Part shown: positions 1 through 64,000 of the stretch, in pieces
Layout of the letters: each line of letters begins with the position of its first letter
Numbering within the stretch: position 1 is the stretch's first letter
Source of the DNA: Tubulanus polymorphus
Lineage: Eukaryota > Animalia > Nemertea
Direction: 5' to 3'
Length of the DNA stretch: 64,000 bases
Assembly (NCBI RefSeq): GCF_964204645.1
Contig: NC_134030.1
Location: forward strand, 15,624,110-15,688,109
Made by a program: the position numbers and the translations under genes
Notes under the pieces: generated by a model
What the model was told of the DNA's origin: nothing
Database searches by the model: none
The model's input: only the letters and a program-made list of their open reading frames with translations

Positions 1-2
1 AA

Positions 3-2623
3 AAATATGATTACAAAAATAAAGTACCATTTGTAATATATGGAGATTTTGAATCATTAAATAAAGAATTAACAGATAAAGATAGAAAAGATATATATTA
101 TAAAAGAAAGAAATTAAATCTAATGAAAGTGATTATTCAGAAGAACCACCAAAAACAAATACTATTAAAAAGATTCATCAATCAGCTGCAGCTTTCGGGT
201 TATATATTAAATCTAATTATCCAGAACTAATTGAAAGTGAATATTATAATTACAGAAATGAAAATGTTATCAATCATTTTTGTGACTTATTAATTGAATA
301 TGAAATAAAATTTAATGAAAAGTTGAATAAAAATATAGAAATAATTATGACAGAAGAAGATAAAGAAGAATTTGAGTTTGCAGATAAATGTTATTATTGT
401 GAAAAGATATTTAATTATAAAGATAAAAAAGTAAGAGACCATGATCATTTGAATGGAAAGTTTAGAGGCGCTGCACATGAGAATTGTAACTTACAAGCTA
501 AGAAAATTAACTTTGTACCAGTTATATTTCATAACCTATCAGGATATGATGCACATTTATTTATCAAACAGCTATGTCATAAAATAGAAGAAATCAATAA
601 TGAAATAGAAATATTAAATTCAAATAGATCAAAAGATAAAATACCAACTTATAAATTTAGAATGTTAGCTAAAACATCTGAGAATTATATATCATTCCAA
701 TTTGGTTGTCTAAGATTTATAGATTCATATAGATTTTTAAATAGTTCATTAGATAACTTATCAAAATCATTAGTTGATGATGAATTGAAGATATTAAAAG
801 AATATTACCCAAATAATGATGATTTTCAATTAATGAGATATAAAGGCGCAATTCCATATTCTTTCAATAAAAATCATAATGATTTTAAAATAACTGAATT
901 ATTGAAAGAACAATTTTATGATGAATTAAAAAATGAATATGTTAAAGATGAAGTCTATAATAGAACATTGAATATTTGGAATCATTTCAAAATAGAAAAT
1001 CATGGGCAATTAGTAGATTTATATTTAAAATCAGATGTATTATTATTAACCGATATATTCGAAAGGTTTAGAGATGTAAACCTAAAATATTTCAATATTG
1101 ATCCTTGTCATTGTTATTCATCACCAGGATTAACATGGGATTGTGGATTAAAATTTACAGATATAAAAATGGATTTGTTAACAAATATAGATCAATTATT
1201 ATTATTTGAAAAATCTATAAGAGGAGGTGTTTCAGGTGTATTGGGTGATAGATATTTCAATGTAAATGATAATCCTGGATATAAATTATTATACATAGAT
1301 GCAAATAATCTTTATGGTTGGGCAATGATGGAACCACAACCTTATGGGATGTTTGAAATAACTGAAGTTTTACAAATTGATAAATTTGATTGGAAGAAAA
1401 GAATTCTAGATATTGCAGATGGTTCAGATACTGGTTACTTCTTTGTTGTAGATTTAGAATACCCTGAAAATATTAAATTCAAATCTAGAAATCTAGCATA
1501 TTGTCCCGAACATAAAACTGTTAAACATGAAGAATTATCAAATTATCAAAAAAGAATTAAACCCGATAATCATATTCATACTGAAAAGTTAATGGTAACT
1601 CAAGAAGATACATATAATTATGTAGTACATTATAGAATGTTGAAGTTTTATTTGAGACAAGGAATGATATTAAAAAAAGTACATAGATATATTTCATTCA
1701 GTCAATCTAAATGGTTAAAAAAATATATAGATTTTAATACTACACAGAGAACTAAATCTAAAACTGATTTTGAAAAAGATTTTTTTAAGTTAATGAATAA
1801 TGCATTCTATGGTAAGACTTGTGAAAATATTAGAAATAGAAATGATATTGAGTTAGTTAGTAATGGTAAAAGGATAAGGCATTTACAATCATATCCTAAG
1901 TTTATAGGTAACAGAATATTTGATGAAAATTTAGCTGCAGTTAAAATGAGGAGAACGTCTATTAAATTCAATAAACCTATATTTATTGGTTCGACTGTTT
2001 TAGAATTATCAAAGTTATTAATGTATAAATTTTACTATAACATATTACAACCCCATTTTGGAGAAAAGAATATAGAAATTCTATACTTTGATACAGATTC
2101 TTACATATTAAAGATAAAAACTGATAACATAACTGATGATTTAAAAACATTAAAACATCATTTTGATTTCAGTAACTATCCTAAAAATCATGAATTGTTT
2201 ACCAATGATAATAAAAAAGTTCCTGGGAAGTTTAAGGATGAATTAGGTGGTGAAGAAATGATAGAGTTCATTGGTATTAGATCTAAAATGTATAGTTATA
2301 AAACTAAAACTCATGAAGCTAAAAAGTTAAAAGGAATTACCAAAAGCGTTGTTGAAAAGAATATTAATTTCAAAGATTACATCAATTGTATATTTAATGA
2401 AGAAGTTAGAAAACATAAGATGAAATGTTTAAGATCTGAAGATCATGAAATGTATATTGAAGAAATAGAGAAGATAAGTTTGAATCCATTTGATGATAAA
2501 AGATATATTTTAGATGATGGAATCCACACAGTCGCCTATGGTTGCAATTTAGATGAATATATAAAATTCAAAAGAGAAGAAACAAAAGAAAATGAGATTA
2601 TGAAAAGGATTCTAACGTGTTAA
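3..2623 (+). CDS. polB: Protein-primed family B DNA polymerase (pPolB), 5' part outside window; frameshift near 118-121; EndoVII-like HNH domain inserted in exonuclease domain
   Basis: ExoI YGDFES (frame 3), ExoII FHNLSGYD, ExoIII YLKSD, palm DANNLY, KLMNNAFYGK, YFDTDS, KMY; CYYC..RDHDH..GKFRGAAH..CN insertion. Confidence 0.95.
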
Positions 2624-2651
2624 TCAATTTCAATAAAAATTTGTATAATAA

Positions 2652-2993
2652 ATGGAGAGTAAACAAGTACACAGTGAATTCTTAGATAGAATTAAAGATA
2701 CTTCAAGCGTCAAATCTGTAGATTATAAATTTAAAAAACTAACTGAGTTAACAATTCACAAGAAATATCTAATTACAAATATTGTTACAGTTACTAATAA
2801 ATATGGAGATAAATTAGTAATTCATTTAGAATATGAAGGATTAAAAGGAAATGAATATAAATTCAGAACTTATTTACCAGATAGATTTCATAGATTATCA
2901 AGTGAAGATCTAGAAGAATTATGTTCTGGAGATTTCTATTTCGTATACAAAGGTAAGAATGAAAAAGGGCACCATGAAATAGATTTCGAATAA
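2652..2993 (+). CDS. Small putative OB-fold / ssDNA-binding protein
   Basis: FKKLxEL..KY.I....TNKYG.K.V..L....TYLP.RF beta-rich pattern next to pol; function inferred. Confidence 0.45.
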   Translation: MESKQVHSEFLDRIKDTSSVKSVDYKFKKLTELTIHKKYLITNIVTVTNKYGDKLVIHLEYEGLKGNEYKFRTYLPDRFHRLSSEDLEELCSGDFYFVYKGKNEKGHHEIDFE

Positions 2994-3010
2994 GAAAATA
3001 TGTAAAATAA

Positions 3011-3755
3011 ATGGTAGAATTAAAAGAATACAGAATATTTGTTGATTCTAGAAAACTTACAAATTATAAATCACATAATTTATTAGTACAATTAGATAGA
3101 GAATTTAAGAATTGTATAGATTTAAAATTAGTAAATATAAGTTTATGTAATTCTTTTCATAATATATCGGATAAAAGTTTTGATCATAGAGACTTTTTAA
3201 TTCATATTAGAAATATAAATAAATGGTTTCAACTAATTTTAAAACCAGGATTATATAATTTAGATACATTAGCACAAGAAATTAATCGGAGAGCACGATT
3301 AAAACTTAAAAGTGAAGATAAATTTTCAATTAGATTTATAAAAAGTGATAGTTCTAATAAAATTAAAATAAAGTTAGATGATGAAAACAAACATGCATTT
3401 ATGGTAAGGAAACCTTTAGCTAAACTGTTAGGAATTAAACCACAAACTGTTACAGGAAACGTAGACGGTAATTCAAATATAATACCTTTTACACATTTTT
3501 ATATTTATTGCAATTTAATTGACCCAACAAAAACATTTGAAGCAACTAAAGATACAATTTGTAATTCTGGTTTATTAAATATTTTACCATTAAAAAATGT
3601 TAAACAATTTGGAACGCAAATAAATTATAATTTAACAGAATTGTATTCCTCAATTTAATAATTTTAAATTAGAAATAAGAAATCATAATGGATACTTAAT
3701 TGATTTGAATAACTTTCCTGTAATTTATGAATTAGTTATAAGATGTAAAGAGTAA
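3011..3755 (+). pseudogene. Minor capsid protein (penton, single jelly-roll), frameshifted near 3641
   Basis: IFVDS..., LxNISLxNSFHNI, FYIYCNLI, LLxILP; C-terminus FNNFKLEIRNHNGYLIDLNNFPV lies in another frame; copy D reads through (AECDFKPCIP), implying a ~14-nt deletion in A. Confidence 0.75.
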
Positions 3756-3772
3756 TTTTTTTCACTATATAA

Positions 3773-4120
3773 ATGAATATAACTGTTGGACCGAGTATAT
3801 GTTTTGGATTTGATTTTAAACGTGAGAAAGAAATGAAATTTAACATGAATGATGTAATAACACATATCAAAAATATTGCATTTTCTAATGAAACAACATT
3901 TGAGTATGAAACAACAATAGATAAAGAAACTTTAAATGTAGAAAAGATTACTGAGTCTTTAAGATTTTATGAATTAGATGAAGATTTTATCATCGATGAT
4001 ATTAAAAACATATTAACCAAAATATATGATAATCATAAAACTAGTAATGAAATAAATGTTGAATTAATCATAAATAAGTTAACTAAATATTTTGATGATA
4101 GTAATTTTTTTGATAAATAA
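3773..4120 (+). CDS. Conserved hypothetical protein (115 aa)
   Basis: Homolog at 52260-52601; TAAATG start. Confidence 0.75.
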   Translation: MNITVGPSICFGFDFKREKEMKFNMNDVITHIKNIAFSNETTFEYETTIDKETLNVEKITESLRFYELDEDFIIDDIKNILTKIYDNHKTSNEINVELIINKLTKYFDDSNFFDK

Positions 4121-4333
4121 ATGAGTGATAATAAGTGGATAATAACTGGATTATATAATGGCGCATTACTATCAGTTGGAACGGTTGGTTATTCAATGGT
4201 ATTAAAAAAAGTATTCAAAATGGGAAGTGTTAATGTTGATATAAATGATATTTTAAAGTTAACATTAGCAGTTACTTTATCTAATTTAACTATTGATTAT
4301 TTGGAAAAACAAAAATATATTCCTCCCATATAA
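4121..4333 (+). CDS. Small hydrophobic/membrane protein (70 aa)
   Basis: Two hydrophobic segments; homolog at 52035-52259. Confidence 0.7.
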   Translation: MSDNKWIITGLYNGALLSVGTVGYSMVLKKVFKMGSVNVDINDILKLTLAVTLSNLTIDYLEKQKYIPPI

Positions 4334-4357
4334 ATGCATAATTTTTTTGCTAAATAA

Positions 4358-4780
4358 ATGGCTTCTGCAATTATAACTATTATAGGATCAGCAATTGTTA
4401 ACGCTTTAGCATTTACTGGTGGTGGTTATTTATTTAAACATATTGATAAAAATAGTTCATTAGGAGAACAAAGAAGACATAACTTAGCGTTAGAGAAATA
4501 CAATAAAGCTGCAGAAGAATATAGAGAAAAGAGGCAAAACTATATGGATTACATCAATAAAGAATTATATGATCAGAAGATTTCACATAGAGATTTTCAA
4601 TCAGTTGATGATGCAATGAGTTTATATAACGCAGTAACAAATAAAGAAAAATTACATCTATACAAACCTAAATTATCAGATTATTATACCCCAAGTAAAG
4701 AACAACAGAAATATGAAATAATATGGATTTTAGGTGGAACAGTTATTGTTATATTTGTTGCTTATAAATTTACTAATTAG
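4358..4780 (+). CDS. Membrane-associated protein (N-terminal hydrophobic/amphipathic helix, EQRRHN motif, C-terminal TM)
   Basis: ASAIITIIGSAIVNALAFTGG; IIWILGGTVIVIFVAY; homolog in D. Confidence 0.75.
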   Translation: MASAIITIIGSAIVNALAFTGGGYLFKHIDKNSSLGEQRRHNLALEKYNKAAEEYREKRQNYMDYINKELYDQKISHRDFQSVDDAMSLYNAVTNKEKLHLYKPKLSDYYTPSKEQQKYEIIWILGGTVIVIFVAYKFTN

Positions 4781-4799
4781 TAATTTTTATTCTAAATAA

Positions 4800-5234
4800 A
4801 TGGAAGATAAAGTTGATAGTATTGATATTATTCCTCATGATATAAATAAAACTAAATTAAAAACATATTTAGAAAAACAAATATTAGAATTTGAAAGTGA
4901 CTTAAAGATAAAAAAGAAAAAATATTTAAAAAGTAAAATTATATATTATTTGATTATAAGTGGTTCGGTTACAATTAGTTCTGTAATAACATTTCTAGCA
5001 ATATTCAGCCCATTAACACCTTTAGCTATATCAATTGGTGTGTTAGGATTAAGTTCAAGTGTTTTAACTGGTATCAGTTCAAAATTAAATATAAAAAGTA
5101 ATAAAGAAAAAATAAAATCTTATATAAAAGAAATTAATAAATTAAAGAACACACTAGATTATATAATAAGTTTAAATGGTCATATAACAGTTGAAGAACA
5201 AGATAAATTATTAAAAGAATTAATAAATTATTAA
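4800..5234 (+). CDS. Two-TM protein flanked by coiled coils (144 aa)
   Basis: Central ~45-aa hydrophobic hairpin; intact homolog at 51134-51568. Confidence 0.78.
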   Translation: MEDKVDSIDIIPHDINKTKLKTYLEKQILEFESDLKIKKKKYLKSKIIYYLIISGSVTISSVITFLAIFSPLTPLAISIGVLGLSSSVLTGISSKLNIKSNKEKIKSYIKEINKLKNTLDYIISLNGHITVEEQDKLLKELINY

Positions 5235-5250
5235 TTTTTTAGTTATATAA

Positions 5251-6579
5251 ATGGGGTTTCCAAAAGCTTTCCAATATAATAAATCAATTAAATATAATAT
5301 TCCGGCAATAGATTTTAAGAAAAATATTATATATAGAAATATAGTTTTAAATTCATTAACTAATTTAGAAATTTATGTTACTGAATCACAGTTTTTTATT
5401 TCTAAAATGGAAAATATATTTAATACATATGAAGTTACTTTTACTCGAGATGAATATCATATATATAAAGTAAAATCTAATATGAAATATTGGCAGAATC
5501 AATTAAATTTTGCTGTTTATTGTGCAACAACAGGATGTGGAATTAGTTGGAATGATCATTTAAATAACTTAGATAAAAATTTGAAGTATTCTGATTTAAA
5601 ATTAATTCACACAATATTTAGATTTCACTCATATTTTCAAATCAGAATAATATTAAATGAATTAGAATGTCCTTTACCCGGGTCTAAATATTTTAAAGAA
5701 TTAGATAATAATATTAATATATCCAAGTTTTATAAAATATGTAATGAATTTAATATAAATATTAATTCCGATTTCAGAGCGCATGGTAAATTACAAGGTG
5801 TTAGTGAACAGTATGAAATAAAAAGAATTGATTATATGCATAGAATTGGAGCTTATCATAATTATAAAATTGATAATAATAATGGTTGGGTTAATTTCAT
5901 TTTAGAAAATGGTGAAGGTTTTACAAAATCAGGTATACAAAGAATAAATCAATCTATTAGAATTTATTGGATATGTATTTTAGGTGCTCAAGTTGAAACA
6001 AGATCACCGATAATTGGAAATTTGAATACATCATTCGATACACAAAAACAATTTAAAGTTTTATTTGAAGATTCAATTCATAATGATAAAAATAGATCGA
6101 TTCCAGAAAACATTATAAGATATCAAAATTATTTAGATAAATCTCATGTAAGACTTAATTATTGTATAGGCCCTGATCTATTAATTATTTCTAATGATTT
6201 AGTATTAAAGATGGGAAATATAATTGGTTATAATAATCTAATTAAAACTGCAACAATAAATAATTCATTTGGGTTAAATGATATAAATAAAAAGATTATT
6301 ACTGCTCCAAAATTAATGGAAGGTGAAAAAAATAAAAAACACATTCAATCAACTGAAACTAAAACTAAGAATATTAAATTAAATAATGATTCTAAAATAA
6401 AAGATTACAATACATCAGAAAATGGTGCCGTACGGCACCCACACGGTGATAATAGAACTGATAAAATTCAACATGATATAATTAAACTAAATGATGATAA
6501 TAAATCCCATGAAAATACTAAATTAGCTATAACTTGTATAGGAATTGTAATCGGAGGAATATTATATTTTAAATTTTAA
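5251..6579 (+). CDS. 442-aa conserved protein with C-terminal TM anchor
   Basis: WQNQLNFAVYCATTGCG, FRFHxYFQ motifs; LAITCIGIVIGGILYF tail; homolog in D. Confidence 0.8.
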   Translation: MGFPKAFQYNKSIKYNIPAIDFKKNIIYRNIVLNSLTNLEIYVTESQFFISKMENIFNTYEVTFTRDEYHIYKVKSNMKYWQNQLNFAVYCATTGCGISWNDHLNNLDKNLKYSDLKLIHTIFRFHSYFQIRIILNELECPLPGSKYFKELDNNINISKFYKICNEFNININSDFRAHGKLQGVSEQYEIKRIDYMHRIGAYHNYKIDNNNGWVNFILENGEGFTKSGIQRINQSIRIYWICILGAQVETRSPIIGNLNTSFDTQKQFKVLFEDSIHNDKNRSIPENIIRYQNYLDKSHVRLNYCIGPDLLIISNDLVLKMGNIIGYNNLIKTATINNSFGLNDINKKIITAPKLMEGEKNKKHIQSTETKTKNIKLNNDSKIKDYNTSENGAVRHPHGDNRTDKIQHDIIKLNDDNKSHENTKLAITCIGIVIGGILYFKF

Positions 6580-6595
6580 TTTTTTTATTATGTAA

Positions 6596-8056
6596 ATGGA
6601 TGTAGAAGGTGGAGAAGATATTCCATTGGATGACATGGGAAATAATAATGAAGGATATATTGATGATGATTATAATGATGCAAAAACTAATATTGATAAT
6701 GATGATGAATCAGCATATAATTCTAATTTAGCAGATAGTGGTTCTAAAGCCCCATCAACAGATGAATTTGATAGAAGAACTAGATCGAGAATAAATCCTG
6801 AAAATGAAAATCAAGGTTTAAAAAAGGAAGATTTAGAAAATATTGGATTTATATATAAGTTTCAAGATGTATTTAAAGATTCTGGATATAATATAAATTA
6901 CAGAGGCGCCAGACTTTTAGTAAATGATTTAAAATATTTAGATGGTGAATATTATTATAAATTGAAAGATGATTATTATATTAATATCTCTTATAAAACT
7001 CAAAATATAATATTAGCAGAATCAACTTTGCTTAAGTTAGAACCAGATAGAATTAAGAGAATAAGTATTAGTAATGAAATAACTGATGTTACACAAGAAG
7101 AAAGAGATAATAATAGAAAAGAATTCAAACAAAGAATTAATGAATTATTTGAAACAATCGATAATAATTTAGAAACAGAAACAACTTCTGAACAGAATAT
7201 AACTTCCAAAACTAGTAAACTTAAATCAAACACTGAAGTTCAAACTGAAAAACTTTTACCGAATGGATTACTTGATGCAACAGATCAAGAAATAGAAGCT
7301 TTAAGTATGTTTTCTAAAAAAACAATTAGAGAAATAATAAGTATACGAAATGACGCCGATAAAATTGCTCGCGAAAAACATATTAGATATAATAAAATTA
7401 AACCTTTAGAAAATAAATTATTTGACACCAGAAAAGAATTAGAACAATTAAAATTAGATAGAGAATTTAAAATTATTGAAGAAATTGAATTTAAAAAAAG
7501 AAATGCATATTTAGAAAAAGAAATTGATGATTTAAAATATAACATAGAATTTCAGAAAGAAAAAATGAAATTATTATTAAAATCATATGATTATTGTATC
7601 AATAGATTAAAAGTTGTTGTTAAAGAGTTAATACTAAAACCAAATTCTGAAATATCATTAAAAGACAGAATAAAATTATTATTTAAGTTTGAAGGAATAA
7701 CAGTTCTTTCAATTCTAACAGCTGTAACTATGTTATTTACAACAATTGGTTTAGCAATATCAAATGCTTTGAAATCTACTCCCACTCCCAATAAACCAGA
7801 TAAACCTCCAGGTAATAATTCTATACAAGATAAAGTTAAAGATGGTTTAAAGAAATTAGCAAAATATTTATGGGAACTATCTAAAAAATCTGCTGCAGCT
7901 TTACCAGGAGTTATTGCTTCAATTGTTGGTTTTATATTGAAATCTGCAGGAAACATTATTAACTTTGCTGCTGAACATATTATTTTATTTTTAATTACAG
8001 TTGTAAGTGCTATTATTTTTGGGTTAGTGAATATGATATCAAAAAATATCAAGTAA
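6596..8056 (+). CDS. 486-aa acidic/coiled-coil protein with multi-helix hydrophobic C-terminus
   Basis: Acidic N-terminus, heptad region, three hydrophobic segments; homologs in B and D. Confidence 0.8.
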   Translation: MDVEGGEDIPLDDMGNNNEGYIDDDYNDAKTNIDNDDESAYNSNLADSGSKAPSTDEFDRRTRSRINPENENQGLKKEDLENIGFIYKFQDVFKDSGYNINYRGARLLVNDLKYLDGEYYYKLKDDYYINISYKTQNIILAESTLLKLEPDRIKRISISNEITDVTQEERDNNRKEFKQRINELFETIDNNLETETTSEQNITSKTSKLKSNTEVQTEKLLPNGLLDATDQEIEALSMFSKKTIREIISIRNDADKIAREKHIRYNKIKPLENKLFDTRKELEQLKLDREFKIIEEIEFKKRNAYLEKEIDDLKYNIEFQKEKMKLLLKSYDYCINRLKVVVKELILKPNSEISLKDRIKLLFKFEGITVLSILTAVTMLFTTIGLAISNALKSTPTPNKPDKPPGNNSIQDKVKDGLKKLAKYLWELSKKSAAALPGVIASIVGFILKSAGNIINFAAEHIILFLITVVSAIIFGLVNMISKNIK

Positions 8057-8101
8057 ACCATGATATCAAAAAATAAATAATTAATTTTTTTTGTTAAATA
8101 A

Positions 8102-9349
8102 ATGAGTGGGAGTTATATAAGTCCTTCGAAGAATCATAGAATATCTAATGCTATTAAAGCAGAAAGATCACATCATATAATTACTCATAACCCTTCAAAT
8201 ATTAATCCCGATGAAACTTTATATGTGAGGATTCCTCGATTAACACAAAATACTTTTTATGTTCCAAATAGTATTTATTTATCAGCCGATATAAAAGTAA
8301 TCGGTAATAATAATAATTATGTTGTTGATAATGTTGGAAGATATTTGATTAAAAAGTTAACAATAAAGATTGGTCCGGAAACAGTTTTCTCATTAGATGA
8401 TTATAATTTATTTTCACATTATAAAGATTTATGGTTAACTAAAGAAAATAGAAATAATATGATATTTCAAGGAATTCAATCAGAAAACCAAAATAAATTA
8501 AGATCAGAAGCTAATAGCGCAATATTAACAAATGATGTAGATAAATTGATAAAAAGTATATATGGAAGCAAATATAAAATTCCATTAGACTTTGAATTGA
8601 TAAATAATAATGCACCTTTATATAAATACGCAATTCAAGAAGATATTATATTTGAGATAACATTTGCTCCTGTAAATGAAATTGTATTATCTAGCGTTAA
8701 TAAAGATATGAGTTATAAATTATCGAATATATGTTTAGAATATGATACAGTAACTGATGAAAATATTTCAAGTATAATTCAAACTAAATATAATCAAGGA
8801 TTTTCATTATTATATGATTATATTGATAAATTTAAAACTGTAACTATTAATGCAAATGATGAAATAATTAATGAGAATATTAACTTCCCTAGAAGATCTA
8901 TTAAAGGTATATTAATATTTTTTACCATTGGAACGTATACTAATGGCGCAATAAATGTTGATAATTATTATAATCCTGAAATAACAAAAGTAGAAATAAC
9001 TATCGAAGGTATAGCGAATAAAATATTTTGTCAAGGAATGAGAATGATTGATCAATGGGTAGAAATTAAAAAACATTTTATGAATGAAAAAGTGAAATCA
9101 TCTGAAAATTGTAATATTAATCAAATTGATTATTATACCGGTAATAAATATGCATTATGGTTAGATTTTAGAACAACAGAAGATAATTCATTACATGGTT
9201 CTGGAAAAAAACTACAAAATACAAAAGATGGAATACAATTATTCATGACAAAGAATAAAGGAATCAAAAATTTTAAAATGCACATTTATATTATATCTGA
9301 CGCGCAATTAAATATTGTAAATTCACAATTAGATAGTGTTATGTATTAA
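8102..9349 (+). CDS. Major capsid protein (double jelly-roll)
   Basis: 415 aa beta-rich; THNPS.I....LYVRIP.L....YVP.S, GRxLIKK, ICLEYD, ALWLDFRT..D..LHGSG; size and position fit Polinton-like MCP. Confidence 0.8.
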   Translation: MSGSYISPSKNHRISNAIKAERSHHIITHNPSNINPDETLYVRIPRLTQNTFYVPNSIYLSADIKVIGNNNNYVVDNVGRYLIKKLTIKIGPETVFSLDDYNLFSHYKDLWLTKENRNNMIFQGIQSENQNKLRSEANSAILTNDVDKLIKSIYGSKYKIPLDFELINNNAPLYKYAIQEDIIFEITFAPVNEIVLSSVNKDMSYKLSNICLEYDTVTDENISSIIQTKYNQGFSLLYDYIDKFKTVTINANDEIINENINFPRRSIKGILIFFTIGTYTNGAINVDNYYNPEITKVEITIEGIANKIFCQGMRMIDQWVEIKKHFMNEKVKSSENCNINQIDYYTGNKYALWLDFRTTEDNSLHGSGKKLQNTKDGIQLFMTKNKGIKNFKMHIYIISDAQLNIVNSQLDSVMY

Positions 9350-9381
9350 AATTTTAACTTTAATAAAAATATATATAATAA

Positions 9382-10407
9382 ATGGAAGGAGGTAAAGTAT
9401 ATGAAAGAATCAAAGCTGATAAAGAAATCAATGATAATTTGTATTATGTAATACCTTATAAAAGAATAAATGAATATATTGGAACATTTTTATTAAATGA
9501 ATTAAATCAATACAAAGAATATTTAATTGAACGTAATAATAATAAAAGTGGTGTTGTTAATAATAGTGTAATTGATAATAATGTAATACCTACTACATCT
9601 GTAATACCTACTACTACATCTGTAATACCTACTATATCTGTAATACCTACTATATCTGTAATACCTACTACATCTGTAATACCCACTACATCTGTAATAC
9701 CCTCTACATCAAATAATGTAATACCCACTACATCTGTAATACCCTCTACATCAAATAATGTAATACCTTCTACATCTAATAATAAAATAATATTAGATGT
9801 TAGTGAAAATAGAAATTATTGTGGTTATTGTAATGGTGAATTTTCAAACGCTCCATCAAATTGGAATAAACATATGAATACAAATTCACATATTACTAAT
9901 GTTATAGAACGTGTTGGTTTAAGAGAATTTATAGAACACCCATTTAGATATGTTACAAAATTTGTTTCAAATAAAAAAGTAAATGGTAAAGAATTATATG
10001 AAGATTTTTTATTAACAACACCTAATAAAGATGAATTAGATTTAACCGATGCTAATGAAATATTAGGATCAAATATTGTAAATGAAATATTAGGAGCAAA
10101 CACTAATAAAGATGATAATGAAAATGATACCATACAGCACCCACATGGTGATATAGTTACAGATAAGCATATTGATAATAAAGATTCTATAAAACTTAAA
10201 GTAGAAAATAATAATAAATTTGATTGGATGAATAAGCATAACAATGAAACAACTATTGATGATTTGGTAAAAAAGGTGAAAAAGGTGAAAAATAATAAAC
10301 CAATTATTTATGAAGATACGGTAGAGCATTTGAATAAATTGTTAGGGTCTGAAAGTGATTATAGTGAAAGTGATTCAGAAAGTGATTATCTAACACTCAA
10401 AAAGTAA
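9382..10407 (+). CDS. Low-complexity protein with VIPTTS repeats and C2H2-type zinc finger
   Basis: CGYC...KHMNTNSH; TAAATG start. Confidence 0.7.
   Translation: MEGGKVYERIKADKEINDNLYYVIPYKRINEYIGTFLLNELNQYKEYLIERNNNKSGVVNNSVIDNNVIPTTSVIPTTTSVIPTISVIPTISVIPTTSVIPTTSVIPSTSNNVIPTTSVIPSTSNNVIPSTSNNKIILDVSENRNYCGYCNGEFSNAPSNWNKHMNTNSHITNVIERVGLREFIEHPFRYVTKFVSNKKVNGKELYEDFLLTTPNKDELDLTDANEILGSNIVNEILGANTNKDDNENDTIQHPHGDIVTDKHIDNKDSIKLKVENNNKFDWMNKHNNETTIDDLVKKVKKVKNNKPIIYEDTVEHLNKLLGSESDYSESDSESDYLTLKK
9583..9777 (+). repeat. Coding 18-bp tandem repeat (GTAATACCYACTACATCT)
   Basis: About ten imperfect units encoding VIPTTS/VIPSTS. Confidence 0.9.
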
Positions 10408-10459
10408 TAAAGGTTGAAAATTGTATAAAATAATAGTAAATAAAAAAGGGGTTTTTAAG

Positions 10460-10620
10460 TATTAAGGTATCTAATAGGGTATTAGGGTATGTATCAGGTA
10501 TTAGGGTATCTAATAGGGTATCAGGTATTAGGGTATCAGGTATTAGGGTATCTAATGGGGTATTAGGTATTAGGGTATCTAATGGGGTATTAGGTATTAG
10601 GGTATCTAATACATAGGTAT
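10460..10620. repeat. GGTATTAG/GGTATC repeats with TATTAG-GGTAT-CTAATA mini-hairpins at the convergence of the two gene blocks
   Basis: Seen directly; shorter version at 19853-19960 in B. Confidence 0.85.
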
Positions 10621-10628
10621 ACAAATAG

Positions 10629-11243
10629 TTATTTTATAAATTTATATTCATATGGAAATTGTAATCTCATAAGTAATTTGGAACCTTTATTATTCTTTAA
10701 TTTATTCATATATTCATCATGTAATTCAGGAGGTATAATTTGATTTTCTTCCAATGATTGTTGCATAGATTTTCTATCTTTGTTGTAGAATAAAACTAGA
10801 AATCTTATATTCTCTCTAAAATCTTTCACAATTGAATTATATTTCTGATTTAAAACCCAAGTTGTTATCCCAAAATGTCTACCAGAGAAAGCTAAATAAC
10901 ATAACTCACTTTCTCTAATTTTAGAATCATGTAAATTTGCGCAATCATCGATAATAAATAATGTATTAGATCCTTTATAAATATCTAATGCAATTTTTAT
11001 ACAATTATCTAAATTATCTTTCACTGTTTTAGAATTTAATATAATAAACTTTTTATCTTTAAAAACTATATCTCTATTATACGTTTCATTCATTTCATAA
11101 GTTGGGCAGAATAATATTATATTATCAAAATGATTCTTATAAATAGTTTCTAATAAATATAATATGAAGTGTGTTTTACCACAATTTGTAACTCCAGTTA
11201 TTAACATATTATGAGGTTCAAATATAAATAAATCTTTATTCAT
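10629..11243 (-). CDS. Genome-packaging ATPase (A32/FtsK-HerA-like)
   Basis: Walker A GVTNCGKT, Walker B LFIIDD, GRH motif, Q sensor, REN. Confidence 0.93.
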   Translation of the reverse strand: MNKDLFIFEPHNMLITGVTNCGKTHFILYLLETIYKNHFDNIILFCPTYEMNETYNRDIVFKDKKFIILNSKTVKDNLDNCIKIALDIYKGSNTLFIIDDCANLHDSKIRESELCYLAFSGRHFGITTWVLNQKYNSIVKDFRENIRFLVLFYNKDRKSMQQSLEENQIIPPELHDEYMNKLKNNKGSKLLMRLQFPYEYKFIK

Positions 11244-12324
11244 TTATTCTTTTAATTTTACTAGATAAAATCCATTCATTAAATTTATCATCATATCCTT
11301 TATATTTCACCAAAGAATACTTTTTTCCTTTAAGAGTTTTTGTTTTCAATACTTTTTCTATTTTGTATTCTATTTCATCTGGATTTGGTACTAATGATAA
11401 TTCTTGTTCATAAAAATAACCTAATATTTCTTCATCTTTTAAATCAAACAATTTATAAACAAATGGTTTAGTTAATATTATCTTTTTAATTTTAAATATT
11501 TCTTCTGTAAAATTAGGGGTATAACCTTTATAAAATGTATTTCGATATTTAGAAATTCTAACATGTTGTCCTATTTTAAATTTAGGTTCTCCAAAATCAT
11601 GTGTAACAAACGCACCATATAAATTATTCCAAACTATTTCTGAATTTTCTTCTTTTCTAGCTTGTATAGGTTTCATATTTATAGAACTATGTTTAGAATT
11701 ATTATAACCTTTCACTAAATCATCTAACACATCGATATATTTGTATGTTTCATTAGCGGTGAAATATTTCCACATTCTAGTTTTCAATGTTTTATTAAAT
11801 CTTTCTATAACAGATGCTTTTTTATCTGAATGTGTTGAAAAATATTCTACATCGTTATCAGTTAATAGTTTTTTAAAATGTTTGTTATAAAATTCTTTAC
11901 CTTCATCAAATTGTATCTTATCTGGAATAGCTTCTTTAAATATTAATTTGAAAGAATTTGTAACTTCTATACCAGTTTTATTTTTAATCGGGATACTCCA
12001 TGCGTATCTACTGAATATATCTATAACATTTAGTATCCAAAAATATCTTTTGTTATATTCTTCTAAGTTCTTCATGTCAATTAAATCTGCTTGCCATTGT
12101 TGATCGATATATGAAACCATTACTTTTCTTGTTAAATATTTTTTATCCATCTTTTTATGAATTTGATATGTGGGTTGATTTTGTAACCATGATTTTAATT
12201 CACTATATTTTATATTGCTATTATCAGATTTAATTTTATTCCATAATTCTGAAACGTTAGAAAATGATACTTCACTTTCTGGGTTGTAATATAACGCTCT
12301 TAAATATTGTTCTTTTTTCATCAT
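11236..12324 (-). CDS. int: Retroviral-like (rve) integrase with C-terminal chromodomain
   Basis: WQADLIDM, VIDIFSRYAW, FDEGKEF, ERFNKTLK (DDE); YKIEKVL..VKYKGY..FNEWI chromodomain. Confidence 0.95.
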   Translation of the reverse strand: MMKKEQYLRALYYNPESEVSFSNVSELWNKIKSDNSNIKYSELKSWLQNQPTYQIHKKMDKKYLTRKVMVSYIDQQWQADLIDMKNLEEYNKRYFWILNVIDIFSRYAWSIPIKNKTGIEVTNSFKLIFKEAIPDKIQFDEGKEFYNKHFKKLLTDNDVEYFSTHSDKKASVIERFNKTLKTRMWKYFTANETYKYIDVLDDLVKGYNNSKHSSINMKPIQARKEENSEIVWNNLYGAFVTHDFGEPKFKIGQHVRISKYRNTFYKGYTPNFTEEIFKIKKIILTKPFVYKLFDLKDEEILGYFYEQELSLVPNPDEIEYKIEKVLKTKTLKGKKYSLVKYKGYDDKFNEWILSSKIKRINE

Positions 12325-12327
12325 ATT

Positions 12328-12711
12328 TTAATCCATTAATAATATTTTAGATTTATTTTCATTTGATTTATGATTTGACTTATTTTCTGGTATAATAGGT
12401 TTATTGTCATTGGAATCATCTTTATCATCAGATTTGAATTTTGATTTATATATTACACCGGATAATATAATAACTGTTACTAATCCAATTGTAATATATA
12501 AGTAATTATTTCTTCCACTATTAGAATTAGATGGATTATTATTTGAATCAATACTACCGTGTGGGTGCCGTACGGCATCATCGGGTGATTCATTTATATC
12601 AGTTAATTTCTTTTTCTTAGCTTTTTTTAATTCTGAAGATCTTTTACCTAATTCTCTTGCCCATTTAATTTGTTTCTCTGATCTAGCCTTTTTCTTAACT
12701 CCATCACTCAT
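12328..12711 (-). CDS. Basic single-TM protein (127 aa)
   Basis: Lys/Arg-rich N-terminus, YLYITIGLVTVIILSGVIY TM. Confidence 0.7.
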   Translation of the reverse strand: MSDGVKKKARSEKQIKWARELGKRSSELKKAKKKKLTDINESPDDAVRHPHGSIDSNNNPSNSNSGRNNYLYITIGLVTVIILSGVIYKSKFKSDDKDDSNDNKPIIPENKSNHKSNENKSKILLMD

Positions 12712-13309
12712 TTATTTTAGTTAATTTTTGTTCTGATTCATTTTCTGTTTCACTGTTTGGTTGTAGTACATCTGTTTCGTTCTTACCTGATTTATATTCC
12801 ATAGGCTTGATATTCGAAAATGTTATAACTCCAGTAGAAATTAATGTCATAACCGATCCTAATTGAAATAAAGTATATCCAACCCATTTTTGTAATTCAG
12901 TCATAACTAAATAGTCATTTTTCAAATCATTATATAATTTATTTTCATCATCAATTGGTATTAACTGGTTACATAACTTAGAATAACATTTGACAATACC
13001 ATCTGAAATAGAATCATTTATTCTAGCTAATCGAGCTTCTTCATAAATCTTAAAATATTTTATTACTTTTTCTTTATTCATATTATCTAATTCTTGAAAA
13101 GTTATTGTTTTACCAATAAACTCTTTAGTTTTTCCACTCGCAATCAATAGTTCTAGATGATGCTTACAATATAAATAGTATTCATAATCAATATTACTAT
13201 CAATTTTATTATCACATTTAGTTGCCACATTATCATTATCATCTGTTAGACCTAAATCTTCCAAAGTTTTTTCAACTTTAATATTATTCTTATTCGATTT
13301 CTTTGACAT
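12704..13309 (-). CDS. Conserved hypothetical protein (201 aa)
   Basis: Close homolog at 25345-25907. Confidence 0.75.
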   Translation of the reverse strand: MSKKSNKNNIKVEKTLEDLGLTDDNDNVATKCDNKIDSNIDYEYYLYCKHHLELLIASGKTKEFIGKTITFQELDNMNKEKVIKYFKIYEEARLARINDSISDGIVKCYSKLCNQLIPIDDENKLYNDLKNDYLVMTELQKWVGYTLFQLGSVMTLISTGVITFSNIKPMEYKSGKNETDVLQPNSETENESEQKLTKINE

Positions 13310-13558
13310 TTATATTAGAGAAAAAAAGCAAAAAAAATATTATAAGTATTCTTCAAATGATACTAGATAGTTAAAGTTAAAGAACTCTAGTATTGACTAC
13401 TGATACTAGCTATTTGAATTTATAGAATTTCTATTCGGATCTATTCAAAATATAAAGTATTCTCTTTTTGAAAAGAAAATATTAAAAATATAATAGAATT
13501 CGCTAGCTAGTTGAAGTTATTGTTTTTTAAATACTTTTTATTTAAAATCTATTATTCT

Positions 13559-14221
13559 TTAACCACTCATTAAAGACTCAACGTATTGTTCATTATGTGT
13601 TGAATTCCATAATTCAATAAATTTTTTTACTTTTTCCAGTTGATTCAAATATAACTGTAAATCTATTTTATTAGATTTGATTTGATTTTCTTTCTTTTCT
13701 AAAGGTCTTAGATTCTTCCAATTCCAAATAAGTTTTTTATTGTATTCATCGTTCATGTTAAATTTAGATATTGGTAACACGTGATCAATATGGTAATAAT
13801 CCCCATAATTATATATATTCATTTTATCATCGAATTGAAATATAATCCATGATTTGAGAAATTCATCTGAACAACCCAACAAATTAGATAGTGTTTCTGA
13901 ATGTGTTTCTTTGTTGAATAATTGTGTTAATCTAGACCGTAAACATTGTTTCAATCTAAAATTAAGATCTGTTTGATATCTTTCTCTCATATATTCTGTC
14001 ATATAATCATTATAAGATTCTCTATTATCTTCTCGATATTGTTTAGTATATAGTTTAATGCAAGTTTTACAGTAATATTGAAAACCATCTTTGCTAGTCT
14101 TACGCTTACTAAATTCTGTTAATGATTTATCTAATTCACATTTAGAACACTTCTTGTAATATATGTTTATAACGCCAGTGTTATTTGTAATATTGATAGT
14201 TTGTGGTTGTTCTGGTTCCAT
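13559..14221 (-). CDS. HNH endonuclease with N-terminal CxxC..CxxC zinc ribbon
   Basis: KKCSKC...KDG...CKTC; LLGCS; HIDHVLP; NLRPL...EN..KSNK. Confidence 0.85.
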   Translation of the reverse strand: MEPEQPQTINITNNTGVINIYYKKCSKCELDKSLTEFSKRKTSKDGFQYYCKTCIKLYTKQYREDNRESYNDYMTEYMRERYQTDLNFRLKQCLRSRLTQLFNKETHSETLSNLLGCSDEFLKSWIIFQFDDKMNIYNYGDYYHIDHVLPISKFNMNDEYNKKLIWNWKNLRPLEKKENQIKSNKIDLQLYLNQLEKVKKFIELWNSTHNEQYVESLMSG

Positions 14222-14416
14222 TTATTATACATATTTTTTTACTAAATTGGTTAATATTTTATAATCCTCTTCCATTTCTTCAACCAACGTCATCCTTTTT
14301 CATTCCTCGCTGCTTTTGGATAAGTCAGTTTCAATTCCTTGATATCTAAATAATACCACTGGGCAAAAACGCTCGGGTGAGAGCGAGTTGGCTTCTGCGC
14401 ATGCGCTCATTATAAT

Positions 14417-15345
14417 TGTCAAACAATTTATCATTTTAACTGTCAAACAATTTATCATTTTAACTGTCAAACAATTTATCATTTCAACTGTCAAACAATT
14501 TATCATTTTAACTGTCAAACAATTTATCATTTTAACTGTCAAACAATTTATCATTTCAACTGTCAAACAATTTATCATTTTAACTGTCAAACAATTTATC
14601 ATTTCAACTGTCAAACAATTTATCATTTCAACTGTCAAACAATTTATCATTTTAACTGTCAAACAATTTATCATTTCAACTGTCAAACAATTTATCATTT
14701 CAACTGTCAAAAAATTTATCATTTTAACTGTCAAACAATTTATCATTTCAACTGTTAAACAATTTATCATTTCAACTGTCAAACAATTTATCATTTTAAC
14801 TGCTAAACAATTTATCATTTCAACTGTCTTATCATTTCAACTGTTAAACAATTTATCATTTTAACTGTCAAACAATTTATCATTTCAACTGTCAAACAAT
14901 TTATCATTTCAACTGTCAAACAATTTATCATTTTAACTGTCAAACAATTTATCATTTTAACTGTCAAACAATTTATCATTTTAACTGTCAAACAATTTAT
15001 CATTTCAACTGTCAAACAATTTATCATTTTAACTGTCAAACAATTTATCATTTCAACTGTCAAACAATTTATCATTTCAACTGTCAAACAATTTATCATT
15101 TCAACTGTCAAACAATTTATCATTTCAACTGTCAAACAATTTATCATTTCAACTGTCAAACAATTTATCATTTTAACTGTCAAACAATTTATCATTTCAA
15201 CTGTCAAACAATTTATCATTTCAACTGTCAAACAATTTATCATTTTAACTGTCAAACAATTTATCATTTCAACTGTCAAACAATTTATCATTTCAACTGT
15301 CAAACAATTTATCATTTTAACTGTCAAACAATTTATCATTTCAAC
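14417..15345. repeat. 24-bp tandem array ACTGTCAAACAATTTATCATTT(T/C)A, ~39 units
   Basis: Seen directly; one truncated unit near 14828. Confidence 0.97.
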
Positions 15346-15401
15346 AGTCTATTAGATATTTAAATCATTTAACTCAATTCAATAATTATAATGTAGAATT
15401 G

Positions 15402-16023
15402 TTACTCTTTACGCCAGTTTTTATATTTAATTGTTTCATAATGCTTTGATTTATGTGATTTTAAATATTTACCTCCGCAATAACAATGCACTTTTTCATT
15501 AGGATTGAATTTTCTAAATTCATCATCTAAATTACATTGAACTGCAATATCTTTATAAGAATTATTATTATCTAATTCACATTGAATTCCAATATTTGAT
15601 GAATTTTCATTATAGATAATTTGTTTATTATCAAAATTGAAATAATATAATTGTCTTTTTTCAATTCTTAAGTTAATCAAATCATTGTAATCTTTTGAAA
15701 GTATTATATCATCATTTCTTTCATTGAAAGGAGTTTTAAGAATATTAATTATGTTTTCATCTAAAGTTCCTTTAAAATTTAAAACTGTATTGAATACTTT
15801 AGGACTTTTAACACCATTATCAAAAGTATCTACTAGTTCAGTAATTAAATATGTTTCATTTGATAATATTTGATTAATCATAGTTATGTTATCGATTTTA
15901 TAATACCTTGCGGACACTAAATTTGTTGCTGAAATATAATTTTTAATGTAAAACTGTGAAAATGATTTATTGGTTTCTTTTATTTCGATTTTAAAGTTGG
16001 GTTCTTCTTCTTCTGTCTTCATT
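15402..16023 (-). CDS. Hypothetical protein with C-terminal CxC..H..H zinc finger (start probably ATG at 16023)
   Basis: HCYCGGKYLKSHKSKH; homolog 33349-33993 begins at the equivalent Met. Confidence 0.75.
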
Positions 16024-16130
16024 TTACTAACAAAACTTTTATTAAAATGAATCCAACGCATATAAATATAAATATTCAATGATTTATGAATTATTTCACT
16101 CACACTTTACTCACACTTTTTTCTAACGCG

Positions 16131-16180
16131 TAAAAATGAAAAATAAATTCGAGCGTGTGAGAATTTATTTTTCATTTTTA
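16131..16180. repeat. Perfect 20-bp-arm subterminal palindrome, loop GAGCGTGTGA
   Basis: TAAAAATGAAAAATAAATTC / GAATTTATTTTTCATTTTTA. Confidence 0.9.
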
Positions 16181-16291
16181 TGAGTTTTGCGAGTAATTCA
16201 AGTAGAAATTGTAATTATTTTTATGTTTTTCATTTTTTACGAGCTCGACCGTTCGACCTTTGATCTGAAAGCCTATTACCCCTATTACTAG

Positions 16292-19200
16292 CCTGTTATA
16301 AGTGATGAACAACCACCTGATTTTGATGAAATAAGTTTTAGTAATGATAATAAAACAGGCTGTTCGAATATCACGGATACCGGATACCGGACACCTAAAT
16401 ACCGGATACCGGATACCCGAGATTGCGGAGTATATAGCGCATCGGGTCTAATGGTCAGCGGTAAACGGCAGTTCGTGTGAGATCTAGTAGAAGAATAAAA
16501 GGCCTATATTATTTTCATAATACATCGGTATATGCTTTTCAAGTACAGTAGCATACAAATGTTACCGGTATAGACAATTCAAACAGATTTATTGCTTCCG
16601 AGTAATAACACGATTACATACGACAGTCACGGTAACAAACAGTAGACAGAAAATATTTTTTATCATTCTGCCAATTTGAACGGATTACCGAATAGACCGT
16701 TTTGGGCAGAGCTACTGTACAATACAAAATATCTTTATCATTCAGTTTCACGAAGAAGGCCATTTTAATAAAGTTAAGCGTTATTGACGATCTATATTTT
16801 CATGATCTTTAGAATTAAATTTAACATCAGGGTAAATAGTCACTTAGAGGTATGGTAGGTACCGGTATTTGACGAACTGATTTTTGAAGGTTATACCAAA
16901 ACAATTGGTGTCCAGGGGTGTTGATTTTCGACGATCGCCATGGACTCAATAATTTCATTTTTAGGGACATCGTGATTGAGAATGAAATGTAGACATATCG
17001 TCCAATAAATAGAATATACCGAATATTCTCCGTCATAAAATAAGAAAACGAATTTTAATTCTTTGTTTGTAAATACTTGTATTTCATTGGTGTTCAGCTC
17101 AACTATTCCATCGTAAATCAACAAATACAAAATGTAGAGATCTTTAAAACAAACTTTATTAGAAGAAACTTTAGAACTGCCAGACTCGCTTATGGCCTTC
17201 AAACTTGAGATATAGGGCCTAGCAGTACTCAGCCCTATTAATGAAAGGATTTTACAGAAAAACCAAAAGGGCCACCAATACATATCCATCACCAGTGAAG
17301 TAAGATAATAAAAAATGAATATAACGTTTAACTTCACCTAACCAAAGAAAAACAGTATTCAGAAAAAAATATGTATAATATTGAGATCGATGATGACACT
17401 TAAAACGTGAGAGAAGGCTGTAATCAGGCTAGCATTAAGACAAATAAGTTGGTTAGCCGCTGTAACAATTTGACATAAATGATTGTATGTCGCGGCAGTA
17501 CTACTTACAACAACACGGAAACGAATCCTTAGACCCGATGCGCTATATACTCCGCAATCTCGAGTATCCGGTATTTAGGTGTCCGGTATCCGGTATCCGT
17601 GATATTCGAACAGCCAATAAAACAGCATATAATAATAATTTAAATGATGAAGATGATTCTAGTGGGCCTATATTATATGATTATGATGAATTTAAAGATG
17701 ATACTGAAACACGCAAAAAATTTGAAGAATATATGACAACTCACGAAAGGGGAGTTATTAAACCCGTAACATTTAGAAAAGATTTAATGAATAGATTAGA
17801 AAGAACAAAAAACCCTGAATTGAAAGAAGATTTATATTTAATGAAAACTAGAATAACAGATACAATTGTTAACGAATTATTACCAAAAGTTGTAATAGAT
17901 GAAATTGATACAGAAGGTGTTGTAGAACAAATTGAAAAAGATGATCCACATTTCATGAATAATTTAGAATTTGAAAATGATGCATGGTATTATAATCTTG
18001 AATTAAATGGTAAAACTGAATCAATACAATTATCTAGAATGGGTCAAGAAAATATTGAACCTGGAATGCGTGCAAGATCTTCAATTGAACGTTCAAAAGG
18101 TGGTAGAGAATTTCTCAGAATTATATGGAATGCACTCGATAGAATAAATGAAGAAGAACCAATTCCTAAAATTGATATAAACAAACATTCACCATTTAAA
18201 AATCCAAATTTAAATCTTACTTATGTTGATCCAGAAATGGAAGAGTATGATGATCGATTAGATAAATTAAGATCTTCAACACCCGAAACATCGAGAAGAG
18301 ATATTCAACAAATTGATAATGATTAGAGTCAATTACAATTAGTAAAACATTTTGATAGCATGTTACATACAATTCATTCATTTGAAGAAGAGATGAAAGG
18401 TGCTTTAGATACACCCGGTGCTTAAACTGAAATAAATCGAATACAATCTTTACTAGAAAAAGGATTATTTGATTTAAATGATGATGAATTAGAAGCATTT
18501 CCTGAACAAGCGCGTAGAGAAATTAAAGGTATGCAAGAATCAGCTGATAAAATTGCGCATGAAAAAAGTAAAAGAGATATTAAAATTAGATTTTTAGAAA
18601 AAGATAGAACTGATAAAATTAAAGAAATAGAACAAGTAAAATTAGATAGAGATAGTAAAGTTATTGAAGAAATTGAATTTAAAAAAACGAAATGCATATT
18701 TAGAAAAAGAAAAAGATGATTTAGAATATAACATAGAATTACAGAAAGAAGAAATTAAATTATTATTAAAATCATCTGATAAAAATAAAGAAATAGAACA
18801 ATTAAAGTCTGATTTAGAACGACAAGTAATTGATGAAATAGAATATAGGCAAAAAGAATTACGTTTAGAAAAAGAAATTAATAATTTAGAAGTACAGAAA
18901 GAAGAAATTAAATTATTATTAAAATCATATGATTATAATATTAATAGATTAAAAGTTATTTTTAAAGATTTGTTGATAAAACCAGATTCTAAAATATCAT
19001 TGAAAGATAGAATAAAATTATTATTTAAGTTTGAAGGAATAACAATTCTTTCAATTCTAACAGCTGTAACTATGTTATTTACAACAATTGATTTAGCAAT
19101 ATCAAATTCATTAAAATCTATACCTACTCCCAATAAACCGGATAAACCCCCGAATGATAATAATTCTATACAAGATAAAGTTAAAGATGGTTTAAAGAAA

Positions 19201-19398
19201 TTAGCAAAATATTTATGGGAACTATCTAAAAAATCTGCTGCAGCATTACCCGGAGTTATAGCATCAATTGTTGGTTTTATATTGAAATCTGCTGGGAATA
19301 TTCTTAACTTTGCTGCTGAACATATTATTTTATTTTCAATTACAGTTGTAAGTGCAATTATTTTTGGGTTAGTGAATATGATATCAAAAAATAAATAA
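16292..19398 (+). pseudogene. Homolog of the 486-aa coiled-coil/TM gene, split by the MITE, with stops/frameshift and an internal duplication
   Basis: PVISDEQPPDFDEISFSNDNKT|AYNNNL across the MITE; C-terminus near-identical to 6596-8056. Confidence 0.8.
16358..17615. mobile_element. Non-autonomous DNA transposon, MuDR/Mutator-like
   Basis: ~90-bp TIRs GGCTGTTCGAATATCACGGATACC...; 9-bp TSD AATAAAACA (16349-16357, 17616-17624); GGATACC subrepeats. Confidence 0.85.
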
Positions 19399-19419
19399 TT
19401 AATTTTTTTTGTTAAATAA

Positions 19420-19672
19420 ATGAGTGGGAGTTATATCAATCCTTCTAAGAATCATAGAATATCTAATGCTATTAAAGCAGAGAGATCACATCATATAATT
19501 ACTCATAACCCTTCTAATATTAATCCTGATGAAACTTTATATGTTAGAATCCCTCGATTAACACAAAATACTTTTTATGTTCCAAATAGTATTTATTTAT
19601 CAGCTGATATAAAAGTAACCGGTAATAATAATAATTATGTTGTTGATAATGTTGGAAGATATTTGATTAAAA
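19420..19672 (+). pseudogene. MCP N-terminal fragment (deleted after ~84 codons)
   Basis: Near-identical to start of 8102-9349. Confidence 0.9.
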
Positions 19673-19966
19673 TCATATCTAATACATATTATTTGAAATT
19701 ACCTTAAATTATTTTTTTTTTTTAATTTATATTGAAACCTCAGTAATAATAAATAACCTTTATTATTTTCAAACTTATTCATATATTAGTTGAAAAAATA
19801 AAAATAAATTGGTTGAAAATAAATAATATTTATTTTAAAAAAGGGGGTTTTAAGTATTAAGGTATCTAATAGGGTATCTAATACATAGGTAGGTATTAGG
19901 GTATATAATAGGGTATCAGGTATTAGGGTATCTAATAGGGTATCTAATACATAGGTATATAAATAG

Positions 19967-20578
19967 TTATTTTATAAACTTATATTCATATGGAAATTGA
20001 AGCCTCAGTAATAATTTTGAACCTTTATTATTCTTTAATTTATTCATATATTCATCATGTAATTCAGTAGGTATAATTTGATTTTCTTCTAATGATTGTT
20101 GCATAGATTTTCTATCTTTGTTATAAAATAAAACTAGAAATCTTATATTCTCCCTAAAGTCTTTAACAATTGAATTATATTTTTGATTTAAAACCCATGT
20201 TGTTATCCCAAAATGTCTCCCAGAGAAAGCTAGATAACATAACTCACTTTCTCTCACTTTTGAATCATGTAAATTTGCGCAATCATCTATAATGAATAAT
20301 GTATTTGATCCTTTGTAAGTATCAATTGCTATTTTAATACAATTATCTAAATTTTCTTTTACTGTTTTAGGATCTAATATAATAAACTTTTTTATCTTAA
20401 CTATATCTCTATTATATGTTTTATTCATTTCATAAGTAGGACAAAATAATATTATATTATCAAAATGATTCTTATATATAGTTTCTAACAAATCTAATAT
20501 GAAATGTGTTTTACCACAGTTTGTTACCCCAGTTATTAACATATTATGCGGTTCAAATATAAATAAATCTTTATTCAT
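19967..20578 (-). CDS. Packaging ATPase (element B)
   Basis: Near-identical to 10629-11243. Confidence 0.92.
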   Translation of the reverse strand: MNKDLFIFEPHNMLITGVTNCGKTHFILDLLETIYKNHFDNIILFCPTYEMNKTYNRDIVKIKKFIILDPKTVKENLDNCIKIAIDTYKGSNTLFIIDDCANLHDSKVRESELCYLAFSGRHFGITTWVLNQKYNSIVKDFRENIRFLVLFYNKDRKSMQQSLEENQIIPTELHDEYMNKLKNNKGSKLLLRLQFPYEYKFIK

Positions 20579-21040
20579 TTATTCTTTTAATTTTACTAGA
20601 TAAAATCCATTCATTAAATTTATCATCATATCCTTTATTTTTCACCAAAGAATACTTTTTTGCTTTAAGAGTTTTTGTTTTCAATACTTTTTCTATTTTG
20701 TATTCTATTTCATCTGGATTTGGTACAAGTGATAATTCTTGTCCATAGAAATAACCTAATATTTCTTCATCTTTTAGATCTTCTAGTTTATAAACAAATG
20801 GTTTAGTTAATATTATCTTTTTAATCTTGAATATTTCTTCACTAAAATTTGGGGTATAACCTTTATAAAAGGTTTTTCTATATTTAGATATTCTAACGTG
20901 TTGTCCTATTTTAAATTTAGGTTCACCGAAATCATGTGTAACAAACGCTCCATATAAATTATTCCATACTATTTCTGAATTATCTTCTTTTCTAGCTTGT
21001 ATAGGTTTCATATTTATAGAACTATGTTTAGAATTATTCT
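20571..21040 (-). pseudogene. int: Integrase C-terminal/chromodomain fragment (catalytic core deleted)
   Basis: Matches C-terminal ~150 aa of A integrase. Confidence 0.9.
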
Positions 21041-21160
21041 TTATTTAGAATTTCTTTTTCTTAGCTTTTTTTAATTCTGCAGATCTTTTACCTAATTATC
21101 TTGCCCATTTAATTTGTTTTTCAGATCTAACCATTTTCTTAACACCATCAATCATTTATT

Positions 21161-24100
21161 AGGGTTTTCTGTTGCTTCACAGAAAACCCTATTGAAATTC
21201 GCGTGATTATTATTATTCTTTTTTTCCCTTTTCCACATAGTTTTTGTTAAAAGTGTAAAGGCTTCCTTACCTTAACGCTGTCGCCGATACAATCCGTATG
21301 ATATCCTTCAGGTCACTTCAACAGATACTGCATGGAAATTTTGATTAATCCACGTTATAAAGGCACTGTCGAGCCGTAAACATCGGAAATTTGGCCCCTT
21401 CAATTAGTAGCCATGTTGTGTTTTCTTTCCGAAATTTCTCTCTTCTTTATGAGGAAGAGCTATCGAATTATTCCCTCTCTTCTCCACAATCAATTTCAAA
21501 GTCAATTTTATGAATTTATTGCTCAGCGGGTCCGAGTCCAAGAGTTTACGAGTCCGGCGTTCGCGTGTCTGAGGTTTACGGGCATTTGTTTGTTACCACT
21601 TTAATATTTTTGATTTCTTGTTATTCCGGTTATTTCATTTAAGTATATTGCTGATCAGTTCATGTAACCAAAAGCGTCAATAAACAGATTTTGAATTGAT
21701 CAAGTTTAAATCAAGGTCGTTGAGTCGCGGAGGGCTGCTAGAATTACGTTCGTCTCAGAGTCAGGCATCAGACCACAATAAGGTTAGTAGCTCGAAGATG
21801 CGTAGGGCCGGACCCCAAAAATAGTACCTAGAGTGAAGAAGAGGTCCCCCATAAATGTTGCCATAATTTCTGCAAATGGGATAGGTAACGAATTTCGGTT
21901 ATATGTATGAAATCCATTGATCCTGAGAGACAGCTTGATGATGAAATAAGGGATTCCCTGGACTTTTTTTGCTTGGAGTAAGGGTACCAAACACGGTGGG
22001 GGATTCCCTTAGATATTTAGCTCGGATGTACTGGCATACCTGTACTGGGATACCCCTCCTTTCTAAAGGTTTGATTATTTCAAAAGTTAGGTTGGGTATG
22101 TGGGGCGAAAACCACTTCAATGCGTAGCTAAGATGCTGGCCTATGAGCCATAAGCAGGATTTCCCCTGAATTTACGCGCTTATATATGAACTAAACTCTC
22201 GAATTTCTTGTTTTTACTATAGGATATAGAAGATTTTGGAATAGTGGTCTGAGCTCTGACTCTCTCTGAGCCTACCGCAGTACGGGTATGTCTATAGGCC
22301 TATTATATAGTAGCTAATACCAGTAAGTACGTAGTTGTTACTCGTACGTAACTGTATGGTGATCTCCACAGGTTAACCGTACGTGAGTTCCCTACTAACG
22401 CCGTACGTGAGTTCCTCTAGTAGCCAATACGGTAAAAGTGCAGCTCCGCACCTCTCCGCGTAAATGGTTCAATCAATTACGTTAAATATCATTGTTTCAG
22501 ATTCAAAATGTCATCAGCAATTCAGTACATTGCCATTGGTTAATTTTAAGATATCTTCACTAGAGAGAGTAGAAAGATTTTAGCCAGGATTCTGTCATTC
22601 AGCAGATTGCGTCAATCACGAGAGGTGCGGATCTGCACTTTTACCGCCAATTACCATTTTTTTAAGTACGAAGTTGTTACCCGTACGTGCCAGTGACTGT
22701 ACGGTGATATCCACAGATTAACCGTACGTGAGTTCCCTAAAAAGGCCGTAAGTGAGTTCCTATAATCTGCAAACGTGCATGCGTGAAAGAATAGAGTTTG
22801 GGTTAGGTGAGGCTAGGCTATTTGTAAATCAAATTTCATCCACCCTGCAGTTACGTTCTGTGGCACAGTGGATAAATCACTGGACTGCAACTGGATTTTT
22901 TTTTCGTTTGGTTTCGAATCCCAATATTGCAAGTCTGAGCGTCAACATACTCACACACGGCTGACCTGTAGAAATCACCGTACCGTCACGTACAGGTAAC
23001 AACAGCGTTTTAAGTACCGGGTATTAAGTGAGTACGACAAGCCTACCATGCCTATGTACTACAAACACAACTTTTTCCCTCTCGTCGGCGGTCATCCTCC
23101 TACAATGATGTTACTATAACTGGTGCAATTATAACATGGATAGGATTTGGCCAGGACTAATCTAAAGTCTAATTCAGTCTATGTACTTATTCACTCCATA
23201 GGCCTATTTTTAAAACAGGAATATTCATTTATTACGTACGCATAAAATTTGATTATTTCAACCCCCTCTCCCTCTGTACGCAAAATCTGCCATTTTTTCA
23301 TGTACATTAAGCATTACAGTACATAATTGCCCTGACCCCTCCCCCTCCCCTAATCCGTACGTAATAAATGAATGATCCCACAATACAGTGAAGTATTCAC
23401 ACGCGCTAATTGATTTGAGCCATGTGATTAAATTTGGCCAGGCCTTCTCCGACCTGCTGACATTAATAGTCAATGTGGTCACGGCTTGTATACCAGAAAT
23501 CATTGTAGGCCTGTACATTTTGCTGTTCGTAGGTTTGGTATACCGATTTCTCCATTCTTGACTGATAAGTGTACGGTACAGCTGTACGCATTATACAATT
23601 GTTCCAATGGGAATAGGGCCTATTTGATTGGGCTTATTATTTCCTGCTTTAGAATACTGAAATAAACCTAATGTTCATTCAAATATCCAACATCGGTGAA
23701 AGTTTGATTACTGTATACATGTACTGTAGGTTTTCATGTTGTATGAATATTTTGCAGTTCAAATGGGTATGATGCTGATTCCAATGTCAAACGCATGAAG
23801 TTAGATGGTCAAGGACCGTCAACACCAAGATATCTCTCTTCGACCGATGTTGTACCATAGAAGATCTGATTCTTTTAACTCAAGGAATGTGATTCAACAC
23901 GATCGACAACACTGGAATAGGTTTGCAGTAACTAACGGTTCATTTCATTTAGTCCTATGTACTTTTTAGCCAATTTGGATTTGATTGTAGTTGAAACTCT
24001 GGAACTGTTAACAAAAGACAAGTAAGACAAGTTGAAAAAACACAAGTTATGCTTGATTGTCATGTTCAAATTTAATTCAAATTTATTTTATTACATCATA

Positions 24101-25344
24101 TTTACAAAGCATATCATTGGTTCATACAGCAATAAAAATTAGGGCAGAACAAATATTATTACAGAAACTCCAAAAAGGCAATGAATTTCTATAACTAAAT
24201 GAACATTATTTGCTATTGCGTTCACTTTTCGTCCGTCGTCCATCCGTCATCAGAAATCAGTAATTTTAGGAAGTTTTGAAGACGCTTCAATGTAATGTCT
24301 TGATATTTGGGTTACACATGTATCTACCCTAGACACATCTTCAGCCCAAAAACTGGCTGTCAGAATCAAGATGGCCGACTGGCAGCCAGTGTTATTCGCC
24401 AAAATCAACACTTTTTACACATTTTTGAACTTTTTGAGGGAAATTTTGAAGATGCTTTGATCAATTACCTTGATCTTTCGGATATATGTGAATGCCCCCT
24501 GGGCCCATCAGCATAACAAAAATTGGGATACGGACTCAAGATGGCCGTCCTATGACCTTTTTAGTGTCCAAAAATGTCAATTTTGGCCCGAATTCTGAGT
24601 TGGCAATTTCTCATTGCAGTTTGTGATGGGTATTCTTTGAAAAGGGATGTTTTATACCTTTGATACATGAATTGTTAGATTGTTGAGCATTTGGAACCAC
24701 TTCCCAAGTGGGCATGGTGTCCCTGGACCCCTAGTTCTAATAACTCAAGATCAAGAGTGACTCTCCCGTTTATTAGGAAACACACGCAACTTGTGGAATA
24801 GGTTTGATTTACACACATGTTGCAGGTATCAATTGTTTATCACTATAGAATTTGTAATCCATAAAAGCCAAAATCAACATCAGCCGGAAACCCAGACCAA
24901 ATCAATTCATAATTTATTGATTGAATCTACACTACAATATATGTATTTATTCAAATATTTAAATAAAAACATTAACTTCTTAAATCTATTCTAAATCATA
25001 ATACGTTCTTATCTGTGAATTCAATCAATCTATCGGCTCAGCATGTGCTTAAGATGAGTTCTTAATAGGACAGATCCATTTTTAAGGATGCTGATAATAC
25101 AGTATCATGATGTTTGAATGCCAAAATAAATGCCTGGTCAAATATATTAATATTTGTGATTGTACGTCCGCGTATGTTCAGTTTCAAAGCTGAATCATAT
25201 TTGACGTTTACACAGTGGTTGCATATTAGGTTCGAATCTGTTAATGCATTTTATTCTATGTATCAATATTTCAATTTACTACAATTCCCATCATTCTGAA
25301 TGGCTTTACAGAAAACCCGTCATCGCTGCTTTGCAGCTATATTT
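21161..25344 (+). mobile_element. Non-autonomous Helentron-type (HINE/DINE-like) element with nested MITEs
   Basis: 5' AGGGTTTTCTG..CAGAAAACCCT hairpin plus (ATT)n; 3' CAGAAAACCC plus GCTGC-TTT-GCAGC stem-loop; inserted in a T-run without TSD. Confidence 0.7.
23219..23379. mobile_element. Short MITE
   Basis: TIR-like ATTCATTTATTACGTACG / CGTACGTAATAAATGAAT. Confidence 0.55.
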
Positions 25345-25907
25345 TTAGTTAATTTTTGTTCTGATTCATTTTCTGTTTCACCGTTTGGTTGTAGTACATC
25401 TGTTTCGTTCTTACCTGATTTATATTCCATAGGTTTGATATTCGAAAATGTTATGACACCAGTAGAAATTAATGTCATAACCGATCCTAATTGGAATGAA
25501 GCATATCCAACCCATTTTTGTAATTCAGTCATAACTAAATAGTCATTTTTCAAATCAGTATATAATTTATTTTCATCATCAATTGATATCAACTGGTTAC
25601 ATAACTTAGAATAACATTTGACAATACCATCTGAAATAGAATCATTTATTCTAGCTAATCTAGCTTCTTCATAAATCTTAAAATATTTTATTACTTGATA
25701 TGGTTTCATAGCATCTAATTCTTGAAAAGTAATAGTCTTAGTTAAAAATTGTTTACACTTCCCGCTAGCAATTAGTAATTCAAGATGGTGTTTACAATAT
25801 AAATAGTATTCATATATATCAATATCAATATCCTTATTATCACTAATGCCCAAATCATCTAATGTTTTTTCAATATCAATACTATTCTTACTCGATTTCT
25901 TTGACAT
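25345..25907 (-). CDS. Homolog of the 201-aa protein (3' end clipped by HINE)
   Basis: High similarity to 12704-13309. Confidence 0.8.
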
Positions 25908-26985
25908 TTATATTAGAGAAAAAAGCGAAAAAAACATTATAAGTATTATAAAATGATATTAGTATCTCTTTGGGTTAATACTAAATTGACAAGGTTAGTT
26001 AAAGTTAAAGAATTTCTGTTCAAATCTATTCAAAATCTATTCAATCTAATGTCAATTAGAATTACCAAAAGAAAATATTAAAAATATAATAGAATTCACT
26101 AGCTAGTTGAAGTTATTGTTTTTTAAATACTTTTTATTTAAATTAGGATTTAATATCTCACTACTATTGTCTATCTATAGGAGCGGTAACTATAACTGTC
26201 CAGATAAGTCATTTCGGATTCTCGATATTAAATCCTCAAACTGAAAATAAATTCAAAGAAACGACTGGTGGAAATATTATTTCATAAACAAATATATTTA
26301 TTATGTAAATTTTAGCGATCGATAATAGAACAATGGAGAACAATAGAAAAGCGCTCCAATCGGACCGGTTATTGCGCAATACACAGTTATATTTTTATTC
26401 TGTAAACTACAACATTCAAACATAGAACTGTAACCAATCAATATTGAGCAGCTGTTTCCGTCAACAACGATCGATAATAGAACAATGGAGAACAATAGAA
26501 AAGCGGTCCAATCGGAAAGGTTATTGCGCAATACTTAGTTAACAGTAAACAATACAATATTAAAACATATATATATATACAATCGAGATTACATTTTTGA
26601 AGTCTATATTACAAAGACCTTCAGTGTTATAATTTATAATTTTGTCCAGAATTCTTTAATTACTGGATTGTTTCCAATCATTTCTTCAATTTCTGGTAAA
26701 TATCTGCCTACTTCTCTAAATGCTAATCCTAATATTTTGAATTTTTCATATCTTATTAACATACCTACTCTTCTCAGTTTTCTATCAAAGCCGGCACTGA
26801 TGTCTATGTTCTTTTTAACCCACACCCCCCAAGAAATCCCCGCAGTTTCTTTATCAAACATTGTAAACCCTATATTTAGATAACCCCCGAAAATGATGTG
26901 GTCCCATAGGTGATTTGCTTTTCTATAGTATAGTGATTTGCTATGTATTATAGACATACAAAGCTCAAATAGAATTGCCGGTTCT

Positions 26986-27654
26986 CTAACCACTGATTAA
27001 AACCTCAGAATGCGGTTGATTCTGTGAAATACTATTCCATAATTCAACAAATGTCTTTGCTTTAACCAGTTGATCTAAATATAACTGTAAATCTAGTTTA
27101 TTAGATTTAATTATGTTTTCCTTCTTTTCTAAAGGCCTTAAATTTCTCCAGCTCCAGATTAGCTTCTTATTATAATCATCACTCATGTCAAATTTAGAAA
27201 TCGGCAACACGTGATCAATATCAAAGTATTCACCATAATTATCTATATTCATTTTATCATTAAACTGATATATTATCCATGATTTTAAGAATTCATCTGA
27301 ACAACCCAATAAATTAGATAGTGTTTCTGAATGCGTTTCTTTGTTGAATAATTGTGTTAATCTAGATCTTAAACATTGTTTCAATCTAAAATTAAGATCT
27401 GTTTTATATCTTCCTCTCATATATTCTGTCATATAATCATTATAAGCTTCTTTATTATCTTCTCGATATTGTTTGGTATATAGTTTAATACAAGTTTTAC
27501 AGCAATATTGAAAACCATCTTTGCTAATCTTACGCTTACTAAATTCTGTTAAAGCTAATTTATCTAATTCACATTTAGAACACTTCTTGTAGTATATATT
27601 TATGACACCAGTGTTATTTGTAATATTGATAGTTTGTGGTTGTTCTGATTCCAT
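26986..27654 (-). CDS. HNH endonuclease (element B)
   Basis: Homolog of 13559-14221; DIDHVLP, NLRPL. Confidence 0.85.
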   Translation of the reverse strand: MESEQPQTINITNNTGVINIYYKKCSKCELDKLALTEFSKRKISKDGFQYCCKTCIKLYTKQYREDNKEAYNDYMTEYMRGRYKTDLNFRLKQCLRSRLTQLFNKETHSETLSNLLGCSDEFLKSWIIYQFNDKMNIDNYGEYFDIDHVLPISKFDMSDDYNKKLIWSWRNLRPLEKKENIIKSNKLDLQLYLDQLVKAKTFVELWNSISQNQPHSEVLISG

Positions 27655-27932
27655 TTTAATATCAAATTTTTTTACTAAATTGATATTAGAAGTTATTCAT
27701 TTATATGTTATTCATGATTTAAATATGAATTATTTCAATCACACTTTACTAACACTTTTAATGTTTAAAGATCTAACTCATACAAATATAAATATTGAAA
27801 TAATGTTTAAAATATATCTATCTATCTATTTATAATGTTTCGTCCTCCATCCTCTGATCTGAAACCCCACTTTTCCTATTACTTTTATATGTTATTCATA
27901 TATATTTTATTCATGTATATGAATATTTTAAG

Positions 27933-28118
27933 AGTAATAGGGATAATGGGCTTTCAAGCTAAAGGTTGAGAAATTTCACAAATATGAAAATAACAATAAT
28001 TTCTAGTTGAATTAGGAGTGTGCGCGACTAATTCAACTAGAAATTATTGTTATTTTCATATTTGGAAAATTTCTCGACCTCTCGACCTTTGGCTTGAAAG
28101 CCTATTATCCCTATTACT
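27933..28118. repeat. 186-bp terminal palindrome made of two head-to-head copies of the element terminus; loop GAGTGTGCGCGA
   Basis: Arms 27933-28015 and 28028-28118. Confidence 0.9.
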
Positions 28119-29229
28119 TACTCTTAGTTTCGCCTACTCGATGAGACGCCATTTTAACCCGGAAGTAACTCGATACTGACATGTTTGACATGCATCGAAA
28201 ATGTAAAATGGAGGATGGGATCAACCGGTCTCTAACTGAAGGTAGAGACCGGCAACCAGTCTACGAGTCCGACAGGTTAAAAGGTATTTGTTTGTTGTTA
28301 CCTCTTTTATATTATTGATTTCCTGTTATTCCGGTTATTTTATTTAAATATATTGCTGATCTGTTCATGTAAACAAAAGCGCCAATAAATACACTTTTAA
28401 TTGATCAAGTTTGAATCAAGGTCGTTGAGTCGCGGGTGGCTACTAGAATGACGTTCGACTACATTCAGAGAAAACAGAAACAATAGAAAAGTATCGGGTG
28501 ATTATTGATAGCCTACTACTACGGAACACACAGACAGTTGACAAACAGTGTTAGGCCTGTGTCGGTTCGTGCGTACTGGGACTAAAATATACTGGTTGGT
28601 CAGAGTTGGTTCGGTTGTGAGGAGAAGTGTGGAAACTAAGAAACCTACCGGTATTTATTTGTCTATAGGCCTATTATAGTAGCCAATACCATTTCAAGTA
28701 CGAAGATGTTACCCATACGTGATTGTACGGTGATCTCCACAGGTTAGCCGTACGTGAGTTTCCTCTGCGCATGCGTCATTAAGCTACGTGTACGGGCATG
28801 CATCAAAGAATAGGAATCGGGTAGGGTTAGGTGAGGATATATGTAAATTAATTTATCAACCCCGCAGTTGATAAATGTGGCTCAGTGGGTAAATCACTGG
28901 ACTACCGTCGGATTTTATTTCATTTGGTTTCGAATCCCAATATTACAAGTCAGAATTCTACTGCATTGCGCATGCGTCAACATACTTATATAGGCTAATC
29001 GTGAAAATTACTGTACATTCATGTAGGGGTACTAACAGCATTTTAAGTATTGAGTGAGCTACCATGTACTACAAATACAACTTGTTCACTCTCGTTGGCC
29101 CTACACTGATGTAACTATACTGGTGTCATTATAACATGGATAGGATTGGGTCAGGACTAGCCTAAAATGTAATCTAATTTATTATATTCACTTTTCACTC
29201 GATATTATTAAAACAATGCAGTATGCCTA

Positions 29230-29655
29230 AAGGTAGGGGCAGGCGTATTTTTTCGTCCGATCGCGGCGAATTTATAAATCGCCCGAAAAATTCGCTCGTG
29301 TGGCCACTCACGGCGACAACGATTTCGTCGGCCGACTCGATCGCCCGTATCATACATGTATAATATTTTTCGGCCGATTATTTACGCCGGCGATCGGATC
29401 GCCCGCAAATTCGCTCGTCTGCCCGCACTCAGCGAATTCCGCCGAGCGATCCATTTTTATCAACCAATATGATGAATTGTTGATATCATGTGAGTTGTTA
29501 ACTCTCTTCCACTAAGTACCGGTCGCTGACCGAATTTCGGTTTCATCGCTACGTGTGCCCACTCGTATCGGGCGTATAAATGTGGCGGCGAATTCACTGG
29601 CGAATTTAATCGTCGCGACCGGGCGAAAAAAATACGCTCGTGTGTCCCCTACCTT
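29230..29655. mobile_element. GC-rich MITE nested in HINE
   Basis: AAGGTAGGGG...CCCCTACCTT termini with internal inverted blocks. Confidence 0.6.
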
Positions 29656-29719
29656 AAAGTATTCGCACACAGAAAGGCTAATTGAGGCATGTGATTAAAT
29701 TTTGCTCAGGCCTTGTCTG

Positions 29720-29854
29720 CAGGGCCCAGTTTCACGAAAAAGTTTAAGCCTAAAACTGTTTAGTTTGAATTGTTGTCCTCATTGAAAACATGAAGTAACC
29801 AATGGCAATTACACCAAAAATTTGAGTTTAATTTTTTCATGAAACCGGGCCCTG
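29720..29854. mobile_element. Short MITE
   Basis: CAGGGCCCAGTTTCACGAAAAA / TTTTTCATGAAACCGGGCCCTG. Confidence 0.6.
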
Positions 29855-32706
29855 ACCTGACATTTATAGTCAAACCTAGATCCAAAACGTTCATGTGATC
29901 ACGGCGTGTATACAAGTAAACAAGAAACCATTATGTAGGCCTGTACATTTTGCTGTACGAAGGTTTGGTATACCGATTTCTCCAATCTCGACAGATGGGT
30001 GTACGTTACAGCTGAACGCATTATACCGATGGGAATAGGGCCTATTGATTGGGCTTATTATTTCCTGCTTTAGAATATTGAAATAAGCCAATGTTCATTC
30101 AAATATCCAACATCGGTGTAAGTTTGAATACTGTAGACATGTATAGGCCTATAGGTTTTCATGTTCTATGAATATTTTGCAATTCATGGGTATATGCTGA
30201 TGTCAAACACATGAAGATAAATGGTCAAGGGCAGTCAGTCAACACCAACTCTCTTCGACCGATGTTGCATCATACCATATACGGTCTGATTCTTTCAACT
30301 CAAGCAAAGCGATTAACACGATCGACATAACACTGGAATAGTTTGCAGTTGACTAACAGTTTATTAACTAGTGGAATAGGTTTGATATTTACGCAAGTGT
30401 TGCAAGGTTTAAACTGTTATCAGTATAGAATTAGTAATCCAAAGCCAAAATCAACATCGGCCCGATACCCAGACCAAAGCAATTCATAATCTATCGATTG
30501 AATCTACAATACAATATATGTATTTATTCAAATATTTCAATAAAAAGATTAATTCCTTGAAATCTATTCCAAATCTTTATACGTTACTATATCAGTAAAT
30601 GTATTCAACACCTATTGACTCAGCCGATTCTTAAGATGAGTTTCTTAATAGAACAGATCCATTTTTAAGCGTGGTGATACAAAAAAAAATGCTTGGTCTA
30701 ATCAATTCACATTTATCGATTTTACGTCCACGTAAGTTCGGTCTCAAAGCTAAACCACATTGGACGTTTACACAGTGGTTGTATATTAGGTTCGAATCTG
30801 TCAATACATTTTTCATGTATCGGCATTTAAATTTTCAATAATTCCTATCAACCTGAATGGCATGGTGCGGATTTGCAGAAAACCGGTTATCGCTGCTTTG
30901 CAGCTATATTTTATGTTATTATTGGCCAATCATATATCCCGTTTTATTTTAGCCAACGTTACGAACGGTTCTATCCCAGGGTACTATTGTGGAGACTTTC
31001 AGGACATATATTATTTTGCTTTCATGAATTATATCAACAAGCTTTCAGGGAACATATTAGTAGGTTTCAGTTATCAGCGGTTATACTATACTAACAAGTA
31101 ATGTACGGAGCCTGGTGTTCATGGCCAGAGTTGCAGTTGCCAGGCAACCTGCGTGGATACGTATGTCATATATAAACATAAATAGAAGTAATATAAATAA
31201 ACAAATCTGGAAGTGACGTATGCGTCTACGTATGTTAACCTAATATGGTGCGGCCAAGAGCTCTGATTAGTGCAAAAAGATATTTCTAGATGTGACGTGT
31301 GCAGATACGTCACCAACCATACATGGATTGGGGGAATGTTGTGACGTATGAATACGTCATATGTGCGTAACGCAAAAATAATATAATAAAGGACCAATGG
31401 TCCAGTGGCTCGCCAAACTGGTGTCAAGTAAAATATCTGTCACGTAGGCTACCGATATGCAAAAAATCATTTCATTGAAAATTTAACCCAAAAAAATATA
31501 TATAAAAAAGGACTCAATTTTGGTCAGTGTGAACTTAAAATGATCGATAACTGACTTTTAACGAGAATGAAATTTTTGAAAAATTGATAATAGGCCTTTT
31601 GTCTGAACAAATGTTCATAATTGTAATACGGCCCTTGAATGATGTAAAATAACTAAAACTATGAGTGGCCCGATAAGATACGGTACGAACTTGGTGAGAG
31701 CCTGGATTTCATCGGAGGTTTTTTCATTTTTATCATACGGACCAACCAGGACAGAAGCTGCCAAGTTCTTAAAATTTGATGCCAGTCAGTGCCGGTTACT
31801 GACGTAAACAAGTTTATCGACTGACATGATTTTTAATAATTTCACGATAGGATTGCTTTAAGTAGCTTACATACTCAAACAAATGGTTGTTACGCGCGAC
31901 CTACACCGTGGCGCGCGTACTCTATAACTGAAACATACACGCAGTGGACACGAGACTATAAGGCTATGTTTGTTTTCAACGCGAACGCTCCACTGTGCCG
32001 CAGTTAACAAACTAATACAAATAATCAGGCTCCAAAACGGATCGCTAATGCGAACGTTGATAAAATGACTTCAATTCATGATGATAAAGCAAGTATTCCA
32101 GTCGTTTTGATATCAGACTCATCTCTAAAAATTCGATGCTATCAGTAAATCAGCCGTGTGGCGAACACGGAAGAAAATTTCCGCATTTTGAAACCACATT
32201 TCGTCGGATATCTTGATTCAACGTTACCTTATGCACGGGATATCAAAACTAGATGAATCATTGAACACATCGCACGTAATAAATCGTTATATCATACGCC
32301 TTGAATATCAGTATTCGCGCTATAAATGATGAATTTCAATCCTGCCGCCATTTTGTTTGTGAAATAACGCGCACCAGCTGATCCATCTCGTTCAATATGT
32401 TATGACGTCATGATGGAAGTCAAAACCGGGTCAACACAAATTTTATAGAACCAAGATTTTGAGGGGTTTCGTCTTTGAAAGCCCATAACTACCGATCCAA
32501 GCGTCGGATCTTTGCGATATAAAGTTCTCCCGACGCAAATAGCATTGAATTTTCACATGTGTTATTTTGGACAGTAAAGATGAGTACTATTACTTCTACA
32601 GAGCTCCAGAGTGATTGTATAAGTAATTAGAAAATCAGGGTTTCATACCAGAGGTCGAGAGGTCGGCACATCACTCATCACCACTCATAATTTTTTTCCT
32701 TATATA

Positions 32707-32875
32707 TGGGAGACAGAAAAGCATTCTAAGCGACAATAAATAACAGAATAAAACCAGCAAAAAACAATTTGAAATAAAAACGTTAGTCGATGTTACAAAA
32801 GAAATTGAACATAAAATATTAAAATTAGAAAAGATAAAAACTAAATATGGAGAGAAAATATCGGCAAAGTACAAA
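32707..32875 (+). pseudogene. Degenerate homolog of the putative OB-fold gene
   Basis: KTLVDVTKEIEHKILKLEKIKTKYGEKI resembles KKLTELTIHKKYLITNIVTVTNKYGDKL. Confidence 0.4.
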
Positions 32876-32969
32876 ATAAAACTAAGTTTTAATTTTAGAA
32901 ATGTTTTTTTTTTGCTTTTTTCCTAAAATAATCAAACTTTTTAATATAAAATGATAAAATTTGAAACAT

Positions 32970-33305
32970 GAAAAGTGTGAGTGAAGTGTGAGTAAAATGC
33001 TTTAGATTTTTCAATATTAAAAGTGTGAGTAAAAATAATTTAGATTTTAAGATATTAAAAGTGTGAGTAAAGTGTGAGTGAAATGATTTAGATTTTCAAT
33101 ATTAAAAGTGTGAGCAAAATAATTTAGATTTTAACTATAAAGTATAGTAAAATAGCTGAATCTTTGATTAAAAAGGAAAATAATTTAGATTCTTCAATGT
33201 TAAAAGTGTTAGTAAAGTTTGAGTAAAATGATTTGGATTTTTAACATTAAATATAGTAAAGTAGTTAAAATTTTAATCAAAAAGTAATTTAGATTTTTCA
33301 ATATA
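32970..33305. repeat. Degenerate ~40-bp subterminal repeats (AAAAGTGTGAGTAAA...ATTTAGATTTT)
   Basis: Seen directly; core motif also at 16097-16118, 27738-27760, 59911-59932. Confidence 0.8.
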
Positions 33306-33348
33306 AATAATCTAGAAAATTCATTTTAATAGAAATTTTGTTATAAAA

Positions 33349-33993
33349 ATGAAAGAAGAACCCAAATTCAAAATCGAAATCAATGGATCTAATAACTTAT
33401 TTTCATTATTTAACATTAAAAATTATATCTCAGCAACAAATTTAGTGTATCGAAGACAATATAAAATTGATAATATTACTATGATTAATCAAATATTATC
33501 AAATGAAGCATATTTGATTACTGAACTTATAGATACTTTAGATAATGGCGCCAAAAACCCTAAAATATTCAATACAGTTTTAGATTATAAAGGAAATTTA
33601 GATGAAAAAATTATAAATATTCTTGAAATTCCTTTCAATAAAAGAAATGATGATTTAACACTTTCTAAAGGTTACAATGATAAAGACTTAAGAATTGAAA
33701 AACGACAATTATATCATTTTAATTTTGATAATAAACAAATTATCTATAATGAAAATTCATTAAATATTGGTATTCAATGTGAATCAGTTAATAATAATTC
33801 TCATAAAGATATTGGAATTCAATGTAATTTAGATGATGAATTTAGAAAATTCAATTCTAATGAAAAAATTCATTGTTATTGCGGAGGTAAATATTTAAAA
33901 TCACATAAATCAAAGCATTATCAAACAATTAAAGGTAGAAACTGTGAAAAGAGTAATAATTCTACATTGAAAATCAATAAAGTAGTCAAATAG
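33349..33993 (+). CDS. Zinc-finger hypothetical protein (element C)
   Basis: Homolog of 15402-16023. Confidence 0.8.
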   Translation: MKEEPKFKIEINGSNNLFSLFNIKNYISATNLVYRRQYKIDNITMINQILSNEAYLITELIDTLDNGAKNPKIFNTVLDYKGNLDEKIINILEIPFNKRNDDLTLSKGYNDKDLRIEKRQLYHFNFDNKQIIYNENSLNIGIQCESVNNNSHKDIGIQCNLDDEFRKFNSNEKIHCYCGGKYLKSHKSKHYQTIKGRNCEKSNNSTLKINKVVK

Positions 33994-35876
33994 TTATTGA
34001 GTTAAGTTAAATGATTTAAATATCTAATATTTTGATATTTTTTTAAAATAAATAATATATAATTATAATATATAATTGTTAGATTAAATGTTTTGAAAAT
34101 TTTCTTACTTTAAAATTGATTTTAAAAATTGAAAGATAATTAAATAGAATTTAACTAAAAATATAAAGAATTAACAAGACAGTTACAACTAACTATATAT
34201 ATAACTATAACGATATATTTTCACTCATTTAATTAGAAAAAAAATTATTAGATTAATTCATTAGTTAATCCGATGTTAATAGATGTTAACAAACCACATT
34301 TTGAAACGGTGATAGACCCGGTCGTATTTCTTGTTGCAGATGATTCAAATAGCCTAACACTCGCTATTGTGCGAATTTAGTAGCGCTGTGATTGATCTAA
34401 GCTGTAAAATTGTAGATAATTAGAAAATTTCCATAGCTTTAATATAGTTTGACTTGACCTGGGATGACCTAAGTCACTAATAATCATAAGCAGATGCTCA
34501 TGCGCTTAACACTGTGTAGAATGACAGGTCGATCCTCGCTAAAATAGATCCATTTTGTGAAATATCAAGCTGTGCATTGACGATACTGTTAAGAAAACAA
34601 ATGGCGGAAAAGCACATTACATTTTTATACTTTGGTCACTGACACTTGAAATAAGAGTACCGTCGACTTCAAGATACTCGAAGAAACCGTAGCGTATTAA
34701 CGTCCACCAGTCGTCGGGTATGGTACATGTACGAGGGAGGGAGGTAAGTCTTCAGTCTCTCCTGATGAATTAACGAATCACAATGTATATCCAATAAAAA
34801 GACCTTCATTTTTTCATGACTGGACCTCGTTTGTAAAAAAATGCCTGCTGAATCGGAATACAAACTTCTTTCAGCTATATCGTTTGCTACTATAGTTTAT
34901 TTGGAGAAAAAAATAATCTTCCACCCCTCCACTTTTTACTCAATGGATTTACTGGCCTTGTGATTGCGCAATACCGATTAATGATGGCAGCACCAGCTTG
35001 CCAATTGAGAGCTCTCCACATTTTCGGCTGTCCCTGGAGCTGTTTTAATAGCGAATGTGCAATTACTGAATTATTTCCGAAAAAAGTTATAACAACATAA
35101 TTAATGACCTGATTTAGCGATATGAACGGTGGGTTTGAATTGCTGTCGTGAAGTAATTAACTCAAGAACTGTATGCTTTCAGATCCACAGCTATATTTCA
35201 ACTAACCCTAACTTCCCCGTACAAACATACAAATTCAACGAACCATGTAATGCTTTGCAGTCGCCCGCGAAACCAGAACCAAAACAAATCGATTAAAGTT
35301 TACGTCGTTCTCGGGGGCGACGACAAAACGAAAAAAAGTCAAATTATCAACAAGACAGTCAGACAAATTTAGTCACTTTCGCTTTCACTACCGATATTAT
35401 CAGCGATCGCACGCCTCGCTGCCAACGCAGCTTCACGCTTCGGCGGTCGTTCGCGCACAGTTTCAAATTTTCCCGTAGGTTTGTCGAAGAAGAAGTCTTT
35501 AGTCGCCATGACTTCTAAGGGATGTAATTTGCTAAGCGGACGATTTGTGATCCCATTTGCGGTTTTAACCGTCGCACTTCTCACAATATTATCGGAACCA
35601 GCATGCAACTCGATGATGACCCCAAGTTTCCACTTTAACCGTGGAACTGTAACGGGTCTCGAACCCGTTAATATGTATGTAGTTTTCCGTCGATAATTAG
35701 TGTAATGTATAGTGTAATAAATCACCGCTAAGTGCGGTCTCTTAGAAGTGGAACCATTGTCCGAGTAAGTTCGTTGTTCTTTTGTTCGGGATAAATTGCC
35801 CCTTTATAGCCTATGGTCGGAGCGTAAATCATCCTTGAAGGTGGTATTAGAGATTTAGAAGACAGGATTGTTACAC

Positions 35877-35894
35877 TGGTGGCAGCGGTGGGAT
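35877..35894 (+). promoter_or_regulatory. Primer-binding site complementary to tRNA-Leu 3' end
   Basis: TGGTGGCAGCGGTGGGAT immediately after the 5' LTR. Confidence 0.85.
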
Positions 35895-36183
35895 GGGAGT
35901 AGAGACACTTACGGCCGTATTATTGAGTTGAATCGCTACCCTTTGTTTTTCGAGAAGCGTGCGCGTGAGTAGTCTGTCTGACCTACTTCCTTACGACTGC
36001 GGTATCGCGGATACTCTTCAGTAGTTAAACCGTTGTTATACGCTTGCTTCAATATAGCGGGAATAATTTCAGACACTAACTACAGTTTTGCACATAGGTT
36101 GATAGGTTCATAAAATAACTTTTGGAATTTTATTTCAATTCAGTTTTTGTTCGGTATATACGTAAATATATTCACAATTAGAA

Positions 36184-37188
36184 ATGTCTCACTCTGACCC
36201 GGATGCAGGCCAACCAGGTGCGGCCCAGGAAGGGGTCCACCCAACTACAGGTTTGGATGATTTTTTTAGTTCGATTACCCAATATGTCTCACGTAGCATA
36301 AAAAGGGAATCTGAGTCGCCATCAGGGACCAGGGAGGATGCCCGGGTAAAAGTTCCGTGCCCCAAAATGTACAGTATGGGGCATAATTTTTCCATCTGGT
36401 TGGAGCGTTTTGAGAGCTACTGCACATTGTCCGGTGTATGTAGTAGTGAGCTTAAGAAACAACATTTGCTAACGTATCTGGACCATGAGTCATACCAGGC
36501 AGTTAAAAACCTCCGTCTTGCCCCATCCCTGGATTACAATAGTTTCGTTGTGGGGATAAAGGACCGTATGTCATTTACACGGTCAGCTTCAGATTTCAAA
36601 ATGATGTTGAAATCTCGAGAGCAGAAACCCCAAGACAACATCGGGCACTACGCGGATGCTTTGACAGAACTCGCACAGAGCGCGTACCCAGGGGTTGACC
36701 ACCGTTTGCAGGATGAGTTGGCACGTGACCAATTCTTGGCAGGTGTGGCGGTACCCTCGAGTGTTAGGGAGCAGTTGTACGTGGCTCAGCTACAGTCTCT
36801 ATCGGAGGCTGTGTCATTGGCTCGATGTCATGAGACTGCGCGGCGCCTGACTGAGAGACACGAGTCCAGACCCCCTCGTCGACATGTAAATGAGGTGAAG
36901 GCCAGTCAGACGGATGAGCTACTTACGGAACTCGTGGGCCTCGTCAAGGGTTTGAATGTTCGGATGGACGGTTTAGAGGCCAGGGTTAACACGCAGACTC
37001 AGGCCAACTCCCAGGGTAGGGACAACAGATGCTGGCGGTGTCGAGAACCGGATCATACAGCTGCTACATGTCCGCATTTTACATGTCATACATGTTCTGG
37101 TAGAGGTCACTATGCCAGGAACTGCCCCGGGAAACAGGGAAACGATTACAGGCGGTCCTCCAGGGGGCAAGGGAATCGCCGCCAATAG
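36184..37188 (+). CDS. gag: Gypsy Gag with two CCHC zinc knuckles
   Basis: CWRCREPDHTAATC, CHTCSGRGHYARNC; MHR-like REQKPQD. Confidence 0.9.
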   Translation: MSHSDPDAGQPGAAQEGVHPTTGLDDFFSSITQYVSRSIKRESESPSGTREDARVKVPCPKMYSMGHNFSIWLERFESYCTLSGVCSSELKKQHLLTYLDHESYQAVKNLRLAPSLDYNSFVVGIKDRMSFTRSASDFKMMLKSREQKPQDNIGHYADALTELAQSAYPGVDHRLQDELARDQFLAGVAVPSSVREQLYVAQLQSLSEAVSLARCHETARRLTERHESRPPRRHVNEVKASQTDELLTELVGLVKGLNVRMDGLEARVNTQTQANSQGRDNRCWRCREPDHTAATCPHFTCHTCSGRGHYARNCPGKQGNDYRRSSRGQGNRRQ

Positions 37189-37205
37189 AGAGACCCTCCA
37201 CATAT

Positions 37206-40200
37206 ATGATGGAGAAATATCTGCCTCCACACCGTAGAATACAGAAAAGTGTTCCTTCACCCGTTAACGATTCCGTGCATGATAGAGCCCAAATTGTAAG
37301 TAGTTCAATAATTGTAAATAGTTCATTAGACCCTTGCGTAAGGGAAATTGTTGGGAACGAAATTCTTGTTGGAACCGACACGGCAGGTCGTACATTTCTG
37401 GAAAAGCAGGCAACTTTAAATGTTTTAACTCCTTACCCAGATACCTCACTGTCGGTCGGTCAACCGGGTGATGTAATTTCGGATGGTTCTCCTCTGAGGG
37501 AGGGGACAGTTTCAAATATTTTACCTCCGTGCCCAGATAACTCTCTGTTTGTAAAGTCTGTAAAATGAAGATACGGTCTTAACCACAATAACAACTGACC
37601 GGCCAGATGTGTCACTAGATCCGAGCTGCCCCGTGGCTGAGAAAATGGTGCGTCGTGTCGATTTGAGAGACACTGGGCTTTACTGCTCTGGTATCCTTAA
37701 TGGTTCAACCTTGTGACCTTGTTGAAAACCTCTGTCTGGGAGAAGAGTCGTAGGGCCGATCAGGGAAATCTGCTGCCAGTCGACTTCGAATTAGCCACTG
37801 CCACGGGTGCGAACATGAAGGTTCATGGGGTGGCCAAGGTAGAGCTCCCTGTAGATTCATGGTCCCCATGGTAATAGCCGATGACTTGGCTCAGGACTGC
37901 CTGCTAGGTAGTGACTTCTTTGAACAGAATGGTTGCATTATTGATTACCCTGGTAGAGTTCTTGAGTGTGGCCTTACCCATGTACCATTGGAGACCAAGG
38001 ATGCACGACCTAGTTGCTGTCGTTTGTTCCTGACCGAGACTTGTTATATTCCGGGAGGCCATGAGGTCGTGGCCAATGCATATTTCAAGCAGAGATATAG
38101 TGTAAATAACAATATGGTTGGTATGGTTGGTCGATGGAACCGTGCTCCATGCCTGGCTGGCAAATCTCTGGTATGTCCGCGGGATGGGAAGGTAACAGTC
38201 CGCCTAGCAAATTTTTCAGATGACACCCTTAGGGTTCGTCGAGGGGAGTTCGTGGGTATCTTCTCGCCTATCGAATCAGTCGATGTACTCACTGTGCAAG
38301 ACACTTATGGTTTGTCGAAGACAGAGCTGCCTCAGCCCCAGCAGGATCCCCATTATTTAAAGGGTCTTTACGACGAACTAAACGTTGATAGTCTCGAAAT
38401 TTCGGAGGGTGATCGGAAGATTTGAAGAGGGTCCTAGCGCAGCATCACGGTGTATTTTCTTGGGGGGATTTTGATATTGGAAGGACACCCCTCATTGAGT
38501 TTGAAATACATACCGGGGAGCAGAAGCCGATTAAGCAGCATCAACGACGTCTGCCGCCCCATTACAAGCAATTTGTTGAGGGGTACACTGCTAAACTGTG
38601 TGACCAAGGTCTTATAAGGCCATCCCAGTCACCTTGGGCTAGCCCAATCGTCCTAGCCAAGAAGAGTGATGGCAGTTTGCGTCTGTGCTGTGACTACCGG
38701 AAATTAAATGACGTCACAACTAAAGACAGTCACCCGTTGGGGCGAATAGATTCTACCCTCGAGGCACTTTCGGGATCGTCATGGTTCTCGTCTCTGGATC
38801 TAACCAGTGGCTACTGGCAAGTGCCGATCCGAGAATGTGACAAGCCGAAAACAGCTTTCTGTTCTGAGAACCGTTTGTGGGAATGGAATGTTATGCCATT
38901 CGGTCTCACAAATGCTCCTGCCTGTTTCACACGGCTCATGTCTTTGGCTCTCGACAAGGTGTCATGGAAAACAGCCTTGATCTACCTCGATGACGTCATA
39001 GTCCATTCTGCGGATGTGGCGTCCCACATTTCCAAGCTGTCAGAGGTATTCGGTTGTTTCGAAGCAGCAAATATGAAATTGAAGCCAAAAAATGTCACCT
39101 CCTCCAAAAGCGGTTAAGATTCTTGAGCCATGTCGTGAGCGGGAACGGAATTGAAACTGACCGGGCAAAAGTCCTAAGTTGGCCAGCCCCTACCAATGTA
39201 TCAGAAGTACGAAGTTTCACTGGCCTCGTCACTTACTATTCTAGGTTTATCAAGGGATATGCGGAAATGTGTAAAACCCTCCACCTGCTCACAAAGAAGG
39301 GTCAGCCTTTCGAATGGGGTATCAGTCAGCAAAGAGCATTCGAAGAAATTAAATCTGCGTTGACAAGCCCTCCTGTACTGGCTTTCCCTGACTTTCCAGA
39401 GGGATCGGGGAAATTCATAGTTGATTGTGATGCTAGTAACTGGGCTATAGGTTCACTTCTTTCACAGTTGCAAGGCGATCACACAGAACGAGTAATAGCA
39501 TATGGGGGTCGAGTTTTGACAGGCGGGGAGGAGAACTATTGCGTCACGAGACGAGAAATGCTTGCTCTAATCGAATCAATTGAATATTTCCGCCACTACT
39601 TATTGGTTGGTAAGTTCCTTGTCCGGACTGACCACGCAGCCCTCAAGTGGCTTCGGTCGTCCAATATTCAATCAGGCCAAGTCGCCCGCTGGAATGAAAG
39701 GCTGGCGGACTTCGATTTCGACATTGAGCACAGGCCCGGGCGCAATCAACAAAACGCCGATTCACTCTCGCGGATTCCCAAGAGGGTCAAGCGTCATGGG
39801 GATTGCCCTAGTTGCGGCGTCACCGGAACCCCAACAGTGTCATTCGTGCAAACGATTGGTATAGGGGATGTCCTAACTCGGGTCGAGATTGGTGATGCTA
39901 AGGATACCGATGATGACATAAGAGTAGTCATGGAATTAGTACGAAAGGGTTTGCAAAAGCCAAACACTGATTCCCTGCGTCAGTATGGTTCGAACGCGAG
40001 GATTCTCTTGGGCGAATTTGAACGCTTGGCTATGGTAGAAAACCTGCTTGTTCTGAAACCACTTCCTGTTGCCAGATTAGCCAAAAACCGGGTAGTTCTG
40101 CCGAATGTGCTATTACCTAAGGTCCTATCTCACCTCCATAATGGTATATCCGGTAGGCACTTAGGGACCACCAAGACAGAACGTAAAGTCCGCCAACGGT

Positions 40201-40560
40201 TTTGGTGTTTTGGACTGGGGAAGGCAGTCAATAGCTTTGTCAAGCAGTGTCGTAAATGTCAGCAATGCAAAAACCCTCCTAAACGACCTAAAGCGCCACT
40301 GGTACCAACGCCAATCGGTAGGAGAGGACAAAGGCTGCATGTCGACATTGTTTGCCCACTGCAACGAACAAAGCGTGGGAACGTTTATATCATTGTGGTG
40401 CAGGACGCTTTCACCAAGTGGGTTGAGGCCTGGCCGGCTAGAAACCAGAAAGCACCAACAGTTGTGCAGGAATCGACTGGTGAAACACCGTTTTTCATGA
40501 CATTCGGCAGTGAGATGACCTTCCACTGGACGTTTTAGTTAGCCCTCCTGAGGAACCTGT
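37206..40560 (+). pseudogene. pol: Gypsy pol (PR, RT, RNase H, INT), frameshifted
   Basis: LLGSDF; SPWASP, DYRKLN, YLDD; DCDAS, TDH; HHCC zinc finger and integrase core start. Confidence 0.92.
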
Positions 40561-40617
40561 CCACCTGACCAAGTTTAGCCAGGACATGTGTAGAAACCTT
40601 TACTCCTCAGTGACTCC

Positions 40618-41049
40618 ATGTTCAAAGATTCCCGATCCACAAACGAACTGTTCATCATTGCTCACCCTGGGGAGCGTCTGGAGCAGCTAGAGGAAGGGGT
40701 AAAAACAACACGAGTCACTTGTTGTGCGGTCGTTGTTAACCACGGTATTAATAACGTCCGTAACTATGGCCAGACAACAGAGAATATTTATTCGCTGTAC
40801 AATGTTCTGGCTAAGAAATACCCAAACCTTTCTCTGTTCCACCTTTGGTTGCCCAAAGCTCCTGTTATGAGAGGAAAACGAGAGACGGTGGTCCCCATAG
40901 ACCGAATCAACACGCACTGCGAGAAGGCGGGATTTCTGACCATAGACCACCCTGACCTGGATGATGCGGGAATCCACTACCGTCGTTCGGCTATGGAGTT
41001 TGTCACCTGGCATATCGTCACTGTAGTTAAGGATCACTTGGGGATATGA
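40618..41049 (+). other. Extra ORF in Gypsy 3' region, weak SGNH-hydrolase-like fragment
   Basis: HPGxR, VVVNHGINN, DxxGIH resemble SGNH blocks II/III/V. Confidence 0.4.
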
Positions 41050-44000
41050 TATGGTAGTAGGGTGGGCACCGTGCAGCGGTTAAATCGCCATACTCTCCTT
41101 TCATTACCCATAACTGGTCGTCCAGCTGACATGTTTTACCTCGAATTTTGGTACTGCCGTTGTTTTTGATTTGTATTTTTAGCTTACCTTGTTGATATGG
41201 AATCAGACTCATGTTGGAACCGTCTGCAGGAGGCCCGACCGACCTGATGAACCTTCTGTGATTTCAGCACGTAGGAACCTGCTGTTCACCGACCTAGGCA
41301 AGTGTGTTGATTATTGAGCGAGTACCTTCGAATGGTTTAATCGCCTCTAATCTTCCCCCAGTGGAACATAAGCGTAGTGTTGGCGTATCAGTTGGGTCGC
41401 GTTGGATAATTGGATTTATTGCGAATTGCGAACTGTAAATACCGAATGTGTGCGAATGTGTGTGAAAGCTGTAGTTAATGACATCGGACACTGAATATCA
41501 ACCAGATATATGAATTGTAAATACTGGACGTATGTGCGGTCGTAAGCTATGCTTACGACACTTTTTGGAGTGGTGTAACGGGTCTCGTACCCGTTATTAT
41601 GTATGTAGTTTTCCGTCGATAATAAGTGTAATGTATAGTGTAATAAATCACCGCTAGGTGCGGTCTCTTAGAAGTGGAACCATTGTCCGAGTAAGTTCGT
41701 TGTTCTTTTGTTCGGGATACATTGCCCCTTTATAGCCTATGGTCGGAGCGTAAATCATCCTTGAAGGTGGTATTAGAGATTTAGAAGACAGGATTGTTAC
41801 AGAACATTTTCACTTTTCGCATTTATAATAACAACATCACCTTTCTGAGCATGAGCAAAGGGCTTTTGACCGGGAAGAGACCTTTCCCGCAAAGACACAA
41901 GATATTCCCTAGCCCATTGCTCTCTGAATTCCTTTATAACAGACGCGCACAACTTCGGCCGTTCCACAGCGATGTCCTGATTAATCCCGTACTCCGGATC
42001 TGAAGCGTCGTTAACACGGTAGGGCAGCGCTGTGATTTTCCGGCCGCAAACAAGATGCGAAGGCGTCAACGGTTCCAAATCGCTAATATCTGACGACTGA
42101 TACGTGAGAGGTCGATCGTTGATGGTAGCCTCTGCTTCAGTCACTATTGTACGAAATTCATCCACTGCTACCCTGGCACGACCTAAAACACTTTTCAACA
42201 CACGTATAGTCGAACCTACAAGTCGTTCGTAAAAACCCCCATGCTAAGGGGCACGTTTTACGATAAACTTCCACTGGACTCCCTGAATGGCCAAGTATTC
42301 TCTCAGGGAATCGAATATAGCTTTCAACTCGTCTCTGGCTGCATAAAATGTGCTTGCATTGTCAGATATCATTTTGTATGGAAGAGATTTACGAGCTGCG
42401 AATCTACGGAATGCCAAGATGAAACTACCAGTACCTAAATCTCTAACAACCTCGAGATGAGTTGCCCGACTGACCGCACAAGTGAATAATGCAATGTAAC
42501 ACTTCACCATCTCCGATTCATTACTTGACAAAATAACATTAAAATGACCACAAAAATCGACACCAGTGTACTGGAAAGCTGGTACATTTGAAACCCTGGG
42601 GTATGGCAAAGGAGGTGGAGTACGTGACCCGTAAGATGCACCCTCTAACTTTCTGCACAATACACAGGGTCTAATAACACGCTTTACACATTGCCTGATT
42701 TGAAGAATCCAGTACTCCTCTCTAATTGACGCCATCGTAGGATTAACCTTGAGATGTTTGACCTCGGCATGAGCTGCTAAAACTACAAGGTCCGTGAAAC
42801 GAGAATGTTTAGGTAGCCATAATGGATTGCGAGATGATGGCGGCAACTGAGAAAAATCCAGTCTTCCCCCACAACGAATAACACCAGACTCGTCTATATA
42901 CAAGCCCAACTGAGACACAATAAGTGGTCGTTTTGCTTTACCACTTTCAAAATAATCAAAAACATCTATGTAAGCTGCATGTTGCACGTATATAACCCAT
43001 ACGAGCTTGGATTCTTCAATTTCAGATGGCTCTAGTATATCACCACGACTCCTACGTTTTTGACAAATACCAATAAACCGCAAAACGTACGCGGTGACAC
43101 GCAATAGCTTTCTCAAACTAGAAATCCTGGTGATATCTATGAGCGGATCAATTTTACGATAACTACTAGACTCAGATGAAGTTTCATCTTCAACAACAGA
43201 ACATACAGGTAAATCAATTTACAGAGTCAACGCTATGTACAGAGGAAAAATCATTAACATCCCAAACCGGGAAATCACCTGTAACCAACCAATCTGGACC
43301 TTTCCACCACAGATTGTTTATCACAAGATCAGTGTAGTTACTACCGCGCGAAGAAATATCAGACGGGTTCGAATCCGGTGGACAGTAACCCCATGAATCG
43401 GATTCTGTCAACAGTTTAATCTCATCGATTCTTTTCTGTTCGAAGGGTTTAAGATTCTTCGCGTTTGACAATCGATATAACACGGATTGATTATCAGACC
43501 AGAGATAATATTTACAAGTAGGAAAACTTTCCTTCAACAGTTTCGCCAAACGCGCAGCTATTAACGCGGCCATTAACTCGAGCTGAGGAATAGTCAATGG
43601 TCTTACAGGTGCAACTCTCGACTTCGAAATTAACAAGCTACATTCGCGAGCAGGCGAGACAATGTATGCACAAGCGCCATAAGACGTAGCACTAGCATTG
43701 GCAAAAATATGGATCTCGCAGCCATTCAAAGACGACGTTTTATCAAAATATTTACGAGGATAAGGGATCAACGTTGCATTAGAAATATCGCTGGCGATCC
43801 TTGACCACTCTTCACGAAGAGTGTCGGGAATTGACGTATCCCAATCTAAATCTGCAAGTTTCCAAAGTATCTGCAATAACAACTTTACATTAAGTACAAC
43901 CGGAGCAATCCAACCAAGTGGATCGAAAACTTTAGAGGAATCGCTCAAAATTACGCGTTTTGTAACCACTTGATCAGAGGTAACATTGATATCTAACAGC

Positions 44001-45319
44001 TTAAGATTCAACTGGTCATTATCGAAAGGAAACCACTGAACACCGAGAAACTTAACGCAATTATCGCTTTCTGCTACTCCATCGCTGGACGCAGCATTCA
44101 TCAATAGATGACTGTTGCTCGACCAGCAGCGTAGATTGAAACCACCTAGCGCCATAATTCCGCGAGACTGCGAATAAAACTGCAGCATATCGAACTCGCT
44201 ATCAAAACTAACACCACAGTTGTCAACATAAATATTCTCTGCAATCAAACGACTAAGATCTGAATCACTGGCGCGTAAGTGTTTCAAAACAGTCGCGTTC
44301 AAAATCATAGGACTGCAGGTGGCACCAAAAAGAACCGCGCGAAAACGGTAAGTTATCAAGTCGCTGTCAGGATCAGACGGATCCGATAGCCAAAGAAAAC
44401 GCGTATAATCGCGATCGTGCTCATCCAGCTCGATCTGGAGGAACGCTTTTTCAATATCGGCGATTGCGGCAAAATTAAATGAACGGAAACGTAACAAAAT
44501 ACCAAGAATGTTGTTATGAAGACGCGGTCCTGTAAGTAGACAATCATTAAGACTAGTCTTTTCCGGCGTTTTACATGAAAAATCATATACTATCCTCAAC
44601 GGTGTTGTATTCGAATCCCTTAACACCGAGTGGTGTGGCAAATAATGACACGCGTCATTGACCGAAGCATCAGGAACTTTTTCGATAAAATTCCGTCTCT
44701 CCTGTTCAGCCATGAGCCTAGCGTAATAATCCAAATGACCGGTTTTGACAAGACGCTGAATCGTAGACAACGTGCGCCGTTTACATATATCGAAATTTGA
44801 AGTCTATAAAACATGATTGTGCTTCCACGGAAGTTTAGCGATATAACGATTATTCTCTAACCGAATGTAATTCTCGCAATTATCTTCAAACGCAAGCGAT
44901 GGATTCGGAGCGGTTTCATCAGATGGATGCGCGACGCCTAGAACATCTAGGTCCCACAATTTACACAGATCGGAATTTTCAGGTTCGCCGACTAAAACAC
45001 CGAGCGTAGTAATATCTCCATCAGAATCCCCTGCGACAGGACCCGATAAAAGATATCCGAGACGACTCTCGACCGCAACTGGACCGTCGCCAGTTGGACT
45101 ACGAATAAAACGACCTATAACTATACTATTGTAGTAATCATACCTATAAGTAAACCGATGTAGCCAGATTTAACCCTTCAAGGTAGCTATACGAATCTAA
45201 ATTGACATTTGTACGAATAGGTGGAGCACTAAAATCTGGAACTACATAAGCTTGCATTACGAGCTCAGTTTTATCCAAACATATCAGCTTGAAACGTACT
45301 ATGTCTAAAATACGGAGCA

Positions 45320-48090
45320 AAGGGAAGAGTTAGTAGAGTTCCTTTAGATAGAGTACCGATTGTAGGATCCGTTTGAGAAAATCGGAGTCGACTTGATAGG
45401 TCAGATAGCTCCTGCTAGTGATCAGGGACATAGGTATATACTTACGGTTATAGATTTTGCTACCAGATTTCCGGAGGCAGTTCCGTTGAAAGATATTTCT
45501 GCGACGTCGGTCGCTGAAGAGTTATTCAATATATACTGTCGAGTAGGTGTACCTGGACAGGTATTGTCGGACCTAGGTCCACAATTTATTCCGTATGTTA
45601 CAAAATAGATGAATCGTTTGTTGTCGATTGAAGGCTTAAAAAGTACGCCGTATCATGCTATGGCAAATGGCTTGGTCGAGAGGTTTAATGGTGTATTGAA
45701 ATCCATGGTAAAGAAATTGTGTAGTGATCGACCGAAGGATTGGCACCGTTATATTAATGCTGCTCTCTTCGCGTATCGCGAAGTACCCCAAGCTAGTTTG
45801 GGCTTTTCGCCGTTTGAACTGTTGTATCGGCGTACGGTCAAAGGTCCGATGCAAGTATTAAAAGGGTTGTGGACGGGGATAAATCCAAGTCGGACGTAAA
45901 AGGTTCTTATGCTTACGTGCTTGAGCTTAGACAGAAATTAGAAGATATGACTGAATTAGCCCACAATAACTTGCTAAAATACCAAGGGATTTATAAACAT
46001 CATTATGATAAAAGGGCGAGAGAAAGAAATTTTAAACCAGGAGATGAAGTCCTGATTTTGTTGCCGGTAGACGGCAATAAGTTATTAATGCAATGGAAAG
46101 GACCATTCAAGGTAGTTGACGTAGTAGCACGGAATGATTATAAAATTCAGATAGGGACTAAGGTTAAAGTTTTCCATGCTAATTTGTTGAAATATTATCA
46201 TCGTAGGCAGGGGAATGTGTCAAATATTGGCGTCTGTGTCATAGATGAGGCCAATTTAATCAAAGACGAGTCCGACGATGATTTGATTGATTATGTTGTT
46301 TGTGAGCAAAAGGAAACTTACAAAGATGTTAAAATCATTAACAGTCTTAGTGAGAGTCAGACTAAGGATATTCAGGATCTAGTTTACGAGTTTAGGGACA
46401 TATTTTCAGATGTGCCTGGAAAAACAAATCTAATAGAACATCGGATAGATTTGGTTACTGATATACCCGTTCAGAGTAAACCCTATCTGATACCAACAAA
46501 GAAGTCGAGAGTATGTTAAATACGGGTATAATAGCGAAGGAGGAAACCCCATATACATCCCCAGTTGTAATTGTTTCGAAAAAGGACGGGTCAAACCGCT
46601 TTTGCGTAAACTATAAAAAGCTGAACTCTATCACAGTGTTCGACCCTGAACCAATTCCAAATCCTGAATATATCTATACTAAATTACATGATAAAAGGTT
46701 TTTGTCGAAGATTGACATGTCGAAGGGATATTGGCAAATACCCGTATCCAAAGATTCAATTGCTAAGACTGGTTTTACGTTGCCAAATCACACTACTCAC
46801 GTTTTTCTTAGAATGCCGTTTGGTTTGGTGAATAGTGGCGCTACTTTTACTCGAATGATGCGAAAGTTATTGGATGGTTTGTCCGACGACGAGATAAATA
46901 ATTTTATTGATGATGTTTTGGCCCATAATATAGATTGGCCTTCTCATCTGGTTACGTTACGAGAGCTGTTCACCAGGATGCGGTTATCGGGGTTAACTGC
47001 AAGACCCAGTAAGTGTATTTTTGGTGAAAATTTGATAGAATTTACAGGACATGAGGTAGGAGATGACATAAAAACGCTTACGGAAGACAATGTAAGTAAA
47101 ATAAAGAATGCAACGCAACCTGTAAATAAAAAGCAGGTTAGATCATTCTTAGGTCTATGTGGATTCTATAGAAGTTTCATACCTGATTATGCTAAAATAG
47201 CTAGACCATTAGTTGAATTAACAAAGAAGAATATGCCGAATGCGATTGAATGGAGTCAGGAATGTGAAAAATCTGTTTGTAGGTTACAATTTGCGCTTTG
47301 TCAAAAACCTATTTTAAGGATGATCGACTTTACCAAAGATTTTGTATCAAGAACTGATGCTTCTAATGATGGCCTTGGGGCTGTTTTGTTTCAGGCGTAT
47401 GATGGTGTATTATTTCCAGTTGTCTATTTAAGTAGATCGCTGAAACAAGCGGAGAAAAACTACAGTGTTGTTGAGCGCGAATGTTTGGGTTTAGTTTGGG
47501 CAGTCAAAAAACTAGAACCTTACCTGTATGGTAAAACGTTTATTTTACAGACAGACCACAAACCACTGATTTATCTACCTAAAGCCAAACTTGAGAATGA
47601 AAGGTGCTTAAGGTGGTCGCTGTATTTACAACGGTTTAGTTTTCAGATCGAAGCTATCAAGGGATCGGTGAATAATGGGGCTGATTTTCTCAGCAGACTT
47701 TCATCTGTTTAACAAATGTGGTGATGGAAATTTATTAACCCTTGTTGTCTTGTTTTCCTTTTCATGTTTGTTAGCGAAGAGAAACATATTCTAATCTTAG
47801 GAAAATTCTCAAGGTTTCTCTTAAGGGGGATGTCATTGTCATGAAAAGAATGCACAGTCGATCTACTTCTATTGTCAGCCCGGTATATAAGGCGACGGCG
47901 AGTGGGACTCGCTCTCTTTCCAGGCAGGCGGCGGCGCTACCACATCGGTCTCGGCACAGATTTGTAACAGCTGGGGTGTCGTAATTATATCTTTAGTTAT
48001 ACTTTTACTCAACGTAATAAACTTTTGGATTCCAATCCTGTTATTTGCGTTTATAAATCGGGATATTTCCACAGTTGTGCCAAGTTTCCC
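45320..48090 (+). mobile_element. Gmr1-type Gypsy retrotransposon fragment (INT upstream of RT-RH) with probable 3' LTR from ~47831-47837
   Basis: GVDLIG, VIDFATRFPEA, SDLG, NGLVERFNG, WKGPF then RT (FIDD) and RNase H (TDAS); purine tract AAGGGGGA before TGTCA. Confidence 0.85.
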
Positions 48091-48308
48091 TAATTATTAT
48101 CATGGCCAGTTACTTTTACATCAGCTGACAAATAAATACTATTTGGAACATAAAATGTATTTTGATTTAATCTCGGGATTCTAACATATAAAGTTTCATC
48201 AGGATTAATATTAGAAGGATTATGAGTAATTATATGATGAGATCTCTCTGCTTTAATAGCATTAGATGTTCTAGAATTCTTAGAAGGATTGATATAACTC
48301 CCACTCAT
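48090..48308 (-). pseudogene. MCP N-terminal fragment
   Basis: Matches first ~72 aa of A MCP. Confidence 0.9.
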
Positions 48309-48337
48309 TTATTTAACAAAAAAAATTAATTATTATT

Positions 48338-49776
48338 TTTTTTTCATATTCACTAACCCAAAAATAATAGCACTAACAATTGTAATTAAAAATAAAATGA
48401 TATGTTCAGCAGCAAAACTAAGAATATTTCCAGCGGATTTTTATACAAAACCAACAATTGATGCTATAACTCCGGGTAAAGCGGCAGCAGATTTTTTAGA
48501 TAGTTCCCATAAATATTTTGCTAATTTTTTTAAACCATCCTTAACTTGTATTGAATTATTATTTGGAGGTGGTTTATCCGGTTTATTGGGAGTAGGTGAA
48601 GATTTCAATGAATTTGATATTGCTAAACCTATTGTTGTAAATAACATAGTAACAGCTGTCAAATTGAAAGAATTGTTATTCCTTCTAACTTAAATAATAA
48701 TTTTATTCTATCTTTTAATGATATTTCAGAATTTGGTTTTATCAACAAATTTTTGAAAATAACTTTTAATCTATTAATATTATAATCATATGATTTTTTT
48801 AATAATTTAATTTCTTCTTTCTGAAATTCTATGTTATATTCTAAATCATCTTTTTCTTTTTCTAAATATGCATTTCTTTTTTTAAATTCAATTTCTTCAA
48901 TAACTTTATTATCTCTATCTAATTTTAGTTGTTCTATTTCTTTAATTTTATCAGTTCTGTCTTTTTCTAAAGTTCTAATTTTAAAATTTCTTATACTTTT
49001 ATCATGCGCAAATTTATCAGCTTCATTTCTTATACTAATAATTTCTCTAATTGCTTTATCAGAAAATATATTTAAATCTTCTAATTCTTGATTTGTTGCA
49101 TCAAGTAATCCATTTGGTAAAAGTTTTTCAATTGGAACTTTATTTGATTTAAGTTTACTAGTTTAGGAAGTTATATGTTCAGAAGTTGTTTCTGTTTCTA
49201 AATTATCATTGATATATCATAGTTTCAAATAATTTATCAATTCTTTGTTTAAATACTCTTTTATCTTGATTTACTTCGTCTTGTGTTACATTTTCTATTT
49301 CATTGCTATTACTTATTCTTTTAATTCTAGATGATTCTAAATTACTCAAAGTTGATTCTGCTGATATTTTATTTTGATTTTTATAAGTGATATTAATATA
49401 ATAATCATCTTTCAAATGATAATAATATTCACCATCTAAAGATTTTGATTCTGTTACTAAAAGTGCCTCTGGCATTTATATTATACCCACATCTTTCAAA
49501 TATAGGTTTAGAATTATAGATATATTCATTATATTCTAATCTTTGTTTTACTAAATCTGGATTTTCATTTTCAGGATTTATTCTCGATTTAGTTCTTCTA
49601 TCAAATTCATCTGTTGATGGGTCTTTAGAACCACTATCTGCTAAATTAGAATTATACGCTGATCCATCATCATTATCAATATTAGTTTCTGCATCATTAT
49701 AATCATCATCAATATACCCATCATTATTATTTCCCATTTCTCCCATTTCATAATCTTCTCCACCTTCTAAATTCAT
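48338..49776 (-). pseudogene. Coiled-coil/TM gene homolog, multiple frameshifts
   Basis: Fragments match 6596-8056. Confidence 0.85.
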
Positions 49777-49792
49777 TTATATAATAAAAAGA

Positions 49793-51117
49793 TTAAAATT
49801 TAAAATATAATATTCCTCCTATTACAATTCCTATACAAGTAATAGCTAATTTAGTATTTTCATGAGATTTATCATCATTATCAGTTTTAATTATGTCATG
49901 TTGAACGATATCAGTTTTTATATTTTCTGTAGTATTGTAATCTTTTATTTTAGAATCATTACTCAATTTAATATTCTTAGTTTTAGTTTCTGTTGATTGA
50001 ATATGTTTTTTAATGTTTTCACCTTCCATTAATTTTGGAGCAGTAATAATCTTTTTATTTATATCATTCAATCCAAATGAATTATTTATTGTTGCAGTCT
50101 TAATTAAATTATTATAACCAATTATATTTCCCATCTTTAATACTAAATCATTAGAAATGATTAATAGATTAGGGCCTATACAATAATTTAATCTAATATG
50201 TGATTTATCTAAATAATTTTGGTACCTAACTATGTTTTCTGGAATCGATCTATTTTTATCATTATGAATGGAATCTTCAAATAAAACTTTTAAATTGTTT
50301 CTGCGCATCAAATGAAGTAATATCATTTCCAACTATTGGTGATCTTCTTTCAACTTACGCACCTAAAATACATATCAAATAAGTTCTAATAGATTGATTA
50401 ATTCTTTGTATACCCGATTTTGTAAAACCTTCACTATTTTCTAAAATAAAATTAATCCAACCATTACTATTATCAATTTTATAATAATGATTAGCTCCAA
50501 TTCTATGCATATAATCAATTCTTTTTATTTCATACTGTTCACCAATACCTTTCAATTTACTCTACATTGCTTCAATTACTTTACAATGCGCTCTAAAATC
50601 GGAATTATTACTTATATAAAATTCATTACATATTTTATAAAACTTAGATACATTGATATTATTGTCCAATTCTTTAAAATATTTAGATCCGGGCAAAGGA
50701 CATTCTAATTCATTTAATATTATTCTGATTTGAAAATACGTGTGAAATCTAAATATTGTGTGAATTAATTTTAAATCAGAATACTTCAAATTTTTATCTA
50801 AGTTATTTAAATGATTATTCCAACTTATACCACAGCCAGTTGTTGCACAATAAACAGCAAAATTTAATTGATTCTGTCAATATTTCATATTAGATTTTAC
50901 TTTATATATATGATATTCATCTCGAGTAAAAGTAACTTCATATGTATTAAATATATTTTCCAATTTAGAAATAAAAAACTGTGTTTCAGTAACATAAATT
51001 TCTAAATAAGTTAATGAATTTAAAACTAAATTTTCATATGTAATATTTTCATTAAAATCTATTGCAGGAATATTATATTTAATTGATTTATTATTGGAAA
51101 GCTTTTGGAAACCCCAT
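49793..51117 (-). pseudogene. 442-aa protein homolog, frameshifted
   Basis: Fragments match 5251-6579. Confidence 0.85.
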
Positions 51118-51133
51118 TTATATAATTAAAAAA

Positions 51134-51568
51134 TTAATAATTTATTAATTCTTTTAATAATTTATCCTGTTCTCCAACTGTTATATGACCATTTAAACTT
51201 ATTATATAATCTAGTGTATTTTTTAATTTATTAATTTCTTTTATATTAGTTTTAATTTTTTCTTTATTACTTTTTATATTTAATTTTGAACTTATACCTG
51301 TTAAAACACTTGATGATAATCCTAACACACCAATTGAGATAGCTAAAGGTGTTAATGGACTGAATATTGCTAAAAATGTTATTACAGAACTAACTGTAAC
51401 TGAACCACTAATAATAAAATAATACATAATTTCAGATTTTAAATATTTTTTCTTTTTTATCTTTAAGTCACTTTCAAATTCTAATATTTGTTTTTCTAAA
51501 TATGTTTTTAATTTAGTTTTATTTATATCATGAGGAATAATATCAATGTTATCAACTTTATCATCCAT
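51134..51568 (-). CDS. Two-TM protein homolog
   Basis: Matches 4800-5234. Confidence 0.85.
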   Translation of the reverse strand: MDDKVDNIDIIPHDINKTKLKTYLEKQILEFESDLKIKKKKYLKSEIMYYFIISGSVTVSSVITFLAIFSPLTPLAISIGVLGLSSSVLTGISSKLNIKSNKEKIKTNIKEINKLKNTLDYIISLNGHITVGEQDKLLKELINY

Positions 51569-51587
51569 TTATTTAGAAAAAAAATTA

Positions 51588-52010
51588 CTAATTAGTAAAT
51601 CTATACGCTACAAATATAACAAAAACTGTTCCACCTCAAATCCAAATTATTTCATATTTCTGTTGTTCTTTACTTGGGGTATAATAATCTGATAATTTAG
51701 GTTTGTATAGATGTAATTTTTCTTTATTGGTTACCGCGTTATATAAACTCATTGCATCATCAACTGATTGAAAATCTCTATGAGAAATTTTCTGATCATA
51801 TAATTCTTTATTGATGTAATCCATATAATTTTGTCTTTTTTCTCTATATTCTTCTGCTGCTTTATTGTATTTCTCTAATGCTAAGTTATGTCTTTTTTGT
51901 TCTGATAGTGATCCATTTTTATCAACATGCTTAAATAAATAACCACCACCAGTAAATGCTAAAGCGTTCACTATTGCTGACCCTATTATAGTTATACTTG
52001 CAGAAGCCAT
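51588..52010 (-). pseudogene. 140-aa membrane protein homolog, premature stop at 51636
   Basis: Matches 4358-4780. Confidence 0.85.
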
Positions 52011-52034
52011 TTATTTAACAAAAAAATTACGCAT

Positions 52035-52259
52035 TTATATAGAAGGAATATATTTTTGTTTTTCTAAATAATCAATAGTTAAATTAGATAAAGCAACTGC
52101 AAGCGTTTTAAATTTTTAAATATCATTTATATCAAATCTATCAACATTAACACTTCCCATTTTAAATACTTTTTTTAATACCATTGAATAACCAACAGTT
52201 CCCACTGATAATAATGCTCCATTATATAAACCAGTTATTATCCACTTCTGATCCACCAT
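52035..52259 (-). pseudogene. 70-aa membrane protein homolog with in-frame stop
   Basis: MVDQKWIITGLYNGALLSVG... Confidence 0.8.
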
Positions 52260-52601
52260 TTATTTAGAAAAAAAATTACTATCTTCAAAATATTCAGTTA
52301 TCTTATTTATGATTATTTCAACATTTATTTCATTACTACTTTTATGATTATCATATATTTTAGATAATATATTTTTAATATCATCGATAATTCCATCTTC
52401 ATTAAATTCATGATATTCTAAAAGTGTTTTGATTAAATCAATTACTTTTTCTATATTATAATTTTCTTTATTAATCATTGATGCATTATTAAATGATTTA
52501 CTTTTAATATCAGTAATTACATCATTTAGTTGAATTCTAATTTCTTTACCATATTTAAAATCAAACCCGAAACATATACTCGGTCCTACTGTTATATTCA
52601 T
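52260..52601 (-). CDS. Hypothetical protein homolog (113 aa)
   Basis: Matches 3773-4120. Confidence 0.8.
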   Translation of the reverse strand: MNITVGPSICFGFDFKYGKEIRIQLNDVITDIKSKSFNNASMINKENYNIEKVIDLIKTLLEYHEFNEDGIIDDIKNILSKIYDNHKSSNEINVEIIINKITEYFEDSNFFSK

Positions 52602-52617
52602 TTATATAGTGAAAAAA

Positions 52618-53250
52618 TTATTCTTTACATCTTATAACTAATTCATAAGTTACAGGGAAATTATTTAAATCAATTAAGTATCCATTATGATTTCTAATTT
52701 CTAATCTAAAATTATTAAATTTAGGAATGCATGGTTTGAAATCACACTCAGCTAAATTATAATTTATTTGCGCTCCAAATTCTTTAACATTCTTTAACAT
52801 ATTTGTAAAAGATCTATCTGGAGGAATTCCTAACAGTTTAGCTATAGGTTTTTTTACCATAAATTTATGATTTTCAATATCAGCCAACCTTACCTTTATT
52901 TTGTTAGAACTCTCACTTTTTAAAAATTTAATATTAAACCCGGAATTATTACCTGACTTGTGCCAGGCTTTTCTATTAATTTCTTGTGCCAATGTATCTA
53001 AAATATATAACCCTGGTTTTAAATATATATAGGCCCATTCATTTTTATTTTTATTAAAAATTAAAAAGGCTCTATGTTCAACAGTTTTATTCGATATATT
53101 GTAAAATGAGTTACATAAACTAATATTTACTAATTTTTAATCTACACAATTATTAAATTCTCTATCTAATTGTACTAATAAATTATGTGATTTATAATTT
53201 TTAAGTCTTCTAGAATCAACAAATATTCTACATTCTTTAAATCAACCCAT
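52618..53250 (-). pseudogene. Penton homolog with internal deletion/frameshifts
   Basis: Matches 3011-3755. Confidence 0.78.
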
Positions 53251-53318
53251 TATTTATAGAACAAAAATATTACCTCTCATCACTAAAAATTAATTTTAAT
53301 AAAATTTTTCCTTAATAA

Positions 53319-54564
53319 ATGGATGAGAAGATACCATGTGAAATTTGTGGTGAACTTCTAAGAAAAAGTAATATGGCTCGACATATGAAAAAAAACATGA
53401 TAAAAATTATAAGCCCCCTAAACTAAACTGCCCAAATTGTAATAAATTATTCTCAAGAAATCATGTTAAAAAACATTTAGAGAAGTGTAAAATTAATGAC
53501 GCAACGGTTAATGTTGATAGTAATGAAAGTAATAGTAATTCTGTTGAAGTTGAATCTGAAATTATTTGGAAAAGACCTTTCTTATTCTATGATAAGGGTA
53601 ATATAAAAGATTATTTCTGTGAGCCTTGTCGAATAAAATATAGCCCTGGAAATATAGAAGATTGGGAGAATCTTCAATTTCGTAAAGTACATATAGATAA
53701 AATTTCTAATAAATTTGAAACTGAATTCAATGAAAGAAAAAATAATATATTAGAAAAAATGAAATATGAGAAAACGTTACCAGATAATGAAGAAACACTT
53801 AAAAGTTGGAAAAACAATATAATGAATTAGTACGAAAAACATATTATTGTAAATATTGTAAATTGATTATTACACCCAGTAATTTAAATCTACATAATAG
53901 AACAATAAAACATAAAGAAAACGTAAGTAAATACCAAGAACTTAATGAAGATCTATTACCAAGATATGATAGAAAAACAATGTATTTATGGGCACTTAAG
54001 CCAAGAAGGTCCTGTGTTATTTTTTAATGAATGTGGATGGCAAAAAAAATTTATGGGGTGATGAAAAAACTAGAGATATTCCTTTAGAACCAAAATTAAA
54101 ATATCTAGATGAAATTTTTAAGATATTTTCTATGGAAGATCATACACCAGAATATTAGCAATGGCTTGAAAAAATGAAAATGATAGAAAATAAAAATGGT
54201 GAAATAACTAAAAAAGATATAATAAAAACAATTATTCCGTCAACATTTAACACACGAGAAAAGAAAATGTATTTATATCTATTATTTAACGATTACTATA
54301 AAAAAAAAACCTAAATTAACAGAAGAAGATATGGAAAATATAAAAGAAACATTCAAAAAAATATTAAGATATTATGTGGATAATAGAATAACAGATTCAA
54401 TTAATTATGAATTCTTTTTAAATAAGATTGTAAATCTTTTAAACATCGATATTATAATTCCATTTGATGAATTAACAAACAAAAAGAAACAAAGAGAGCG
54501 AGATGAAATAAAGTACAATATAGAACTTTATTTAAACGAAAAAAAATTAAATGGAAGAACCTAA
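53319..54564 (+). pseudogene. Multi-C2H2 zinc-finger gene, frameshifted, opposite orientation to neighbours
   Basis: CEIC..RHMKKKH, CPNC..KHLEKC, CEPC, CKYC..HNRTIKH; TAAATG start. Confidence 0.7.
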
Positions 54565-54627
54565 ACAATTAAATAAAAATGAAGAAACCAGTAGTGATTT
54601 CGAGTATGATGATCTTGATTTTATGTT

Positions 54628-57600
54628 TTAATAACCATAAGGTAATGTTTTTATTCCATCACCTAAAATATATCTTTTATCATCGAATGGATTTAAACTA
54701 GTTTTTTCAACTTCATTAATGTACATCTCGTAATCTTCTGATCTTAAACAATTCATTTTATGTTTCATTACAAATGAGTTATATAAACACTTTATATAAT
54801 CTTGAAATTCTATATGTTTATCAATCACATGTTTTGTTATTCCTTTTAACTTTTTAGCTTCATGATCTTTTGTTCTATAACTATACATTTTACTTCTTAT
54901 CCCAACAAATTCAATCATTTCATCACCCCCTAATTCATCTTTAAACTTACCAGGAATCTTTTTATTATCATTGCTAAATAGTTCATGATCTTTGGGATAA
55001 TTGCTGAAATCAAAATGATCTTTTAATGTTTTTAATGTCTTTTGTTATGTCATTTGTCTTGATTTTTAGTATGTAGGCGTCAGTATTGACCGCTATTAAT
55101 GGTAATCCACAGTTAAATGTTCCATCTTCAGTTTATAAATCATAAACATAATCTGATGGATTATATATTTCAAATAAATCTCTAACTTCTTCAGTTAAAT
55201 CTTTTTCTGTATGCCTTAAATTAAAATTAATTCCACCTCTAATTGATTTTTCAAATAATAAAGCCATGTCTGGTTCTTTTAATAAATCTAATTCTACGTT
55301 TGTATATTTTAAACCACATTGCCAAGTTAAACCAGGACTTGAATAACAATAACAAGGATCAACATTAAAATGATTCAAATTAACTTCTCTAAATTTATCA
55401 GCCAATATCATAACATCTGATTTTAAACATAATTCTACTAATTTACCATGATTTTTTATCTTAAAGTGATTCCAAATATTTAATGTTCTATTAAACACTT
55501 CATCTTTCACATACTCCTCTTTTAATTGATCATAAAATTGTTCTTTTGATAATTCTGTTACATTAAAATCATCATGCGTTTTATAAAATGAATAAGGAAT
55601 TGCGCCTTTATATCTCAATAATTCAAAATCTTGTTCATTTGGATAATAATGTTGAGTTATTATAAAATCATTATCAACTAAACCTTTTGCTAAATTATCT
55701 AATGAACTTGCTAGAAATCTATAAGAATCCAAAAATCAAATGCAAACAAAATGAAATGAAATATAATTTTCAGATGTCTTAGCTAATAGTTTAAAATCAT
55801 ATTTTCTTACATTTGCGCCATTCATAGCATTATATTCTTCTATATCTTGATTAATTGCGCCCAATTTTCCCGATAATTGTTTTATAAATAGATGGGTATC
55901 ATAGCCTGATAAATTATGAAATAATATTGGTACGAAATTAACTTTCTTAGCTTGTAAATTACAATCTTCATGAGCAGCTCCGCGGTATTTTGAATTTAAA
56001 TGATCATGATCTCTAACTTTTTTATCAAATGAATAAAAACGTTTTTCACAATAACAACAATGAGTTGCATGATTAACATCAATTTCATCTTCTTTTGTCA
56101 CAACTATTCCTTTATTTTTGTTTAATAATTCTGCAAAATCACTTTCTAATTGAATTATTTTATTACAAAAATCATTAACTACATTTTCACCTCTAAAAGA
56201 AATATATTGACTTTCATATAATTCGGGATAATTTGATTTTATGTAAATTCCATAAGCAGCAGCTCTTTGATGAACTTTTTAAATTGTGTTTATGATTGGT
56301 GGGTCTTGATTTATGTCTTCATTTAATTCATTTCCTTTATCCATTGATTTTAAAAATTGCTTTTTGTTATATATTTCTTTTCTATCTTGATCAGTTAATT
56401 CTTAATTCAACGATTCAAAATCCCCATAAATTACAAATGGAACAATATTCTTAAATTTATGATTAGTAAATTTCAACTTACAATCTTTTTTTGTTGGCAT
56501 TATTAATTTACAAAAATCTTTATTATCACATAATTCTTTATGTTTTAATAATGTATTCTCAGTCATAAATTTAGAAAAACATTTTCTACATAGATAAATT
56601 TTACGATGATGATCACTTTCTGTTCTAAAGAATAAATCAATTTGTTTTAACCACATATAATGTTCATTTTCATCTTTTTTGTAATATAACAAATCTATAG
56701 CATTTTCATCATCATAATATTCTGTTAAATATAAAGCTTCTAATGTATAATCTTTAATATTTTCACCTTTTGTCTTTGGTAATTGCATTAATTCAAATAC
56801 ATTTATTTTTAAATTATTAACTTGTTCTATTTTAGGAATCATCTTTATAGTTACTGGATATTGATCAATTTCATATAATGTTTCATATTTCCGGTAATTT
56901 GTTATTCTAAATCTATGCGTAATATCTTCTGTTGGGTGTAAGCAACTAATAATTGACCATAGAAAACATGTATTATCTTCATTTTGAACATTTATTACTG
57001 CTTTTGTTCTAAATGGTTATTTTATATAACTTGATGCTTTAATATCCTTTTCTGTAGTAAAGTTTGAATCATTTTTAAACATTGTTTTACTTTTTGATGT
57101 TTTATTCATTTTTGTATTATAAACATTTAAATCTAAAAATATAATTTCATTCAATCTTAAACCAGAACCCTCAAAATATCTTTCTTCAATATGACGTTTA
57201 AATTCATTAAATATTTTTTCTAACTTCTCTTTTATTTGTGTTTTTGAAATTATTTCTTCAGAGAGTGTTTGAATATTATAATCCATTTTCTCTTCTGACT
57301 TACTTTTCCAGAGATGCTAATTTTTGGATATTCAACATCTGTTATCAAATCTAATATTTTCCCATTATTTCATTAAATTTACTATAATCTTCTATTTTTG
57401 TACCTTTAAAAAATCTAAATTATAATGGCTGCAGGACCAATTTTACTATGTAATGTTTCTAAAATTTTAATTGTATCTTATTTCTAGTGAATCGATATAA
57501 TTTCTAACATTTTCCATGTAATGTTTATTTGAAATGGATTTAGTTTTTGAAGTTGGTTTTTTTACTTGTTGAGGTTTATCATCGAAATAATCTATTCCTA

Positions 57601-57901
57601 AAACATTATTACTCAAATTATGATGGTGTCTTTGTGATTCGAGATGTCTTTTATAATTCCGTTTTACTATAAATTCATTACAAACTTCACATTTTATTTC
57701 GTCTTTTTTCATATCATCTAATCGTTCTTTTCTTTCACTTGAATTTTCTGGAGTTTCAAAATCTATAACATTTTTTATATGATTTGCAGTTTTTTCATGA
57801 CGTGCTTTATGAGATTTATCAATGTATTTTTTACAATATGTACAATAATATTGATTTTCATTAACATCAATTTGTTCTGTGTGTTGTTCACTCTCTCCCA
57901 T
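54628..57901 (-). pseudogene. polB: pPolB of element D: N-terminal zinc fingers, OTU-like protease motif, exonuclease with EndoVII; palm largely deleted; intein remnant
   Basis: NEDNTCFLWS...HYMW; YGDFES; RDHDH; FHNLSGYD; TDAYIL; KMY. Confidence 0.9.
55085..55229 (-). other. C-terminal remnant of an intein at the pPolB D|TD site
   Basis: ..EEVRDLFEIYNPSDYVYDL*TEDGTFNCGLPLIAVN|TDAYILKIKT: block F/G, terminal Asn, +1 Thr; absent from A (YFDTDSYILKIKT). Confidence 0.8.
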
Positions 57902-59462
57902 TTATAAGAAAAAAAAATTACTTGTGGTGATGAGTGGGGATTACTTCCCCTTGTATATAACAAACACGCAATCAACCGTTCTCGTCCAAGCCTCGCTACA
58001 TCTATCTATCCGAGCATGGTTGCTTTCGCAATCACTGTACTACAGTATTAGCAAACGCGCTAATAACCGTTCTCGCTAGTGCCTAGCTGTGATGAGAGGT
58101 GTCTCGCCCTCTCGCCCTCTGGTATGAAAGCCACAATTTCCAATTACTGAGGCCACGTGTCATCTTAAATTGAAATCACCACATTTCAATTAAAGATGAC
58201 ACGTAACCTCATATCAAATGATATGAACGCAACATAGCCTATTTATTCATTTTCTTACGAGGATGGGTCTCCATATTCATAAGATAGGAGAATTGTGGGT
58301 TTGAATGATGAATACAACTGATAAAGCGCCAATTTCACTGATTCTTGCATATAAATGTTCAAAGGCGCTATAGAGTAATCGAGTAAACAGGTGTGTTTTT
58401 AGGAGTCTTTTGAATTTAAATTCAAATCGGGTGTTCATGACGACTATAATTGCGCATTCTAGGGCTGGAGCAAGAAACGTGTGGGATCGTCCGCCAACGT
58501 ATCGCCAAGGAGGTAATAAGGAGCCGCCAAGGAGGTAATAAGGAGCCAGTCCGTGGTGGCTATTGAAAGCGACGACCGCATATAAATGCATTGATTGAAT
58601 GACATCTCAAAAGTCAGAGTGTATAAAATTGAAAATGATATATGGATAGGTTATTCCATATATGCTGGTAAAAATGACCCAATATGTGATATAAATGTTC
58701 AATCAAAAAGTAGAAACTGAAACCATAATTCAGTATGGTATTGTTACAATATCAAACACTCAAATTCAATCCCTTGTTAAATTGGTAGCCAGTGCAGATG
58801 AGCAAGTATTTTGGTCCCTAATTTTAGTTATCGTAATAATTCAAGCCACGCGATTTTGAACTGTTCAACGAGTTTGTGTAAAGATGATGAGTTTGAAATG
58901 GAGTGGAATTCAGATAATACTGTTTGCATGTTATCACTCAATCTTTTTATCAATCATAGAAATTTTTGGTAAAATATTTGACTCTACGGTTGGTTTTACG
59001 CTCTCCACGCCAGAGGTAATCACGGATATCGGACTACAAAAAATTCCTTGTGTAAAGCTCAACTTTATAAATTCCTGGAAAAGCTCGCCTCGGATATTTA
59101 AATAATGATTAAACATTAATTTTCCCAACGAAAAACCTAAACAACCAATGTACACTTGCTTTAATTGACAATGCACTATCGTTGCATTTTCTAGCTATTT
59201 GTACTGTTTGTGATATGATTGTGTATATATACATCAATAAAAGTAGTTCCAAGTATGGCGGTCGTTCTTGTCATGTGTTTTTGTTATCTGACGCTCTGAC
59301 AGTCGAATATATTTCAAGTCCTGATATCGGAGGACATCATAACATGGTGGCAGCGGAAACAATAGACGCCAGAGATCATCCGGAACGCAGTAAGTCATCT
59401 TGCCGAGGCTTATGTAGATGTAGTTGGTTAAACTGTTAACTTCGAATATCGGATGTCATCGA
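57637..59462. repeat. Left arm of near-identical inverted duplication (partner 62175-64000, likely continues beyond window)
   Basis: Mirror ORFs; coordinates sum to 121637; only two substitutions noticed. Confidence 0.95.
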
Positions 59463-60110
59463 ATATATTTTCTTACATCTTCCATGTATGGTCTTCTATT
59501 GTTTAATTTATTTTTTATGCTTTTAATTGTCTTCTGTTTCTTATCATTATCTTTATCAAAATAATCTTCACCTAAAATATCATTATTCTTATTTCTAATA
59601 TGACTTTTAGATTTTAAATGTTCTTTATAATATCTTTTATCACTGAATGATTGATCACACGTATCACATTTGTATGTTTCTTTTTCATTCTTTAATTTCA
59701 TCTAATTTAGTTTCTAATATATCATCTTCATATTCTAATTTCAATTTATTCTCTAAATGTGTTTTAGTTTTATTGTGTCTTGCTTTTTGGGATTTATCTA
59801 TATTGATATTACATGTTGGACAGTAGTACTTATTTGCTTCCATTTTAATACTAAATTTTTTATTAAAATTGACTTTAGAAGTTCAATGATTTATATCATG
59901 TATTATTTCAATCACACTTTACTAACACTTTTAATGTTTAAAATCTAACTCACACAAATATGAATATTGAAATAATGTTGTAAATATATACTTTTATATT
60001 GAATAATCTATCAATTTAAATGTTATTCATTTACATGAATATTTTAAGAGTAATAAGGGTAATGGGCTTTCATATCAAAGGTTGAAGGGTCGAGTTCATT
60101 AAAAACAAAT
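59463..60110 (-). mobile_element. Polinton-like fragment E: pPolB 5' end (ATG 59843, two zinc fingers) and subterminal region
   Basis: MEANKYYCPTC..RHNKTKTH; CDTC..HLKSKSH; 59860-60090 matches 27670-27970. Confidence 0.75.
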
Positions 60111-60269
60111 ATTAAAAGTAATTTAAAACTATAATATATTTTCATAACCGTGTGTATTTCAGTTGAATATTATTATTATTTGAATATATTTGATTATATG
60201 AATTTGTGTATTGTAAATAAATCAATTGGTCGCGGAGCGGAGCGGTAGCGAAGTGGAAACATTTACTAG

Positions 60270-62428
60270 TCTGATGTATAGCGTCGACCTTTTTATTGCC
60301 TTCAAGAGTTCGCAGACATTTTCTACTCTCTGCGACAGCTTCATATTTCCTTCCGAATTTCAGAAGTTCGTCAATCTTGAAGCCTTTAGCCGTGTCCAGG
60401 ATTCATCAAAAGGAGTCGATGCAGTGACCAGTTCTTTGATACGCTCGGCCTTCTCTTCTTCTGTGAAATCACATTCCTTGGCCTTTGTCAAACACCTGGT
60501 CGCAAAATCGTCCAAGGTCTCCGCCTCATACTGTCGGAATCTCAGCAGTTCAAGTCTATGTATTCTAAAGTTGACCTTGACTCTCAGTTGGTCTTCGAAA
60601 AATGTCCATAAAATCTCTGGATCGTTTTGCTCTGCCTCCGTCAGTCCGGATGCGTTTATTCTCCGTAGGCCCTGAGCCCCGACTGCAATTTTGATTTTGA
60701 CAGCTACTCTCGTGCTATCCTTGATACCCTGGTCGGTAACACACAACTGGACCCTTTGCTTAAAGATTCTTAACTCCCCAGCCAGGTCAGATGAGTCCCA
60801 ATTCATTTCTGGTATTTTGGACATTATGACAATTTAACATGTGATGTAAATATCAACAATTACAATTTAATATTACCTCTACTCTTAAAATTAATAAAAC
60901 TATGGTGAATTATACACGATGGAAGTTATCTGCTATCTATCAATACTTAATCATTAAAAAAAATTATATAAGTTGAATTAATGTCCGTTATTTAAACAGC
61001 AGCCAATATAGAATAAGAAATAATGCACAGTTCTTATTTTAAAATACGTGATCAACGAGTGAACCGGATTGAAAGTCACACTGAACAAAATCTTAATTTT
61101 TTAATCAGCGACGAGTTGTCTGTAACAGAGATAACCAGCAATACTGAAGAACATTCGTCCACCAGGATCAGCATAAATGCGTCTCTATGTCCACCGTTGA
61201 ATGTACCGTATATCGCTGTTACACGTCCGTAAGATATATCACTGACGAGAAATCAGGGGCGGATCCAGGGGGATGGGTAGACAGTATTGGAAGGAAATTT
61301 AAGGGCACCTTTCTGATCTTAGGGCACACCCAGTATCCAGGTCAATGCGAGCGCCGAAGGCGCGAAGTCCTCAGAGGGGGGTCTGGGAAACGAATTCGAG
61401 ACAATATTTCAACAGATGCGGATAAAAAATGAAGCTGGCGAACCCATGAAAGAATGGTTGTCGCCAACTTCGCCTAGTGCCCCTATAATCTTTAAAAGTG
61501 CCCCTTAACAATTTATACAGAATACGGCTAAGTGCCCCTTCATTGTTAACAATCGGCAAAAATTGCCTCGTCTTCACATTTATCCTTATGTCGTGTGCCG
61601 GTCTACCAAACCAAAAGTGCCCCTAAAATTTTAAAAATTAGGCCAAAAAGTGCCCTTTTCCTCAACATTTTCCGCGTATAGTGCCCTCTTCTAAAGTACG
61701 AGTGCCCCTTTAGCCCTCCCTGAAAAGGCAAGGACAAGGTGCCCTCATCTAAAGCATGAGTGCCCCTTGCAAAAGGAAAGTACCCTTTTTAATTTATCAT
61801 GATTAAAGGCTTTACCAATATGATTATCTCTCCTCACTTTCTCGGCAGCAGTATATACCGATTAATTTTATTATTATGCCCGGATTACGGACACGGAATT
61901 AGCTGTTGCTGAAATAATGCCGTCAAAAATATTGCCGGTGAAATTTCGAAGGGCACTTAAAAATTCTAGACCGTATTGGGCAATACGGCTAATACGGTCT
62001 GGATCCGCCCCTGGAAATCACCACACTGCAGACATGTCCCTCTTCACCAGAACAGCGTTTCGATCACAGTCGTTTCTACGAAGAAGCAGCAAACCTCCGT
62101 TGCGCCATCAATCGACGGGAAGCACCGTTAATGCACGGTTGCGAAACATCCGATTGCGAAATAGCAAGCAGCAATCGATGACATCCGATATTCGAAGTTA
62201 ACAGTTTAACCAACTACATCTACATAAGCCTCGGCAAGATGACTTACTGCGTTCCGGATGATCTCTGGCGTCTATTGTTTCCGCTGCCACCATGTTATGA
62301 TGTCCTCCGATATCAGGACTTGAAATATATTCGACTGTCAGAGCGTCAGATAACAAAAACACATGACAAGAACGACCGCCATACTTGGAACTACTTTTAT
62401 TGATGTATATATACACAATCATATCACA
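60270..62428 (-). mobile_element. gag: Gypsy 5' end: probable LTR (~62293-62428), tRNA-Leu PBS, leader, truncated gag (60360-60824)
   Basis: CATAACA-TGGTGGCAGCGG on minus strand; FRQxExETLDDFxTR Gag motif; LTR start uncertain. Confidence 0.75.
61254..62013. mobile_element. MITE with CAGGGGCGGATCCAG TIRs and internal GTGCCC repeats
   Basis: 15-bp TIRs; flanking GAAAT direct repeat. Confidence 0.8.
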
Positions 62429-63204
62429 AACAGTACAAATAGCTAGAAAATGCAACGATAGTGCATTGTCAATTAAAGCAAGTGTACATTGGTTGTTTAG
62501 GTTTTTCGTTGGGAAAATTAATGTTTAATCATTATTTAAATATCCGAGGCGAGCTTTTCCAGGAATTTATAAAGTTGAGCTTTACACAAGGAATTTTTTG
62601 TAGTCCGATATCCGTGATTACCTCTGGCGTGGAGAGCGTAAAACCAACCGTAGAGTCAAATATTTTACCAAAAATTTCTATGATTGATAAAAAGATTGAG
62701 TGATAACATGCAAACAGTATTATCTGAATTCCACTCCATTTCAAACTCATCATCTTTACACAAACTCGTTGAACAGTTCAAAATCGCGTGGCTTGAATTA
62801 TTACGATAACTAAAATTAGGGACCAAAATACTTGCTCATCTGCACTGGCTACCAATTTAACAAGGGATTGAATTTGAGTGTTTGATATTGTAACAATACC
62901 ATACTGAATTATGGTTTCAGTTTCTACTTTTTGATTGAACATTTATATCACATATTGGGTCATTTTTACCAGCATATATGGAATAACCTATCCATATATC
63001 ATTTTCAATTTTATACACTCTGACTTTTGAGATGTCATTCAATCAATGCATTTATATGCGGTCGTCGCTTTCAATAGCCACCACGGACTGGCTCCTTATT
63101 ACCTCCTTGGCGGCTCCTTATTACCTCCTTGGCGATACGTTGGCGGACGATCCCACACGTTTCTTGCTCCAGCCCTAGAATGCGCAATTATAGTCGTCAT
63201 GAAC

Positions 63205-63340
63205 ACCCGATTTGAATTTAAATTCAAAAGACTCCTAAAAACACACCTGTTTACTCGATTACTCTATAGCGCCTTTGAACATTTATATGCAAGAATCAGT
63301 GAAATTGGCGCTTTATCAGTTGTATTCATCATTCAAACCC
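63205..63340 (+). mobile_element. 3' end fragment of an L2/CR1-type LINE (mirror at ~58297-58432)
   Basis: FKFKRLLKTHLF ORF2-like end followed by AGCGCC..GGCGCT stem. Confidence 0.45.
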
Positions 63341-63488
63341 ACAATTCTCCTATCTTATGAATATGGAGACCCATCCTCGTAAGAAAATGAATAAATAGGC
63401 TATGTTGCGTTCATATCATTTGATATGAGGTTACGTGTCATCTTTAATTGAAATGTGGTGATTTCAATTTAAGATGACACGTGGCCTC

Positions 63489-64000
63489 AGTAATTGGAAA
63501 TTGTGGCTTTCATACCAGAGGGCGAGAGGGCGAGACACCTCTCATCACAGCTAGGCACTAGCGAGAACGGTTATTAGCGCGTTTGCTATTACTGTAGTAC
63601 AGTGATTGCGAAAGCAACCATGCTCGGATAGATAGATGTAGCGAGGCTTGGACGAGAACGGTTGATTGCGTGTTTGTTATATACAAGGGGAAGTAATCCC
63701 CACTCATCACCACAAGTAATTTTTTTTTCTTATAAATGGGAGAGAGTGAACAACACACAGAACAAATTGATGTTAATGAAAATCAATATTATTGTACATA
63801 TTGTAAAAAATACATTGATAAATCTCATAAAGCACGTCATGAAAAAACTGCAAATCATATAAAAAATGTTATAGATTTTGAAACTCCAGAAAATTCAAGT
63901 GAAAGAAAAGAACGATTAGATGATATGAAAAAAAACGAAATAAAATGTGAAGTTTGTAATGAATTTATAGTAAAACGGAATTATAAAAGACATCTCGAAT
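63489..64000 (+). mobile_element. Element D' left terminus and pPolB start (ATG 63736), inverted duplicate of D
   Basis: Reverse complement of 57637-58148. Confidence 0.9.

Follow-up and report, generated by a model that had tools for sequence, protein, structure and literature searches.

Organization of the element and its copies

The window analyzed here, a 64,000-nucleotide stretch of Tubulanus polymorphus DNA (contig NC_134030.1), begins with copy A (1-16289) of a Polinton, in which 16 intact ORFs downstream of the polymerase cover 88% of positions 347-16061. The polymerase, a protein-primed DNA polymerase B (pPolB), is represented by its C-terminal part (104-2623, forward strand; Pfam DNA_pol_B_2, E 4e-16); its 5' part lies outside the window, and close to the left edge of the window the frame is interrupted. 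Together with an rve integrase bearing a chromodomain (11236-12324, reverse strand; Pfam, acidic catalytic-type residues invariant), an A32-like packaging ATPase (10629-11243, reverse; Pfam Pox_A32, E 3e-12), and a double jelly-roll (DJR) capsid protein (8102-9349, forward), pPolB provides core features of a Polinton in the broad sense. The capsid was assigned from a structure model and by a manual check against the published alignment in supplement 4 of PMC4028283. The model (pLDDT 89) matched the PBCV-1 capsid with Z 27.9 (rmsd 3.4 over 356 residues), as against Z 17.6 for the mavirus capsid, and NCLDV capsids ranked above both Sputnik and mavirus. Pfam virophage capsid models gave no match in the window, though the same models match locus L176. 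The ORF at 3011-3658 (forward) likely encodes the minor capsid protein (penton), judging from ESM Atlas scores of 0.96-0.97, to clusters in which 12% of members carry DUF5901 and 18% Adeno_Penton_B, and from profile matches to ORFs of four viral contigs (E 1e-8 to 1e-13).

An Endonuclease VII/HNH domain is inserted in pPolB (350-496, forward; Pfam Endonuclease_7, E 4e-5), with an equivalent insertion in pPolB of loci L021, L072, L024, and L014; polinton pPolBs commonly carry HNH insertions. The original prediction had described an intein remnant. What is present is at most this HNH domain, given that no splicing domain was detected by Pfam on six-frame segments or by motif scan. The large-DNA-virus-like HNH nuclease also proposed was borne out: a stand-alone HNH ORF with N-terminal zinc-binding motifs (13559-14221, reverse), from a family widespread among large DNA viruses, matches phrog_1035 (E 4e-20) and stretches of viral contigs, 294 in all, of which the best 80 show 27-41% identity.

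Between the penton and capsid genes, all on the forward strand, lie an accessory 115-aa ORF (3773-4120); a conserved 70-aa protein (4121-4333), whose 26-member family is related to that of the neighboring 140-aa protein (hhalign 95%); the conserved 140-aa protein itself (4358-4780), with two hydrophobic segments (hydrophobic in 27/31 members); a 144-aa two-TM protein with weak likeness to SLATT (4800-5234; Pfam E 0.0045, below the cut-off); and core proteins of 442 aa (5251-6579; C-terminal membrane anchor, helical fold, model pLDDT 86) and 486 aa (6596-8056; charged middle and three C-terminal hydrophobic segments, 22/22 members). Foldseek searches with the 442-aa protein against BFVD and PDB returned nothing at E<=0.001, and a papain-like identity was rejected, the best comparison (VIA) reaching Z 3.5. 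A low-complexity 341-aa ORF with a Cys/His cluster (9382-10407, forward) occurs in close relatives only. On the reverse strand are a 127-aa single-TM protein (12328-12711), a 201-aa core protein (12704-13309; 1267 representatives at E<=0.001) with a hydrophobic C-terminal segment in most relatives, and an accessory 219-aa ORF (15402-16061). Five ORFs exceeded the hydropathy cut-off of 1.6; the 201-aa protein scored 1.45 here, under the cut-off, but lies above it in 24/30 family members, in agreement with the expectation of about six TM proteins.

The right end of copy A, located from read flanks and a ~45-nt terminal repeat motif (16245-16289), is genuine: 1952 reads exit at 16289 into dissimilar flanks (agreement 0.39). 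Read depth at the terminus is ~10-fold that of the interior, which implies many short derivatives, and 14 kb of the element takes 0.17% of the sampled bases in read run X6, a high copy number. Apart from the intact ORFs of copy A, the copies in the window are mostly decayed or deleted. Copy B (18459-21160) is a deleted fragment with the 486-aa gene, the capsid start, the ATPase, and the integrase end; copy C (25343-28118) is a right-hand fragment with its terminus at 28118, and a 24-nt tandem array of ~40 copies (14400-15350) is missing from it; copy D (48091-58148, reverse) is a decayed relative that extends from its left terminus across pol as far as the beginning of the capsid gene. BEL/Pao elements, which are mostly metazoan, and gypsy elements (both by Pfam) are neighbors of the element in the window, which makes an animal host likely.

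A related 45-nt terminal motif (30/45 identical) lies at 58148, ~250 nt ahead of the first ATG of copy D. The terminal motifs thus belong to different copies, and as no single copy in the window has two ends, the TSD is unreadable. Copies A and D share 73-87% DNA identity and 64-78% identity in their pPolB proteins, and summed they amount to ~18.0 kb. Between pol and penton, copy A has a 113-aa accessory ORF (2652-2993, forward; in 1/80 related loci), where copy D carries zinc-finger ORFs together with a VLTF3-like gene that is broken. Given this difference in gene content, the two copies cannot be combined into the complete ~18-kb gene map originally proposed, and the sum survives as a length estimate. 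The VLTF3-like (poxvirus late transcription factor) gene of copy D (54226-54564, forward; Pfam Pox_VLTF3, E 4e-6; 27 bits against a cut-off of 25) is absent from A; another is found in L072, and L002 has a deoxynucleoside kinase. No RNA polymerase families were found among the element ORFs by Pfam, six-frame search included.

Maturation protease and lineage

No adenain/Ulp1-type maturation protease was found in the window (six-frame; best E 0.96) or in the 80 related loci (430 kb, 12 loci of at least 10 kb; best E 2.2); held-out proteases scored E 1e-25 to 1e-29 with the profile. A second profile, for the virophage-type cysteine protease, recovered the L176 homolog at E 6e-22 and nothing in the window, and profile, Foldseek, and fold comparison revealed no papain-like maturation protease among the unassigned ORFs. 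The description of the element as protease-less therefore holds for a maturation protease but requires qualification at the N-terminus of pPolB, which in copy D contains zinc-finger motifs and keeps vOTU-like Cys and His motifs. The latter are also kept in 3/4 relatives alignable at this N-terminus, the vOTU label being an interpretation based on PMC11161782.

The ATPases of the family form a separate clade with support of 99, away from protease- or PLA2-bearing polintons, in a fast tree with a small reference set (14 contigs), which probably puts them outside canonical Mavericks. Canonical Mavericks and adintoviruses (groups 1 and 2) resemble the element in having pPolB with a vOTU-like domain, rve integrase, ATPase, DJR capsid, and, in the element probably, a penton but differ in their adenain and PLA2, neither of which the element has, and in their conserved membrane-protein set. 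Both presumably have AG...CT ends.

The element is not the new family or system that had been put forward but a protease-lacking Polinton of the already described Polinton-3_NV lineage, on record as protease-less and near the PgVV/Gezel capsids. An ungapped hand count gave 34/69 identical residues between capsid residues 27-95 of the window and 30-98 of P3_NV; both capsids are ~412-415 aa long and have C-terminal motifs in common. Polinton-3_NV of Nematostella (16.6 kb, compared with ~18 kb for the element) was listed in 2014 with an ATPase and with '-' for protease (PMC4028283 Table S1); its penton was scored absent, whereas the Atlas lead points to a likely penton in the element. The closest known set is Polinton-3_NV and N1/N1A_NV of Nematostella vectensis, among cnidarian/bivalve polintons outside Maverick-Polinton groups 1 and 2, where the literature also puts the P3_NV lineage.

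Insect PLVs that occur within entomopoxvirus occlusion bodies are, like the element, animal-associated; they are proposed poxvirus hyperparasites, and one of their capsid lineages branches beside Polinton-3_NV (PMC11296320). Unlike the element, these PLVs have a protease of adenovirus type, and some of them are without an integrase. No promoter or motif analysis was found in the main text of PMC11296320.

The TAAATG start motif

The hexamer TAAATG is present at 14/16 gene starts of copy A, the integrase and the 219-aa ORF being the exceptions, as against 34 of the 576 remaining ATGs of the element (Fisher p ~1e-14). A T-run sits 6-7 nt upstream, for example at the site preceding the capsid ORF (T-run, 6-nt spacer, TAAATG; 8080-8104, forward), and this layout matches that of vaccinia late promoters (PMC5294985 section 3). 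The pox-like promoter signal of the original prediction is confirmed, and it is stronger than sequence reading alone could show. In the literature searched, no description of a TAAATG start signal in these elements was found.

Among relatives, the motif is nearly all-or-none: it occurs at 30/33 starts in close loci and at 0/197 in GC-rich distant loci, the latter count covering 21 of the 22 loci with GC of at least 0.4 (the distant ones plus L042, with L006 counted as close). Base composition does not explain its frequency, given that L058 (GC 0.39) and L006 (GC 0.44) carry it at 5/5 and 3/4 starts, respectively, while the lower-GC L024 (0.26; 0/5) and L020 (0.28; 0/3) do not. In a capsid tree of 63 rows, TAAATG marks two subclades (11/11 and 9/10 rows), with 3 changes compared with 17.2 after shuffling. 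Nor is the motif tied to protease loss, since the protease-bearing element L173 has TAAATG at 7/7 starts; the protease/PLA2-type contigs L163 and L175 have it at 0/11 and 0/8.

The sequence upstream of the motif falls into a T-run class (capsid and most membrane proteins) and an A-run class (ATPase, penton, and 341-aa ORF). For most genes, the class stays the same in the window, L001, L002, and L004; two genes change class even among close relatives, and the second TAAATG subclade does not keep the classes.

Transcription and lifestyle

The frequency of TAAATG at gene starts makes it likely that transcription machinery is borrowed from a larger co-infecting virus. From these sequence features, the view that the element is an endogenous virophage-like parasite, its genes transcribed by the poxvirus-type RNA polymerase of a co-infecting large DNA virus, may well be correct, and we place it at an even balance. 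A fuller version, held at somewhat under even confidence, has an endogenous virophage of a poxvirus-like virus mimicking the two post-replicative promoter classes of its helper and forming a protease-free, membrane-containing DJR particle, with a novel pox-like virus predicted in this invertebrate lineage.

Besides TAAATG, this helper-dependent reading draws on the lack of an RNA polymerase gene, the VLTF3-like genes and the L002 kinase, a lineage capsid nearest to that of PgVV/Gezel, the insect PLVs inside entomopoxvirus occlusion bodies, and the comparable initiator of yeast cytoplasmic linear elements (PMC6831550). Under it, transcription would start at TAAAT, where slippage of the polymerase on the AAA would give mRNAs a brief poly(A) leader at the 5' end, immediately ahead of the AUG, as in vaccinia post-replicative genes; the T-run and A-run classes may represent two temporal promoter classes. 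Replication would proceed by protein priming on a linear copy once it is freed, and the vOTU domain would detach the terminal protein. The particle would contain a membrane formed by the six membrane proteins and would be filled by the A32 ATPase without a maturation protease; insertion of new copies would fall to the integrase under the guidance of its chromodomain.

Gezel-14T/PgVV, a proven helper-dependent PLV, has a related capsid and no maturation protease, like the element, but has an algal host and TVpol with a tyrosine recombinase instead of pPolB with rve; the promoter motif common to it and its helper is the mimivirus early motif AAAATTGA rather than TAAATG. Mavirus and the endogenous Cafeteria elements share pPolB, rve integrase, and many integrated copies with the element; mavirus uses the late promoter of its helper, as the motif of the element fits vaccinia late promoters, yet its capsid is different and it has a maturation protease. 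Activation and protection have been shown experimentally for mavirus and are conjectural for the element.

The original prediction took its list of signs as fitting a virophage life independently, and this does not stand. Virophages such as mavirus encode a maturation protease that PLVs do without, HNH insertions are common, and TsV is described as a nuclear, lytic virus. Protease absence and the supposed intein remnant say nothing on lifestyle; only the promoter signal and the VLTF3-like gene, which the prediction had not included, bear on it. No helper virus was found: the viral contigs with the nearest HNH relatives have TAAATG at 30/790 ORF starts. Helper dependence is also unreadable from family membership, given that a large GC-rich branch has the same core genes and no TAAATG. 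The two copy A genes that start without TAAATG, the protease-bearing L173 with the motif, and the inconstancy of the upstream classes also weigh against the helper-dependent reading.

The high copy number, with many different flanks, is more easily explained by autonomous spread. It is conceivable, at a lower probability than the helper-dependent readings, that the element is an autonomous PLV or self-synthesizing transposon that relies on host RNA polymerase II for transcription within the nucleus. TAAATG would then be a lineage-specific compact signal, for example the AATAAA of an upstream gene merged with A-rich sequence around the start codon, or a target of an element-encoded VLTF3-like or zinc-finger factor. 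Consistent with this, AATAAA overlaps 10/14 window sites (counted by eye) and could be the host poly(A) signal of the upstream gene; however, it is missing from most sites of L043, L058, and L031, where TAAATG stays. GC-rich relatives with the same core genes show a Kozak-like context (A 51%, G 24%, and T 13% at -3 in 21 of the 22 loci with GC of at least 0.4), but the T at -3 of the motif runs contrary to that preference. The triplet ahead of ATG is TAA, not TAG or TGA, in motif-bearing loci including GC-richer ones, so that an in-frame stop alone is insufficient as an explanation. A TATA-like element abutting the ATG would place the Pol II start downstream of the ATG, which also counts against autonomy. 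In its favor, TsV, which belongs to a large group of PLVs, is reported to be lytic and nuclear, PLVs lack the protease, and coral polintovirus genes were reported transcribed in ordinary samples with no known helper (PMC11131425), which counts against helper dependence.

That the motif is a relic, inherited from an ancestor that depended on a large virus by copies that are now nuclear transposons or inert, is improbable. The decay or deletion of most window copies, the broken VLTF3-like gene of copy D, and the short derivatives implied by terminus depth fit such a history. Against it, TAAATG persists across capsids only ~33% identical and copy A retains its 16 intact ORFs, which implies selection until recently. 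More improbable still is a helper in the form of a linear, plasmid-like element of the cytoplasm that encodes an RNA polymerase, like pGKL of yeast. We know of no RNA-polymerase-bearing element of this type from animals, and none lies within the window (Pfam, six-frame), although the yeast elements derive from polintons and, like the proposed scheme here, combine a TAAA-type initiator with polymerase slippage (PMC6831550).

Whether animal Polintons make particles and whether they need a helper virus are long-open questions. The presence of a strict initiator of poxvirus type at almost all genes offers a testable handle on them, and on finding the helper, while the occurrence of the motif in some branches of one family and not in others sets up a natural contrast between lifestyles with and without a helper. 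The conserved membrane-protein set and the 442-aa protein without a fold match may define an unstudied mode of virion assembly without a maturation protease. If the helper-dependent reading is true, the promoters predict that this invertebrate lineage harbors a still undiscovered pox-like virus; in the boldest form, which we regard as unlikely, the many integrated copies would serve the host as an inducible antiviral defense.

Copies of the element in the window and their gene content

Copy A (1-16289) is AT-rich, with a GC content of 0.22-0.26 over the first 16.3 kb, and encodes the C-terminal part of pPolB followed by 16 intact ORFs. In the Pfam analysis, pPolB proved to carry an Endonuclease VII insertion, and the other genes recognised were those of an A32 ATPase and a chromodomain-containing rve integrase. 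The intein remnant of the original prediction was not recovered: a motif scan and Pfam searches of six-frame segments revealed no intein splicing domain in the window, and pPolB carries the inserted Endonuclease VII domain instead. A database search with the ORF at 8102-9349 returned 927 relatives, and its model (pLDDT 89) is that of a double jelly-roll capsid protein (Foldseek E 2.5e-16), with Z scores of 27.9 to PBCV-1, 19.0 to Sputnik and 17.6 to mavirus upon structure comparison. The penton is likely encoded by the ORF at 3011-3658, an assignment that serves as a lead only. Where the 341-aa and ATPase genes converge, short tandem repeats with the core TAGGGTAT lie between them, at 10441-10617 and 19836-19962.

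Decayed relatives are located at 18.5-21.2, 25.3-28.1, 33.3-34.0 and 48.1-58.1 kb, interspersed with gypsy and BEL/Pao retrotransposons, nested remains of which occupy 36166-47709. The family has a 45-nt terminal motif, with occurrences at 16289, 27933, 28118, 32622, 58148 and 60049. In a genomic sequencing run, 1952 reads exited the window at 16289 into dissimilar flanks, and 21,427 of 12.9 million reads mapped to 1-14250 with at least 95% identity; these elements are multicopy and have recently been active. A 186-bp foldback at 27933-28118, with the family terminal motif at each end, resembles a miniature non-autonomous derivative. Read depth at the terminus was ∼10-fold that of the interior in the same run, which suggests that many such miniature derivatives exist. 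In addition, 57637-59462 and 62175-64000 form a 1826-nt inverted duplication (99.9% identical) that takes in the left terminus of copy D; it is of very recent origin or else an artefact of assembly.

Copies A and D, with a summed length of ∼18.0 kb, had been combined into an apparently complete gene map. This map does not hold, because the copies diverge both in sequence (73-87% alike in DNA and 64-78% in pPolB protein) and in the content of the pol-penton interval. Here, copy A contains a 113-aa ORF, in the place of which copy D contains zinc-finger ORFs (53319-54027, forward strand) and a broken VLTF3-like gene (54226-54564, forward strand; E 4e-6).

Family, lineage and maturation protease

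A partial metagenome scan yielded 239 confirmed matches, from which 80 loci were retained, the majority themselves partial (12 of the 80 reach 10 kb). Common to the family are the capsid, ATPase, penton and integrase, proteins of 442, 486, 201, 140 and 70 aa, and one two-TM and one one-TM protein, with gene order shuffled between loci. Given that hydrophobic segments are retained family-wide in six of these shared proteins, the description of the element as membrane-rich is valid for the entire family. In loci L016 (9970-13596), L033, L034 and L079, the same capsid module is paired with another type of replication ORF; that of L016 contains helicase-type AAA domains and replaces pPolB. One relative encodes a deoxynucleoside kinase (L002:10343-10981), and another an intact VLTF3-like gene (L072:5749-6387), the starts in L072 being TATATA-rich rather than TAAATG. 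A capsid homolog (P0046, 54% identical) labelled as a Bartonella protein is probably host DNA inside a bacterial assembly. Word-based scans of IMG/VR, which are weak for absence, returned no relatives for capsid, ATPase and integrase queries, and the capsid, penton, 442-aa and 201-aa alignments gave no match when used as HMMs against PDB sequences.

In the portion of the PMC4028283 supplement available, Polinton-3_NV from Nematostella vectensis is listed with a capsid and an ATPase and no protease. Its capsid sequence, as printed there, is identical to the window capsid at 34 of 69 residues in one ungapped stretch counted by hand, and the available part of PMC4028283 names it as the best match to PgVV. 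Cnidarian and bivalve elements of this type are placed outside Maverick-Polinton groups 1 and 2 in the accessible parts of PMC11296320, PMC10120064 and bioRxiv 10.64898/2026.06.19.733378. An ATPase tree (fast method, 14 references) agrees with this placement and recovers the family as one clade with a support of 99. By contrast, the family is not one clade in the pPolB tree and pPolB is mosaic; therefore, pPolB was left out of the placement. The element very probably belongs to the protease-less Polinton-3_NV lineage and, given that this lineage is already on record, is not the new system that had been proposed.

A profile built on four proteases located beside related pPolBs recovered each held-out protease at E values of 1e-25 to 1e-29. 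The same profile detected no maturation protease elsewhere: its best E value was 0.96 for the window and 2.2 for 3335 segments of the 80 mostly partial loci. A wider profile of six sequences gave the same outcome. Pfam alone is poor at detecting such proteases (2 weak matches in 91 ORFs), such that Pfam-only negatives constitute weak evidence. The best candidate for a hidden protease was the 442-aa protein (5251-6579), in which Cys91, Cys96, His126 and Cys164 are invariant, yet its confident model (pLDDT 86) matched no papain-like or other listed fold, and Atlas scores were below 0.9. These residues may instead form a metal site or belong to a new enzyme. Given that the N-terminus of pPolB retains vOTU-like Cys and His motifs (motif reading after the accessible part of PMC11161782), only the maturation protease is missing, as the original prediction had held. 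Its absence and an intein remnant had been among the signs offered for a virophage-like life. However, PLVs typically lack the protease and virophages possess it, according to the part of PMC4642659 available, and HNH insertions are widespread in polinton pPolBs; neither feature is thus an argument for virophage life.

Distribution of the TAAATG start motif

In copy A, TAAATG is present at 14 of 16 gene starts compared with 34 of 576 other ATGs (p ∼1e-14), in keeping with the proposal of pox-like promoters. Among the decayed copies, 14 starts were checked and 11 carry the motif; the first of the copy D zinc-finger ORFs likewise begins with it. The retroelement ORFs of the window have TAAATG at 0 of 8 starts, most of which are not true starts. 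Across 40 loci with at least three scorable starts, the distribution was nearly binary. The motif stands at 30 of 33 starts in the six close loci. Among the distant loci, the twelve AT-richer ones have it at 16 of 50 starts, 15 of which come from four loci scoring 100%; the 22 GC-rich ones lack it altogether (0 of 197) and have A or G at position -3 in 75%. TAAATG follows phylogeny rather than composition: in a quick capsid tree, two subclades bear the motif, requiring 3 changes compared with 17.2 when shuffled.

Head-to-head capsid and 486-aa genes in loci L043, L052, L054 and L055 have two TAAATG motifs only ∼7-9 nt apart, a distance too short for each gene to have an untranslated leader of its own. 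Head-to-head gene gaps are also very short in GC-rich relatives.

Promoter reading and possible dependence on a helper virus

In the window clade, a T-run lies 6-7 nt ahead of TAAATG in the capsid and most membrane-protein genes, and an A-run is found instead in the ATPase, penton, 341-aa and 127-aa genes; two genes swap class, and the second TAAATG subclade does not retain the split. Use of the T-run as a trans-splice acceptor was ruled out, AG being absent at most sites. According to the accessible part of PMC5294985, the late promoters of vaccinia combine a T-containing core with TAAAT(G/A) across a 5-7-bp spacer, and those of the intermediate class are bipartite and include TAAA. A similar initiator in yeast cytoplasmic linear elements is described in the accessible part of PMC6831550. 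According to the portion of 10.1101/2022.07.28.501842 available, Gezel, mavirus and Sputnik are expressed via a promoter shared with the helper.

Pfam searches of window ORFs and six-frame segments revealed no RNA polymerase encoded by the element. No helper virus was found through relatives of the HNH nuclease and deoxynucleoside kinase; in the 81 viral loci retrieved in this way, TAAATG begins 30 of 790 ORFs. L173 from IMG/VR, one of 18 viral contigs related by pPolB, has a protease and TAAATG at 7 of 7 starts. The motif thus occurs in more than one capsid lineage, which is compatible with a common transcription environment but uncouples TAAATG from protease loss. The same contig encodes a protease-integrase fusion (L173:2740-4248) and an HNH homolog of the 220-aa window ORF (13559-14221). 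Counting against a helper are the overlap of 10 of 14 window TAAATG sites with AATAAA and the transcription of coral polintoviruses in ordinary samples, as reported in the accessible part of PMC11131425.

No description of TAAATG in animal polintons was found in the literature searched, with most subscription papers, Repbase and bioRxiv supplements lying outside its coverage; the available parts of PMC8502044, 10.1101/2024.03.23.586382 and PMC13215967 have no bearing on the motif. Within that literature, the strict, ancient, poxvirus-like start motif is new. Because of this motif, the chance that the element would depend on a large DNA virus is put at about even, and a role in host defence is speculation. 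The start motif makes such dependence directly testable.

Follow-up and report, generated by a model that had tools for sequence, protein, structure and literature searches.

Poxvirus-type start signals at nearly all genes of an integrated Polinton from Tubulanus polymorphus suggest a virophage-like dependence on a helper virus

Gene content of the locus

The window analyzed here is a stretch of 64,000 nt from Tubulanus polymorphus (GCF_964204645.1, NC_134030.1:15,624,110-15,688,109, + strand) with an AT content of about 77%. It contains an integrated Polinton, copy A, together with further copies of the element (Table 1). Copy A combines the protein-primed B-family DNA polymerase (pPolB) expected of a Polinton/Maverick (PF03175), a retrovirus-like RVE integrase (PF00665, E 1e-8, plus a chromodomain), an A32-like packaging ATPase (PF04665) and a double-jelly-roll (DJR) major capsid protein recognized from its structural model. 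The terminal motif recurs four times, and the left end of copy A lies outside the window. Among the copy A ORFs, several of which are unassigned and which exclude that left end, no Pfam match to an adenain-like protease was found; an Rfam search gave no match, and PDB sequence searches with two ORFs lacking an assignment returned nothing significant. The repeated AAAAATGAAAAA near the right end is an A-tract interrupted by TG that resembles poxvirus early promoters.

Broken copies predominate in the window, and the start at 63736 is a duplicate of that at 57901. The reads of one DNA run gave deep cover with many diverged copies, mostly 90-99% alike. Two contig sets under the same species label, one of them presumably RNA, contained almost nothing of the element, which speaks neither for nor against its transcription.

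Table 1. Features of the Polinton copies in the 64,000-nt window
Feature	Position	Strand	Start signal and remarks
Polinton copy A	1..16289		left part off window; right end at terminal motif 16266-16289
Protein-primed DNA polymerase B	347..2623	+	PF03175 E 3.6e-16; 5' part broken, leaves window
113-aa ORF, presumably SSB-like	2630..2993	+	A-core, TAAATG; ATG 2652
215-aa ORF, presumably penton-like	2990..3658	+	A-rich, TAAATG; ATG 3011; stops before copy D homologue does
115-aa ORF	3752..4120	+	T-run, TAAATG; ATG 3773
70-aa hydrophobic ORF	4100..4333	+	T-run, within 3' end of upstream ORF, whose stop is the TAA
140-aa hydrophobic ORF	4337..4780	+	T-run, TAAATG; present in 28/80 loci
144-aa two-helix membrane ORF	4779..5234	+	T-run, TAAATG
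442-aa conserved ORF	5230..6579	+	T-run, TAAATG
486-aa conserved ORF	6575..8056	+	T-run, TAAATG
Double-jelly-roll major capsid protein	8081..9349	+	T-run, TAAATG; pLDDT 86; Foldseek PBCV-1 capsid E 4.7e-17
341-aa zinc-finger/repeat ORF	9360..10407	+	A-core, TAAATG; A-core retained in L001, L002, L005
A32 packaging ATPase	10629..11265	-	A-rich, TAAATG, in integrase 3' end; PF04665 E 2.7e-12
RVE integrase with chromodomain	11236..12324	-	TAAAAT-ATG, not TAAATG
127-aa ORF	12328..12733	-	TAAATG; promoter within upstream ORF; neither strict class
201-aa conserved ORF	12704..13331	-	T-run, TAAATG
220-aa HNH-like ORF	13559..14245	-	A-core, TAAATG; homologue L001:5568 is a weak HNH match
Terminal ORF	15402..16047	-	A-core, TAAAATG at likely start 16022 (inferred)
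Three copies of AAAAATGAAAAA	16132..16237		two make a palindrome
Copy B fragment	18459..21160		TAAATG starts 19420, 20578, 21155
Copy C fragment	25343..28118	-	25907 TAAATG with T-run; 27654 TAAAATG with A-core
Copy D, decayed	48091..57925	-	structural block with seven T-run TAAATG starts; T-run and TAAATG also at 57901
Broken zinc-finger + VLTF3-like gene, copy D	53295..54564	+	A-core, TAAATG; PF04947 27 bits, cut-off 25

Start signals and upstream promoter classes

The initial annotation of this DNA had placed 14 start codons of copy A in TAAATG, and all of them are directly preceded by TAA (2652, 3011, 3773, 4121, 4358, 4800, 5251, 6596, 8102 and 9382 on the plus strand; 11243, 12711, 13309 and 14221 on the minus strand). 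Sixteen copy A genes have their start inside the window; the two without TAAATG are the integrase (12324) and the terminal gene. The start of the polymerase could not be scored because its 5' part is broken and extends beyond the window edge. The frequency expected for TAAATG was 4-9%, as estimated from TAA before out-of-frame ATGs (24/270 sense, 10/225 other), TAA in upstream spacers (53/640) and the first post-stop ATG in AT-matched random DNA (1114/15571). The probability of at least 14/16 was at most 2e-13 under each of these four nulls, confirming the proposed enrichment over an AT-matched background. The TAA doubles as the stop codon of the preceding gene at 4121 only (1/14). Same-strand spacers in copy A measure -8 to 45 nt, apart from a spacer of 114 nt ahead of 3773 and the long gaps near the right end. 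The homologues in other copies, B and D among them, were said to share TAAATG, which holds for 14 of 18 starts outside copy A; three others read TAAAATG or TAAAAATG, and one reads TAAATAATG (53250).

Two classes of upstream sequence accompany the initiator. A T-run begins at the fixed position -16/-17 in 3773, 4121, 4358, 4800, 5251, 6596 and 8102, as had been stated for the membrane and capsid genes, including the promoter embedded in the upstream ORF at 4121. An A-core, RTAAAA, lies at -18 to -21 in 2652, 9382, 11243, 14221 and 53319, and a looser pattern adds 16022, 27654, 33349 and 59843. The exceptions listed at the outset (an integrase without TAAATG, a copy D polymerase with a T-run, an A-rich penton and ATPase in copy A) were all confirmed. 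Integrase codons run through the A-core of the ATPase and may constrain it.

A set of 65 TAAATG starts was compiled from the window and from loci of the clade, the orthologues among them not being independent. The T-run occurs in 31/65 (shuffle mean 4.6, max 12) and the A-core in 13/65 (shuffle mean 2.1, max 8), and 21/65 fit neither strict definition. T occupies -12 in 60/65 starts and -13 in 77%, and A occupies -18 in 75%. Among the A-core genes, 8/13 carry A at -13, but T is retained at -12. Initiators with an extra A were found in 4/8 A-core genes and 0/20 T-run genes of the window; the positive cases represent three independent genes. A Fisher test of T-run against A-core was discarded, since the two definitions overlap in position. 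Across 22 orthologous promoter pairs, picked among TAAATG starts, the bases at -3 to -1 agree in 22/22 and the base at -12 in 20/22, as against 10-11/22 for positions -9 to -5. Considering that the capsids compared are only 51-76% identical, the retention of -3 to -1 and -12 indicates that selection acted through the whole radiation.

Promoter class is loosely linked to function. All seven genes of the membrane/capsid block carry the T-run in both copy A and L003, the part of the suggested staged cascade that stands. The orthologues of several other genes switch class (2652, 3773, 3011, 14221, and 57901 versus 59843). The proposed rule that non-structural genes use the A-core fails for replication-type genes with a T-run, namely the deoxynucleoside kinase (dNK) of L003, the zinc-finger ORF before the polymerase at 57901 and the integrase of L001. 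Counts of T5NT early terminators in coding strands were uninformative.

Distribution across the lineage

In a capsid tree built by a quick method, which 24 of the 80 loci could not enter for want of a long enough capsid ORF, the element falls in a clade of 15 capsid rows (SH-aLRT 99). TAAATG is found at 33/39 conserved starts in this clade and at 0/147 starts in a sister clade of 35 rows, which shares its gene set. Base composition does not account for the division: the seven AT-rich sister loci (GC 0.26-0.38) have TAAATG at 0/21 starts, clade loci with GC 0.31-0.44 have it at 14/17, and other AT-rich viral contigs at 33/364 and 16/215. The trait thus follows lineage independently of AT content, which gives the promoter reading strong comparative support. 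Moreover, the T at -3 in the clade is anti-Kozak and runs against the purine of the sisters (A or G in 111/147). A motif search over 180 sister ORFs gave the usual A at -3, without any fixed motif near the start.

Head-to-head gene pairs 15-30 nt apart have TAAATG at both genes in L001, L010, L011, L046 and L076. The initial annotation had also taken the short spacers as an argument against RNA polymerase II (Pol II) units. They do not discriminate, because the sisters without the motif have short head-to-head gaps too, of 12-50 nt. Outside the capsid loci, three polymerase-related loci came from IMG/VR. One of them, the separate viral contig L206 (GC 0.38), has TAAATG at 6/6 starts, polymerase and integrase included; the motif is absent from the other two, L204 and L205, and from three genome_contigs loci. 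The IMG/VR search found no capsid, ATPase or VLTF3-like relatives.

A VLTF3-like gene

The PF04947 match in copy D spans positions 54226-54561 of the window, and the homologue starting at L003:11054 is intact and has the same A-core promoter. Besides PF04947, membership of the VLTF3 family is indicated by the Atlas (0.94) and by Foldseek, in which VLTF3s fill most of the top rows. The top fold match is cowpox VLTF3 (E 9.2e-4), and ranks 1, 4 and 9 are taken by cowpox and entomopoxvirus rows, with VLTF3s of other NCLDVs scoring near the poxvirus ones. The Atlas recognition of 1973 is below its 2300 mark, and the best PDB Z is 6.2. The intact homologues P0148 and P0149, taken as whole proteins, did not match PF04947, so the assignment is made with modest confidence. 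Neither of two protein searches with the VLTF3-like piece had a hit, and no sequence bridge was found. Copy A has a different gene at this position. L003 also codes for a deoxynucleoside kinase.

Transcription and helper dependence

A helper-type promoter motif, judged against published descriptions of poxvirus promoters, lies upstream of most genes in this element. In mavirus and Gezel-14T, promoters shared with the helper mark helper dependence. If the starts are, as seems likely, promoters for a helper RNA polymerase, a virophage-like parasitic life follows, and the element is probably such a parasite of a co-infecting poxvirus-type virus. Neither the window, which excludes the left end of copy A, nor the scanned clade ORFs yielded an RNA polymerase subunit. 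The promoter reading behind the first suggestion, transcription by a co-infecting pox-like or NCLDV polymerase, gains from the lineage-specific and AT-independent signal with its fixed -12/-18 geometry; the helper is a postulated one, and IMG/VR motif scans returned no poxvirus-like helper among the matches listed.

In the mechanism proposed, integrated copies would be silent in the host nucleus, and upon helper infection the element DNA would meet the post-replicative transcription machinery of the helper. Its polymerase would initiate in TAAA and slip on the three template Ts, producing a poly(A) leader that could substitute for the absent 5' UTR. The A-core genes (the VLTF3-like factor, zinc-finger proteins and perhaps the ATPase) would turn on with intermediate factors, and the T-run genes for membrane proteins and capsid with late factors. 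Where present, the VLTF3-like protein of the element might boost or divert late transcription. A nuclear copy would first have to meet a cytoplasmic polymerase, and mavirus/CroV is a precedent for such reactivation.

Two other explanations also treat the motif as a working viral promoter. It might be read without a helper by nuclear host Pol II, directed by the VLTF3-like (TFIIB-like) factor of the element, which the copies that have the gene would provide. The factor gene in copy D and L003, the integration of the element, the deep reads with many diverged copies in one DNA run, and the mriyaviruses, which have VLTF2/VLTF3 but no RNA polymerase and are considered nuclear replicators (PMC11253617), all accord with this. 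We nevertheless consider it unlikely: copy A has another gene in place of the factor, the other 79 capsid loci (most of them short) gave no match to it, its own gene sits behind the same promoter type, and a start in TAAA would leave almost no 5' UTR barring slippage, which is documented for the polymerases of poxviruses and yeast virus-like elements (PMC6211774). Slightly less likely still is a helper of another kind, an iridovirus-like or asfarvirus-like large DNA virus with its own polymerase rather than a poxvirus relative. TAAATG alone is not poxvirus-specific, since 17 MSV199-rich iridovirus-like loci with RPB2, PolB and D5 have it at 70/202 starts (35%), and 18/48 clade starts read TATAAATG, which contains the late initiator TATA of ASFV (PMC7163114). 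In these iridovirus-like loci, however, the invariant is AATAAATG (67/69 versus 21/48 in the clade) and T at -12 is not enriched (29/69 versus 43/48; Fisher P 1e-7), while the spacing of the ASFV late motif is variable.

Promoters left over from a helper-dependent past, with the present copies spreading or decaying as ordinary nuclear transposons, would suit the broken copies and the mostly 90-99% alike reads. This reading is improbable given the identity at -3 to -1 (22/22) and -12 (20/22) between orthologous promoters of loci with strongly diverged capsids. We give the least credence to a motif acting at the RNA level or arising from composition, be it as a translation context rich in A, as a stop-start junction, through overlap with a poly(A) signal or as a trans-splice acceptor. 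The ~77% AT, the identity of TAA with a stop codon and the 33/65 starts that read AATAAATG, containing AATAAA, could be cited for it. Against it, TAA is the upstream stop in just one of 14 cases, the head-to-head pairs have no upstream gene end, AG falls within -12 to -4 in only 7/65 starts, the AT-rich sisters and other AT-rich viral contigs score as low as reported above, and what the sisters show is the usual A at -3 with no motif that is fixed.

The findings bear on the open question of whether animal Polintons live as autonomous viruses, as transposons or as satellites of larger viruses; to our knowledge, most of them have no known virion or helper. An easily scored, lineage-wide promoter signature separates two branches of one Polinton family, of which one looks helper-wired and the other host-transcribed, and it names the type of helper to seek. 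If the dependence on a poxvirus-type helper is true, the virophage way of life extends to integrated animal elements, and poxvirus relatives are indicated in hosts where none are known. More tentatively, a whole lineage of integrating animal Polintons could be endogenous virophages of poxvirus-type viruses with an intermediate/late programme and a captured late factor; the promoters might then record an undiscovered poxvirus-like group in invertebrate hosts, the integrated copies perhaps serving as an inducible defence like mavirus.

Comparison with known systems

The assignment of TAAAT(G) as the poxvirus post-replicative initiator, with A-rich and T-rich classes, agrees with published vaccinia features. 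In vaccinia, late promoters combine TAAATG with a T that is conserved ten bases upstream, and intermediate promoters combine a TAAA, in some cases lacking the TG after it, with a core rich in A/T at 15-19 bases upstream (PMC11980589); the TAAA is read directly by the poxvirus polymerase (PMC12917281). Scored against the descriptions in these papers, the element shows the late pattern, that is, TAAAT(G) overlapping the start codon, a T about ten bases upstream and T-richness, as well as a second class with an A-rich core 15-19 bases upstream and TAAA sometimes without TG. The head-to-head pairs with TAAATG at both genes likewise fit the vaccinia descriptions. Vaccinia intermediate promoters lack the T at the tenth position, whereas the A-core genes of the element keep it at -12. 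In addition, the element has no RNA polymerase, and nearly all of its genes, replication included, use such promoters. A2L, A32L and D13L are intermediate genes in vaccinia; in the element, the VLTF3-like gene has an A-core and the ATPase is A-rich, whereas the capsid gene, the counterpart of D13L, has a T-run.

Like other Mavericks/Polintons (Polintoviricetes; adintoviruses), the element encodes pPolB, RVE integrase, A32-like ATPase and DJR capsid, measures about 16 kb or more and is integrated in many copies. It differs in the lineage-wide poxvirus-type start signal and in the VLTF3-like gene of some copies. The text of Starrett et al. has 0 occurrences of 'promoter', and our literature search did not find a link between poxvirus-type promoters and Polintons. 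Poxvirus-associated Polinton-like viruses are already published, without promoter analysis: the entomopoxvirus-associated AHEV_PLV1/2 and CBEV_PLV1 are likewise small Polinton-like genomes proposed as poxvirus parasites, and Barth et al. 2024 report nothing on their promoters, motifs or transcription (PMC11296320). Unlike the present element, they turned up in occlusion bodies together with the helper and have a protease and no RVE integrase (PMC11296320); their capsids are 366-372 aa long (PMC11296320 supplement).

The yeast virus-like elements pGKL1/2 share linear pPolB genomes, a TAAAN initiator and 5' poly(A) leaders (PMC6211774), but possess a polymerase of their own and no capsid, and their upstream element resembles poxvirus early promoters. 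Mavirus/EMALEs with CroV and Gezel-14T with PgV, integrated or free small viruses, carry the promoter motif of the helper upstream of their own genes, as proposed here; their hosts are protists, their helpers are of mimivirus type and their motifs are TCTA or AAAATTGA. For mavirus/CroV and Gezel-14T, helper and reactivation were demonstrated by experiment, whereas the present element is known from DNA alone.

TAAATG starts and their upstream classes

The initial annotation had placed nearly every gene of copy A behind a TAAATG start with one of two upstream sequences, and both claims were borne out. TAAATG occurs at 14/14 named copy A ATGs, equal to 14 of the 16 scorable genes, against an expectation of 4-9% under four nulls (P 2e-13 or less). 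The two exceptions are near misses: the integrase has TAAAAT-ATG and the terminal gene TAAAATG, if its start is 16022. The remaining copies in the window show TAAATG at 14/18 starts. Among 65 TAAATG starts from the window and clade loci, a T-run begins at -16/-17 in 31 (shuffle maximum 12) and an A-core lies at -18 to -21 in 13 (shuffle maximum 8); T occupies -12 in 60/65 and A occupies -18 in 75%. With these positions fixed and -11 to -7 variable, the layout is that of a site bound on DNA one turn of the helix upstream. Extra As in the initiator were seen in 4/8 A-core genes versus 0/20 T-run genes of the window, counts that represent only three independent genes.

The element and its surroundings

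Copy A is an AT-rich Polinton (GC ~0.23) encoding a protein-primed PolB, an RVE integrase with chromodomain and an A32 ATPase. Its 415-aa protein is predicted to adopt a double jelly roll fold (pLDDT 86), with the PBCV-1 capsid as best match (E 4.7e-17); for other ORFs, the names penton, SSB-like and membrane protein are presumptive assignments. Capsid relatives filed under Bartonella protein entries (P0046, identity 54%, and P0125-P0132) are probably host-derived contamination. Gypsy and BEL/Pao retrotransposon pieces are interspersed with the decayed Polinton copies, and BEL/Pao elements point to an animal host. On window 1-14250, 61,119 reads of one DNA run with the same species label aligned, and since the majority are 90-99% alike, many diverged copies of the element family are indicated.

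Features of the window and of L003, a closely related locus
Position	Feature	Remarks
1-16289	Copy A	
10441-10610; 19836-19962	27-bp G-rich repeats where the zinc-finger and ATPase genes converge	Different, partly palindromic repeats between the same genes in metagenome loci L001, L002, L005; possible terminator or origin
14417-15349	24-bp unit x39	Inserted between HNH-like and terminal genes of copy A
16132-16237	AAAAATGAAAAA at three sites towards the right-hand end of copy A, two of which form a palindrome	Look like poxvirus early promoters; could alternatively be origin or end-binding sites
18459-21160; 25343-28118; 33319-34029; 48091-57925	Decayed Polinton copies	
26637-26996 (-)	ORF after copy C HNH-like gene	Atlas places it at 0.94 with unnamed bacterial clusters and at 0.92 with phage translation repressors; Pfam gave nothing
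27933-28118	Near-perfect 186-nt palindrome, end of copy C	Between two opposed terminal-motif copies; fold z -22.5; could be terminal hairpin or end-to-end junction
53319-54564	Broken VLTF3-like gene, copy D	Final fragment hits Pox_VLTF3 at 27 bits, against a cut-off of 25; Atlas 0.94, low recognition
57637-59462; 62175-64000	Inverted duplication, 1826 nt, 100% identical	Either very recent or an assembly artefact
L003:10343-10981 (-)	Deoxynucleoside kinase	Head to head with VLTF3-like gene
L003:11054	Start of intact VLTF3-like homologue	Same A-core promoter as copy D gene

Distribution of the motif

From the capsid alignment, the 80 best metagenome loci out of 169 were taken. In a quick maximum-likelihood capsid tree (57 rows, midpoint root; 24 loci with too short a capsid ORF left out), copy A fell within a 15-row clade (SH-aLRT 99). 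At conserved starts, with genes chosen by homology, TAAATG was present at 33/39 in the clade versus 0/147 in the 35-row sister clade sharing the gene set. The loci counted include nearly identical ones, and taking the first ATG can overlook the true start. AT content did not account for this, as GC-richer clade loci scored 14/17 and AT-rich sisters 0/21. The sisters have an ordinary A at -3, and the T of the clade is the reverse of that purine. Starts of AT-rich sisters L017, L020, L023, L061, L081 and L082 are often TA(T)AAAAATG-like, and their A runs are longer; this could be a further promoter variant or simply a translation context rich in A.

The motif also occurs in long-branch loci L072, L076, L037, L046, L049, L078 and L079 and in viral contig L206 (6/6 starts), with a weaker -12 T (13/21). 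L015, L016, L056, L057 and L063 fall close to the clade but lack TAAATG, so the trait may have arisen or disappeared repeatedly. Other AT-rich viral contigs gave 33/364 and 16/215, despite being fetched for holding one match.

VLTF3-like gene and promoter class

Intact homologues of the broken copy D gene are P0148 and P0149, neither of which, taken whole, matched Pfam VLTF3. The domain model of P0148 (pLDDT 66) best matched cowpox VLTF3 (E 9.2e-4, TM 0.63), with other NCLDV VLTF3s close behind, and gave weak cyclin/TFIIB fold matches in PDB (Z 6.2 at most). VLTF3-like genes were already noted in some Polinton-like viruses, according to portions of PMC8502044 and 10.1101/2022.07.28.501842. Vaccinia A2L (VLTF3) and A32L are intermediate genes, and the A-rich promoters of the VLTF3-like gene and ATPase here predict the same class.

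The link of class to function in the proposed staged cascade is firm only for the membrane/capsid block, where 7/7 genes have T-runs in copy A and L003 alike: class differs between orthologues for the zinc-finger ORF preceding pol and for the genes at 2652, 3773, 3011 and 14221, and the deoxynucleoside kinase gene has a T-run promoter.

Proposed mechanism and alternatives

We consider it reasonably probable that the element is read by the post-replicative machinery of a poxvirus-type helper, whereby transcription would start in TAAA and continue with a slipped poly(A) leader. The earlier suggestion of a co-infecting pox-like/NCLDV polymerase holds in part: the motif is real and its geometry is close to that described for vaccinia promoters, but no helper virus or element transcript was found, nor any RNA polymerase gene in the window or the clade ORFs scanned. 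Short spacers, also cited for the promoter reading, lost weight because sister elements have them too.

Host Pol II reading the motif with the element's own VLTF3-like factor is unlikely, although the mriyavirus comparison in part of PMC11253617 favours it. Slightly less likely still is another NCLDV as helper. TAAATG is not unique to poxviruses, contrary to its use as a poxvirus-specific sign: large viruses rich in MSV199, with genes for RPB2, PolB and D5, carry it at 70/202 starts (~35%) across 17 loci (L230-L246, labelled iridovirus-like from gene content), and excerpts of PMC7163114 and PMC5294985 offer comparisons. Their invariant differs, however, with AATAAATG at 67/69 distinct TAAATG starts versus 21/48 in the clade and T at -12 in 29/69 versus 43/48. 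AATAA is present in 67/69 of these distinct starts, and the AATAAATG-type start motif is absent from the consulted portions of review literature. That the motif is a relic is quite improbable. An RNA-level or compositional signal is the most doubtful reading: TAA doubles as the upstream gene's stop codon in only 1/14 copy A genes, a splice-acceptor AG precedes just 7/65 starts and so is no shared feature, both members of five head-to-head gene pairs have the motif, 15-30 nt apart, and AT-rich sisters lack it.

Comparison with known systems

The poxvirus likeness is a match to published promoter descriptions, not to poxvirus DNA scored with the same script. In the sections consulted of PMC11980589, vaccinia late promoters (Deng et al.) have TAAATG and a conserved T ten bases upstream amid other Ts, while intermediate promoters have TAAA, followed only sometimes by TG, and an A/T-rich stretch 15-19 bases upstream; TG is likewise optional in the A-core genes. 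The capsid gene has a T-run here, whereas its vaccinia homologue D13L is an intermediate gene. Parts of PMC12917281 describe direct contact of the poxvirus polymerase with TAAA, many genes are marked with TAAATG in the deepest fish poxvirus (table rows of PMC4542343), and foreign plasmid DNA is also replicated in vaccinia factories (PMC1079961, in part).

Polinton-like viruses occur in entomopoxvirus occlusion bodies (Barth et al., PMC11296320, in part), and the parts searched of that paper mention no promoters, motifs or transcription. No literature linking TAAATG starts to Polintons appeared among top-ranked results from the open literature; the virophage paper PMC4722103 mentions TAAATG once. 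According to passages of PMC8547959, nuclear mavirus stays silent up to infection by CroV, whose late motif it shares. The element and its proposed helper would resemble this pair, for which the helper is shown by experiment. The TAAATG finding is real and extends virophage-type promoter sharing in a new form.

Follow-up and report, generated by a model that had tools for sequence, protein, structure and literature searches.

Jeong et al. are said to have found HNH and VSR nucleases inserted in the protein-primed family B DNA polymerases (pPolBs) of Polintons. Krupovic et al. suggested that endonuclease insertions in pPolBs result from intein invasions (PMC11071308). On an intein in a Polinton or a protein-primed polymerase the searchable literature, beyond which lie Repbase, InBase, subscription papers and bioRxiv supplements, gave one speculative sentence. 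The words intein, Hint and LAGLIDADG do not occur in the main text and one supplement of PMC10748475, nor does intein in the main texts of PMC8502044 (and one supplement), PMC8097293, PMC10120064 and PMC11296320; PMC12220804 and PMC3671162 offer general mentions only. Eukaryotic inteins are described from fungal and protist nuclei, algal plastids and nucleocytoviruses (PMC5784728; PMC10710043), and virus-like DNA polymerase inteins from nuclear scaffolds of Klebsormidium, Tetrabaena and a labyrinthulomycete (PMC10710043; Polintons are not mentioned there or in two of its supplements). The pol-c site of family B polymerases (PolBs) is defined as YGD|TDS (PMC549080). A pol-c intein is a known kind of element; for a protein-primed Polinton polymerase as its host we found no report.

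In the window analysed, a stretch of 64,000 nucleotides, Ty3/gypsy and BEL/Pao retrotransposons are interspersed with several Polinton copies. The host is likely an animal: the main sign of this in the window is the BEL/Pao element, as BEL/Pao elements are a metazoan subclass (PMC3118150), and named relatives of the polymerase occur in a sea spider and a coral. The hallmark genes of a Polinton (pPolB, integrase, ATPase and, probably, capsid) are present in copy A (Table 1). Copy D, at approximately 48091-57901 on the minus strand, has eight genes in common with A, the capsid being partial. Paired ends of D, with terminal inverted repeats and a 6-bp target duplication, were not found; the copy is truncated near 48091 and its other end lies inside a 1.8-kb inverted duplication. 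This duplication, of 1826 nt, includes the 5′ end of D, and between its arms (59462-59834) there is another pPolB start fragment on the minus strand. Several genes are 84-94% identical between A (104-9349) and D (48091-57901) and parts of one gene 67-90%, but the polymerase and the two genes behind it only 53-78%. Because identity differs by gene in this way, the mosaic suggests module exchange. A long tandem array with a 24-nt unit, open in several frames, lies beside A at 14300-15360.

Table 1. Positions of the features discussed, numbered from the first nucleotide of the window (A and D, Polinton copies).
Feature	Position	Strand	Evidence
A, pPolB, intein-free, cut by the window start	104..2623	+	PF03175, E 4e-16
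A, probable double jelly-roll capsid	8102-9349	+	Atlas look-alikes only (score 0.98), 10-24% of the cluster members having capsid families
A, A32 ATPase	10629-11243	-	PF04665
A, rve integrase with chromodomain	11236-12327	-	PF00665
BEL/Pao retrotransposon	41797..45169	-	PF05380, E 4e-44
Rest of D, with homologues of seven genes of A; of the capsid gene, where the copy ends, only the first 68 codons	48091..54627	-	
D, pPolB C-terminal part; frameshift near 55040	54628..55084	-	78% to A, 83% to P0152
D, C-extein start, Thr-Asp-Ala (+1 Thr nucleophile; second half of motif C)	55076..55084	-	Aligns with TDS of A
D, 49-codon intein remnant, from the end of the linker between endonuclease and Hint through block F (VYD motif) and block G to the terminal Asn	55085..55231	-	
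D, in-frame stop inside remnant block F, read as X	55133..55135	-	
D, pPolB N-terminal part, to KSIRGG	55232..57901	-	tblastn with P0152 residues 12-895, 63%
D, TAAATG at the polymerase start codon; context common to most A and D genes	57899..57904	-	
Inverted duplicate (99.9%) of 57637-59462; another D-type polymerase gene starts in it and runs past the window end	62175..64000	+	

The A polymerase reads YFD|TDSYILKIKT, with the empty site between positions 2092 and 2093. On the minus strand of D, KSIRGG (ending at 55232) is followed by 49 in-frame codons that lack a pPolB counterpart (55231-55085) and then by TDAYILKIKT. The original prediction had noted a foreign segment here in place of the YFD of A, and the locus reads as described. 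The span then given, 55085..55229, needs a small correction, the foreign segment beginning at approximately 55231-55225: the left edge of a deletion in the polymerase is at about 55232-55226, and homology to the intein of P0122, an over-long relative of the A polymerase, starts at 55225. A residues ~377-663, comprising palm and fingers, have no match in D. The proposal that a deletion from IRGG took the palm and most of the intein holds, the deletion starting just after IRGG.

The segment 55085-55231 is confirmed as the C-terminal end of a pol-c intein. It displays the VYD motif of block F and, for block G, Asn as the last residue with Thr at +1. The insertion point falls between the first Asp and the TD of polymerase motif C, which is the pol-c site. 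Motif C is xxD|TD[SA] in 123 intein-free pPolBs and D resumes at its Thr; TDA also follows the intein in P0154, an intein-bearing fragment. The closest inteins are those of other Polintons, 64-66% identical over 47 residues, with 31 of 47 shared with the end of the P0122 intein (pairwise E 7e-19) and 30 of 47 with that of P0154. For an independent control profile we took the C-terminal 55 residues of 77 PolB inteins from outside Polintons. The remnant scores 37.4 bits against this profile, compared to 10.0 for the best of 5000 shuffles (4851 reported), and is the sole significant domain for that profile across the six frames of the window (i-E 4e-9). The blocks F and G claimed from the letters alone are upheld by profile score, by similarity to P0122 and by the register of the +1 Thr.

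The profile check proposed at the outset gave a divided answer, positive with this custom PolB-intein profile but negative with curated collections, as the remnant matches no intein family in Pfam and nothing in NCBIfam. It has no PDB match at E<=10, a word-seeded search yielded none from eight candidates, and the window holds no second copy of the segment. Phmmer returned nine matches, four of them intein ends followed by TD (P0154, P0157, P0159 and P0161) and three repeat proteins. The penultimate Val had been raised as an objection. In 77 related inteins that position is occupied by K (42), H (16), S (9), F (7) or Q, N and L (one each) and never by Val; because the residue varies so much, Val is unusual yet does not disqualify the segment, and we reject the objection.

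The intein of copy D survives only as a fossil and no longer works. The N-terminal splicing region (blocks A and B) is deleted and block F carries one stop. The D polymerase occupies a single frame from the ATG at 57901, with 11 stops listed ahead of the remnant (stop list 57499-55011). Copy D is dead; because of the deletion, the accumulated stops and the frameshift it makes neither polymerase nor splicing product. After integration D underwent a deletion of ~590 codons that joined IRGG to the intein tail, with stops and frameshift to follow; it took ~288 polymerase codons and, provided that the intein had the length of that in P0122, ~305 of intein. In a post hoc inspection we note that the first 21 codons after the remnant (55022-55084, minus strand) have a GC3 of 0.38 (8/21), a value reached in none of 819 windows of 21 codons in A and none of 675 in the N-terminal part of the D polymerase, and that this tract matches A at only 31 of 45 nt. 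Possibly it was co-converted from the intein donor.

Does an intact form of the intein exist in this polymerase family? A search for over-long relatives of the A polymerase gave 14 proteins. Four of these (P0122, P0123, P0127 and P0129) carry PF14890 and PF14528, a full Hint-LAGLIDADG intein, so that intein-bearing alleles of the family, and full polymerases with an intein N-terminus directly after the Asp, exist as predicted. The inserts are 337-354 residues long, that of P0122 being complete at 354, and have the form D|S...N|TD at motif C. Ser1, TxxH in block B, the block F Asp, the terminal Asn and the +1 Thr occur in all four, as do two intact LAGLIDADG helices; S1, H87, D336 and N354 are invariant over 46 aligned rows. 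PF14528 is above its cut-off in every carrier. PF14890 matches each at 25-30 bits (E 5e-7 to 1e-5), below the curated cut-off of 35.8, as it is also in several giant-virus relatives, and TIGR01445 passes its cut-off in two of the four. A model of the P0122 intein (pLDDT 90) finds its best PDB matches in the TliVMA, PI-PkoII, PhoVMA and PI-PfuI inteins (E 3e-17 to 3e-13), the top five being archaeal and yeast inteins with endonuclease. Judged by sequence and model the carrier inteins look canonical and are predicted to be self-splicing.

The hosts are Polinton polymerases. The C-exteins of P0122, P0123, P0127 and P0129 score 175-222 bits on a Polinton pPolB profile (106-222 when P0154 is included) and all five are below 5 bits on a giant-virus PolB profile. 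The triplets at the end of the N-exteins are YGD, ASD, SSD or FTD; YGD precedes the intein in P0122 only (one of the four) and is found in none of the 123 intein-free pPolBs. The longest contigs of intact carriers are 4.8-13 kb, whilst the intein-bearing fragment P0144 is on a 30-kb contig. No locus for P0127 was found in viral or genome contigs and none for P0154 in viral contigs, where a search with a degenerate intein-end motif also returned nothing. Related intein ends are present in P0157 and P0159, the C-exteins of which fit neither the Polinton nor the giant-virus profile well. P0157 is likened to another pPolB type solely by Atlas look-alikes; as its C-extein resembles that type, a second class of Polintons may have received the intein.

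Since the full insert splits motif C, a replicating carrier needs splicing. Class 1 splicing is predicted to free an active polymerase with the motif restored. The endonuclease would cut the empty sites of co-resident Polintons, into which the intein would then be copied by gene conversion.

Passage of the intein among Polinton polymerases by homing is likely. One 90% cluster contains the occupied P0127, P0137 and P0138 (three full) and the empty P0136 and P0142. When the intein is taken out of P0127, the remaining 1256 residues match those of intein-free P0136 except for three, located at -3, +4 and +5 of the site. This difference is likely a homing footprint, and the pattern is the expected residue of co-converted flanks or of a cleavage-resistant empty allele. 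A tree of the N-terminal extein (28 rows) separates D, P0122, P0123/P0129 and P0127 into four supported clades, all of which also include intein-free members; P0152 and P0005, the sisters of D, are both empty. The inteins of P0122, P0154, P0123 and P0129, four of the five Polinton rows, form a single clade (support 100/99). The direct donor to D was probably another Polinton, because the remnant is closest to the P0154 and P0122 inteins although the exteins of P0122 are just 49% and 59% identical to those of D. Copy A, which had been called an intein-free allele of the same locus, is intein-free but not an allele, being a related family with 64% and 78% amino-acid identity to the two parts of the D polymerase; intein-free P0152 is nearer to D.

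An alternative is that the intein is an old resident, acquired once at an early stage and inherited vertically with many losses, and that there is little homing today. A single clade for all four Polinton inteins is not rejected by the AU test (p 0.535), which does not tell one capture from two, the inteins of P0122 and P0123/P0129 are just 43-44% identical, a deep split like that of the exteins, and a patchy distribution also fits acquisition with repeated loss. Against this, the D remnant is 66% identical to the P0122 end, compared to 49% and 59% for the exteins of P0122 and 71% and 83% for those of intein-free P0152, with the caveat that intein ends are conserved anyway. In addition P0127 and P0136 differ only beside the site, and both LAGLIDADG motifs are intact in the carriers. 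None of 120 listed relatives of near length shows an intein, in a length range that omits most full carriers. We consider long residence with little homing unlikely.

Turning to the origin of the family, we scanned viral and metagenome contigs with the four Polinton inteins as seeds and obtained 114 and 280 relatives, respectively. From each set the best 80 were kept, representing 79 + 79 loci; clustering at 90% and removal of a mis-cut row (L018) left 80 non-redundant relatives. The collections scanned were viral, metagenome and prokaryotic. The 80 occupy PolB at xxD|TDS (77) or topoisomerase II (3), which puts the Polinton inteins nearer to known pol-c inteins than to those of different insertion sites. 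The best non-Polinton matches are PolB inteins at YGD|TDS with 40-47% identity over the full length. Giant-virus MAG labels are attached to 29 of the 79 viral loci and, of ten host proteins checked, nine are PF00136 PolB and one is topoisomerase II; inspection of junctions revealed no Polinton-like host among the kept loci. Prokaryotic genomes contributed 22 weak matches, the best with E 5e-14. By sequence comparison the nearest non-Polinton kin are giant-virus PolB inteins, and archaeal matches are weak.

Three observations on these viral loci may be recorded. L013 (1576-8184) and L094 (2841-8684) contain viral-type PolB genes with two inteins, at SAN|S and YGD|S. L053 (8276-13183), L056 and L074 carry relatives of the pol-c intein in topoisomerase II, inserted at DQD|S...N|TDG; this is the second case of a D|TD site reached by a non-allelic jump. 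The PolB-ORF intein of L003 (570-2627), L115, L052, L043 and kin begins just ~70-100 residues past the preceding stop, which suggests that the polymerase gene is split in that viral clade.

A quick tree for 84 rows and a careful tree on a 41-row subset, neither with a validated root, place the Polinton inteins amid viral inteins, with the base not resolved and no supported sister. Since base and root are not settled, the trees point to no donor lineage or direction. The phylogeny that had been proposed against giant-virus PolB inteins thus places the Polinton inteins among them but yields no supported sister. Two independent captures, with P0127 apart, were hinted at by BLAST ranks and the wording of block G, and the AU test does not support them. 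Among giant-virus PolBs, P0161 has the best short match to the remnant (18/23), but its intein is degenerate, sits on a long branch and is not supported as the sister. Comparison of the empty site of A with 91 giant-virus flanks gives up to 15 identical nt of 18 and a mean of 12.5. For Mimivirus and archaea, Ogata et al. judged 5-7 mismatches in the flanks too many (PMC549080); the match here is closer, although the coded motif accounts for much of it.

The most economical reading, and one we regard as probable, is that the intein moved from a giant virus to a Polinton. First entry would have been from a nucleocytovirus in a co-infected cell, and this contact would lie further back than the direct donor to D. 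The giant-virus link of the original prediction accordingly survives as nearest kinship outside Polintons, but not as the immediate source, which was probably a Polinton, nor with a rooted direction. Could the source have been something else, such as a protist nuclear polymerase, an archaeon or another mobile element, or might the transfer have been from Polinton to giant virus? The unrooted tree with its poorly resolved base leaves room for this, inteins of Anaeramoeba nuclear polymerases exist (PMC10710043) outside the collections scanned, and the TAAATG starts of Polintons, considered below, are atypical of the loci with the nearest inteins. Nevertheless the one or two Polinton lineages stand amid 77 distinct pol-c inteins of giant-virus type, whilst archaeal matches are far weaker, and we judge such origins very unlikely. 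That unrelated DNA at the deletion junction, or an assembly chimera, resembles an intein by chance is scarcely credible, for although the remnant alone lacks a Pfam, NCBIfam or PDB match, it has 66% identity to the terminal part of a complete intein from the same family of polymerases and stands in exact +1 Thr register, the shuffle control refutes chance, its composition is like that of the flanks (24.5% G+C; GC3 0.08 compared to 0.11) and a chimera would still require an intein-bearing Polinton in the sample.

We conclude with good confidence that the remnant is the end of a Hint-LAGLIDADG intein at the D|TD site of a Polinton pPolB, that the family likely came from giant-virus PolB and likely spreads by homing, and that intact copies are predicted to splice. 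The intein had been discussed against the background of animal nuclear genes; it resides in a virus-like element, the Polinton, and not in a host gene.

A feature of the start codons touches on the same question. TAAATG, which we take to be the poxvirus late initiator, begins 13 of 16 A ORFs of more than 100 codons and 5 of 7 in D, including the polymerase, against a background of 47 of 551 ATGs in A, a count made post hoc. These starts (2600-14300 and 48000-58000) sit behind a T- or A-rich run. At loci with the nearest inteins the median share of TAAATG is 0.09 (98 loci). A tie between TAAATG and the intein donor is unsupported, as the motif is not typical of the nearest-intein loci and viral inteins are recorded from four families, Poxviridae absent (PMC5784728). 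Since those loci do not share the motif, the helper and the donor need not be one virus. The occlusion bodies of entomopoxviruses are known to contain Polinton-like viruses (PMC11296320). Tentatively, and with less than even confidence, a wider picture may be drawn: animal Polintons would replicate in the manner of virophages in nucleocytovirus infections, would have caught the pol-c intein there as what is now an active homing element among their lineages, and would have carried it into animal chromosomes, TAAATG being a promoter read by the helper. If true, this would make it the first family of true inteins in the nuclear DNA of animals.

Homing requires donor and target DNA in one cell, and for this reason the intein is a physical marker of co-residence. 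The marker bears on two questions, contact between replicating animal Polintons and giant viruses, and recombination of different Polinton lineages within one cell. The near-identical occupied and empty alleles make homing directly testable. The interest of the window is that a dead copy reveals a living intein family. Crossing from an RNA-primed PolB to a protein-primed pPolB would represent homing across very distant polymerases; Ogata et al. deemed such distant homing implausible for archaea and Mimivirus (PMC549080).

How does the locus compare with the systems described? The Polinton pPolBs with nuclease insertions share with the present case an endonuclease in the polymerase, but the available texts on them name no Hint domain or splice junction, whereas here a complete, canonical intein splits a catalytic motif. 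The cases in PMC10710043 are alike in that an intein-bearing viral polymerase is integrated in a eukaryotic chromosome; the hosts reported there are algae and a protist, here it is a Polinton in a likely animal genome. Among viral sequences the closest are the nucleocytovirus PolB inteins from IMG/VR and metagenomes (L001-L158; P0161). They share a block G of the type F-N-x-G-F-P-L-I (L002, L010, L096 and P0161), while the Polinton inteins make up a clade of their own (100/99 for four of five rows) without a supported sister among them.

The pol-c inteins of Mimivirus PolB and of archaeal PolI (site III) are alike in the xxD|TD site, Ser1, the terminal Asn, the +1 Thr and the LAGLIDADG endonuclease (PMC549080). 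The lengths agree also, 351 residues in Mimivirus (PMC549080) compared to 337-354 in Polintons. The known hosts of pol-c inteins are RNA-primed PolBs (PF00136), whereas here the host is the protein-primed pPolB (PF03175 type) of an integrating Polinton. The N-extein triplets here are YGD, ASD, SSD or FTD, and the copy in the window is a chromosomal fossil.
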